Of a DNA stretch of 64,000 nucleotides, positions 1 through 64,000 are shown in pieces. The translations under genes were made by a program, and so were the position numbers. The stretch's first letter is position 1. Every line of letters starts with the position of its first letter. This DNA is from Octopus sinensis. Lineage: Eukaryota. Where the stretch lies: assembly GCF_006345805.1 (NCBI RefSeq), contig NC_042997.1:26288001-26352000 (forward strand), given 5' to 3'. A model generated the notes under the pieces. That model was given only the letters and a program-made list of their open reading frames with translations. It was not told the origin of the DNA and made no database searches.

Positions 1-822
1 ACCATCCACAAAATACTGGTTGAGGAAAAGTTTCCTCGATACAACCTACAGATATTGCATTACTTAAATGAAGACGACCCTGATAGACGAATGTAGACGT
101 GCGAATGGTTTTCAGATAAACTAGATGAGAATATCAATTTTACGAAACACTTTGTTGTTCAGGGACAAAGCTACGTTTAATGTAAGTGATAAGGTCAACA
201 AACAGAATCTTCTATACTAGTCTCGAGGTAATCCACATTGGATAGATCCATCCAAACAGCAAGGCAGCAAAAAGGTGATGGTGTGGTGTGGTTTGTGGAA
301 AGCTCATGTTCTAGGACCCTTCTTCATTGAACATGTAACGGATGAGAATTCTGTAAACATATTGAGAGACAAATTAATATCTCAAATTGAGCGCCTAGGC
401 GAGGGCCTTCCGAATTAGTTTCAGCACGATGGGGCTCCTACCCATTTTGCCACAACTATTAGAGATTGGCTTAATGACACTTTTTCTCACTGGATTGGAA
501 GAAGGGCTCATACAGAAAGGTCCCCTCGTTCACCAGACCTTCTCCCCTTGATTTCTTTTTCTGGGGTATGTTGAAAGAGAAAGATTACAATAAAGATTAC
601 AGATTTAAAATACATGAGAGAACGCAGTGTGCTGAAATTGATGGCAATGTAGACTTATTTAATCAAGTTCACCTGAATTTTGCAAGGCGCATCAAGTTAT
701 GCATTGAAAAATGATGGAAATCACTTTGAAAATATTATTTATTAACATTATAATTAAATAAAATTGGTTTGTTCTAAAAGTATCTGTTAATCCCCATGTA
801 CGCAGACTTTGTGGACACCCTT
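1..822 (+). mobile_element. Degenerate Tc1/mariner-superfamily transposase remnant with right TIR
   Basis: Frame-disrupted translation gives LNEDDPDRR, VMVWCGL..VLGPFF, FQHDGAPTHF, WIGR, SPRSPDLSPLDF; ends in the TIR-like ...ctttgtggacaccct. Confidence 0.8.
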
Positions 823-1185
823 TATTATTTCGTAAAACAATATTGAATTAGTTTAAACGTACACAAATGCATAAAAATAATTTTTAATTGAATTAGACAT
901 TTGAAAATACTATTAAATTTCATTCAAATCTAAAAAAAAGGTAAAATTGGACAGAACTGATTGGATGACTTGATATATAAAATCTATGATATTCTAGTAG
1001 GTTTCAAGTTTATAACACATTGATATCTCATGTTATCTCATTTTATATGCTTAAGACGTTTATTTTCTATTCTGGTTTTTATATATTTCTATACATTATA
1101 TTTGTATCTATAATTTATTTTAAGCCGAAACATAATGCGATCCTTGTACAAACGAAAGAACAAGAATGTCCTCTGGAACTTTTAT

Positions 1186-2630
1186 GTTAGTTAGTTAGTT
1201 AGTTAGTTAATTTGGCTCAAAAGCAAATAGCAAGGCCATGTAGGGGGACATGGAGTTAAGTACAGGGTGGTGTTCATGTAAAGAGTTCAGGCCACTTGAG
1301 GTCCAGGGAGGCTTTGAACAAAGCGGTCGTCGGCATCTTCACCATCTCATCTGGCAGCTTGTTCCACGGATCCGCAACCCGGACGGAGAAAGCTCCTCTC
1401 CTTCGATTGAGATGAAATCGTCGCAGGTAGAGCTTTTCGGAATGACCCCGCAGCCGACGCTCCGGAGCAGGAGTGAAGAACAGCTCTTTCGAGAGGTTAC
1501 ACTTCCCGCTTATGATGTTGTGGGCGAGAATGAGATCACCACGGCGGCGGCGTTTTTCAAGAGAATAAAGGTCAAGCGTCCTCAGCCTTTCTTCGTAGGA
1601 CAAATATTTGAGACCATGAACCAGCGGGTAGCCAGCCTCTGGACTCTTTCGAGGTGCTGTATGTCTTTGAGGAGAATAAGGAGAAGAGGCTTGAATCCCA
1701 TACTCCAATATGGTCTCACCAGCGTGACATAGAGTGGCAGGAATATGGCTGCTGTGAGCACTCCGAATGACCGTCGAATCAAAAACAGAATTCCGCGCGC
1801 TTCGTTGGCAGCATGGACGCACTGGGCCGAAGGCGAAAAGGAGGAATCCACCAAGATACCCAGGTCCTTTACCTGATCGGTCCTCTCCAGCACTTTGACA
1901 CGTTCAGACACAGGTCCCAATCGTTAGACCACTTCCAAATTTGGTGGAGGCATCGACGAAGATCCTCTATACTACCGCGAGGAGCGACCAGTTTGATATC
2001 GTCGGCAAATAGAAGGGTGTGTTGCGTGAGGTCGTCGGGCAAGTCATTTATGAAGACTAAGAACAACAAGGGCCAAGCACTGAACCTTGAGGCACGCCAC
2101 TGCTCGCACTGGAGACGTCGGACCGCGAACCATTAACTTGAACTTGGAAGGAGCGATCTGAGAGGAAGGCACCAACCCATCGTACAATATCCGGATGGAA
2201 ACTATATGCTTGAAGCTTGACAAGTAGTAGGCGGTGGTTTACCGAGTCAAAAGCTTTGGCAAAGTCAATAAAACGATGTCAACAGCATCACTATCATCGA
2301 GGATGCGCGTCACCAATTCTTCCATTACTAGTAAGTTGGTCAAGCATGATCTCTTCGGCACGAAGCCGTGTTGGGAATCAGTGATCGAGGCTGTGCTTAG
2401 GAGGTGGAGCATCAACTTTTCTTAAGGATGGTTTCGAACATCTTGCTGATTATTGATGTAAGGGAAACCGGTCGGTAGTTAAGCGGGTCTTCGCGGCTCC
2501 CTTTCTTGAAAATTGGCGATTATCGCTGTTCTCCAGTCTGCAGGTATAACACCCGTCGCCAATGACATTGAATAGTCGTGTTAAGGCTCGCAGATGACCG
2601 GAGCCAACGCTTTGATAACCCGTGGGTTAT
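1186..2630 (-). mobile_element. 5'-truncated, frameshifted CR1-type LINE (RT and 3' end) with (TAAC)n tail
   Basis: Minus-strand ORFs contain [65 protein letters not shown]; the tail reads ttagttagttag on + at ~1186-1209. Confidence 0.9.
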
Positions 2631-3170
2631 CTTCCACCGGTGTTTGTAATCGATGGGGACATGTGCGATGATTTTGCGACTATCTTATATTTTACAGAGA
2701 AATTGGAAGCCACGAATGTAAGCCACCACTTTATGCATAATACAATATTTATAGTTCACTATTTCTAACTCAAATGCTGTCCTCAATAATTATAGATCTC
2801 TATTTCTAAATGTAATTCTTTTTCTTCTCGTTCAGTTTATAAATATAACACGCATTCTTGTCTGTCTCTCGACAAAGCTTTTTTTCTCCAGCATTCACCA
2901 CTTCTCCTCGTTAGGGTTAAACAGTCCTTACCAAATGTTTTCACTGTCCTGTTTTTGTTAGCAGCTTTGACGTTCCACGTATCTCAAATTTTATTTAATT
3001 TTGCTTTGGGGGAGCAATTCCTTTGACGAAGACACATCTTGTTGCAGTGCTCGCAATGCGGAGTAGGTAAATCTGCCAACAACTGAGGAAGGGTTGTTTT
3101 TTTATGCTGCCTTCGCGATATAGTTCTCAATATATAATGGAAATTCTCCCAACCCAACCCAACCCCTAAT

Positions 3171-3402
3171 GCCATAGCGTCAACTGTGGGCTGGTAACTG
3201 TGTACAGTCGCCCCAATGGCGGCCAGAGCGAGCTCTGGTCGCCATAGCGTCGACTGTGGGCTGGTAGCGTCTTTGCCTCCACTATACGTATCTGTATATT
3301 GGTCATTTGCGAACTCCAGAGGTGACACTTTCATTTCTCCTTGTCGACTATGGGCTGGTAGCTGTGGACGGTCGATCCGACGTCGCCCAGAGCGAGCTCT
3401 GA
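3171..3402. repeat. Short GC-rich imperfect direct repeat
   Basis: gtc(a/g)act(g/a)tgggctggta occurs three times; ccagagcgagctctg occurs twice. Confidence 0.6.
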
Positions 3403-3514
3403 CTGGTATGATGCTATAGCAGAAGACACATGCCAAGTTACCACACAGTGGGACTGAACTGAGGACCAAGTGTTTTTGGAACCAAGTTTGTCACCACACA
3501 GCCACACTTGCTCC

Positions 3515-3680
3515 TGTGTGTGTGTTTGTGTGTGTGGGTGGGTGGGTGTATCTGTATGTGTGTATGGGTGTATATATGTATGCATGTATATATGTGTATA
3601 TATATATATGTGTGTACATATTACATGTACATCTATATATACATCTAGACATACATGTTTACATATACATGTATATCTAT
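3515..3680. repeat. (TG)n/(TA)n compound microsatellite
   Basis: Directly visible dinucleotide runs. Confidence 0.9.
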
Positions 3681-3881
3681 AGAAATACATCTACAAATGT
3701 GATTACAATAGTCAAACAGTAATAATAAAAACAAACCTTTTTAATTTATTCCCATTTATGTGAAACCACTTGTTCATATCATTGATGTCAATTTTATACG
3801 AATTGCTAATACACACACACACACACACACATAATAAGAGTGAAAAACTGAATATTAATTTGATTAATATGAATTGAAAAC

Positions 3882-4254
3882 CAGTAGTGTAGCATATAAG
3901 ACCATAGCGGGTCTTTTTCTAGCAAAATGGATGACCACTGTTAATGGTTCATCCCTGTTATATAATACTTTCACTTTAATAGTTTCAGTATTAAAGTGAA
4001 TGTCTGCATTACAATAGAGAGATGTTTTTGTTTCACTTTTAACACGTAATACTGATATAGTGAAGAAAATATGATAATGCTGTGGAGTCGCCCTAGGGAA
4101 AAAGTTAAATTTTTTTTGCCGATGACACTCCCCAGACCTTAAGTAAAGCATGTGAAAATTTGAATGAAATTGTTTGTGTAGTTCTCAAGTCTTAGGAAAA
4201 CACACACACAGACAGACAGACAGACACACATTCTCAGTTTTATATATAGAGAGA
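3882..4254 (-). mobile_element. Possible non-autonomous Helitron-like element
   Basis: Ends in (cacacaga)n...ttttatatatagagagat, like the terminus of the 19522..19911 element; the left boundary is uncertain. Confidence 0.4.
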
Positions 4255-5084
4255 TAAAAGGCTAAACAAAAATTAAACAGTGTTATTTGATTAGTTGCTA
4301 CATAATTGATTTCCTGGAAATTATAGTCAAATCTTCCCAAAATTTTACCATAATCTTTAGGAAGTTAACCAATTATGTAGCGGCTTTCATGTTTGCCGTT
4401 GGAACATCAGTTAATTAGTTATTACTTTTGGACCCCTAGGTCAACTCATAACCAGCATTGCTATGACCAAAGACTTTCTAACAATAATCATATCACACTG
4501 TTTATTTTTTCTTTATATATATATATATAGGCAGACACAAGGAAAATGCCACTTGTATTTGAAAACTATACAAATATTCTTTTAAAAAATCTTTTCTTTT
4601 AATCTTTCTAAATTTAATTATTTAACTGTTACAGTTGAAAAAGTCTCAATGACTAAAACCGGTACTGACATGATTTTTATAAAATTATATTAGTATTTTC
4701 TATCTTGACTTTTTTTCCATATATATATCAACTCATGTGCTCCTTTTCATCCTTCTACACACACACACACACACACACACACATAGTATATCTAGGTTTT
4801 ATTTCTTTTCTGTATTTGATTTGCAGATTCTTGATGTGAACTCCCAAGACACAATCGTTACGCCAATGATATTAACACAGGCATCGATTCAGTTTCAAAA
4901 ACAAACGAAAGCAGATGTTGGATCGAGTTGGGAGCCACAGGTCACCGAAAAGGTTGCGAATAACAACGAAAGAACTTTGACAGACAAACAAACAACCGAC
5001 TGATTGCTTAAACATCCCGTTACAACACGATTATTTAGTTAATTCGATTTCTAACCAATTGACGGATACATACATATGTATACA

Positions 5085-5585
5085 AATATTCATCCATCAA
5101 GCATTTGCCATATTCTGAATGCCTTACTTCCCTGGGCATGGATACATTGAAACTCCGACGTCTGGCAGCTGACTTGGCAGACACCCATAAAATTATTAAC
5201 CATCTTATTAACAATAACTCTGAACACCTTTTCAAACTCCACCTGTCTAACACCCATAGGCATGTTTACAAAGTCAGAAAACAGCACAGTTCCCATGACT
5301 TTCGGAAACGTTTTTTCACGCTATGAGTTGCTGAAGTATGGAACAAACTGCCGACATCAGTTGTTAGTTGTCGGAGCACTGCATCCTTCAAAACTTCCAT
5401 GCTTTCTGAGATTCGCCAACACTACACCTGATTTCTCCCCCCCCCCATACATACGCAAGCATGTATCTGACTCATACACTGTTCGCTTTCCAGACATTTG
5501 TACATTATTGCATATGCTTTATACGCACTTTTGACAAGTTGTGGTACACCCGAGCACTGTGTACAATAATTTCCTTATTATTATA
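5085..5585 (+). mobile_element. CR1/L2-type LINE 3' fragment
   Basis: LPYSECLTSLGMDTLKLRRLAADL...RKRFFTL*VAEVWNKLP; (tta)n tail. Confidence 0.75.
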
Positions 5586-5589
5586 CAAC

Positions 5590-8056
5590 TATACGCAGGA
5601 GTGGTTTTGTGGTAAGTAGCTTGCTAACCAACCACATGGTTCCGGGTTCAGTCCCACTGCATGGCATCTTGGGCAAGTGTCTTCTGCTATAGCCCCGGTC
5701 CGTCCAATGCCTTGTGAGTGGATTTGGTAGACGGAAACTGAAAGAAGCCTGTCGTATATATGTATATTCAGGGATACGCAGATAAACACGACACCAAGAA
5801 ATTCTACGAGGCGCTGAAAGCTGTCTATGGACCGCAGTTCTCCTTTGGATCAACCCCCCTGCTCAGCTCGGATGGAACCTCACTCCTGACTAACAAGAGG
5901 CTGATCCTGGAGAGATGGGCGGAGCATTTCAACATCGTGCTCAACCGACCAGCCCAGATCAACGAGGAAGCCATCGCACGACTCCCCCAGGTGCCGACAA
6001 ACCACGAGTTGGCTGTTCCCCCTGCAGTCGAGGAAGTGAGCAGAGCCATCAAAAAAATGTCCACCGGCAAAGCTCCAGGCTCTGACGCCATCCCTGCAGA
6101 GGTGTTCAAGTCGGACGGCCCCACCATGATCATTCAGCTCACCAGCCTGTTCCAGTCGATGTGGGACAGGGAACAACTCCCTCAAGATTTCCGGGACGCA
6201 GCAATCGTCCACATTATAAGCGGAAAGGAGATCGGCAGTCCTGCGACAACCACCGAGTATCTATCTCCCTCTTGTCCATAGCAGGCAAGATCCTGGCCCG
6301 GGTCCTGCTTGACCGCCTTCTGGAACACTTGGAGCAAGGCCTTCTCCCTGAGAGCCAGTGTGGCTTCCGCGCGGGTCGAGGGACCACTGACATGATATTC
6401 GCCGCCCGCCAGCTCCAGGAGAAATGCATGGAGCAGCACCTTGACCTCTGCATGACCTTTGTTGACCTCACCAAGGCTTTTGATACAGTCAGTCGGGAGG
6501 GACTATGGAAGGTCATGGGAAAATTTGGTTGCCCCAGCAAATTTATTGCAATTGTCCGCCAGTTCCACGACGGAATGACAGCCAGAGTCCTTGAAGACGG
6601 CAACTCATCTGAAGCCTTCCAGGTGACCAACGGAGTCAGGCAGGGCTGTGTCCTGGCCCCAACACTGTTCAGCATCATGTTCTCGGCAATGCTGTCCGAC
6701 GCCTTTAGGGACTGCAAGTCCGGTATCGACATCAAGTACAGGACAGACGGGAAACTTTTCAACTCCAGAAGATTGCAGGCTGTCACAAAGGTGAGGGAGA
6801 CAGTCGTCAGAGACTTTCTCTTTGCTGACGACTGCGCCCTTAATGCAATCGATGAGCAGGAGATGCAGCTCGAGATGGACAGGTTCTCATCAGCCTGTGA
6901 CAACTTCGGTCTCACCATCAGTTCCAAGAAAACCGAAGTGATGTTTCAGCCAGCCCCCGGCAAACAATACCATGAGCCTCAGATAAGGGTGAACGGACGG
7001 ATCCTACGAGTGGTGGAAAACTTCACCTACCTGGGCAGCACTCTCTCCTGCAATGCCAACATAGATGCTGAAACCATCAACAGAATCTCCAAGGCAAGCA
7101 GCGCGTTTGGGAGACTGCGAAAGAAAGTCTGGGAGCGAAGAGGAATCAGCCTCAACACCAAGCTGAAAGTCTACCGGGCAGTCGTGCTTACCACCCTACT
7201 ATACGGCTGCGAGACGTGGACTGCTTACCGAAGGCACGAGCGCCAGATAAACCACTTCCATCTCAGGTGTCTTCGGAACCTCCTTCACATCCGCTGGCAG
7301 GACAAAGTCCCAGACACGGAAGTTCTGAAGCAGGCAGATCTCCCTAGCACCATCACAATCATGCGCAAGGCCCAGCTGAGATGGGCGGGCCACGTCTCCC
7401 GCATGTCCGACACTCGCATCCCAAAACAGCTCTTCTACGGTGAACTCGGCCAGGGCAGGCGCAAAGTCGGAGGGCAGAAGAAGCGCTACAAGGATAGTCT
7501 CAAGGTCTCTCTCAAAGACTTCTCCATCGGAACAGAGACCTGGGAGACACTTGCTGCCAACCGCTCATCCTGGCGCAGCGCAATCACCGTGGGAGCAGGG
7601 ACAGCCGAGGAGGGACGGATTCGGTCAGCGGAGCAGAAACGTCAGATGCGTAAAGCCAGAGCCGCCTGCACCAGTAGCACGGCCCCTACCCACTTCTGCC
7701 CCACCTGGGGAGGGGCTTCCTTGCCCGGATTGGCCTCACCAGCCACCTCAGGTCTCATGGCGGCAGTTCCATCAGATGATGTCAGTTGGTCATCTTCGAA
7801 CCGAAGGACGAACATTATTATTATATATAAGTGTGTGTGTATATGTTTGTGTGTCTGTGTTTGTCACCCTAGCATTGCTTGACAACCGATGCTGGTGTGT
7901 TTACGTCCCCGTCACTTAGCGGTTCGGCAAAAGAGACCGATAGAATAAGTACTGGGCTTACAAAGAATAAGTCCCGGGGTCGATTCGCTCGACTAAAGGC
8001 GGTGCTCCAGCATTGCCGCAGTCAAATGACTGAAACAAGTAAAAGAGTAAAGAGAG
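5590..8056 (+). mobile_element. tRNA-derived SINE with internal microsatellite, split by an RTE LINE insertion
   Basis: Head 5590..5765 and tail ~7825..8056 match the two halves of the uninterrupted copy at 8715..9180. Confidence 0.8.
5769..7822 (+). mobile_element. 5'-truncated RTE-clade LINE, reverse transcriptase nearly intact
   Basis: GKAPGSDAIPAE, LPESQCGFR, FVDLTKAFDTV, GVRQGCVLAPTLF, LFADDCAL, FTYLGS, LRWAGHV; one frameshift near 6215 and one in the C-terminal CPTC zinc-finger region; (att)n tail. Confidence 0.92.
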
Positions 8057-8714
8057 TATACACATGTAGTGACGCCGGGTTCTAGACGCCCTTGTGGAAC
8101 ATTCGTCCACGCATGCGCACACATTTGTACCAAAAATTTAAATTTTGAATTTAGACTTAATTATATTAAGGAGTGTAGCGTACACCTTCTTGTAATTCAA
8201 ACTGACTGATGATACCAGCAGACAAATTTGAAAGACGCTACCCCGGACGACGCCGGGGTAGATACGCTGGAATAGTCACTATAATACATGGGGCTCCCAC
8301 TTTCGGACAGCTGTCTCCACCCTGAAAGCGGTGAGCAGGGATATGTTCCGGGCGTCAAGAACGCCGGTGGCCGGCCTCCACTGCAACAGGCTCGGCCATT
8401 ACCTTGCTAATAAAGAAGTGGAATTGAACCTGTACGTGTTCTATTATTAACGGCGCAATGATTCTCCCAAAACACAATAAAGCAACTAGGTCTGTATAAT
8501 CTAAGACAGAAGTGTGTGACTAGAGTAATGTGTGACTAGAATAATGGGTACTACTAGCGAACTGTGGTCCCGATGCGCGCACTCGCGCATCCGCGCTAGC
8601 TAGTCGCAAGTAGTCGATCCTACAACGACTTGTAGGATCAACGAATTAAACATTTTTCGAACAAAGTAAATAATGTTTTAAACTAAGTAAATAAATTATT
8701 TTTATAAGCAAACA

Positions 8715-8887
8715 TAGGCGTAGGAGTGGTGTGTGGTAAGTAGCTTGCTTACCAACCACATGGTTCCGGGTTCAGTCCCACTGCGTGGCACCTTGGGCAA
8801 GTGTCTTCTACTATAGCCTCGGGCCGACCAATGCCTTGTGAGTGGATTTGGTAGACGGAAACTGAAAGAAGCCCGTCGTATATATGC

Positions 8888-8968
<81 letters not shown>

Positions 8969-9180
8969 TTGTGTATGTCTGTGTTTGTCCCCCCCAACAT
9001 CGCTTGACAACCGATGGTGGTGTGTTTACGTCCCCGCAACTTAGCGGTTCAGCTAAAGAGACCGATAGATTAAGTACTAGGCTTACAAAGAATAAGTCCT
9101 GGGGTCGATTTGCTCGACTAAAGGCGGTGCTCCAGCATGGCCGCAGTCAAAATGACTGAAACAAAAGAGTAAAAGAGTAA
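8715..9180 (+). mobile_element. Full-length tRNA-derived SINE with internal (TA)n(TG)n
   Basis: A-box-like tggtgtgtggtaag and B-box-like gggttcagtccc; LINE-like tail ggcggtgctccagcatggccgcagtc...gactgaaac(aaaagagt)n; further copies at ~14060-14410(-), ~23533-23930(+), ~50570-50730(+), ~58360-58596(-). Confidence 0.85.
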
Positions 9181-9250
9181 AACTAAGGTTAGGGTTAGGG
9201 TTTAGATATTTTTCGCACCGGGATGGCTGTTCACTAGTAATACCGAATCT

Positions 9251-9635
9251 TGGAAGCACTCCGTCGGTTACGACGATGAGGGTTCCGGTTGATCCGAATC
9301 AACGGAACAGCCTGCTCGTGAAATTAACGTGTAAGTGGCTGAGCACTCCACAGACACGTGCACCCATAACGTAGTTCTCGGGGATATTCAGCGTGACACA
9401 GAGAGTGACAAGGCCGGCTCCTTGAAATACAGGTACAACAGAAACAGGAAATAAGAGTGAGAGAAAGTTTTGGTGAAAGAGTACAGCAGGGATCACCACC
9501 ATCCCCTGCCGGAGCCTCGTGGAGCCTTTAGGTGTTTTCGCTCAATAAACACTCACAACGCCCGGTCTGGGAATCGAAACCGTGATCCTATGACCGCGAG
9601 TCCGCTGCCCTAACCACTGGGCCATTGCGCCTCCA
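9251..9635 (-). mobile_element. tRNA(Arg)-like SINE immediately upstream of SMPD4
   Basis: Minus strand starts ggaggcgcaatggcccagtggttagggcagcggactcgcgg...ggtttcgattcc; flanked by the ataccgaat duplication; near-identical copies at 27281..27657 and 47606..47986. Confidence 0.88.
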
Positions 9636-9724
9636 CTGATACCGAATAATGCTTCTCGGAACATGTATTATCTCATAAGCATTCCCAAATTACCATGTGG
9701 AACATATAAGCTTAATTTTTTTTG

Positions 9725-9838
9725 TAAGGGAGGCAACTCTTAGAAATGTGAGTTATTTCCCTTAAAACGTTTCGAGTATTTTGTAAAAGAACTCTCTTGT
9801 AAGTGAGATAAGCGTAATTCAAAAGTTGAAAATGGCGG
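9725..9838 (+). promoter_or_regulatory. Putative SMPD4 core promoter / start region
   Basis: YY1-type AAAATGGCGG overlapping the ATG (9829-9838); imperfect inverted motif pair taagggaggcaactc / gagttatttccctta at 9725-9764. Confidence 0.45.
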
Positions 9839-9867
9839 CTATGACGGGCGGTTCGTTGTCTATTCTG
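9832..9867 (+). CDS. SMPD4: SMPD4 exon 1 ([12 protein letters not shown])
   Basis: aaaATGGCGGCT start context; donor CTG|GTTTGT, phase 0, compatible with exon 2; too short for homology support. Confidence 0.65.
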
Positions 9868-12800
9868 GTTTGTGTTGAAATTAATTCTTTTTTTCTCTTT
9901 TAAACTATAAATATTTTAAACTTTACATATAACTCACCATATTTACATACATTGATGTTTATATTTTTCACTTTTCTATTACTTTTACCATGTTTTATTT
10001 TGATTACTTCCCTGCCGTTTATGCGATATTTATGTAAATATACGACCAAGGAAGGAAGGCATGACTCTTACGAATTGAACTTTTGCATCGATCTATTACA
10101 CCTTGTCTAACAGTCTACATATGAATCTCTTTGTCATAAACTCCCATTTTATTATTCTGAAAAAATAATAATAACACAAGTCAATGATATTATTTAAGGA
10201 CATTTAACAGCCTTTATTGTGCCGGCATGGATTGTACAGGTCTAACACAGCATATTGCTATGCATTTTACTTGAAAACCATCTCATTTGTGAGACCCCGG
10301 ATTCCTAAGATCTACCCTTCACCATTTCTTTATTTAAGGACATTTAACAGCCTTTATGGTTTTAGATAAACTTACAAATGATCGCTCCACTCACACCAAA
10401 TATATATTTGATAATCTTCAAATTTATTTTAAAATATGAGATACTGGATTGTTGAAAGTATTTTCTATGGAAGGGTACTGCCAGGCCCTGTTCTCTATCA
10501 CAGATGAATACCAAATGCACAAACTTATTTAATGACATAATAAATTTGGACATAAATATAACGACTACGACTCATGGTCCCGGTGCGCGCACTCGCGTAC
10601 TAGCGCATCCGCGCTAGATAGTGGTGACGAGTTGATCCTAAAACGACTACCTAGCAAAGTAAATAAAACACAAAATAAATTATTTTTTTTACACAATTTT
10701 TTTGAAAACAATATAAGTAAAACACAGAAACACAAAGTAAGTAATTTTTTTAAACAAAGTAAATAAAACAAAAACAAAGGTAAGGATCGACTAGTCACGA
10801 CTAGCCAGCGCGAGTGCGCGCACTGGGACCACTCTTCTTAAGTAGTAAGTACCCTGCCAACCTTGTCTGCAGAACAGATATTTGTTCTCTTTTACTAATC
10901 ACTGAGTAATGAAAGAGACCATATTCTTTCTGACCGGGGCTAAAGAATACCCATATGTGAGAGCTGAACGCAGGTGTTTTACGATTTAATGTTTACCTTC
11001 GGCTTGTAATGTTACCAACTTGGAAGTTTCGAGATATTTCAATCAACGTGTCTTGGAATATGTTCTTCCTTTCATTTTCTTAAGACTTTCTTGTTTCTTG
11101 AAATGGCCTTTAAACTTCTGAAGACCTCACCTCCTTTATTTTATTTTCTTTTCTTTTTCTTTTATTACAGACCCCTACCCCCCTATTTTCGAGTACGGAG
11201 ATTGTGATTCTGCAAGAAAAACGGCATTTTAAAATTTTAATCCCCCCCCCCTACTCCCTCGCAAATTTTTCAATTTTCACTTTTTTCAGAAGTTTTTCTT
11301 TTTTTTTTGCGAAATATGTATGAAAATGTGGAGATAATGATTGTAAAAAAAAAAAAATTCTGCAAAAGTGAAAATTGAAGAATTAGTGGGGGTGGGAAAT
11401 TAAAATTTTAAAATGCCTTTATTTTTTTATCATTATTATTTAGTTTTTTGGGGGGGGTTTTTTGTAGAAAAAGAATCTCTGCACTCGAAAATGGGGGATT
11501 CTATAAAAAAAAAAGAAAGAAAAAAATAACGAAAGGTCCACATTCTTTACATCTGCTATTTTCCCTAAAATATTTTAAGTTTTCTTTTTACGTTTTTGTT
11601 CCCTCACACCACCCCTTCGCTGAGCTATTATTTTTCCATGCGGTGTTGGAACATCAATTTTGTAACTCTCTGCTCAACCTGCTAGAAATAACAGCCAAAG
11701 TTCTATCAAATCCTTGCATGCTGTTAAAAAAAAGCACTGATTACAGTTAGTGATGTAGTTCTACATACAGTGTGCCTTAAAAAGTAGATAAATATATAAA
11801 CAAGCTGGTCAAAACTAGATCATCTCAGTCATGACTGACCAATAACAACTTTATTGTCAAAGCACTGTTATTCCCCTTCTATTGCATTGTACCCTCTTCT
11901 TTTGGCATCAAGTTCCCAGGCTTCAATTTTTCTTTGTCTGAATCAACAGTATCAGTATATCATCATCATCATAGTTTAACGTCCGTTTTCCATGCTAGCA
12001 TGAGTTGGACAGTTCGACCCGGGTCTGGGAAGCCAGGAGGCTGCACCAGGCTCCAGTCTGATCTGGCAGTGTTTCTACAGCTGGATGCTCTTCCTAACGC
12101 CAACCACTCTGTGAGTGTAGTGGATGCATTTTACGTGCCACTGGCACAGGGGCTAGAGGAGGTTGGTTAACGGCCACGATGGGTTGGTGCTTTCACGTGT
12201 CACTGGCACGGGTATCTTAACTACAATTTCCATTTGATTTTTATTTTGATGTTGGTGTTGACGTACTTGACTCAGTAGGTCTCCTCAAGAACAGCAGGTC
12301 GCTCTACGATCCATGGTTGGCACAGCAGGCCGTCCTGTGAGCCATGAACTCACTTCATTTGTCAGGTCTTCATAGTCACAGCATATCTCAGAGGTCTCCG
12401 TCTTCATCATTTCTTCTGTGAGGCCAGATCTGTGCTGGCATGGATTGTACAGGTCTAACACAGCATATTGCTATTCGTTTTGCTTGAAAACCATCTCATT
12501 TGTGAGACCCCGGATTCCGAAGATCTACCCTTCACCATTTCATCCTACATCTTCCTCCGTCACTGCATTCTTTTGTCAGTAGATGGCATCTCATTACTCT
12601 TTACTCAAGATCCATTCACTTCATGTATCCTTGCCAGCACTGACTTCTCTCTGTCACACATAGTCATGACCAAAAGTTTGGAACATTCTTTTTTTAAATT
12701 AAAATTGTTATATCCACCATATTACTGTAAGTGGTAATAATATATTGCAAAATGAATATAACAGGGCATTTGATGTAAAATTTCTAATTTTCAGACCCGA

Positions 12801-14255
12801 TGACTGGCATCCATGCTAGTGGAGCATTAAGAGTACCATACAAGCACAATCGTTACCTGGCACTTGTGCTGGTGGCACATGAAAAAACATTCGAGTGAGG
12901 TCGTTGCCAGTGCTGCTGGACTTGCTCCTGTGCAGGTGGCACGTAAAAAGCACCACTTGAGCATGGCTGTTGCCAGTACCGCCTGACTGGCCCTTTGTGT
13001 TGGTGGCACATAAAAGCACCCACTACACTCTCGGAGTGGTTGGCGTTAGGAAGGACATCCAACTATAGAAACTCTGCCAGATCAGATTGGAGTCTGGTGC
13101 AGCCATCTGGTTTGCTAGACCTCAGTCAAATCATCCAACCATGCTAGCAATAATGATAATATTTCAAACTTTTGGCCACAACTGTATACTGATGCTTTAA
13201 ATGCTGTGTTCACTTATGCTCCAATAATATGTGCTTATGAAATTTTGTGAAAAATGAGGAAAGAAAGTGTCAAACTGTTAGGTCCCTCTCTCTACAGACT
13301 GTTGTACCTTTTTAGTGTTGGTACAATGACACAATGTTCACTCAGTAAGGTGGTTGGTAGCAAGAAAGGCATCTGGCCATATGCCACCAGCTCAAATGCC
13401 AGTAAGGTGACGCTGGTAACGATCATATTTGAATGGTGCTTTTTACGTGCCACCGGCACAGAAGCCAGTCAGCTGCTCTGGTAGCAATCACGCTCGGATG
13501 GTGCTCTTAGCACTCCACTGGCACGGGTGCCAATATTTGTTTCTATCTCATGCTGGTAACATGTTAAAGGTACCTGTGGAGTGGTTGGCATAGAAACCAA
13601 GCCAAAACAGACGGGAGCCTGGGGCAGCTCTCCAGTTTACCAGTTCCAGTCAAACTTTCTTACCCATGGAAAATGGATGTTAAATGATGATGATGTCTTT
13701 ATGTTCTGAGTTCAGATTCTGCTCAGATTAACCCCCTGAAAGCAGTGCCTAGGATGGCCACAATCCAATGAGTGAATAAAAGCGTATGATACATGTATAA
13801 ATTTCTAATTTCTTTTTGCAGGTGGAATTCCAGAATGCTATTTCGAAACCACTGTTAAAGCGTTTTGAAATGGTGACTTCAATTATCATGAGCATAAGTA
13901 CAAAGGTAAGTACATCCTTATGGATGTTTATCTTAGTTATACTCTGAGGATCTGTAAAAGACTGGAGGTGCTTTCTCAGAGTTTTCCACCATTTATACAT
14001 TGTTCATTAACAGTATATTGGATGCCAGCATCATTTTTCTCTTCCTTCTTGCTGATATACTCTTTACTCTTTTCAGTCATTTGACTGCGGCCATGCCAGA
14101 GCACCGCCTTTAGTCGAGCAAAGCGACCCCAGAATTTATTCTTTGTAAGCCTAGTGCTTATTCTATTAGTCTCTTTTGCCAAACCGCTAAGTTACGGGGG
14201 ACTAAACACACCAGCATCGGTTTCAAGAGATGTTTGGGGTACAAACACCGAAGCA

Positions 14256-14293
<38 letters not shown>

Positions 14294-17200
14294 AAAATAT
14301 ACAACGGGCTTCTTTCAGTTTCTGTCTACCAAATCCACTCAAAAGGCTTTGGTCGCCCGAGGCTATAGTAGAAGACGCTTGCCCAAAGTGTCACGCAGTG
14401 GGAATGAACCACTCCTATACCTATATATTGATTAATAATATTAAAACTCAATTAACTTTTTTTCTTAACCCTTATACTATATGTCATTTTTTCCCAATGA
14501 AAATGTATGTAAAAGTGGAGTGTCTACTATTAGAAATAACATAGAAACTGTAGATATAAGCAGAAAAGTTGAGGTGCATACTGAAATAATTAAAGGAAAA
14601 ACTATAGCATTCATTTAGTGCTTGTTTCTCTGAATTTTCAGTGAATTTTTTTTTCTATATATGTTTCATTAGGTGAAGGCGCATGGCTCAGTGGTTAGAG
14701 CGTCGAGCTTACGATCGTGAGGTTGTGAGCTCGAATCCCGGACCGGGCTGCGTGTTGTGTTCTTGAGCAAGGCACTTTATTTCACGTTGCTCCAGTTCAC
14801 TCAGCTGTAGAAATGAGTTGCGACGTCACTGGTGCCAAGCTGTATCGGCCTTTGTCTTTCCCTTGGATAACACTGGTGGCATGGAGAGGGGAGGCTGGTA
14901 TGCATGGGCGACTGCTGGTCTTCCATAAACAACCTCGCCCGGACTTGAGTCTAGGAGGGTAACTTTCTAGGTGCAATCCCATGGTCTGTGTCGTGACCGA
15001 AGGGGGTCTTTATATGTTTCATTAAGATTAATTTTGATGTTGAAAGTTGTATGTGTGTGTCTTTTTATTTAATTTCTGTTTTGTGTTTTATGCAGGAAGC
15101 TCACCATATTTTCCCAACTATATTAGAAAGTATTTTCGGATTTGGCCATGAGCCTGGTTGGAATTTAGAATATATCAACAAGATCAAAACACCAGAAGAA
15201 TATGAATATGGCAGGGCTTTTCTGTCACCAAATGGCCCCTTAATGAAATTGGTATATCGCCTACAGTCTGATCCTTATTTATCATATGATTTCCCTTTGC
15301 ATTGTCTACCAGTAAGTATGGACATTTCGTTTTACTTTTAATGTTTTACAAACACTTAATTCTTTTGCATTTAAACTGGTCATATCAAACACAAATATTC
15401 TATGTGTTTTATGTTCAAACCAGCCAGATCAAGCCTCTCATACTTACCCTACAATGTCATTCCAAAAATAAACAATCACATGATCAACATCTGAAAACTA
15501 TGGGATAATGCATGAAGCATTACATTTGATACAGCAATCTGAATGCCTGAGAGTTAAAAATAATTTTAATTTTTCTTATACTCATGGCCCTAAAATCAAG
15601 ATTATAAATCTGTGAGGATAGTGAATCAGACAGGTTCGGCTGTGAATATATATCTATGTGTATATTTCTGTGCATAGGTGTGTGTAATTGTATGTATTTA
15701 TATATATGAATATAATATGAGACCTCTTTATTCCACAGAGATCATCCATTCAAGATCAATAAATTAAGCACCAAAGGTGGCGAGCTGGCAGAAACATTAG
15801 CACGCCGGGCAAAATGCTTAGCAATATTTCGCCTGCTTTTACATTCCGAGTTCAGATTCCGCCGAGGTTGACTTTGCCTTTCATCCTCTCAGGATTGATA
15901 AATTAAGTACCAGTTGCATACTGGAGTTGATCTAATCGACTGCCCCCCCCCTTCCCCAAAATTTCTGGCCTTTTGCCTAGAGTAGAAAAGAATAAATTAC
16001 CAGTTGAGTACTGGGGGGGTCAATGTAATCGACTAAGCCTCTCCCTCAAAATTTCTGGCCTTGTACTCAAAATTTGAAACTAATATTTGACTTCTTTTCA
16101 CTTTTTAATATATTTACTGTCTGAATTTATTCTAGGCACCAACAAGACGTTTGATTGAAGAAGGAGCTGTGCCGGTATTTTACGCCAACAAACTACAGAT
16201 GCAAGCATTTGGTCGTCCTTATCTAACTCTCAATATCCTTTTTAAATGTGCTACTACACACTTATGCATCATCATCATCGTCATTGTTTAATATCCGTCT
16301 TCCATGCTGATGATGTTTTTATTCATTTGTCTTGTAGAAACTGATTTTTTAAATTGTAAACATTTTGATGGCAGAATTGCAAAGGGTTAGACAAAATGCC
16401 TTACATCATCATCATCATCATCGTTTAACGTCCGTTCTCCATGCTAGCATGGGTTGAACGGTTCGACCGGGGATCTGGGAAGCCAGAAGGCTGCACCAGA
16501 CTCCGGTCTTATCTGGCAATGTTTCTACAGCTGGATGCCCTTCCTAACGCCAACCACTCCGTGAGTGTAGTGGGTGCTTTTTACGTGCCACCTGCACTGG
16601 TGCCAGGCGAGGCTGGCATCGGCCACGGTCGGATTGGTGTATTTTACGTGCCACCTGCACGGAAGCCAGTCGAGGCGGCACTGGCTTCGGCCACGATTCG
16701 GATTGGTGCATTTTACGTGCCACCGACACGGAAGCCAGTCGAGGTGGCGCTGGCATCGGCCACGATTCGGATAGTGCTTTTTACATATCTCCAGTTCAGG
16801 GGTCCTGGCATCTGCCGGGTGCCAGTCATAGGATTGGTTCAATTTCAATTCCGATTTAACTTGCCCCAACAGGTTTCGAAATAGCATTCTGGAATTCCAC
16901 CTGCAAAAAGAAATTAGAAATTTATACATGTATCATACGCTTTTATTCACTCATTGGATTGTGGCCATCCTAGGCACTGCTTTCAGGGGTTTCATCATAT
17001 TTATTTTTCTGATCTCTGAGGGTAATCTGAGCAGAATCTGAACTCAGAACATAAAGACATCATCATCATTTAACATCCATTTTCCATGCAGGCATGGGTA
17101 AGAAAGTTTGACTGGAACTGGTAAACTGGAGAGCTGCCCCAGGCTCCCGTCTGTTTTGGCTTGGTTTCTATGCCAACCACTCCACAGGTACCTTTAACAT

Positions 17201-20200
17201 GTTACCAGCATGAGATAGAAACAAATATTGGCACCCGTGCCAGTGGAGTGCTAAGAGCACTATCCGAGCATGATTGCTACCAGAGCAGCTAACTGGCTTC
17301 TGTGCTGGTGGCATGTAAAAAGCACCATTCAAACATGATCGTTACCAGCGTCACCTTACTGGCATTTGAGCTGGTGGCATATGGCCAGATGCTTTTCTTG
17401 CTACCAACCACCTTACTGAGTGAACATTGTGTCATTGTACCAACACTAAAAAGGTACAACAGTCTGCAGAGAGAGGGACCTAACAGTTTGACACTTTATT
17501 TCCTCATTTTTCACAAAATTTCATAAGCACATATTATTGGAGCATAAGTGAACACAGCATTTAAAGTATCAGTATACAGTTGTGGCCAAAAGTTTGAAAT
17601 ATTATCATTATTGCTAGCATGGTTGGATGATTTGACTGAGGTCTGGCAAACCAGATGGCTGCACCAGACTCCAATCTGATCTGGCAGAGTTTCTATAGCT
17701 GGATGTCCTTCCTAGCGCCAACCACTTCGAGAGTGTAGTGGGGGCTTTTATGTGCCACCAACACAAAGGGCCAGTCAGGCGGTACTGGCAACAGCCATGC
17801 TCAAGTGGTGTTTTTTGTAGGCATATTTAAATATGTCCTTAGTTTAAATCCCACCAAGGTAGACTTGGCCTTTCGTACTTCCGGAGTTGATACTAATCAA
17901 ATACTGTGATTAATTTGACTACTCTGTCCCTTACATGCAGTGATTTGATTTTTACAAATTTTCTTTGCTGCTATTTCTGGATCACCTCCTCTAATGCCCC
18001 GCACTCCATTATAGCAAGACACCTGTTTTCGCCTCTGTCCCTCTGTCACACTTTAAATCTTTTATTCTCTGACACTAGTTCCTCGCCTCAAATGCCCCTG
18101 CCCCTCTCAAAATTCTTTGTCTTGCAAGTTACTTGGTGACCCTGCCAGTGCTGGTGCCACGTAAAAAGAATCCAGTCCACACTGTAAAGTGGTTAGCATT
18201 TGGAAGGGCATCCAGCTATAAAAATCATGCCAAAACTAATTTTCCCTGTGCCAGTGCCACACAAAAAGCACTGAGTCCACTTCGATTCAATTCAATTTTT
18301 ATTGGCTCAAAAAGCAAGAGCAAGGTTATGTAGCGGGACAGAGAGTTATGTATAGGGAGGGTGGTCATGCAAAGAGTTCAGGCCATTTCTGGTCAAGAGA
18401 GTCTTTGAACCGAGCGGTCGGCGGCATCTTCACTATCTCGTCTGGCAGCTTATTCCACGGATCCGCAACCCGGACGGAGAAAGCTCCTCTTCTTTGATTT
18501 AGATGAAATCGTCATAGATAGAGCTTTGCGGAGTGACCCCGCAGCCCACGCTCTGGAGCAGGAGTGAAGAACAGCTCTTTCGAGAGGTTACACTTTCTGC
18601 TTATGATGTTGTGAGCGAGAATGAGATCGTCGTTTTTCTAGAGAATAAAGGTTGAGCGTCTTCAGCCTTTCTTCATAAGACAAATGCTTGAGACCAAGAA
18701 CTATGTGGGTAGCCAGCTTCTGGACTCTTTCGAGATGATGTATGTCTTTGAGGAGATAAGAAGAGGCTTGAATCCCGTACTCCAATATGGGTCTCACCAG
18801 TGTGACATAGAGCAGTAGGAATATGGCTGCTGTGAGCATTCTGAATGACCGTCGAATCAAAAACATCTTATACTACTCATACACAGGTTTGGCCAAAAGT
18901 CACCTGATAGTAAATCAAAACCATTTAATTCCAAGATTAAAGCAAAAAATTGTTTTATATGAGACTTCACTAATAAATAGACAAAGTTGAAAATTTAAAA
19001 AAAAAAATGAAAAACGGTGATTTTAACTCACAGCATATTCAATTATTAAACATTCATAATTGGAATGACTAAATAAAATTGAATATTAAGTATTTATGGA
19101 ATTTTGATTTACTGTCGGTTGACTTTTGGCCAACCCTGTATATATATTTCTCTTTTTATGATAAATCCTTAAATCCTTAAAAATGTTTTAGCCCGAAGGC
19201 TGCGGCCATGCTGGGGCACCACATTTTCTCACTTGATAATTTAACATTTTCCTTAACTCTTTTGTTCTTACCTCCATTTGAATTATTTCTTTTCCATTTT
19301 GCCTTTATGCTTGTGAGCCCTAAATCTAGGCTGAACTGCCCAATTTGGGGTCACTTTTCTGCTTTTTTATATCCAACTTTGGTTGAGGATTATTTAGACT
19401 ACTTGTTACCTCTGGAGAAACAGCAAATTCCAGCCATCCCTCATATGCCATCTTTGGTGCGAAGTCCTGTCATTCAGTCCCAGAATACTGGGTGAGTACT
19501 TTGTCTTACTTTTACATTTAGCTAGCAGTATCGCCTGGCATTGCTCGGGTTTGTTTCAACCCTTTAGAATTGAAATTTTTGAAAAGTAAAAATTTTGCAT
19601 TATTTAGCTTGTTATTCTCTTTAAGTGAACATTTTTCTGGTTGAAATACACCGAAAAACGGTGACACAGCCGTCAAAAAGTCGTAAAAAATAAGGATTTT
19701 CAGAGAAAAAAAGCACCTTTTTGATATAAATAATTTTTGGTCTTAACATGGTCCGATTTGAATTTTTTCTTCTATGGAAGGAAGAACAAGCCTTCTTCTA
19801 TCATACTCTCAATTTTGGTCAACTTGCACTGCAGGGTCTCGGAGTAGATAGTGTTAGTTGAAGGCTACCAAACCTGCCATACACAGACAACTTCAGCTTT
19901 ATATATATAGATTAGTTTCTCATGTGAAAGACACGAGTGTCGTACTTTCCTTCCTCTTCTCCAATAATTTTTCTACTCTGTTGCTCAGCATGATATTCTT
20001 ATTCTTGATGCTTACTACTAAAGTAGAATAATTATATTGTTGGTTTAAAGCTTGAACAAATGCAGCCAGTAAAACAGCACCAGTAATATGAGGCACAAAT
20101 ATGTCCTGTAAGTTTAAAAGTTCAGCTGATCAACACATGCAAGTATGGAAAAGTGGACACTAAACAGCGATGATAATATTTTTTGCTAGGAGTAATATAA

Positions 20201-23200
20201 AGTGTAGTGTTCTGCATTGGTTATACTTCATTAGTTCACATTCAGAGGATGAGAGTTCAAATAATTTTCAGACTAGATTGTGATATTGTTTTTTGAATCA
20301 TCATCATCGTTTAACGTCCACTTTCCATGCTAGCATGGGTTGGACGATTTGACTGAGGGCTGGCGAACCAGATGGCTGCACCAGGCTTCAATCTTGATCT
20401 GGCAGAGTTTCTACAGCTGGATGCCCTTCCTAATGCTAAACACTCTGAGAGTGTAGTGTCTGCTTTTACGTGCCACCAGCACTGGGTCAGTCAGGCGGTA
20501 CTGGCAACGACCTCGCTTGAATCTTTTTACACATGTCACTGGCACAGGTGCCAGTAAGGCGATGCTGGTAATGATCACGCTCGAATGATGCCTTTTACAT
20601 GTCACTGGCGCAGAGGTCAGTTAGCCGCTCTGGCAACGATCACGCTCAGATGGTGCTCTTAGCATCCTACTAGCACGGGGCTCATGTGCCAGTAAGGCGA
20701 TTCTGGTAACAATCACACTTGAATGGTGCCTTTTATGTGCCACTGGCACGGAAGCCGGTTAGCTGCTCTGTCAACGATCACACTCGTATGGTGCACTTTG
20801 CACTCCTCTAGCACGGATGCCAGTCATCGATTTTGATTTCACTTGCCTTGAAACAATAATTTTCTTTATATCTTTTACCTTCAAGTAATTAAAATAAAGA
20901 AACGCCTATGTTATCTTGGTACTAAGTCTCATTGTTATTTCTATTTCCAGTTCACCAATCCAATCCAGTCACTCGTCTGTTTCTCCAAAATACATTCCTG
21001 GTCTTCGATTATTCAAATCCAGTGTTGTCACTGCTCAGAAACAACCTTTCAAATCTCCATCAGTCCTTGATCAATCTGGTACAGAAATGTGGCATTCGGA
21101 AGCCCTTATTCAGGTAAAACTTTAAGAAACATACTTTACATTTTCCAATTCAGTGTCTGTTTCTTTATTCATTATCAATTTCATATTTTACATTCAGTCA
21201 TCCTTTTTTCATTGTGAGAAAATTACAGGTGGATAATCTTCTGTTTTTATAGTGAAGTAGCTTTTTTCATAAGCTTGAATTACTGTGAAACTTCCCCTAA
21301 AAATGGCAATATATGGCATGGCAAATTGGGCATTTGATATTTTGACATTCTTTTATCTTTTACTTGCTTTAGTCATTGGACTACAACCATACTGGGGCAC
21401 TGCTGTGAAGAATTTTAGTTGAGCTAATCAATCCTAATACATATTTTAATTTCTGCCTTGCTCGACTGCTAATATGTAAACAAACCAACACTGATTGTCA
21501 AATGATAGTGGGGGACAAACACAAAGACACACATATATACATATATCATCATCATCATCATCATCATCATGATTAATGTCCATTTTCCATGCTGGTGTGG
21601 GTCGGACGGTTTGACTGAGGTCTGGAGAGCCAGTGGCTGCACCAAGTTCCAATCTGGTCTGGCAGAGCTCCTACAGCCGGATGCCCTTCCTAACACCAAC
21701 CACTCCAAGAGTGTAGTGGGTGCTTTTTATGTGCCACTGGCACAGGGGCCAGTAAAACGTGCCTGACAATGATCATGTTTGAATAGTGCTTTTTATATGC
21801 CACCGGTGCAGGAGCCAGTCAGTGGGTACTGGCATCAGTCACGATCGGTTGGTGCTTTTTATGTGCCACCAGCACAGGAGACACTTAGGCGGACCTGGTA
21901 TCGACCATGTTCAGATGGTGCTTTTTACGTGCCACCGGTACAGGAGCCAGTCAGGGGACACTGGCCCCGCTATGATATTAATTTTACTTGACACAACAGG
22001 TCTTCTCTAACATATCATATCGCCTGACACATGAGAAGTATTCTTAACAAGGCTGTAAGTGCGTGGCTGCGATCTCACTTTAGTTGCCGGGTCTTTTCAA
22101 TAACAGCATAACTCCAAAGGTCCTGGTCTCCTGTCATTGCCTCTGTGAGGCCCAATGTTCGAAGGTCATGCTTCACCACCTCATCCTATGTCTTTCTGGG
22201 TCTACCTCTTCCACAGGTTCCTTCTACAGTTAGGGAGTGGCACTTCCTCACACAGCTCTCTTAATTCATACCTAACACGGGACCATACCAGCACAGATGC
22301 CTCTCTTGCACACCACATTTGATGCTTCTTATGCCCAATATTTTATACTCAGGGCCCTTATGCTCTGTCATGTATGCACACTGACATTACACATCCAGCA
22401 GATCATACTAGCTTAATTTCTTTCAAGCCTACGCATGTCCTCAGCATTAATGGCCCATGTTTCACTGCCACGTAGCATGGCAGTTCACACACATGCATCA
22501 TACAGTCTACCTTTCACTCTGAGCAAGAGGGCCTTAGTTGCCCGCAGAGATAAAGGCTCCTTGAACTTTGCCCAGGCTATTCTTACTCTAGTCGCTGCAC
22601 TCTCAGAGCAACCACCCCCACTACAGACTTGGTTGCCTAGATAGCAGAAGCTATTAACTACTAGTTTCTTCCCCTGGCATGTGATGCCCTAACCCTAAAA
22701 CCTTAAAGCTAAAACCTGAACAAATGCACAAACGATGTCATAAATAATAGTGACAAACGAAAAATACACCACCAATAGTTGTTGTTGACAAACGACGGCA
22801 GTAATTTTATTCAGCTGAATACACGTCATTGATTGGTTGAAATTACCGAAATATGACAACTTTAACATGAAATAACTTCATAAACATAAAGTTTTCTCAA
22901 AAACGCTAAGAATAAAAGATATTTTATATGAAACATTATACCAGTATACGAAGTTTGAAAGTGTTTGGTTACAAAAAATTATTTTCTAAATCTGCTGGTC
23001 AAATGGTAAAGATCCCTAAAACCTGATGGTCGATTGTGTAATTGCATTGAAACTTAATTATGTTGAGAATAAATTAAAGCTAATGGGCCTAATTACCTCG
23101 TGTATTAAAAAGTTACTTCAGTCATGTTCTAACTGTGACATCTTAAAACCTAAAGCCTAAACTAAGAGTCATAAAGAAAATCTATTTATGTTGTGTATCT

Positions 23201-26200
23201 GTGTTTGCTTTTCCTGCTGCTGACCTTTTCATAAACTTTTGTTAATCATTTTTGGTTTTTACTTGATTTATTTTCATTTAGGTATTTTCTGATTTTTGGC
23301 TGAATCAGAACTCTGCAAATGTCAACCAACTTGGTGTTTTGTATCAAAATGAGGTGAGTTTATTTATTTATTAATATTTTTTCATTATATTTGTGCATTT
23401 GCTATCTGAAGTTTGGTGAAAATTAGTACCTTAGAATTGCCAAATACACAAGGCTGAAAAGTGACCACATCTTGTATATGGTTAAATATACAGGTTTATA
23501 TATATTTAGTTATTTACTAAAATGTATTAAAATAGGCGCAGGAGCGGCCGTGTGGTAAGTAGCTTGCTTGCCAACTACATGGTTCTGGTTCAGTCCCACT
23601 GCGTGGCACCTTGGGCAAGTGTCTTCTACTATAGCCTTGGGCCAACCAAAGCCTTGTGAGTGGATTTGATAGATGGAAACTGAAAGAAGCCCATCCTATA
23701 TATCTATATATATATATGTGTATATGTTTGTGTGTCTGTGTTTGTCCCCCAGCATCGGTTGACAACCGATGCTGGTGTGTTTACGTCCCCGTAACTTAGC
23801 GGTTTGCAAAAGAGATCAATATGATAAGTACTTGGCTTACAAAGAATAAGTCCTGGAGTCGATTTCTTCAACTAAAAGGCGGTGCTCCAGGATGGCCATA
23901 GTCAAATGACTGAAACAAGTAAAAGAGTAAATATCTGTCCTGATGATGTCAATTGGCAGAATTGTCAGAGTGGAAGATTTTGCTTTGTGTTCAGGCTCTT
24001 TGCATTCTGAAGATAATGTCTGCTTTGACACTCAAGCGAAGTTCTATCATTTCTTATCTTTCCTGTGAGCAATAACAGTGACATAGTGAGGGGAGACTGG
24101 CATGCACAGACTACTGTTGATTTTTCAGCAAAAGTAAAGCCCAGGCCTGCATTCTGGGGAGTAACTTTTCTCAGCTTAAATCCAGTCTCAGAGGATTTTG
24201 AAACCCCAGGAAGATTAAAAGTGCATAGATACAGAGCGTATCTGCAAATGACATTATTCTTTTACTTGCTTCAGTCATTTGACTCTGGCCATGCTGGAAC
24301 ACCGCTTTTAGTCGAGCAAATCGATCCCAGGACTTATTCTTTGTAAGCCTAGTACTTATTCTATCGGTCTCTTTTGCCGAACCACTAAGTTACACTAACA
24401 ACCTCGCTCGAATGTTTTTTCATATGCCACTGGCACAGGTGCCAGTAAGGCGACACTGGTAACGATCATGCTCGAATGGTGCTTTTTACGTGCCACTGGC
24501 ATGGAAGCCAGTTAGCCGCTCTGGCAACGATCATGCTCAGATGGTGCCCTTAGTGCTCCACTAGCACGGATGCCAGTCATCAAATTTAATTTCGATTTCG
24601 CTTGCCTCAGCAGGTCTTCGCAAGCAGAGTTTAGTGTCCAACGAAGGAAAGGTTTGCATAACTCTATTTTATTCAGTCAGATGACTCTGTCAAAACTATG
24701 GAAGGATTGAAAGAACAGAAATGTTGGAGTCTGGCATTTGGATAGCACAAGCCTAATATTATGATTAGCCAATTGGTTATGTTATGAAAAATTATGTCCT
24801 GAATAACAAGATGACTAGAAGCTTTCTATCTTTCTCTTCCCTCTACTCTTTCTCTTTTCTCTTCACTTGCTCTCTAATCCTATACATTAATGCATTTTAT
24901 CAAGTGATAAAGAACATTTTATTTTTCTGTGCAATTACAATAACAACTAAATTCATTTGGGTTACTTTTGAATTCAGATTGACATTCTTTTATGTTCTTA
25001 AATTATTTTGTTTCCCTCTTTTGCTGCAGGAATTATATGTACCGACAATCAACCACATTCGAATAGCACGGGTGCTTGTAAAACATCTGCACTATTTTGT
25101 GAACAGTGCATTACCTCCAATATCATCACCGCCTTACTACCAACAGCTCCCCACATCAATTGATCAATTCAAAAAGTGAGCTGCCTCCAAATTTTTTTTC
25201 CCTCTTGTTAACTACCGTAAATCCTCGAGTATAGTCCGCCCTTGAGTATAATATGCAGGGTATTTTTAGGGGGCTGTACCTTTGAAAAATCTAAACCTTG
25301 TGTATAATACGCACCCCTTCTCTAACTTGTGTCGTGCGTAATTAAGCCAGCAGTACCTAGTCGAACAAACACTTCTGCGCATGCGTAATACAATAATGGT
25401 GATGTTCTTAACTGTTATATGGGAATGTAAATATGTTTGCAAATTGTTTTAGTTACATGTTATTCTGTGTTCTGAATACTTTTATTTTAATAAATGTTGC
25501 TTACTGCAAGTTATGTATGATTCTTTTATGACTTTCCGGGTTAGCTTAAGGTATTTTCGCACCTGACATCACAAAATGCATCTGAATAAACATTGCCAGA
25601 CAGCAAAGAGAGACTCGGACACTGCTTAGAAAATATTTTTCATTTTTAACCTCGTATATAGTACACACTAGGGATTTTGGCCTTTAAATTTTGGGAAACA
25701 AAGGGGATTATACTTGAGGATTTTTGGTAATTTCACAGTAATTTTGTGTGTTTGTATTTATTTATATTAATGTGTTGATGTTTATTTAAGAGCAAAGACA
25801 ATTCAGTTTTCAGTATAAAAAAAAAATCATATTCGTTTTGATTATGTATTTAACATTTTCGTTTTGTTAGTTAAATTCTCTCTTTTAATTACTAGGACTA
25901 CAGTTCTTGGAATCATTCAGAAGCGCCTTTATACATTTTTACGTCATGCTTTCCACTGGTGGCCACTGGATTCTTCATTTCGATTGGTAAGGTCATTTTG
26001 GGTGTATGTTTGTTTTTCTTTTAGCTGTATATAATTTTTTCTATTGATTTCATTGTTGCTTATCCCAGGCCATCCATAATTAAATAGACCTACAATGAAC
26101 TGCATTCTAGCCTTGACTATCACCTTTTCTTAATGCATAATGTATCTAAGACTACATTATCAAATGTTCTTTTTAGGTTGTAGTCTGGGGTATTTTCTTT

Positions 26201-29200
26201 GTGGTTACAATCCACAGGTCTACCTACAAGTTCAGGTGATCTCTAGACTTTTCAAGATGCACCAGGTTATTGCAAATAAAATTAGACTACAGTTCTTGGT
26301 CATAATACATGATATGAATAATGAAACCAGATTGAAAAAATTCCTCTATAAGGTTTATCATCTCTCAATATTTACAGTACTATGTCATGTTATCTTTGGC
26401 GTCCTTGTCGGTGACACATAAAAAGCCCCAACCGATTGTGGCCATTTGCCAGCCTCCTCTGGCCCCTCTGCTGGTGAAACGTAAAAAGCACCCACTACAT
26501 TCACGGAGTAGTTGGCGTTAGGAAGGGCATCCAGCTGTAGAAGCACTGCCAGATCAGACTGGAGCCTGGCACAGCCTCCTGGCTTCCCAGACCCCGGTCG
26601 AACCGTCCAACCCATACTAGCATGGAAAACGGACGTTAAACGATGATGATGATGATTAGTCATTTAGTTAGTCAATCAATCACCTAAGTTTGTCAAAGTT
26701 CTTGATTATACCCAACTTCTGTTGGTTTCTTTCTGTTTTCTATTCAGCTAATTTTTCTTTGTGCTTATTTTCTTCTATGACATTGTATTCCTACAGCTAT
26801 TAGAGACCTGGTTAAGTTACATTCAGCCTTGGCGCTATGTTAGCCAAACTAAGCCTAACTTACGGAGTAATAATGAAGAGGATGATAATGCAATTATACA
26901 AGACAGATGGTAAGTTCTTTTATATGTATCTTCACCCCATAGATATGTAACTGAAGGTAGATCTTGAGAAAGATTTGAGAAGACTGTTTTACAAATACTC
27001 TTTCTTGACAGATTAATTTTGGCATTGCCAGTTTTGGTACTGTTTTTTTTTTTTTTTTTTTTTTTTTGTAATTGTGTACATTTTTGTTGTCACCAGAGAT
27101 TTGGCCTTTGGTTACTCTGGGGATCAGATTCCTGATAGTGTCATTTGTTAATTCCTCACCAGACAATTTTCAATTGTCGTTAAATCATGCATTGTAAAAA
27201 CGTTTTTCTTTTTCTCTTTCCTTTAAGAAAGTATATCAACTGATTATTCATAGTTAAAAAAAACACACAAATTTACACACAATGGCCCAGTGATTAGGGC
27301 AGCGGACTCGCGGTCATAGGATCGCGGTTTCGATTCGCAGACTGGGCGTTGTGAGTGTTTATTGAGCGAAAACACCTAAAAAGCTCCACAAGGCTCCGGC
27401 AGGAGATGGTGGTGATCCCTGCGGTACTCTTTCACCACAACTTTCTCTCACTCTTACTTCCTGTTTCTGTTGTACCTGTATTTCAAGGGGCTGGCCTTGT
27501 CACTCTTTGTGTCACGCTGAATATCCCCGAGAACTACGTTATGGGTGCACGTGTCTGTGGAGTGCTCAGCCACTTACACGTTAATTTCACGAACTGGCTG
27601 TTCCGTTGATTCGGATCAACCGGAACCCTCATCGTCGTAACCGACGGAGTGCTTCCATATCAACTGATTGATGTCAGTCATCGTGGTTCAGTATATTTAA
27701 GTAAAGGTCATCATTATCAAGTTTATTTAACATCCATGTTCCATGCTTGCATAGGATGAACAGTTTACCAAGATCCAGTGGGCCCAAGAACTGCATTCTG
27801 CTCCGGTGTTTGCTTTGGCATTGTTTCTCTAGCTCTATGCACTTCCTGACACCAACCAACTCACAGAGTGTACTGGGTGCTTTTTCCATGCCACCAGCAC
27901 TTATGAGGTTGTTATGCAGTTTACAGGTGTATACACTATGGATTATAAATTAGAATTATAAATAGACAACTATCAATTAGAAAACAGTTATTGTTGCATT
28001 GTGAATGATATCAAATGGTAGCATCTGAAACAGTGACTAACTTTTTCGTCAGCTATTTGTTGGGAAATCAATTTACTTGACTTTGGTTGTCCCTATGAAA
28101 GTAGTCCCTGGATCTAATTAGAATTTTAAAAATATTATTTGCTAGAAATAGAGAATCTATTGGTTAAATGCTTTGAAATGTAGGTTCATCATGCTAAAAT
28201 TAGAAAGGTCAGTTTCAACAGCTGTTTTCTCTCTGTAGCTGCTGTGCAGTATATTACATTGTATAGTTTTTAATAGCATAGGTCCAAACCATTTTGGAGG
28301 AATAGTCTGTACCCATGATCTTTGCAGTACCTCTAAGACTGGTGAGTTGAATTGACATGGTTGATGCATCGCTTGAATATTTATAAATAGAAAGTGGTAG
28401 AAAAAAACAAGAGCAGAGTGGGCATTCTTGAAGAATGACATTTTTAGTGAGAGAATCTTTTCTCCTAATCATTAGTCATGATGGTTAATGAAAACTAGAG
28501 GAGTGGTGGGCTCATGTAAGTAAAGTAATGAGTGGAGGAGAGACAAGTTGTTTTTTGTTATGTTTATTATAATTTAATCTAATTTCAGGTACAGTTTTGT
28601 TGTTGATAACTTACTGTTCTACTCTGCAATTTTCCATCAAATTCTGCCACGTTTCTTCCGAATGGATCTTACTTCTCCCCACAATGCTTACATGATGTTC
28701 AGAATAACAAAGGTGAGCTTTGATACATGATGTTTTGTTTTTAATAAAATTAACCCTTTGACATTTAAACCGGCCATATCTGGCCCAAAATATTCTACCT
28801 GTTTTACATTCAAACTGACTGGATCCAGCCTCTTACATTAATCCTACAATGCCATGCTAAAAATAAGCAATAACATCATCAAAATCTCAAAGCTACAAGA
28901 TAATGCATGATTGATTTAAATCAACGTAAATAAATAAGCATTACACTTGACAAAATAATCTGAATACTAAAGGGCTAATGCATAGAAGTAGAATGATATG
29001 TTGGTAGGTAGGTATTGGGTATTGTATTTAAATTTCCACAATAAGTACAAAAGTATACTTACAAGAATATACATGATACTAAAAAGTACTATGTCATGTT
29101 ATCTTTGGATACTCAACATTCTTGTCAAAGCTGTGGCAATATGTTGATCTTCTTGTAGTAACATAGTGCACTTTATTTGGCACTTCCAGTGCCGCTGGAC

Positions 29201-32200
29201 TGGCTCCTGTGCAGGTGGCACATAAAAAACACCATTTGAGCATGGCCATTGCCAGTACCACCTGACTGGCCTTCATGTCAGTGGCACGTAAAACCACCCA
29301 CTACACTCTCAGAGTGGTTGGCATTAGGAAGGGCATCCAGCTGTAGAAACTCTACCAGATCGAGATTGGAGCCTGGTGCAGCCATCTGGTTCGCCAGTCC
29401 TCAGTCAAATTGTCCAACCCATGCTAGCATGGAAAGGGACATTAAACGATGATGATGATGATGTCCACACATGCTCCTTTATTTCAAACTGCAATTCACA
29501 CTCTTAAAATAAGTAAGGAAAGCAAGACAGGATAGTGGGTGTATATATATATATATATAGGTATAGACAAAGATTATAAATAAAATCCACGAATGCTGAA
29601 ACAGCTTATATCAGAATATGACATTCACTGTGTAACTGTCACAAAGATAATGCTCTTAGTTAGGTGGGTCTCAAAGGGGCATTAGCCAGCCCCTGAGGAG
29701 CACTGGCTGCTGTAGCAGTAGATGCAAAGTAAGGAGGCGTAACATCAGAGAGCCAGATGCTGAAGTGGGTGACTTGTTTTGGATGCAGTTTTGGTTATCT
29801 GAATGTGAAATAGCAGCATTTATTCCAAATGTAGTTTCAGTATTTCAGTGTGGATTTTGGTTGAGCTTTGTAAAGGGTTGATAATTGTTGGGGACTGAAG
29901 TATTTTCTGATCCTGGAAAGGAAAGCCGGTCATTTCTGATTCTGGGATTGTCTCGGTGAGATATCGTGGCCTCGTATTTATAGTGTTCTGGATAGATCCC
30001 TTAGGTGTGGAGCTAACTCTGTGGTACATTGTTTAAGAGTAATGAAAGGGACACTGATAGGGTCAGTGGCTGGTTTGAAGCAAAGACAGTTTCACCTTTG
30101 GCATGTAAGTATACATGTTGATGAGCTAGATGGAGTATAGTGTAAAGTGCTCCTACTTTAAAAAATTATGCAAGATTTTCTGAATGAATCAATATTTTAC
30201 AGTTTCATAAAAATTATAGGAAAATATATTTTATTTTATTCTTTTACTTGTTTCAACTAATTCACTGAGACAGTTTCTATTTATTTCGAACACCTCTGTT
30301 ATTTTTTAAACTTTCGATAATGATTTAGTCACAGATTTTTTTTGTAATTATAGCTACTTATGAAATCTTCATTAAACTAGATATTCTCTCTCTCTCTCTT
30401 TTATTTAATCATAAATGTAGCTATGACATATTTTATTAACCCTCATTGGTTAATTACCATATTCTTCAGTTATATCAGAATACTGAATGCAGTCTGAATA
30501 TTGTTTTTGTCCCTTTTTTTACCTCTTTCTAGGTGTTCAGCAATCCTAACCTTGTAGCTATGCTTCACAAAGGTTTGTGAAATACCCTTATTTTTAATTA
30601 TTCGGTTATTTATTAAGTCTGTATAAGGGTGTGTGTATGGGTATGTGTGCATGTAGATGTGTGTATTTGAGGGGGTGTTTATGTGAGAGAGTGTGCATAT
30701 TCCTCTTGCTTTGACATGTGCATGCTGATTGTAAACAAAAGTCACCTTCATACAAATGGTGTCATTTGTTTATAACTCCCTAGAAAAGCACGTCCAATGT
30801 TTGTTGTTTGGGAACAGATAGGGGTTGGCAACAGGAAAAACCCCCAGGTTTCATCAGACCCATGCAAGCATGGAAAAGTGGACATTAAATTGATAAAGCA
30901 AGAGTATAATGGCTGAAATATAATGAATGGGGTTAGAGGGTGGGAGATGTGGTAACTGAATAATTAATATCAATAATGAGTAATTTCGCTGTGAAGGAGT
31001 GAAGACTGACAATTCAGAATAGAGATGATGTATAGTGTATGGGATATAAATAGATTTTACACTGTCCTTTATACATAGGCCTCATGATGGATGAGAGAGG
31101 TAGAGTGGTAATGATTGGGGTGGTAGTGTTTTGGAATTGAGTGTGGATAAAACTAGTGCCATCCTTTGTTATTTGGTTGACGAGGAGTAGAGAATAGGAG
31201 AGAGGACAAGAGGGTCAGACAGATGAAGTACTGACCTAAGTCAGCATTGTGCAGTGAATACAAGAGATTCACTGTCATCTCAGATTATATAGGCAATGAA
31301 CAGAAGAGAGGATGTGTGGATTGCATGATAGAGATAATAGATTGTTAAGGAGGCAGGTGGGAGGGCAAATGTAGATTTGATGGGGACGTTATATACCAGA
31401 TACCCTACCTCCTAGCCTCCTTCACTACCTTCATTTTAATGTCAGCTTAGACAAGCATACCTGGGTGGAGTGAATTACCGTATGTTCCGTACATGGTCGA
31501 TGCCAGCGCCACCTTGACTGGCTCCAGTGCCAGTGGCATGTAAAAAGCACCAACTGATTGTGGCCGTTGCCAGCCTCCCCTGGCACATAAAAAGCACCCA
31601 CTACACTCACGGAGTGGTTGGCGTTAGGAAAGACATCCAGCTGTAGAAACACTGCCAGATCAGACTGGAGCCTGGTGCAGCCTCCTGGCTTCCCAGACCC
31701 CAGTTGAACCATCCAACCCATGCTAGCATGGAAAACAGACTTTAAACGATGATGATATTTACCATGGTCCTTTGTTATCTCTTGTCAGCATCTAGAACAG
31801 TTCAACTGAGGCTAGTTAGGCAGAGGATTGCACTAAGCTCCAGTATCTGCTTTGAAATGGTTTCTATAGTTCAATGGCCTTCCTTATGTCAACCACTTTA
31901 TAGTGTGTACTGGGTACTTTTCATGTGGCACTGGCATTTAGTGGGGTCACTAACTCGCAAGACAAGGAGTCGGGAGTGGAATTGAAGGAGGTGATTTATG
32001 CCTGACGATGAGAGGCTGAAATATGATAGGACAGAAACAGCAGTGTCTTGCCATGGAGAAGATCTGTGGTTTCCTTTAGTAACCTTACATTATGTATTTT
32101 TTATGTGGCTGGGAGTTTTCACTGTTATGCTAATGACCACAAAATTACTATTGTAATCTTAGTTATCACAATTATATTGTCCTATTAATTTAAATGATAC

Positions 32201-33597
32201 CATGATTGGAACCTGTGGGATATTTTAGACGTAGGAGTGGCTGTGTGGTAAGTAGCTTGCTTACGAATCACATGGTTCCGGGTTCAGTCCCACTGCATGG
32301 CACCTTGGGCAAGTGTCTTCCACTATATCCTTGGGAGTGGATTTGGTAGACGGAAACTGAAAGAAGCCCATCGGTTACAATAGAATGTATTGACATTAGC
32401 GAAAAAGATGTCCTACTAGCCATAGATGAAGTGGACACAAACTCAGCTGCTGGTCCAGACGGTTTCCCAGCCATCCTCCTCAAAGCGTGAAAGCATGCCC
32501 TGGCAAAACCCCTCAAGATTCTCTTCCAGAGCTTTCTTGCGAATGGCAAACTGCCAAGCAAGCTGAAGGAGGGAATAATATGCCCAATACATAAAGGGGG
32601 AGGTAGAGCAGATGCCAAAAACTATAGGCCTATCTCTCTGACTTCACACATCAGCAAAGTCATGGAACGGATAGTCAGAAAGAAACTAATCGCATTCCTT
32701 GAGGAAAATAACTTGCTGAGTAATACCCAGCATGGTTTTCGACCAGGTAGGAGCTGCCTGACCCAGCTCTTACAGCATTATGACTGAATATTAAACTTAC
32801 AGGATACACCGGTCCACAGGGAATTTCAATCCCAGAGCCTAAGTCTGTGAGGGACCTGGGTATCGACATGAGTGATGATACCTCTTTCCAAGTGCACATT
32901 ACCAGGATGGCGACAAAGTGCAGACGACTGGCTGGGTGGATCCTAAGAACATTCAGAACCAGAGATAAGGAAACCATGATGGTCCTCTGGCAGATATTCG
33001 TCCTCAGTCGTCTGGATTACTGCTCACAGCTATGGTCAACCACCAGTGTAAAATTAACAGCGGACCTTGAAGCAATCCAGAGAAGATTCACAAAGAAGAT
33101 CGTCTCTTTGCAACAGCTCAGCTACTGGGAAAGGTTGAAACAGCTAATACTCTACTCCCTGGAGAGAAGACGGGAGAGGAATGCAGTAATATATGTCTGG
33201 AAGGAATAGTGCCAAATTTTGGCATTGTAAGCTACACCAATGCTAGAATGGGACGACACTGCATAGTGCCAAAGATCCCAGCAATACCATCATGCTTCAG
33301 GACCAGCTTCTGCAACAGCCTGGGTTTCAAGGGCCCACAGCTTTTTAATATTCTCCCAAAGAGTCTGAGGAACTTGCACAAAGTAGATGTAGCGGTTTTT
33401 AAATCAAAGCTGGACATCTTCCTGTCAAGAGTCCCAGATGAACCTACCTCACGGCAAGAGGTGCAAATGAGAGTAGCTGTATCAAACTCCATTCTTCACC
33501 AAGTGCCACATATTAGACGAGGTTCGTCGTAATAACAGTGTGGCACAAAACGGCGGTGCATCAGCATGGCCGCAGCTCTGAGCTGAAACTAGAAAAA

Positions 33598-33628
<31 letters not shown>

Positions 33629-34817
33629 GATATATAGGTATATATATATATAGATATATAGGTATATATATATATAGGTATATAGGTATATATATCCATA
33701 TATACACATATACACACATTGCTTAAATATATACATTACTCTTACACACATTCAATCTACTCGCCATTAATACTACCACGACACTGGACACACACACACA
33801 CTACTACTCAACACACGCTGGCACGCTACATACGCCCCCACCCCTTCCCCTCCCTCCCTTCCTCTTTCCTTCTTTTTCTTACTACTGACCACTGTCTGCT
33901 TGCCTACCACTGTCTCGCCCTACCTCACACGCCTACACACAGACGCACACTAACACATACATATATTTTTTGTTTTTTTATCTCGCCTCACACACACACA
34001 TACACACACGCACACGCACACACTCACACATACACACACATATGTTGCGTTACCAACCTTGTCTCCACTCTTTGGCTTTAAAAACCTACTTTGCTCTTGT
34101 TATCGTAAACGTCCGCCTTTCACCATGTGTAACTCGTAAACACCAGTCGTTTTTTTTCTCTATCCCTGTTGCCCGCTTTGGGATCTTTCTTTCCTCTCTC
34201 TTCCTTCTTTTTATGTTTCCGACGAAGAGCTCCGCTCGAAACGTCATACCTTCCTGCTTCCATTCCTGAGCGCCTATTAATAATAATACTGTAATTGTTC
34301 CATTGTTGTTGTTTTTTTGTTTTCCCGTTTGGATTAAAATTATATATATATATGTGTGTATGTATATGTATAATGTATATATATATTATATTATATATAT
34401 ATATATATATGTATATGTGTATGTATATGTATATATGTGTATGTATATGTATATATGTGTATGTATATGTATATATGTATATATATATATGTATATATGT
34501 GTATGTATATGTATATATATATATGTGTATATATATATGTATATATATATGTGTAGATATATGTATATATATGTGTATATATATGTGTATATATATGTAT
34601 ATATGTGTATATATATATGTGTATATATATATGTGTATATATATGTGTATATATATATATGTGTATATATATGTGTATATATATATATGTGTATATATAT
34701 GTGTATATATATATATGTGTGTATATATATGTGTATATATATGTGTATATATATATATGTGTGTATATATATGTGTATATGTATATATATGTGTATATAT
34801 ATATATATGTGTGTATA

Positions 34818-34862
<45 letters not shown>

Positions 34863-37800
34863 ATATATAGTGTTATATATATATATATATATATAATATA
34901 TGGGTGGTATATATATGTGTATATATATGGACGCTAAATGATGATGATGATGATGATATATATATATTTATATGTGTTTGTGTGTCTGTGTTTGTCCCTC
35001 CAACATTCCTTGACAACCAATGCTGGTGTATTTACATCCCTGTAACTTAGCAGTTCGGCAAAAGAGACCGATAGAATAAGTACTAGGCCTACAAAGAATA
35101 AGTCCTGAGATCGATTTGCTCGACTAAAGGTGGTGCTCCAGCATGGCCACAGTCAAATGACTGAAACAAGTAAAAGAGAGTTAATATATAAACTGGCTTT
35201 TAACTTTATAATTTTATTGCTCTTCTCTTTCAGCTGAAGAGGAAATGTATCAACCAATATTCCTTCAAGCCAGTACATCCAGAGATATTGGTGGTAGCTA
35301 TTTGTCTCCTGATCACAGATTAAATGCTGCTCTCAATGTTCAAATATCAGAATTGGAGAGACCTGGATTCCAATACTTGCCACTGTTTGATCGAACTACA
35401 GTTGATACAGTAATCTAATTTTGTTTTTTTACATGTTACTTCATTACTCTTTTTTTTTTTACTTTTGTGTTGACTAAATACAATTCTGTGTTTATAGATT
35501 GCAGGTGGTCCCTAGTAAAACCTTATTAGCAGGTACTTGTTTGATTGGATTTATGGGCATCATCATGATCATCATCTTTAACCCTTTAGTGTTCATATTA
35601 TTCTATCAAACATAATGCCTATTGATTCCCATTGATTTCAATTAATCATGCATTATCCCATATCTTCAAGATCTTGATGGTGTAATTACTTAATGTAGAA
35701 TAACATTGTAGGGTAGGTGTGAGAGCCTGGATCTGGTCAGTTTGAACATAAAACAGATTAACTATTTTGGCCGGATATGGCCGGTTTAAATACTAAAGGG
35801 TTAATTGACTTCCATTTGCCATGCTGGTCTGGGTTGGACAGTTTGATTGTAGCTGGCAATTTGAAGAGCTGCCTCAAGCTCCAATTGTCTGTTTTGGCAA
35901 GGTTTCTATGGCTGGATACCCTTCCTAACACCAGTCACTTTACAGAGTGTACTAGGTGCTTTTTAAGTGGCACCATCATCATCATTGTTTAACGTCTGTT
36001 TTCCATTTCTAGCATGGGTTGGACGGTTCGACAGGGGTCTTGGAAGCCAGGAGGCTGCACCAGCCTCCAGTCTGATCTGGCAGTGTTTCTACAGCTGGAT
36101 GCCCTTCCTAACGCCAACCACTCCATGAGTGTAGTGGCTGCTTTTTACGTGCCACCGGCACAGGTGCTGGGGAGGCTGGCAATGGCCACAGTCGACAGGT
36201 GCTTTTTACGTGCCACCGGCACAGAAGCCAGTCAAGGTGGCGCTGGCATCAGCCACATTCAGATGGTGCTTTTTACGTGCCACTGGCACAAGTATTACTA
36301 CTACAATTTCCATTTGATTTTTTGATGTTGATGTACTTGACTCAATAGGTCTCCTCAAGCACAGCAGGTTGCCCTACAATCCAAGGTAGCACAGCAGGTT
36401 GCCCTACATCTCAAATGATTTTTACTTGGTACCAGTCTGTTGTGTTACATGACTTAAATCCATCATCACTAAATCTAAAGCCCAACATCTTAATGATTTC
36501 ATACCCTCTCTAGTCTCTGTCTTTGAGCACTGCGTGAACCACGTGATTTTAGTCCCTGCTCCAGGCACCTCACACTGCTCATTTCAGTCTACACCCTATG
36601 TTACATATCTCTTCAATCCACACTCCGAGCACTATACTTACCACATCACTTCAATCCTTGTTCCAAAGACCATACTGATTGCATACTCTAAGCACCGTGA
36701 ATGCCACATGAATTCAATCAATGCTCTAAACTCTATATTATCATAATGCTTCTCACCACACTCCTCATTCTAATTTCTCTGGGTGATTATTTATCTTAGT
36801 CGTTAATTAACATAATGCAATCTACAAAATCTGATTATTGTTATTTCATCATCATCATCATTTAATGTCCGTTGTCCGTGCTGGCATAGATTTGACGGTT
36901 TGACAGGGCTAGTAAGCTGGAACGCTGCACCAGACTCCAGCCTGATTTGGCATGGTTTTCTATGGCTGGATGCCCTTCCTAATGCCAATCATTCCAAGAG
37001 TGTAATGGGTGCTTTTGTGTGACTCTAGTATCTGCCATGACTGCGATATTACTCAGCTTGATGGGTCTTCTCAAGCACGACAAAATCCCAATGGTCTTGG
37101 TCATTGCATCTGTGAGGCACAACACTTGAAAGGAACTCAGCCACTCTGCCTCTGTGAGGCCCAACGCTCGAAAGGTACTCAGTCACTTGGCCTCCTTGAG
37201 GCCCAATGCTCTAACAGTGCTCTTTATGTGCCACCAACATGGGTGCCATTTACATGACACCAACATCAGCAATGACTACAATTTCACTTGGTTTGATGGG
37301 TCTTTTCAAGCACGGTATATTGCCAAAGGTCTCACTAGTCATTGCCTCTGTGAGGCACAAAGTTCAAGAATCATGCTTCACCACATCATTCCATGTCTTC
37401 CTGGGCCTACCTACAGATGTTTCCTCAACAATTATAGATCAGCACTTCTTTACACAACTGTCCTCATCCATATGTATCATATGACCATACCAGTGCAGTC
37501 ATCTCTCTTGCTCACCACATCTGATGCCACTTATACCTACCTTTTCTTTACAGACACTTACACTCTGTCAAATATGCACAGACATTGCACATCCAATGAA
37601 GCATGATAACATCATTTCTTTCAAGCCTATGCATGACCTCAGCTGTCACAGCCCTTGTTTCACTGCCATGTAGCATAGATGTTCGCACACAGGCATCATA
37701 CAATCTGCTTTTTACTCTGAGAGAGAGACCCTTTGTTGCCAGCGGACGTAGGAACTCTCTGAACATTGCCCAGCCTAATCTTATTCTTACAGCTACGCTC

Positions 37801-39391
37801 TCAGAGCACCCCACTCCACTTCTAGCTTGGTCACCTAGATAACAGAAGCAATTCAGTACCTGTAGTTTGCCCACCTAGCAGTTGATGCAGTCTGTTTACT
37901 GCACATTTTCAGTGGTTATTGTACCTGTGCATCTTCCACATACAAAAGCTAGTTTCCCTGTTAACCTTCCATTGATATTGCTGCACATTTTGTGTGTCCA
38001 AAGCTTACACCAGGTGCATCTTATGGAGTTTCTACTTATTCCTTTTCTACAGATTGTGCAGGCTCATCTGTCAGAAGGGATTTGTGATCTGGCTCCCTTC
38101 TTACTAAGACTTTGGTCTTTACTAGGTTATCTCTAAGGCCCTTTGATTCTAGGCCTTGTTCCTATACCTGGAACGTCTCTAGTTCTGGTAGTGATTCAGC
38201 AATAAGAGCAAGGTCATCAGTATAGAGGAACTCCCAGGGGCAGTCTGTTTTAAATTCCTCTGTTATTACCTGGAGGACTATGATGAACAAAGGAGAGGGG
38301 GTGGTGCTGAGCACCGATCCTTGGTGAACCCCTACTTGTACCCTGAATTCTTCACTATTCATTGCCAGCCCTCACCTTACTGGTAGCATCCCTGTACTTG
38401 GCTTGTACAGCCCTCACCAACCATTTGTCTATCCCTAGTTTGTGCATTGACCACCAGATAAGGGTTCAGGGGACCCTGTCATAGGCTTTCTCCATGTCAA
38501 CAAAAGCGAAGTACAGAGGTTTATCTTTGGCTAGGTATTTCCCCTACAGCTGTCTTACCAGAAATATAGTATCAGTTGTGATTCTTCCTGGCACAAAACC
38601 AAACTGCTTCTCTTCTAGGCTAACTCTCTCTCTTTCTCCAGGACTTTCATCACCTAATCAAAACAATTTGATGTTTGTGATTTGCATTTTTTCTGTTTTA
38701 TCTTTGACAGGTCCGGAAATTACTGATAAACATTGCCCATGCCAAAAAAGAAGTTAGAGCTTCTGAACAGGCTGAGAAGTCATCACAGTTTAATTTTCCA
38801 ACCATTTGGTTAAAAATGGCATCTTTTTTCAACCCTAACAACTTTTCTGGTGATAGTGATTCCATTGAACTACAGAGGAAGACCAGGCAACATTTGGAGA
38901 TGGTAGAAAACCAGTTACAATATATATTTGATGTAAGTATGCTTCAGACTACACACACACACATCATCATTTAACATCTTTCTATGCTAGCATCGGTCAA
39001 GCAGATTGTCACAGTCCAAGTTTTTTCTGTTTTGGAGATCTTATTGCTCTTTCCATTGACTGATGCTTCTGGTGTTTCACTTGTGTTACTTGGTTTGGTT
39101 TCTGTAGCTGGATATCCGTTTCTTTACTACCCACAAGGGGCTAAACATAGAGGGGACAAACAAGGACAGACAAACGGGTGAAGCCGATTACATCGACCCC
39201 AGTGCGTAACTGGTACTTAATTTATTGACCCTGAAAGGATGAAAGGCAAAGTGGACTTGGGCGGAATTTGAACTCAGAACGTAACGGCAGACGAAATACG
39301 GCTACGCATTTCGCCCGGCGTGCTAACGATTCTGCCAGCTCGCCAGCATATCCTTGACTGTAGCTGGATATCTTTGACTTACATACATGCT

Positions 39392-39427
<36 letters not shown>

Positions 39428-42400
39428 CAAAGGAACATCAAGAAACTGAAAACCAGTGATATTCTTCTTACTCTAACTATTATAATGGTAGTGAACCAGT
39501 GATTGGCATCTGCCTAGTTAACTGCGACCTTGTCCTTAGAGGCCATTGCAAACATTCAGATCACATCTCTGATCTAAGGTTTATTTGCTATTCCAATGTG
39601 CTCTTTCTTATTGCAACCAACCATAACTTACTCTGCCAAGGAATTGGGTTGTTGGTGTTGTTTTTATGAAAAAGCACCATCCGTTCGTGGCCGTTGTCAG
39701 CCTTGCCTGGCCCCCGTACATAAAAAGCACCATCCGATCGTAGCACATAAAAAGCTCCATCCGATCGTGGCCGTTTGCCAGACTCGTCTGGCACCTGTGC
39801 CGGTGGCATGTAAAAAGCACCCACTACACTCATGGAGTCGTTGGCGTTAGGAAGGGCATCCAGCCGTAGAAACATTGCCAGATCAAACTGGGCCTGGTGC
39901 AGCCTTCTGGCTTCCCAGACCCCGGTTGAACCGTCCAACTCATGCTAGCATGGAAAGCGGACGCTAAACGATGATGATGATGATGATGAATTGAGAAAGA
40001 AAAATCATTTGTTTTACTGTAATATTTACTGATGTGGTCAACCTTAAGTGTTTTCTATCCCATTTTTTTAATTTCAAAACAAAGATTGCACCTCCAGAAG
40101 TTTTATTCTATGATGACAACAAAGATAATAATTCAAATTTAACAAATGGTGATGTTCATAAACAATGCCAACATAATGAAACTTTACCTGATTTTGAAAC
40201 TACATATGAAGGTAAACGCCTAACTGATGTTGGAAGACACCAGGTAATTATTTTTCATTTCTTCTAGAAATTTTTGATTTTATATCCATGCTCTCTTTTG
40301 ATTTCATTTTTGTTAATGTTATGAGCCTGACTGAGTCTTCATCTGCCTCTACGATACCAAACTGTTTTAAAGTGTTTATATTGAAACAGAAACTCAATGA
40401 TTGTTTATTTTACAAATATTTTAATAAAAAAGTTTAATTGTTGAAGAGATCCTTATTTGCTATTTTATTTTTGAATGCACTTTTCACTTAAGATCATTGT
40501 CATCAATATTTAAAAACTTAAGGCCAGTTGGAATATACTTCAAAGATATTAGGACCTGTAAAGGCCTTTCCACTGTAGTTTGTCATGGAGAAAATAATTA
40601 TTGCTGAAGACAAAATTGGTGTCAAAACATCATTGTCAGCTCTTTATTGGACTGATGGATGCATATCAAACTCGTTAGCTCTCCCCAGTATCAGATACCA
40701 AGATAGGCAACTCTGAGCTTAGAAAAAACTTTGTTTCCTTTATCATAAATCAGTAAAATATAAGCTACTGACAGCCAACCTTGGTTGCCAGCGAAGAACA
40801 AAATATACAAATAGATGTACGAAGTAGTGACAGAAAGTATACAGACTTAAGACTAGTTCAAATATGTTTGAGAAATATTTGCTTTCAGAACCTTCTCTTG
40901 ACATCTAGGTTGGTAAACTGCAGCATTTGTAGAATAAAAATTTTCACTGAATAACAGTGAAACAGTTGTAATGGTTTAGGTCATGTACTGGTTGTCAGTG
41001 TAAGGTCATGTACTGGTTGTACTGTAAGGTCATAAGTCAGGACCACAGCATCTAATACGAAAACTATGTACTGTAAATGAATTCTGAAATACATATAAAC
41101 TGAGAGAATAGGAGCGATGTAGTGAAGTGTAATGGAAAGTGAGACTGTATTTAAATATCTGTCTGCAGTAAAAGTTGGCTGGTTGATTGAGAAGAAATAT
41201 TGAGGTAGGGTCTCATGTATGCAGAGCTTTGTATATAAGACAAAGTAGGTCAAAGGTGAGCCTCAGGATCATTTGATGCAGACTGTCCAACTTATGCCAG
41301 TATGGATGATGAAAAATAAGAGGTTGAACATGATATAGCTGTTACCACCTAATCAATTGTAGAGGTCTTTTTTATTGTACCGCCCAATCAATTTGAAGAG
41401 GTCTTTTTCGTTTGGCAATCAGGTTAGTCCTGATTGAACAGACCTAAAAATGTTTGTGTTTCTAGAAGTATATTGGACTATATTTTCATCTATATTCTTT
41501 CCTATTTTACGATAGTAGGGTGTAATTCAGTGGTTCCCAACATGGGGTCTGCGGACCCCTGGCGGTCTGCAAAGGTACTGGGGGTATGTCAGTGAACTAA
41601 ATTCAAAATTTCTTATATACATAAGGATAAACATATCAAAAGGGGTCTGCGAGAAAACTTATTTAAATAAAAGGGTTGGGAACAACTGGTGTAGTTTGAC
41701 TTCTATTTGTAGAATAGTGTAGTTGGCTTCTATTTCTAGCAGGACGAACGGCTATGTAGTGGCAACTTGGTATCCTTAAATGAAATAGAAACCAATTTCA
41801 ATGTCCGTGAGTTATCTCCCTTAGACTTACAATTTATTCATACGAGTGGTTGAGAAAATATTCTGTTTCTCTCTTCCTAGCTGTCACCTTGATAAATCAG
41901 TCATTTCTTATTCAACTTATTCCTGAAACAATTGTTAAATTAGCAAGAGAACCGAAGGATACCCATTCAGAATTTGGAGTTGAAAGTTTTACGAAATGAA
42001 GATTGTAATAGCTGCCTTCTCAATAGAAATGATTGTCATTTTATATTGACAGAAAGGATTTGTAGTAGGAGATGTTTCTCCCAAGTGAGAAAACCTTCAA
42101 ATGACAGCATTCCAGCTATGACCATCCTGTCTTTCTATATGAAGAACTATATTGTATAATGTATCCGTTCGTGGCCGTTTGCCAGCTCTGTCTGGCACCT
42201 GTGCAGGTGGCACGTAAAAAGCACCCACTACACTCACGGAGTGGTTGGCGTTAGGAACGGCATCCAGCCGTGGAAACACTGCCAGATCTGACTGGGCCTG
42301 ATGAAGCCTTCTGGCTTCACAGACCCCAGTTGAACCGTCCAACCCATGCTAGCATGGAAAACGGACGCTAAATGATGATGATGATGATGTATCCATGGTT

Positions 42401-44108
42401 GTTACCAGCGTCGCCTCACTGACACTTGTGCCAGTGGCACGTGAACAAAACATTCAAGCAAGGTCGTTGCTAGTGCCGCTGGACTGACTCCTGTGCAGGT
42501 GGCACGTGAAAAGACACCACTTGAGCGTGGCCGTTGCCAGTATCGCCAGACTGGCCCTTGTGCCGATAGCACATAAAAGCACCCACAACACTGTGGTTTG
42601 CGATAGGAAGGGCATCCAGCTGTAGAAACTCTGCCAGATCAGACTGGAGCCTGGTGCTGCCATCTGGTTCGCCAGTCCTCAGTCAAATCATCCTACCCAT
42701 ACTAGCATGGAAAGCGGACGTTAAATGATGATGATACTTGTTATTTAAAGGTTTAAGGGTGTCATTTGCTGGAGATTTGATTATTATTGCTAGTATGTTG
42801 ATGAGTGTGCACAAAGCACATGAGTGTGTTGGAGTTGTATATCTGCATCTGTTGTTTTTTCACATAATATCGTTGTATATATTGTGTTGTGCTATGAGTG
42901 TAACAGATTATATCAATCTTGTTACTTCACTTCCCTTCTTAGAACATCAAAACTCTATTTAGCTCCAATTGAGGCAGAAAGAAATTAAGCTTGAACTGAA
43001 AATTCAGTCTTATTGAATTTTCATTGTCACTAAAAGTTTCTGCTTTGTGGACGATGAATCAACGTCATCATCATCGTCATTTAGCGTCTGCTTTCCATGC
43101 TAGCATGGGTTGGATGGTTCAACTGGGGTCTGTGAAGCCAGAAGGCTGCATCAGGCCCAGTCTGATCTGGCAGTGTTTCTATGGCTGGATGCCCTTCCTA
43201 ACGCCAACCACTCCGTGAGTGTAGTGGGTGCTTTTTACGTGCCACCCACACGTAATGATGAATGATTTAAAAAAAATTTTTCTTTTCAATTTCTCTGTTT
43301 TTTACATGGCAGAGACGTGTTGCATGCTTATATGTTGATAATACTGTAAAGAACTTCAGTATATGTATTTTTGTACTTACAAATAAAGCAATGAACTAAA
43401 TTGTGTTTGCATATCTGTTCAATTATTAGCTGATGAACCGGCTGCGTACAGCCAACGTGAGTTACCAAGGTGATCCAGACCTGCAACCAGTGAGAAGTTT
43501 TGAGAACGGATTCTTGGTACAGAATCTTTACAACATTTGCTGTCAGATCAACAACCAGGTAATGTTGATCAGTTTGATTTGTGCAGAGAATATTGCTAAC
43601 TTATTGCAAACCTGATTTATTTACTACCCACAAGGGGCTAAACACAGAGGGGACAAACAAGGACAGACAAACGGATTAAGTCGATTATATCGACCCCAGA
43701 GCTTAACTGGTCCTTAATTTATCAACCCCAAAAGGATGAAAGGTAAAGTCGACCTCGGCGGAATTTGAACTCAGAACGTAGCGGCAGACCAAAAACGGCA
43801 ACGCATTTCGCCCGGCGTGCTAACGTTTCTGCCAGCTCGCCGCCTTTTCTTATTGCAAACCTATTCACTCCTTTCCAGCAGAGTGAATGGGATGAAAAAA
43901 ATTGCTCGTGACACTGTCGTATCCACTCAATGTGGAGTTGAGATGATTGATCTACTGATTGTGTAATTTTGTGTCGAATCCTTACTTCAGCTATATTGTT
44001 TATCTTTCATTTTTGTTTTGACCTCACGAATGTCATGAATCCTACTAGCTTCATTGTACTGTAAAGTCATAAGTCAGGACCACAGCATCTAATACCAACA
44101 CTGTACAA

Positions 44109-44163
<55 letters not shown>

Positions 44164-45343
44164 GACACACATGCAAAAATCATTCGATTTGTGTTAACTA
44201 ACCTAGAAATATTGATATTTAAACATGTTATTATTAAAAACAAATATCAGGCATTGATCTGATGATGTTCAGAATGGATATCAACCACATTGATTTCACT
44301 GACAACTAATATCCACACACATTGTAGATGACTTGCGTTTGCTGCTATCATTAGAATGGATGACTGATTGCAGCTGTGAAATCCATATGGCATCATTATT
44401 ATCATCATCGTTTAACGTCCGTTTTCCATGCTGGATAGGTTGAATGGTTTGACTGAGGTCTGGAAAGGCAGCGACCACACCAGGATCCAACCTGATCTGG
44501 CAATGTTTCTACAGCAGGCTATAGAAGACACTTGCCCAAGGTGCCACGCAGTGGGACTGAACTCGGCATCATGTGGTTGGTAAGCAAGCTACTTACCATA
44601 CAGCCACTCCTGTGCCTATCTATGTCTATGTCTGAACATGATACATGCCAGGCCCTCTTGACTGGCTCCTGTGCCGGTGGCATGTAAAAAGCACTCACTA
44701 TACTTTCGGAGTGGTTGGCGTTAGGAAGGGCTCCCAGCTGTAGAAACATTGCCAGATCAGGTTGGATCCTGGTGTGGTCGCTGCCTTTCCAGACCTCAGT
44801 CAAACCATTCAACCTATCCAGCATGGAAAACGGACGTTAAACGATGATGATAATGATGATGATGCCATATGGATTTCACAGCTGCAATCAGTCATCCAAA
44901 ATGTTTGCAAAAAAACAAAAATTCTTTCTCTTCTCTTCTTGCACTATAATTACGTTTGGTTTTTATTTCAGTGTTCTACAACCATCCACAATTTGTATTA
45001 CCGTGAAGATTTCCTCGGTCGAGTTATGCGAGCCTATATCCAACCACCGTTGTGCCTCCGGGATTTCTACTCACCAAACCAGTTACGCATCACATCAATG
45101 TCGAGCAAACCACACATAAGTCTTCGTCTCTTTGCCAGCTACTACATCCTCTTTCGACTGTTGCTGCTGTACTTGATACTCTATCTCTGCTACGACATCA
45201 GTTTCATTACTTACTTCATCATTTTGTTCTTAATCATCTTTTTCTATGGTATTGTCCATGGCATCTTCATAAAGCAGCCTGCAAAACCACCTCCAAGAAA
45301 CCGCTCAGGCAGTTTTGAGGATTTGATGTGTAATTTCGAATAG
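9832..45343 (+). CDS. SMPD4: Sphingomyelin phosphodiesterase 4 (neutral sphingomyelinase 3-like), 17 coding exons, 819 aa
   Basis: Spliced translation matches motifs I recall from human SMPD4: [96 protein letters not shown] and a C-terminal TM segment; exon phases sum to 2460 nt. Confidence 0.95.
10575..10831. mobile_element. MITE-like element with GC-rich terminal inverted repeats
   Basis: tggtcccggtgcgcgcactcgcg ... cgcgagtgcgcgcactgggacca; related partial copy at ~8565-8714. Confidence 0.75.
11180..11498. mobile_element. Foldback/MITE-like element with long inverted arms
   Basis: ggcattttaaaattttaat / attaaaattttaaaatgcc, ttcaattttcactttt / aaaagtgaaaattgaa and attttcgagt / actcgaaaat are nested inverted pairs. 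Confidence 0.65.
11961..12425 (-). mobile_element. RTE LINE 3'-UTR fragment, (GAT)n-tailed family
   Basis: Matches the 3' end of the RT-bearing copy at 48845..50078; about 20 copies in the window in both orientations. Confidence 0.85.
12945..13850 (+). repeat. Left arm of local ~0.9-kb inverted duplication (end of intron 1 plus first 29 nt of exon 2)
   Basis: Reverse complement of 16872..17816, including non-repeat sequence. Confidence 0.92.
13822..13905 (+). CDS. SMPD4: SMPD4 exon 2 ([28 protein letters not shown])
   Basis: tttttgcag| ... AAG|gtaagt; 84 nt, phase 0-0; aligns to human [23 protein letters not shown]. Confidence 0.88.
14672..15009 (+). mobile_element. tRNA-derived SINE with CORE-like middle
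   Basis: tggctcagtggttag...gagctcgaatccc head; ttgagcaaggcacttta...cactcagctgta; related copy at ~51625-51845(-). Confidence 0.75.
15096..15311 (+). CDS. SMPD4: SMPD4 exon 3
   Basis: tatgcag|[15 protein letters not shown]...YDFPLHCLP|gtaagt; 216 nt. Confidence 0.95.
15773..16080 (+). mobile_element. SINE of the ggcgagctggcagaa...gagttcaaattcc family
   Basis: Other copies at ~39115-39345(-), 43617-43845(-), 53515-53698(-), 54287-54512(+), 59020-59230(-), 62747-62976(-), 63266-63480(+); several have 14-18-bp TSDs. Confidence 0.8.
16136..16232 (+). CDS. SMPD4: SMPD4 exon 4
   Basis: ttctag|[33 protein letters not shown]|ATATCCTTT (U12 donor); 97 nt. Confidence 0.9.
16404..16871 (-). mobile_element. 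RTE LINE 3'-UTR fragment with internal ~55-bp tandem units
   Basis: catcatcatcgtttaacgtcc start; repeated ttttacgtgccacc units; fused at 16871/16872 to the inverted duplication. Confidence 0.85.
16872..17816 (-). repeat. Right arm of inverted duplication, inside the U12 intron
   Basis: 16872..16989 is the exact reverse complement of 13733..13850; the remainder is ~96% identical in a 190-nt stretch counted by hand, with two small indels. Confidence 0.92.
18290..18865 (-). mobile_element. CR1-type LINE 3' fragment, same family as 1186..2630
   Basis: [38 protein letters not shown]. Confidence 0.85.
18884..19138. mobile_element. Tc1-type MITE
   Basis: TIRs caggtttggccaaaagtca...gtaaatcaaaa / ttttgatttac...tgacttttggccaaccctg, followed by TA. 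Confidence 0.8.
19272..19491 (+). CDS. SMPD4: SMPD4 exon 5
   Basis: AC|[13 protein letters not shown]...[14 protein letters not shown]...QNT-GG|gtgagt; 220 nt. Confidence 0.92.
19522..19911 (-). mobile_element. Non-autonomous Helitron-like element
   Basis: Minus strand: 5' TC(tatatata)... 3' hairpin cccgagcaatgccagg followed by CTAG; longer copy at 57274..58159(+). Confidence 0.7.
20298..20848 (-). mobile_element. RTE LINE 3'-UTR fragment
   Basis: Same (GAT)n-tailed family with tandem units. Confidence 0.8.
20951..21113 (+). CDS. SMPD4: SMPD4 exon 6
   Basis: tttccag|T-SPIQSS...[10 protein letters not shown]|gtaaaa; 163 nt. Confidence 0.93.
21546..22686 (-). mobile_element. RTE LINE 3' fragment with RT C-terminus
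   Basis: Minus strand encodes degenerate [30 protein letters not shown] motifs, followed by the 3' UTR. Confidence 0.85.
23282..23353 (+). CDS. SMPD4: SMPD4 exon 7
   Basis: catttag|[24 protein letters not shown]|gtgagt; 72 nt. Confidence 0.92.
25030..25175 (+). CDS. SMPD4: SMPD4 exon 8
   Basis: ctgcag|[26 protein letters not shown]...DQFK-AA|gtgagc; 146 nt. Confidence 0.94.
25215..25727. mobile_element. pogo/Tigger-type non-autonomous DNA element
   Basis: TA|ccgtaaatcctcgagtata ... tatacttgaggatttttgg|TA. Confidence 0.75.
25896..25986 (+). CDS. SMPD4: SMPD4 exon 9
   Basis: tactag|[31 protein letters not shown]|gtaagg; 91 nt. Confidence 0.95.
26797..26909 (+). CDS. SMPD4: SMPD4 exon 10
   Basis: ctacag|[14 protein letters not shown]...IQDR-TG|gtaagt; 113 nt. 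Confidence 0.95.
27281..27657 (+). mobile_element. tRNA(Arg)-like SINE
   Basis: Near-identical to the reverse complement of 9251..9635. Confidence 0.88.
28589..28712 (+). CDS. SMPD4: SMPD4 exon 11
   Basis: tttcag|[12 protein letters not shown]...[17 protein letters not shown]|gtgagc; 124 nt. Confidence 0.95.
28754..28974. mobile_element. piggyBac-type MITE
   Basis: TTAA|cccttt...aaaggg|ctaa; same family as 35582..35800. Confidence 0.7.
30533..30572 (+). CDS. SMPD4: SMPD4 exon 12
   Basis: ttctag|[14 protein letters not shown]|gtttgt; 40 nt; human VFAQPNLAEMIQKG. Confidence 0.92.
32373..33606 (+). mobile_element. CR1-type LINE fragment with internal RT deletion, inserted into a SINE
   Basis: [43 protein letters not shown], then a jump to [26 protein letters not shown]; poly(A) tail; SINE head at ~32230-32372, SINE tail at ~34960-35180. 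Confidence 0.88.
33720..34340 (+). mobile_element. Penelope-like terminal-repeat remnant carrying a degenerate hammerhead motif
   Basis: gttt-CCGACGA-A-gagc-tcc-gctc-GAAACGTC-atac at 34215..34249. Confidence 0.5.
34340..34930. repeat. ~600-bp compound (TA)n/(TG) micro/minisatellite
   Basis: Directly visible; source of the spurious Y/I/C/V ORFs. Confidence 0.95.
35234..35409 (+). CDS. SMPD4: SMPD4 exon 13
   Basis: tttcag|CT-EEEMYQP...[20 protein letters not shown]|gtaatc; 176 nt. Confidence 0.9.
35582..35800. mobile_element. piggyBac-type MITE with TTAA TSDs
   Basis: TTAA|ccctttagt...actaaaggg|TTAA. Confidence 0.8.
36847..38615 (-). mobile_element. Degenerate RTE LINE (RT core to 3' end)
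   Basis: [56 protein letters not shown]. Confidence 0.88.
38711..38932 (+). CDS. SMPD4: SMPD4 exon 14
   Basis: tgacag|[14 protein letters not shown]...[19 protein letters not shown]|gtaagt; 222 nt. Confidence 0.92.
40085..40243 (+). CDS. SMPD4: SMPD4 exon 15
   Basis: Weak acceptor caaaacaaag|IAPPEV...[20 protein letters not shown]|gtaatt; 159 nt; the only nearby in-frame AG. Confidence 0.85.
41528..41688. mobile_element. hAT-type MITE with 8-bp TSD
   Basis: gtgtaatt|cagtggttcccaac...gttgggaacaactg|gtgtagtt. Confidence 0.82.
43430..43558 (+). CDS. SMPD4: SMPD4 exon 16
   Basis: tattag|[25 protein letters not shown]...QINNQ|gtaatg; 129 nt. Confidence 0.95.
44357..44898. repeat. Local inverted duplication (arms 44357..44515 and 44737..44898)
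   Basis: Arms are near-perfect reverse complements, including ~35 nt of non-repeat flank beyond the (GAT)n tail. Confidence 0.9.
44972..45343 (+). CDS. SMPD4: SMPD4 exon 17 (terminal coding exon, TM anchor)
   Basis: tttcag|[17 protein letters not shown]...[13 protein letters not shown]...MCNFE*; 372 nt including stop. Confidence 0.94.
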   Translation, partial: CSTTIHNLYYREDFLGRVMRAYIQPPLCLRDFYSPNQLRITSMSSKPHISLRLFASYYILFRLLLLYLILYLCYDISFITYFIILFLIIFFYGIVHGIFIKQPAKPPPRNRSGSFEDLMCNFE

Positions 45344-46226
45344 GGAAAATTAACATTTAAAGCGAGAAAGTCATTGACATTTTTATACACCTGCAATGTA
45401 TATATATCCCCAACAGTGATATCGACCACAAGGCGAAACTAGTATTATAATAATAATAATAATAATAATTGTAATATTTATCATTATCATTATCACCATC
45501 TTTAGTTTAATGTCCACTTTTCTATGGTTGCATGCATTGGACAGCATATTGAAGCAGATTTTCAATGGCTGAATGCTGTTTCTGTCACTAAGATTCGCCT
45601 GTAACCAAGCAAAGTAAATACTTCACCATGGATAGACATGTCTGTGTAAATGAATGACACTGCATATATAGCAGTGGCATTCATTTTTCAACTAGCATGT
45701 AATCTTAAGACAAGGAAACACACACACGGACATGTATATTTGTATGCATACAATAGGCTCTAAATTTCTACCAAATCCACATCAAGGCTTTGGTTGACTT
45801 GGAGCTGCCAGAAATAGTGTGGTTGGGATGCAAACTTCTTAATTACACAATTAAGCCTATACCTGTACAGCCTTACCTATTCCTCAGTGTGTGTGTTATT
45901 TTACTATTTTTAGCCAGTGGTCTCTGATCATGCTGGAGCGATATGTACATACACATAACTGCTTTTAATCATATTTAAATTACTTCATTCCACACCATTC
46001 TACGTCTCTGTAAAAATATAAAAATCAAAAATTTCATTTGTATTGTCTTAAATGTATGTTTTCATGAACATTAATATTTTTTAAAGAAAATATTGTTGTG
46101 TTATATTCTTCTATATTCTCTTCATGTGTATTTGCATTTGTATACATTGACAATGTTGCAGGCAGACTGAATTGGTAAGAAATTCATATTTAAATCATGA
46201 AGTCTTGGGTTCAAATCCACAACATT

Positions 46227-47420
46227 TTACTTTATGTAAGAATATTCTTTTCTACTCTAGGCACAAGGCCCGAAATTTTGGGGGAGGGGGCCAGTCAATT
46301 AGATCAACCCCATTATGCAACTGGTACTTACTTTATGTAAGAATATTCTTTTCTAGTCTAGGCACAAGGCCCGAAATTTTGGGGGAGGGGGCCAGTCAAT
46401 TAGATCAACCCCATTATGCAACTGGTACTTACTTTATGTAAGAATATTCTTTTCTACTCTAGGCACAAGGCCCGAAATTTTGGGGGAGGGGGCCAATCAA
46501 TTAGATCAACCCCATTATGCAACTGGTACTTAATTTATTGACCTTGAAAGGATGAAATGCAAAGTCGACCTCAGCGGAATTTGAACTCAGAACGTAAAGA
46601 CAGACGAAATACGGCTAAGCATTTCGCCTGGTGTGCTGACGTTTCTTATTTCTTTACTGCCCACAAGGGGCTACACACAGATGGGACAAATGGATTAAGT
46701 CGATTACATTGACCTCAGTGCATAACTTGTACTTATTTAATCAACCCCGAAAGGATTAAAGGCAAAGTCGACCTCGGCAGAATTCAAACTCAGAACATAA
46801 AGACAGATGAAATACCTATTTCTTTATTACCCACAAGGGGCTAAACATAGAGGGGACAAACAAAGACAAACAGGTATTAAGTTGATTACATCAACCCCAG
46901 TGCGTAACTGGTACTTATTCAACCCCAAAAGGATGAAAGGCAAAGTCGACCTTGACAGAATTTGAACTCAGAACGAAAAGACAGATGAAATACCTATTTC
47001 TTTATTACCCACAAGGGGCTAAACATAGAGGGGACAAACAAAGACAAACATAGGTATTAAGTTGATTACATCAACCCCAGTGCATAACTGGTACTTATTC
47101 GACCCCGAAAGGATGAAAGGCAAAATCGACCTTGGCGGAATTTGAACTCAGAATGAAAAGACAGATGAAATACCTATTTCTTTATTACCCACAAGGGGCT
47201 AAACATAGAGGGGACAAACAAAGACAAACATAGGTATTAAGTGATTACATCAACCCCAGTGCGTAACTGGTACTTATTCGACCCCGAAAGGATGAAAGGC
47301 AAAATCGACCTTGGCAGAATTTGAACGCAGAACGTAAAGACAGACGAAATACCGGTAAGCATTTTGCCTGGTGTGCTAACGTTTCTGCTAGCTTGCCACC
47401 TTACTTTATGTAAGAATATT
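46227..47420 (-). repeat. SINE-derived tandem array (3 x 101-bp units plus ~4 x ~180-bp units) inside a 20-bp TSD
   Basis: Unit starts at 46229, 46330, 46431; then ~46647, 46816, 46994, 47174; ttactttatgtaagaatatt at both ends. Confidence 0.88.
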
Positions 47421-47477
47421 GTCACAGTATTGGGTTGGGTGAGTTAATGTGGAAATCTGTTGAATGGATTCTAACTA

Positions 47478-47538
47478 TGAGGGTGAGTCAGAAAATTAAT
47501 GCAATTTCTATTTGCATTGCTTTTTGACTCACCCTCAT
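47478..47538. mobile_element. Tiny mariner-type MITE / palindrome
   Basis: atgagggtgagtca ... tgactcaccctcat. Confidence 0.6.
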
Positions 47539-47605
47539 ATACACAGGGTTGAGTCAAAAACGAGGGCAAAATTAAAACTTGCATTACCTTCTGATTGATC
47601 CTCAT

Positions 47606-47986
47606 GGAAGCACTCCGTCGGTTATGACGACGAGGGTTCCGGTTGATCCGAATCAACGGAACAGCCTGCTCGTGAAATTAACGTGTAAGTGGCTGAGCAC
47701 TCCACAGACACGTGTACCCTAAACGTAGTTCTCGGGGATATTCAGCGTGACACAGAGAGTGACAAGGCCGGCCCCTTGAAATACAGGTACAACAGAAACA
47801 GGAAGTAAAAGTGAGAGAAAGTTGTGGTGAAAGAGTACAGCAGGGATCACCACCATCCCCCGCTGGAGCCTCGCGGAGCTCTAGGTGTTTTCGCTCAATA
47901 AACACTCACAACGCCCGGTCTGGGTATCGAAACCGCGATCCTATGACCGCGAGTCCGCTGCCCTAACCACTGGGCCATTGCGCCTC
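47606..47986 (-). mobile_element. tRNA(Arg)-like SINE with 15-bp TSD
   Basis: TSD ctgattgatcctcat at 47591-47605 and 47987-48001. Confidence 0.9.
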
Positions 47987-48201
47987 CTGATTGATCCTCA
48001 TATGATTCAAAGAACTAGTCTTGTCACAGAATGTGTTACACAGAATCTACCTGATGATTACATTATGCATATGTCTGTGGAATACTCAACCATTTTCATA
48101 AAAAGTTGTAATTAGCTGCATTTTTTGGACAACTGGAATCATCTAGTTATCTTTTACTTTATACATTGACTGGATATTCAGGGACTGGTCAAGTTGAAGT
48201 A

Positions 48202-48250
48202 CACACCCCTGATGATAACCCAATAAGGTTTGAAAATTGATTAGGGTTTG
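48202..48250 (+). ncRNA. Candidate minimal type I hammerhead ribozyme
   Basis: cacaccc-CTGATGA-t-aacc-caataa-ggtt-t-GAAA-at-tg-at-TA-gggtttg; full core, stem I 6/7 paired. Confidence 0.55.
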
Positions 48251-48844
48251 CTCAGAATGCATTGACTTTGTATTTTTGTATTCAACAAAGGAGTCTCTAT
48301 GCATTTGCTTGACCAATTAGAAACAGTAGTTAAATCTCCTTCAAGTTATACCTTAGAAGGAATAAGTCTATAGGTTAGTCAATGGGATGGTCAGGGCTGG
48401 AGTTTAGTTAATCAGGATAGACTAAGGACTAAATAAGTATTGTGTTGTGTTGTAGTACTAAAATCATGAACCTCTATGAGAATACATCTGAGATACAGCT
48501 ATAGGTAAGTAGCCTCATTGCCTTGTGAATGAGCTGTATAGCCCCAGGTCAGTTTGGATCAAGGTGACTTTATCATCAAATTGTGTTTCAGTTATGATCA
48601 TCTTATCTATTCAGTTTATCAGCAGTGTTCGATGTCATCGTCATTGCCATTTAATGTCCAACCTCCATGCTGGTATGGTTTGGGCAGATTGATATGAGTT
48701 GGAGAACTGAATCATTCTAGTGTCTGTTTTGGCTTGATTTCTACAGCCGGATGCCCTTCCTAATGTTAACCACATTATAGAGAGTTCTGGGTACTTTTTA
48801 CATGGCACTAGCACTAGTGAGAATCACCAACTTCCGTCATTTTC

Positions 48845-50078
48845 CAGGGAGAAAAACTAGAAGTAGTTGATAGCTTCCGTTACTTAGGTGACCAAGTCAG
48901 TAGCAGGGGCAGGTGTGCTGAAAGTGTAACTGCTAGAGTAAGAATAGCCTGGGCAAAGTTCAGGGAGCTCTTACCTCTACTGGTGACTAAAGGCCTCTCG
49001 CTCAGAGTAAAAGGCAGACTGTATGATGCATGTGTACGAACCGCCATGCTACATGGCAGTGAAACATGGGCTGTGACTGCTGAGGATATGCGTAAGCTCA
49101 TGAGGAATGAAGCCAGTATGCTCCGATGGATGTGTAATGTCAGTGTATATACTCGACAGAGTGTAAGTACCTAAGTTGGACCTAAGAAGCATCAGTTGTG
49201 GTGTGCAAGAGAGACGATTGCGATGGTATGGTCATGTGGCGAGAATGGATGAAGATAGGTGTGTGAAGAAGTGCCAATCCCTAGCAGTTGAGGGAACCCA
49301 TAGAAGAGGTAGACCCAGGAAAATCTGGGACGAGGTGGTGCAGCACGACCATCGAACTTTAGGCCTCACCGAGTAACCGAGACCTTTGGAAATATACTGT
49401 GCGCGAGAAGACCTGGCAGGACAAGTGAGTCCATCCCGTGTCCCTTGCCAGGGATGTAGCCAGCCCACTTATGCATGTCTTTCCTTCCTTGGACACACGA
49501 AGACCTGTTGAGGCAGGCGAAGTCGAAATCGAATTCGAAATTGAACCAATCCTATGACTGGTACCCGGCAGTTGCCAGGGCCGCTGGACTGACTCCTGTG
49601 CAGGTGGCAAGTAAAGAAACACCGTTTTCACCTGAGGAGATCCATTGAGTCGGACACCAACATCAAAAATCAATGGAAACTGCAGTTGTGATCCCTGTGC
49701 CGGTGGCACGTAAAAGGCACCATCCGAACGTGGCCAATGCCAGCGCCGCCTAGACTGGCTCCCGTGCTGGTGGTACGTAAAAAGCACTATCCGAACGTGG
49801 CCGATGCCAGCGCCGCCTTGACTGGCTTCCGTGCCGGTGGCACGTAAAAAGCACCAATCCGATCGTGGCCGTTGCCAGCCTCGCCTGGCACCTGTGCCGG
49901 TGGCACGTAAAAAGCACCCACTACACTCACGGAGTGGTTGACGTTAGGAAGGGCATCCAGCTGTAGAAACACTGCCAGATCAGACTGGAGCCTGGTGCAG
50001 CCTTCTGGCTTCCCAGATCCCCGGTCGAACCATCCAACCCATGCTAGCATGGAGAACGGACGTTAAATGATGATGATG
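48845..50078 (+). mobile_element. RTE LINE 3' portion: RT C-terminus, long 3' UTR with tandem units, (GAT)n tail
   Basis: [49 protein letters not shown]; links the short intronic repeats to this LINE. Confidence 0.9.
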
Positions 50079-50744
50079 AGGGGCCTAAAGGGCCACTATA
50101 ATGGCAAAGGAGTTGTCAATGGTTCTAGGTAGAGCTATGAAAGATGGTAAGAGAAAGGATGGCTGAAGTATAGCAAGAAACAAGGTAGAAAGAAATGATG
50201 TATGACAGGAGTTACAGACATCGGTAGTTGACTTGCATTCACTGCATTATATAACTGGGACAATTTTGTGATGGTGAAGTATATGCCCTCAGAGGAAAGA
50301 AAAGAAATTAACCTTCATTGGCATTAAAACAACAGGCTAAATACTGTAATTGATGTAGTTCACCTCTCTACCTTAGCTCTTTCATGTTTTTTTTCTTCTG
50401 ATAATAGTTCCAATGAAATGAGGAGTAGGGGCCGAAACCGGACGTGGTTCATCCTGATGATGTCTTGAGCTAACTGGATCCTACAAAGGAGCTGTTGTAG
50501 CAGACCACGAAACATGGTTGAAATTCCTGCTGCTTATATGTTTTAATTACTTGTGAAAAATAAACAATAGGCGTAGGAGTGGCTGTGTAGTAAGTAACTT
50601 GCTTACCAACCACATGGTTCCGGGTTCAGTCCCGGGCCGACCAAAGCCTTGTGAGTGGATTTGGTAGACGGAAACTGAAAGAAGCCAGTCGTATATATAT
50701 ATGTGTGTGTACATGTTTGTGTGTCTGTTTGTTTCATATGGACA

Positions 50745-50985
50745 TATGGCGTTGTGGTTAAGAGTGCAGGCTACTAACCCCAAGATTCCGAGTTCGATTC
50801 CATGCAGTGACTGATCAACAACAACAACACTAATAATAATAATATCGAAAAATACCTTAGGAATGAGAACCCAGGTTCGAAATTTCCCCAAGATACCTGA
50901 AGAAGGCTGAAGGGTATATCAGCCGAAACATTGTGTTATCAACAAACAAGATGAGGACAAATATCCGTTGAATGTAAATAATGCT
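50745..50985 (+). mobile_element. tRNA-headed SINE-like element with a hammerhead-like tail
   Basis: A box tggcgttgtgg, B box agttcgattcc, (aac)n/(aat)n linker, then atac-CTGAAGA-A-ggctga-loop-tcagcc-GAAACATT-gtgt. Confidence 0.6.
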
Positions 50986-53727
50986 AGACAGACTGTTTAT
51001 TAGATCGAAAAAGAAGGATGGTCATGGCTGAAAATTCATTTTGAAAATAGATCTGCTTCATCAAATCTGACCTTGGGCTAAGCAGATACATTTTCACCTA
51101 GTAGTTAGTCTATTTAAATGAAACTGGATCTGGAGTATTTCCACAGAAGTAGTTAATCTTAGCATCATAGAGGTGGTAAGGCCCTCACCTACTTCAGTGT
51201 TGCCACTACATACAAGAAATTTAGCAAAAGCCAACGACAGAACCTATACATGTTTACTCAGTCTAACAGAAATCATCATCATCATCGTGTAACGTCTGCT
51301 TTCCATGCTGGCTTGGATTTTACGGTTTGACTGAGGACTGGCAAGCCAGGAGGCTGCACAAGGCTCCAATCTGATCTGGTAGAGTTTCTACTGCTGGATG
51401 CCCTTCCTAACGCCAACCATTCGGAGAGAATAGTGGGTGCTTTTTATGTGCCACCAGCACGGGGGCCAGTCAGGTTGCACTGGCATCAGCCACGCTCGAA
51501 TAGTGCTTTTTACGTGCCAGCGGCACGGGAGCCGGTCAGGCAGCACGGGAGCCAGTCGAGCGGCACTTGCATCAACTAAGTTAAATTTTCCGCAGGTCAC
51601 ACCCTATTGTTTTTTGTTTCTTTTTTCAGGCTCATGGGCCCGGTTTCTATGGCGTATGTGTTTCCCAGCTGGACGGGACGCCAGTCCATCGCAGCGTTAC
51701 TCATTTTTGCCAGCTGAGTGGACTGGAGCAACGTGAAATGAAGTGTTTTGCTCAAGAACACGACGCGTCGCCCGGTTCAGGAATCGAAACCACAATCTTA
51801 CGATCATGGTGCTGACACCCTAACCACTAAGCCACGCGCCTCCACACCCTATGTTTTAAAAGAGAGAGATGCACTAAAATATTGTCCTAATTTCCCCTGA
51901 AATGCCAACATAGTCGCAACTAAAATGCTTTTGACCCTAAGTCTTCTTGCTTGACAAAGACTGACCTGGGGCTAAACAACTATAAATGTATACTGCAAGA
52001 AGATATAGGTTGCTGTCATCAGTTCTAATCTTATGGTTCTAAGGAAAGTAATGAGATACAACTCCTAAGGTTTTCTTCCCTGGGTCCTTTAATCATACCC
52101 AAAAATAACCGGCGATTAACCACCACCACCACCACCACACAAACTTAACTCAATATTCAATTCAGAATCTTAGTATTGCATATTTATTGTAACTTGTTTC
52201 TTTCATCCCCATCACCACCACCACCACCACCACCACCACCAAATTATTAATCTCTGTATCAGATTTGGCTGAATAACAACCAACTTTTCTTGCTTAACAG
52301 AAAACGAGTTCTATCCACAACTGGCCGCTTACTAAGAAAATTTGAGGGAGAAGACAAAATAAAATGATAATAATAACAACAACAATAATCATAATAATAA
52401 TAATTAAAAAATCTCTACGTGTCTATTATGGAGTCATGGATGACTGGTCAATTTATAAGTCAATGAACCATGATTATACTAGTCAGTTCTGTAAAATCAC
52501 TTTTTTTTATTTTGTATCTAGATTAAAATCGTGTACACCGGAATTCTAACAACAGGATATTGATTTGTGAATGAACAAAAGAAGAAAGGTTATGATAAAA
52601 GGAAAAAAAAACAGAAAGAAAGAAAGAAACAAGCAAAAATTAGAGCTTATTTGCATATTCACAAACTTCAAAACTATAATTCTTTTCCTGTTTCTTCGTG
52701 TGTTTTAATCAAAGTTTCAACATTATGATGCTAGAAATATTTTATCCTTACTTTGAACTCTTTACTGAATCCAGCTGAAGTCTTAGAAGCACTAAATGTG
52801 TTACCCTCCACACACGATGCTTTTGTAGCTGATGTAAATACAGTAAGCTCTCATATATGTGATCCAGTGAGTTGAAAATCCCAGTTAACGCCAGACCAGC
52901 TAGATCTAGCATTACTGAAAAAGTTCCCAATACACTCTGTAAAGTAGTTGACAGGAGAGGTCATGCCAAATCTAACACTGGAGCTCGACGCAGTCCTCTG
53001 GTGTGTCAGATTCTGTTGACCTGTCCGGTCCATTCCAGCATAGAAGACAGATGTTAAATGATGATGTAGAAGATAAAATTTCCCTGTAGGTGACTTTAAA
53101 ATCTAACAATAAAAAGCAAGGTTGAAAACTCGACAATTTATCATCATCATCGTTTAACGTCCGCTTTCCATGCTAGCATGGGTTGGACGATTTTGACTGA
53201 GGGCTGGCGAACAAGATGGCTGCACCAAATTTTTGAACTAGATAGAGAATGTAGGTGAAGGATCATGCAAACTCGACATGTTTCAGTCTACACATACCTC
53301 TTCGGGGAAGTATTTGACACAGTTGCTACGACTAAGAGGGTTATATAATTTCTTTTTTCTCTTCCCTGTCTCACTTGAACTTTCTCTGGTATTTGACGAA
53401 AGACCATATCCGAAACGTTATGGTCTTATTTCTACCTTGAGCTTCAACCTAATGATATCAACTTGGTCTTTTGTTGCCTTTTTTATTTGTATTTGCTTTA
53501 CTTTATACATATATTCTTTTCTACGCTAGGCACAAGGCCCGAAATTTTGGGGGAGGGGGCCAGTCGATTAGATCGACCCAGTACGCAACTGGTACTTAAT
53601 TTATCGATCCCGGAATTTTAACTCAGAACGTAAAGACAGATAAAATACCGCTAAGCATTTCGCCCTACGTGCTAACGTTTCTGCCAGCTCGCCGCCTTAC
53701 TTTATACATATATCACAGCATTGCAGT

Positions 53728-54022
53728 GTGGAGGTACATGACCTAATGGTTAGAGCAGCAGACTCGCGGTCGGAGGATCGCGGCTTCGAATCTCAGATCG
53801 GGCGATATGTGTGTTTTTGGAGCGAAACACATAAGCTCCACATGGCTCCGGCAGAAGGTACTGGCGAACTTCTGCTGACTTTTTCGCCACAACTTTCGCT
53901 CACTCTTTCCTCCTGCGTCTTGCAGCTCACCGGCGTCCCGTCCAGGTGGGGAAACTATACGCCAAGGAAACCGGGAAACCGGCCCTTATGAGCCAGGCGT
54001 GGTTCGAGAAGGAACAAACAAC
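53728..54022 (+). mobile_element. tRNA(Arg)-like SINE, second subfamily
   Basis: ggaggtacatgacctaatggttagagcagcagactcgcgg...gcttcgaatctc head, with a body different from 9251..9635. Confidence 0.7.
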
Positions 54023-54722
54023 AGCAGCATCGCATTATCGACTTGACCATCAGATGCTCTAATACACGGCTGGTCATGATGCACTCCCAACCAATTTTGT
54101 CTTGATTGCGTCATTCTTTTCCAACGTGACCCAAATTGCTTGAACATATCGTCTTCCCCATCGTCGTGGAAGCCTTCCAAGTGGTCTTTTCCGATCTCTT
54201 GGCAACTGCACGAGTCCATGTGTTGTTAATGAGCCTTGTGACACGTCCGGCACAGCAGAACTTGAGCTTTGAGCTATCGGTATTCTGCGAGCTGGCAGAA
54301 ACGTTAGCACGCCGGGCGAAATGCTTAGCGGTATTTCGTCTGCGTTACGTTGTGAGTTCAAATTCCGCCGAGGTCGACTTTGCCTTTCATCCTTTCGGGG
54401 TCGATAAATTAAGTACCAGTTACGCACTTGGGTCGATGTAATCGATTTAATACCTTTGTCTGTCCTTGTTTGTCCCCTCTATGTTTAGCCTTTTGCGGGC
54501 AATAAAGAAATAACTAATTTTCTCCATTGTTCAACCGATGTCTGTCACCCTTATCATTGCAATCCGAAGATGGAAAAAAAAAAAAACATCAAAAAAGTTA
54601 TGCGTTTGAAGTTTAATTATTTTTAATCCATATATAAGACAATCATATAAATATGCTTAATGTCATTTTTGTAGATTTTGTTGCAGGTAATACTGTGAAT
54701 CAATAATTTATTTTCAAGAATC

Positions 54723-55834
54723 TCAATCATTGTCATTCTCAATGAGTCCCATTTTACGGCCTAGATTTGAAAACTGGTACCGTATTTCTTCTTGCATTAG
54801 TTTCAAGCACATAACTGTCATTGCCATACCGAACAACAGATAAAGTGAACAAATAGCTTGTTTCTCCTCACTTGCCCACGAATTACCATTCGAACCCGGA
54901 ACAAAATCACCCAGCCCAATCGTACTAAGTGTAATGAAACAGAAATACGAACCAATAAAATAGTCCCATTCTTGTTCCCAAAATGAAAAAAGGGAAGCCC
55001 CGATACATATGTATGCCCCGAATACTAAAAGACTAACTGACACGGGCACTCGAATATGTTCGTGGCTTTCCGATGACTCAACTGCTGTTTCCTCTGTTAA
55101 CCCCGTTACTGGTTTCGCTTCATCGATTGGAGAAAGAGCATCTTTAGACTCCGGAGAAATATGCCCCATAGATCCAGTTTCACAGAGTTCCGTCTTTAAA
55201 CCGTCTTTGCATTGTATTGTTGGAGGTACTAATGCAATATCTTCAGTACATTTAAACAAAAATTGTCTTTCCAAAAGTTCCTCGTCTCCGAGAATTGAAC
55301 GCACGTAGCTGTTGCTGCGTCGAAGGAAATGTTTCTCAATCCTGTCTTGCTCACTTTGCTTATATGCCGAGGAGAAAGCACCATTACCAACTTCCTTAGA
55401 GAAGTCTTCGCAGACATCTTCACTACAGTCAGTATTGGTTGATTGCTTCTGCGTAGAATGATCTGAAATATCATTTCGACATGTTAGCGTTGGAATATCT
55501 AATGTTACTATTTTATGGTCGTTTTCGTTATAGCCGTCGTTACTATCAATTTCGGCAACTGCAGCAGCTGCAGCAGCTATCGTTACAGGTACTGCTTCGG
55601 CGGCTGCTACCGTTGAATGATAATTGAGTGATTCCACCGAGTCTACGTAGGTTCGTAGGCGGAGCCATTTGCGATAGATTGCGTAGAACAAATTCTTGTA
55701 GATAAACTTGAAAATACTAGCCAGAGATGAACCGATCATTGATAAGCACAGGAAGGTAAGAGGTATTCCAACTATGGCGTAGAGTATGGTTGCCACGCGA
55801 CCCCATTTGCTTTTCGGTGCCAATTGTCCATAAC
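54723..55834 (-). CDS. Two-pore-domain potassium channel (K2P/KCNK, TWK/TRESK-like long M2-M3 loop), terminal exon; 5' exons not found in window
   Basis: Acceptor ttttccag|GT TAT GGA (intron splits the first pore G|YG); APKSKWGRVATILYAIVGIPL (M2), WDYFIGSYFCFITLSTIGLGDFVPG (P2), M4, stop TGA at 54723. Confidence 0.95.
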
Positions 55835-56004
55835 CTGGAAAAGAGTTAGAAAGCGAAAGGGATAGAAAGAATGAAAAACAATCTTTTTAAGATATATTGT
55901 AAATAATAAAATATACAAGAAATACAAACAAAACTTTAAAAGGAACGATTCTGTTTTAAATGTTTTCTTGCTTTTTACGGCATTGTCAGAAGCGGACCTC
56001 AGAC

Positions 56005-56057
56005 AAATGATGATGATGATAGTAGTAGTAGTAGTAGTAATAATAATAATAATAATG

Positions 56058-56099
<42 letters not shown>

Positions 56100-56151
56100 T
56101 AATAATAATGATAATAATAGCAGCAGCAACAACAATAACAATAAAAATAGT

Positions 56152-56215
<64 letters not shown>
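56005..56215. repeat. Compound trinucleotide microsatellite (ATG/TAG/AAT/AAC)
   Basis: Directly visible; similar runs at 56768-56873, 57080-57158, 58845-59017, 59231-59313, 59606-59655. Confidence 0.95.
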
Positions 56216-56218
<3 letters not shown>

Positions 56219-56767
56219 GCCCTGATGCAGTACCAGGCAGTGGCTATCATGGCTTCTCATCTTAACTGATTGGAAGTGTTATCATGTACATTGTTTGGTA
56301 TGAAAGATGGGCTACAGCAAATATTCTGCTCAATACCACAGATTTGCTTGTCAGTTGTGTGACCTTAACCAGTTGAGCATGTCCCTTAGTGGCTGACGAT
56401 ATGTGCATCTCTGATCACGAGCAGAAGTAGTGGGGGAGCATCATAGCCGTGTGTTGAAAAAAAATTCTTAGAGGTTTGGATAATTCGTCTTTGGAAACAG
56501 GGGTGGTTCGTTCAACATCCTTAAACAATCCTTATTCAGGGACCTTTTGAGCGGGATGGGCTATTCGACCTGAAGAAAATTCTAACTGGGCCCCAGCTGC
56601 AAGGTCATGTCCTGTTTATCTTGATATGAGATCACCATGTCGCACACATATGGTTGTGATGCATGTGCCTGGTGTACCCTTATCAGACGGATAGTCATGA
56701 TAGGTATACTGGGATTCATATATTTTACCCCAGTGTCACTTTGATGGCATGCACTGCTCTCTCACTC
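56216..56767 (+). mobile_element. Probable retroelement 3'-UTR fragment embedded in (AAT)n
   Basis: Compositionally distinct block bounded on both sides by (AAT)n; no ORF; family not determined. Confidence 0.4.
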
Positions 56768-56822
56768 AATAATAATAATAATAATGATAATAATAATGAT
56801 AATGATAATGATAATAATAATG

Positions 56823-56877
<55 letters not shown>

Positions 56878-57099
56878 CAGAGCTCCGAAATCTATAAAAA
56901 CAGAGCTCCGAAATCTATCCACAAACATCGAAGCCAAGGACATCGTATGGAGCCAAAGATTTATTAACAAAGGATTGGACTGCATCCGAGTAAGTAATAC
57001 TCATTGAAATTTATTACTATTTTCGAAACGAAATGATGTATTTTAACTCGATATCATCTCCACCTCTAACGCAACACATTAATAATAATAATGATGATG

Positions 57100-57159
<60 letters not shown>

Positions 57160-57273
57160 GTTTGTTAGACTAAATGCGCAAGGCTTGAAATTGTGAGGAA
57201 GATGGACTAGATAATTACATCAACTTCGTTGCTCAGCTGGTGCTTATTTCATCGGATCCGAAAGAATAAAAGG

Positions 57274-58159
57274 TGAAGTTGTCTGTGTGTGTGTGTGTGG
57301 CAGGTTTGGTAGCCTTCAACTAACACTATCTCCTCAGAGACCCTCCAAGAGTATGATAGAAGGCTTGCTCTTGATTCCGTAGAAGAAAAAAATTCAAATC
57401 GGACCATGTTAAGACCAAAAATTATTTACATTAAAAAGGTGCTTTTTTTCTATGAAAATCCCTATGTTTTACGATTTTTTGACTGCTGTGTCGCCATTTT
57501 TCGGTGTATTTCAACCAGAAAAATGTTCACGTATAGAGAATAACAAGCTCCATAATACAAAATTTTTACTTTTCAAAAATTTTGATTCAAAAGGGTCGAA
57601 AAGAATTTGTGCGATCCGCACGCTGTTACTATCTTCGATGTTCAAGCCAAACCTTCAATGGGTATGTTTTGATTTTACAGATTTTTTTAGTTATACGTGA
57701 TGCAATATAGTCGATATTATTCATTTTACAGGTACAGCCACGATCCATGTTGCCCACCCGTTTGGCTTCAAATAGCATTTTTTTTATTTATTTTGTAACC
57801 ACAAACTATTTTTACTAACGTTTTGGATTTTCCTGTACTTTTTCTTAATGAATACTGTTGCAGTGTTAACTTCTTAATAGATTTTCAGTGCATTTCGAAA
57901 TTTGAGCTTCGTTTTGCTTTAAATCTACGGGTAATTTTTTCTCCATACTGTTAATAGAAGGAATATTAACCAACAATACCAGGAATTGAAGTCGGCATTA
58001 CACATTTGCAGCACATTCGGAGCAAACTCGAGCATCGCCACACTATATTTTTAATCATAGATTGAAACTATGTCAAAACGTTGTTACCGCGACATCAAAA
58101 TCAGCCATTTTAAGCGCAACTAAAATACAAACCCGAGCAACGCCGGGCTATACTACTTG
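57274..58159 (+). mobile_element. Non-autonomous Helitron-like element (long version)
   Basis: 57274..~57600 matches 19522..19911 reversed; ends aaacccgagcaacgccggg...cttg. Confidence 0.65.
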
Positions 58160-58851
58160 TAATAATGATAATAAACCTTTCTATTGCAGGCATAAGCTGT
58201 GAAATTTTGCAAGAGAAATCTTGTCATTTACATCGATTCCATTGCTCGACTGCTACTAATAGTCGACTTCGATGACATTTGAACTCAGAAAAACAAACCG
58301 GAAGAAATGCCGCTTAGCATTTTGTTCGGCATGCTAACAATTTTGATAGCTCTCCTTTACTCTTTTACTTGTTTCAGACACACAAACACATGCACACATA
58401 TACATATATATATATATATATATATACATATATACGACGGGCTTCTTTCAGTTTCCGTCTACTAAATCCACTCACAAGGCTTTGGTCGGCCTGAGGCTAT
58501 AGTAGAAGACACTTGCCCAAGGTACCACGCAGTGGTACTGAACCTGGACCCATGTGGTTCGTAAGCAAGCTACTTACCACACAGCCACTCCCACGCCTTC
58601 TTTAATAATTATTTAAAATTCTGGCGCAGAGCCAACAATCTTAGAGAGAGAGAGAGAGAGGCTGAGTCGATTACATCGACACCAGTACTTCACTGGTATT
58701 TTATTTCTATGGATTGCGAAAGAATGAAAGGCAAAGTTAACCTCGGTGGGATGTTATCTGAGAACGATAAGTGCCGAAAGAAATCTCGGTAAGCGGCGAA
58801 ATAAATGCTGGCGCCAATGATTTTCTCTGTTCGCCGCGTTCTTAATAATAA

Positions 58852-58886
<35 letters not shown>

Positions 58887-58966
58887 ATAATAATAATAAT
58901 AATAGTAATAATAATGATGATGAAGATCATTATGGTGATGATGATGATGATACGACGACGACGACG

Positions 58967-59017
<51 letters not shown>

Positions 59018-59251
59018 TCTTTCCTTCTATAGGCAAAAGGCCTGACATTTTTGGTGAAGGGATTAGTCGACCACATCAATCCCATTTCTTGCCTGGTAAT
59101 ATTTATCGACTCCCGAAAGGATGAACGGCAAAGTCGACCTCGGCAGAATTTGAACTCAGAACGTAGCGACGGGCGAAATACCGCTATGCATTTCGTCCAG
59201 CGTGCTAACGATTCTGCTAGCTCGCCGCCTTAATAATAAATATAATAATAA

Positions 59252-59312
<61 letters not shown>

Positions 59313-59317
59313 TACCA

Positions 59318-59606
59318 TTTGAAACTGGAAGAATTTGGAGCATGCGAACAGTAAAGGTAGTATCTATAATAATTGATGCTTTGGGAACAGTAAGTAAAGG
59401 TATAGCCAAATGACTGAATGAGATTGGAATAGAATTCCCGGTAGAGTTCCTACAGAAATTTTGTCTCTTAGGTACAGCAAGGATTACCAAGAAATTTCTA
59501 AGCATTTGAAAGGACTACTGAAAACTTGAGAATACCTGTTTCAGATAGTAGTTCGCTACCCACATAAATCCTATCAGGAATAAGACCGAACTTGAGCCAA
59601 ACCAAA
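59318..59606 (+). mobile_element. R4/Dong-like (REL-endonuclease) non-LTR retrotransposon 3' fragment
   Basis: Translates RIWSMRTVKVVSIIIDALGTVSKG...LQKFCLLGTARITKKFL*; flanked by (AAT)n. Confidence 0.7.
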
Positions 59607-59621
59607 ATAATAATGATGATG

Positions 59622-59657
<36 letters not shown>

Positions 59658-60559
59658 GAATAAATAAATAGATAGATAAATGAATAAATTCTTAAAAAAA
59701 TGGAATGGTAGTATTTTAATCATATCTTTGCTCGATCAAGTCCAAGTCTGCAGTAAGACAACAGTTACAAGAACAACGTAAATAAAAAGAAAACAAACTT
59801 ATTGAATGTTTATATTGATTGTTGATTACCACTAATGTATCGAAAGTACTGTGTTATAGGAAAAAAAAAAAGAACGGAAGAAGGAGATGAATCTGTTATT
59901 GATTAGCAGAGAAAGATAAGGTGCGTTCCAGATATTGCGTATAGTATAGGTGCAGTTAATTTTCGGTGCCAGTTGTTCAATATCTTTTTGGACATTTCGA
60001 AGATCTCCGACACCGGTGGTGGTGAAAGCGACATGGTCTTGAAGTCGTCAGACCGAAGAACTGGTTCAAACTCTTACAACATAGTAGATTTCTTTAAAGA
60101 AACCCATAACCCAAGTTGAAAATCGAGCGACGAATTCATTCAACTATATTTCCTCCGATGGCCTCCTTTATCCTATCTAATTACATTCGCAATATTTGGT
60201 CTGGTCTAAGGTTATAATAAAAGCAATTGCCTAAGGTAACACGCTGTACGATGGAGCTCGAAGCTACGTAGCTGCAAAGGGAACTTCTTGAATACATGGC
60301 CATGGTCATTGTTTCTATAAAGTTTTATATCATTAAAAGTGTTCTATAGAATTTGAAATTCAAGAGATGCTGTCGATTTTAGCGGAATACTAGGTTATTG
60401 AGAGAAAGCAATGAAAGAAATTCCCTTTATCGTCCAAGCTAATAAACACCCATAATATAGTCAGGTAAAAATGTAATTAGTAATTTTTTTAAAAATCCAA
60501 TTTATTAATATGCATTGGAAAGAAAGCATTAATTCAATGACGATTACATTAATATGATC

Positions 60560-60855
60560 TTAGTTAGTTAGTTAATTTGGCTCAAAAGCAAATAGCAAGG
60601 CCATGTAGGGGGACATGGAGTTAAGTACAGGGTGGTGTTCATGTAAAGAGTTCAGGCCACTTGAGGTCAAGGGAGACTTTGAACAAAGCGGTCGTCGGCA
60701 TCTTCACCATCTCGTCTGGCAGCTTGTTCCACGGATCCGCAACCCGGACGGAGAAAGCTCCTCTCCTTCGATTGAGATGAAATCGTCGCAGGTAGAGCTT
60801 TTCGGAATGACCCCGCAGCCGACGCTCTGGAGCAGGAGTGAAGAACAGCTCTTTC
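60560..60855 (-). mobile_element. CR1-type LINE 3' end, near-identical to ~1195..1489
   Basis: ORF 60615..60866 is nearly identical to the start of ORF 1250..1732; (TAAC)n tail. Confidence 0.9.
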
Positions 60856-62174
60856 TAGGCAAGTAGGGACGAAAATTCCTGATACAATTCGATCTTGTTA
60901 GTCCTCTTCGGTGAAATAGTCTACTCTGTACTTGTTAGATTAGAGACAAGAAAATCGCTCCCTCGATATACAATATATTCGAGTCAACGTAAAATTTATC
61001 ATGATAACTGACGGACGGATATTATTTTTTAAGACACGTCATTCGTATGAACAATAACCGCCAATTTACTAGATATAAGTAAAGTGTCTTTGCTAAAGAG
61101 AAGGAACAGCGCTGGAATTCGAACCATCAACTCATCTGCAACACGTTATCAACTCGGTTTTACCGAAACAGGCTTAAAGTACATTTTGTTGTCTTTGTTT
61201 CTACGGTGCCTTATTTATTTCTCAATTTCTCGTGGGAATTAATTTCTTTAACTACGCCACATATTCATAAAATTTCTGTATCTTTCCAGTCAAGTTCGTG
61301 TTCCGGTTATGATTACGCTTTACTTGAGTAGCTCATGTTCTTAGAAAGAGCATTTCTTTTTTCTTGTTTTTCGTCACTATTCTCATATCTCTCTTCTAGT
61401 CAGTAGGCTTAATCACTTCAAAATGAGTGTTTTTGCTTAAGAGACGTATTTAATTTTTATCTTCCTTGGAAGCGAATTGGAAATTGCCTCAAGAACATGG
61501 GAATGCGGATGGAGCTTATTATTTACTGTTTTTTTTTATCAATCTTTTTAAACAATATAAATAAGACAATTCTTTAAGTAAGAATAAATAAAGATTATTT
61601 AATAGAAATTTTTCTATGTACCTTTGAAATTTTACCATAGAGATTTAAGGAGAACATTAACAATCTAAAACGATAGAAATTCAACCAAGAGGAATAGGAA
61701 ATTTTATCATTTATGTGAAGATCACGAATACTTGTCACTTTCTTGGATATCAATAAGCCGGTATTGATTAATTCAAGTACCTTAGAGTATGGAGTCATTC
61801 AGTGAGCCGGATCCACATTCCATAGCTTAATTTTAGCCATTAAATTTCACTAATGTTTAAATATATTAGACATAATTTTTCACACATAAATCTAGAGAGA
61901 ATTGTAATAAATTTTCTTTAAAAACAATTCCAGCATGAGATATCGGATGATTTTCTAAGTATCCGAGAATATTTATTAACTGGTATTCAAGAACAGACTG
62001 GGGCATAATTGTTTTAAACGGACATAAAATTGGCTACTGTCTGTTCTAATTATCAGGTACTTTAAAATATCCCCATTATAGTACCAATAATTGTTTCTTT
62101 CAACTGTCTTTAATTATTTTACTTTAATTTGTCTCACGAGGTTATATTTTTGTGAATGCTTTAATTGCCGTTTA

Positions 62175-62175
62175 C

Positions 62176-62235
<60 letters not shown>

Positions 62236-62340
62236 ATGTATGTATGTATGTATGTGTGAGTGTATGTGTGAGCGTGTGTGTGCGTGTGCGGGTGTGTGCG
62301 GGTGTGTGTGTGTGCGCGCGTATATATATGTACATATATT
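62175..62340. repeat. (TA)n(TG)n(TATG)n microsatellite
   Basis: Directly visible. Confidence 0.9.
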
Positions 62341-63715
62341 GTTTCAGCATATATTCTTGTGACATTGTACAAATTAAATAAAATGTATCACACCCACTCT
62401 TGCTGAAGGCCTAAAACTTTCGATATCATTACCTTCCGTAATACACTTGAGGTTTCATAGTTACATATCATTTTAAGAATTCTAAATTATTCAGTTTTCC
62501 ATGCTAAACGCAACTACATGTAAAAGTTAAACAATAAAATTTGAGGGAAAATCTTTATGGTGTCCATCGGCAAAGTAAGTACAAAATGTTTGTTGTGGGG
62601 CCAGAAAATTAACGTTGGGCCTCTCATCAGAAAAAAAAAAGCAGAAAAATATAATGGTGATTCTACATCTCCAGTCTAATACCCCGTGGTTAATCTTCTA
62701 CTAGATAACACATTTCTCCACAGATTTTTGTCCCCCTTGAATATCTATTTCTTTACTACCCACAAGGGGCTAAACACAGAGGGGACAAACAAGGACAGAC
62801 AAACGGATTAAGTCGATTAGATCGATCCCAGTGCGTAACTGTTACTTAATTTATCGACCCCGAAAGGATGAAAGACAAAGTCGACCTCGGCGGAATTTGA
62901 ACTCAGAACGTAACGGCAGACGAAATACGGCTACGCATTTCGCCCGGCGTGCTAAGGTTTCTGCCAGCTCACCGCCTTGTCCCCCTTGAATATCGTTCCT
63001 CTTTAGCGGACTGCAGTCTGCTTCACATTCACAAAATCCTGGATCGATTCTACCGCACAGCGTCTCAGGCAAGAGTGTTTTATCTTAAGTTCAGTTTGAC
63101 TCATGGCTTTTGAATAAAACTGGGTGGACGGAAACTACGTAGAAGCCTATCGGATAGATTGTACCAGAAATTTGAAGGTTATGCCTTTCCCAGTGAATCT
63201 GCCTGAGAATTATACAAAGTATAATTTTCAGGCAGATTCACGTGTATGTCGAATACTCAATTACTTAAGGCAGTGATCTGGCAGAATCGTCAGCACGCCG
63301 GCCGAAATGCTTAGCAGTATTTCTTCTGTCTTTATGCTCTGAGTTCAAGTTCCGCCGAGGTAGACTTTGCCTTCCATCCTTTCGGGGTCGATAAACTAAG
63401 AACCAGTTGTTTACTGAGGTCGATCTAATCGACTGGCCCCCACAAATTTCGGGCCTTGTGCCTAGAATAGAAAAGAATACTCAATCACTTTCATGCTATT
63501 TCAATGAATTCAATTGAGTTAATAGCTGAAATTCATTGTCGAAAACAACTGCTATCCATTTACTGTGGTTTCGAATGCGTATCTTACAAACAATAACGAG
63601 CATCACAGGACCGAGCATATGTTGTAGGCAGTACATTAGAAAGAGCAGTTAAATCTCCCTCATTAAGACATCATATTCTCTTAAAAATGATTCATTGGAA
63701 AATTTACTCCTAGAA

Positions 63716-64000
63716 ATGGAGGTGGACCGAAAAGTTCATAGGCTGGCTATGAAGGAGTGATGCCAGAGCTGTGTAATCTTGCATGCATTATTTTCAAATC
63801 TTATGAATAACTGCATTGTTTCTTTCCAAGTAAATTGGCATCTCACTGTTCAAAGCAGACTTCGAAAGTTTACTAGTAACGACTACTCTTAAACATAAAT
63901 AAAATTTGGCAACGTAATGTTATCAAGTACCTGCAGAAAAATGGGTTTAGTGCCCAAGAACATTTATGCAGACATGGTTGCTACATTAGGGGATGACATT
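63716..64000 (+). mobile_element. Mariner element 5' end (TIR plus degenerate transposase N-terminus)
   Basis: TIR-like gaggtggaccgaaaagttc; NKIWQRNVIKYLQK..G..APKNIYADMVATLGDD with a frameshift. Confidence 0.75.

Follow-up and report, generated by a model that had tools for sequence, protein, structure and literature searches.

An AT-AC intron with U12-type signals in octopus SMPD4 and its likely vertebrate counterpart

Introduction

The fourth intron of the SMPD4 gene of Octopus sinensis begins with AT and ends with AC, which raises the question of which spliceosome removes it and whether it is the same intron as the minor intron catalogued in human and mouse SMPD4. We addressed this question in a 64-kb stretch of contig NC_042997.1 (the window; positions are counted from its first nucleotide), for which an earlier note had proposed a U12-type AT-AC intron in SMPD4.

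Results

The gene in the window is SMPD4, as the earlier note had assigned it. Matches to the Pfam profile PF14724, which was present in every one of the 88 homologues, fell on three exons, two of them exceeding the curated cut-off and the third lying below it. The coding span (9832..45343, plus strand) comprises 17 exons and 2460 nt including the stop codon, and its spliced translation was identical to the O. sinensis SMPD4 protein P0001 at 819/819 residues; P0001 was probably annotated from the same species and is therefore not independent evidence. Exon 4 (16136..16232, plus strand, 97 nt) ends in phase 1 after Leu144, and exon 5 (19272..19491, plus strand, 220 nt) carries a PF14724 match with an E-value of 3e-7.

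Between these exons lies intron 4 (16233..19271, plus strand, 3039 nt, phase 1). U12 signals were graded by counts of consensus matches. The 5' splice site ATATCCTTT (16233..16241, plus strand), with the consensus as given in PMC8199999, is unique in the window on both strands, and the branch site TTTTCCTTAAC (19247..19257, plus strand) is likewise unique in the window; the donor 9-mer RTATCCTTT and TTCCTTAAC each occurred once on the two strands of the 64 kb, both at intron 4. The donor matched RTATCCTTT at 9/9 positions compared with 3–6/9 in the other 15 introns, all of which are GT-AG, and the branch site, with TCCTTAAC as consensus (PMC8199999), matched TTCCTTRAC at 9/9 positions compared with 5–7/9. 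None of those 15 introns qualified as a second U12 intron, and U2 scores were negative for intron 4. The predicted branch adenosine is at 19255 or 19256, and no AG occurs between the branch site and the terminal AC (19270..19271, plus strand). The distance from the end of the branch motif to the end of the intron is 14 nt, inside the 10–20 nt range of U12 introns (PMC8199999); the spacing of 14 nt given earlier thus holds if the AC is counted, whereas the gap before the AC itself is 12 nt. The chance of finding donor, branch site and AC all at the junction fixed by the protein was approximately 8e-11 by an order-2 Markov estimate.

The boundary itself has a single solution. In a search of 15 nt to either side of both ends, only 16233^19271 reproduced the annotated protein, and in a wider search the same was true of 1 of the 482 canonical dinucleotide pairs enumerated; 42 pairs were left after filtering (in frame and without a stop; GT donor, ATATCC donor or a length within 6 aa), and other boundaries were rejected as 16233^19271 alone gave the motif. 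The resulting junction is already present in the O. sinensis protein record, and YLTL-TPFE also occurs in the separate genome of Argonauta hians (88% identity). The earlier note had described a conserved L.L.PFE motif that splicing restores. Among 61 named homologues this was borne out for L144 (52/61), F147 (49/61) and E148 (50/61) but not for P146, which is poorly conserved (P in 15, A in 37). Retention of the intron leads to a stop 19 codons into it.

Much of the intron consists of repeats, as had been noted: 2324 of its 3039 nt matched elsewhere in the window. The names RTE, CR1, MITE and SINE given to these repeats are provisional labels. A 5'-truncated LINE 3' end with a (GAT)n tail (16404..16878, minus strand), presumably RTE-like, matches 49498–50079, part of an element with an ORF similar to a reverse-transcriptase ORF of the window. 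A second LINE fragment (18302..18865, minus strand), presumably CR1-like, shows 86% DNA identity to 1212–1787 and, at the protein level, resembles LINE-like ORFs of the window. These are followed by a MITE-like element with 42-nt terminal inverted repeats whose arms are 88% complementary (18879..19143, no strand assigned) and by a short retroelement tail fragment (19160..19226, minus strand) with four related matches of 22–27 nt elsewhere in the window. This fragment ends 20–24 nt before the branch site, where about 25 nt had been reported earlier, but it has minus-strand orientation, with tail repeats that face away from the branch site. Read on the plus strand, the tail resembles a branch site (7/9) twice, at 19165 and 19173; derivation of the branch site from this tail was ruled out, the branch site lying in non-repeat sequence.

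Comparison with vertebrates was based on the Olthof 2019 and 2024 supplements, which place the minor intron at chr2:130172678-130172786 in human SMPD4 (ENST00000409031) and at chr16:17626539-17626638 in mouse Smpd4, with donors TGA|GTATCCTTT and TCA|GTATCCTTT, respectively. The human intron is classed there only as "minor-like"; it was responsive in 4 of the 9 listed datasets of minor-spliceosome inhibition or disease, and the mouse intron in 1 of 6. Octopus, human and mouse share the gene family, a single listed minor intron per gene and the donor core TATCCTTT, and octopus and mouse share TCA at −3 to −1. In contrast, the vertebrate donors start with GT where the octopus donor starts with AT, a difference that the earlier note had missed; the vertebrate introns are 100–109 nt long compared with 3039 nt, a 30-fold difference; and their branch sites are degenerate (scores of 77 in mouse and 60 in human), whereas that of octopus is perfect. 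Five of six published human exon boundaries agreed with octopus introns in both phase and offset; by frog spacing, human Pro192 fell on the proline of the octopus motif. We infer from this indirect mapping (three flanking nucleotides, phase logic and frog spacing) that the human and mouse introns occupy the same phase-1 Leu|x-P-F-E position.

Since the vertebrate donors begin with GT and the introns are about 100 nt long, the difference from octopus likely reflects known subtype switching together with transposon-driven expansion. PMC2831892 describes subtype switching among orthologous U12 introns in 36 clusters, which resemble the present case in having orthologous introns with differing termini. 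An insect survey saw no such switching, so it is not frequent. The comparison would be consistent with a switch at SMPD4; such changes are usually taken to run from AT-AC to GT-AG. SMPD4 was absent from the supplement of PMC2831892 and from those of PMC6865273 and PMC7367187, the accessible part of PMC4143815 gave no exon sizes, and our literature search, with papers judged by title and opening of the abstract, found none on the minor intron of SMPD4.

Three other readings were weighed against removal of an ancient intron by the minor spliceosome. The main transcript could be made by the major spliceosome through flanking GT-AG sites, with the AT-AC route minor or vestigial. A cryptic GT donor within exon 4 (16175..16176, plus strand) and a cryptic AG acceptor within exon 5 (19386..19387, plus strand) define a splice, 16175^19387, that stays in frame, loses 58 aa and is carried exactly by the annotated O. 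vulgaris isoform X2 (P0003). This bypass had been overlooked, and the earlier statement that no GT-AG pair gives the homologous protein needs a corresponding qualification: 28 GT-AG pairs are in frame and stop-free and none restores the motif, but this one is annotated in O. vulgaris. With a matrix built from the U2 introns of octopus SMPD4 itself, the donor at 16175 ranked first of 14 nearby GTs. Paired cryptic sites are common around minor introns (PMC6717393); the likeness lies in a cryptic donor and acceptor that skirt the minor intron, whereas both sites in octopus SMPD4 are exonic, the product is in frame and use of the pair is known from just one annotated isoform, that of O. vulgaris. 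However, the acceptor is weak (7th of 12 AGs), the deleted segment includes six positions that at least 80% of 58 further named homologues conserve and is kept in the O. sinensis and Argonauta records, and perfect U12 signals that went unused would likely decay. We consider it highly improbable that the bypass is the main route. At the intron 4 junction, 8 of the 61 named homologues were gapped or aberrant, including five gastropods and, as one of the eight, the O. vulgaris isoform.

Intron 4 could also be AT-AC yet U2-dependent, like certain introns of sodium-channel genes. Such introns exist (PMC2831892), and the 3' end of intron 4 is pyrimidine-rich; yet they carry a G at +5, whereas intron 4 has C at +5 and +6 as well as a branch site that matches the U12 consensus at 9/9 and is spaced as in U12 introns, and this reading is scarcely credible. 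As for an origin independent of the vertebrate intron, at another position or by new gain and perhaps with repeat-derived signals, the different terminal subtype, the 30-fold difference in length, the nearby tail with branch-like motifs and the indirect mapping of the vertebrate position all speak for it; we nevertheless regard it as very unlikely. The preferred reading, which we hold with high confidence, is that intron 4 is an AT-AC intron with perfect U12 donor and branch site, for which removal by the minor spliceosome is predicted, and that it is likely an ancient orthologue of the human and mouse SMPD4 minor intron that is of the other subtype and swollen by repeats.

The earlier note had also listed an inverted duplication in the intron, which is present, but had overlooked that it copies the gene's own exon 2 acceptor. 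The copy (16868..17816, minus strand) spans the last part of intron 1 with the acceptor, plus 29–35 nt from the start of exon 2, and it is fused to the truncated LINE fragment; its source is at 12945..13856 (plus strand), with the acceptor at 13820–13821. It is the strongest self-match in the window, with 893 of 910 aligned columns identical (98%), 14 transitions, 3 transversions and 3 gaps. An assembly or read-error origin is unlikely, since 14 of the 17 substitutions are transitions and gaps number only three. At the left edge, a repeat runs on past 12945 in the source and is cut off in the copy.

Examined as a LINE template-switch chimera, 16404–17816 showed a cellular piece that shares the orientation of a truncated, tailed LINE and lies 5' of it; the junction is a direct fusion with short microhomology, and the LINE does not resume past 17817. 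Chimeric insertions in which cellular RNA is joined 5' of a truncated LINE have been described (bioRxiv 10.1101/2025.02.02.635956). The arrangement is alike in its same-sense transcript piece 5' of a truncated LINE and tail, whereas the SMPD4 piece corresponds to unspliced pre-mRNA of the host gene, in antisense and at a distance of 3 kb from the source. A search around the LINE and copy for a target-site duplication found none (the best candidate was a 5-mer, off register); the test has low power, as only 3 of 21 other copies had even a 7-mer candidate. Given this result, DNA-level templated repair may instead have made the copy.

Discussion

On the evidence of its signals, intron 4 would be removed by the minor spliceosome. 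As we propose, the ATATCCTTT donor would be recognised by U11 and subsequently by U6atac, the branch site would pair with U12, and the acceptor would be the first suitably spaced dinucleotide, the AC ending 14 nt on, so that Leu144 would be joined to Thr145-Pro-Phe-Glu. Because translation of a retained intron would meet a stop after 19 codons, SMPD4 output would be restricted by slow removal. At times the major spliceosome may instead skirt the intron by way of the cryptic GT-AG sites in the flanking exons, with the loss of 58 aa. Genes for U11, U12, U4atac and U6atac are listed for the congener O. bimaculoides; in the 64-kb window, a search for non-coding RNAs including these four gave no Rfam match at the gathering threshold.

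The earlier note overstated the rarity of such an intron. Human and mouse SMPD4 are known minor-intron genes, 401 minor introns are catalogued in O. bimaculoides and AT-AC introns make up about 26% of the minor introns in human. Intron 4 is real but ordinary, as it is likely the same ancient intron as that catalogued in human and mouse SMPD4, and it may well be in online minor-intron databases already. Its junction is an annotation trap.

The antisense copy and its source could form a putative long RNA duplex, leading to A-to-I editing or exon 2 skipping. We offer one speculative proposal, which we think is probably wrong: a LINE captured a piece of SMPD4 pre-mRNA and reinserted it in antisense in that same gene's slowly spliced minor intron. 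The exon 2 acceptor and first codons would thereby have a 910-bp, 98% complementary partner, and the dwell time of the minor intron would therefore set the extent to which exon 2 is hidden (an in-frame skip of 28 aa) or recoded by A-to-I editing. If true, this would be a young, retrotransposon-made switch of editing and splicing tied to the minor spliceosome in octopus.

Intron 4 would add cephalopods to the animals in which this minor intron, catalogued in vertebrates, is present, and it contributes one likely AT-AC versus GT subtype difference, which, given more invertebrates, would help polarise subtype switching. Should the antisense copy change how exon 2 is edited or how often it is included, it would illustrate concretely how cephalopods acquire new editing-complementary sequences.

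SMPD4 gene model and signals of intron 4

The 17-exon model of SMPD4 (9832-45343) yielded a translation identical in every letter to P0001, the O. sinensis SMPD4 protein. As P0001 probably comes from the same species, it is not independent evidence for the junction; the same junction peptide was present in Argonauta hians SMPD4 (88% identity), and the exon downstream of intron 4 matched three named cephalopod SMPD4 proteins. Three exon-bearing ORFs among the seven scanned matched Pfam PF14724, two of them above the curated cut-off. Within 15 nt on each side, the AT-AC boundary of intron 4 (16233-19271, + strand) was the sole solution, with no slippage, and retention of the intron led to a stop after 19 intronic codons. 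The remaining 15 introns were GT-AG.

Read from the sequence, intron 4 starts with ATATCCTTT and ends with AC, and the branch motif TTTTCCTTAAC lies at 19247-19257, followed by an AG-free interval of 14 nt to the intron end. The U12 consensus and the rule of 10-20 nt for branch spacing are those given in the relevant part of PMC8199999. By consensus count, the donor and the branch site each matched at 9/9 positions, compared with 3-6/9 and 5-7/9, respectively, in the other 15 introns. Intron 4 scored negatively under U2 matrices, which were built from the small training set of the gene's own U2 introns. Both signals lie in non-repeat sequence, and each 9-mer occurred once in the whole window on either strand. 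The chance of a donor, branch site and AC at the protein-fixed junction was ~8e-11 in an order-2 Markov estimate. The earlier note was right in reading a U12-type AT-AC intron; its 14 nt between branch site and intron end include the terminal AC, so 12 nt separate the motif from the AC.

Additional signal-like sites were observed within repeats. Another AT site resembling a donor but weaker, ATATCCGT, lies 58 nt into the intron (16291-16299) in a repeat remnant. At 19165-19198, a minus-strand repeat tail reads as two branch-like motifs (7/9), with AGs further on that end at 19191 and 19198. Together they may form a decoy U12 3' end, and splicing of the normal donor to either AG would shift the frame.

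Alternative boundaries and conservation of the junction

The full protein was obtained from one of the 482 canonical pairs enumerated. These included 28 in-frame, stop-free GT-AG pairs, none of which restored it. The annotated O. vulgaris isoform X2 (P0003) has one of these GT-AG pairs, 16175^19387, as its junction and thereby lacks 58 residues in frame. By U2 matrix scores, its donor was the best of 14 nearby GTs and its acceptor ranked seventh among 12 AGs; six positions of the 58-residue segment show at least 80% conservation across 58 other named homologues. The pair may reflect genuine low-level bypass by the major spliceosome, as PMC6717393 describes around minor introns, or it may be an annotation artefact.

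The junction motif was counted in 61 named homologues of 88 matches, after exclusion of 25 unnamed records and two redundant isoforms. The L.L.PFE motif had been called conserved, which held for L144 (52/61), F147 (49/61) and E148 (50/61) and failed for P146, kept in just 15/61. Eight of the 61, some of them partial records, were gapped or aberrant at the junction, which suggests, without showing, that the same hard-to-annotate non-canonical intron occurs in other species and was missed by gene predictors. The aberrant records include P0020, P0028, P0031, P0034, P0036 (gastropod SMPD4), P0071 and P0084.

Relation to vertebrate minor introns

Both human SMPD4 and mouse Smpd4 appear among the minor-intron genes tabulated in the supplement of PMC6717393; their donors read TGA/GTATCCTTT and TCA/GTATCCTTT, and the introns are 109 and 100 nt long, respectively. 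In the supplement of PMC11347168, the human intron is classed as 'minor-like' (responsive in 4/9 datasets) and the mouse intron as 'minor' (1/6). For O. bimaculoides, the same supplement counts 401 minor introns and lists each of the four minor snRNAs. The intronIC survey in PMC10639083 includes O. sinensis.

The vertebrate intron position was mapped indirectly, through human exon boundaries, frog spacing and donor flanks. Five of six human boundaries from the variant table of PMC9149365 agreed in phase with octopus introns 2, 3, 10, 12 and 13, and their offsets rose steadily. When the frog spacing is counted from the proline at intron 3, human Pro192 falls on the motif proline; this human residue is a reported site of disease missense change. 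The flanks of the vertebrate donors are compatible with a Leu codon followed by the first A of Asn, which puts the intron in phase 1, the octopus phase. From these matches, we infer one ancient SMPD4 intron with a GT donor in mammals and AT-AC ends in octopus. The comparison with vertebrates covers the donor, which starts with GT there and with AT in octopus. In PMC2831892, 36 clusters of orthologous introns are reported to differ in subtype, and an insect survey (PMC3291851) saw no such difference. Our search, made without online databases and figures, found no paper describing such a difference for SMPD4.

Repeat content and inverted self-copy

Matches elsewhere in the window covered 2324 of the 3039 nt of intron 4. 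In 5'-to-3' order, the elements are a short remnant of a LINE tail (16264-16312), the 3' end of a truncated LINE (16404-16878, - strand) and an inverted duplication (16868-17816, - strand), followed by another LINE fragment (18302-18865), a MITE-like element whose arms are 42 nt long (18879-19143) and the tail fragment of a retroelement (19160-19226); the family names attached to them are presumptive. The inverted-duplication insertion, also proposed earlier, was confirmed as the reverse complement of 12945-13856, and no other self-match in the window is as strong. The matching segment takes in the final 877 nt of intron 1, its acceptor and 29-35 nt from the start of exon 2, and 893/910 aligned columns were identical (98%; 14 transitions, 3 transversions and 3 gaps). 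Judged from the sequence, intron 1 is the source and the intron 4 segment the copy, because an edge repeat that runs on at intron 1 is truncated in the copy.

On the minus strand, the copy joins the truncated LINE directly and co-directionally via short microhomology, and LINE sequence did not resume in the region beyond the copy. LINE template-switch chimeras, described in part of bioRxiv 10.1101/2025.02.02.635956, share this layout of a copy fused to a truncated LINE. DNA-level templated repair is as plausible an origin, since no target-site duplication was found around the LINE and copy, which is a weak test. The sequences flanking the insert, 16390-16403 and 17817-17830, repeat each other over a short length in inverted rather than direct orientation, as though the insert had split a near-palindrome at its centre.

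In the pre-mRNA, the two arms are predicted to pair over ~910 bp, with the exon-2 acceptor inside the duplex. Exon 2 is 84 nt long, so its skipping would keep the frame, and 7 of its 10 adenosines lying in the predicted duplex would recode if edited. Because the acceptor and the copy are 3047 nt apart, splicing of intron 1 may precede transcription of the copy. This separation, together with the presence of exon 2 in every annotated cephalopod protein compared, argues against a large effect of the duplex.

Neighbouring features and overall standing

Outside SMPD4, a reverse-transcriptase ORF of 598 aa (6086-7882, + strand; Pfam RVT_1, E 3e-33) is open ~2 kb upstream of the SMPD4 start and is likely a young LINE. 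A tandem repeat block with copies 80-98% alike spans 46227-47353. A long exon at 54726-55886 (- strand) belongs to a potassium-channel-like gene, presumably of the two-pore type, and matched Pfam Ion_trans_2 in two stretches (E 4e-24).

Intron 4 is ordinary: its class is known, SMPD4 is a known minor-intron gene, and the intron is probably already catalogued. Only two points deserve follow-up, the probable difference in subtype and the antisense copy of the gene's own sequence.
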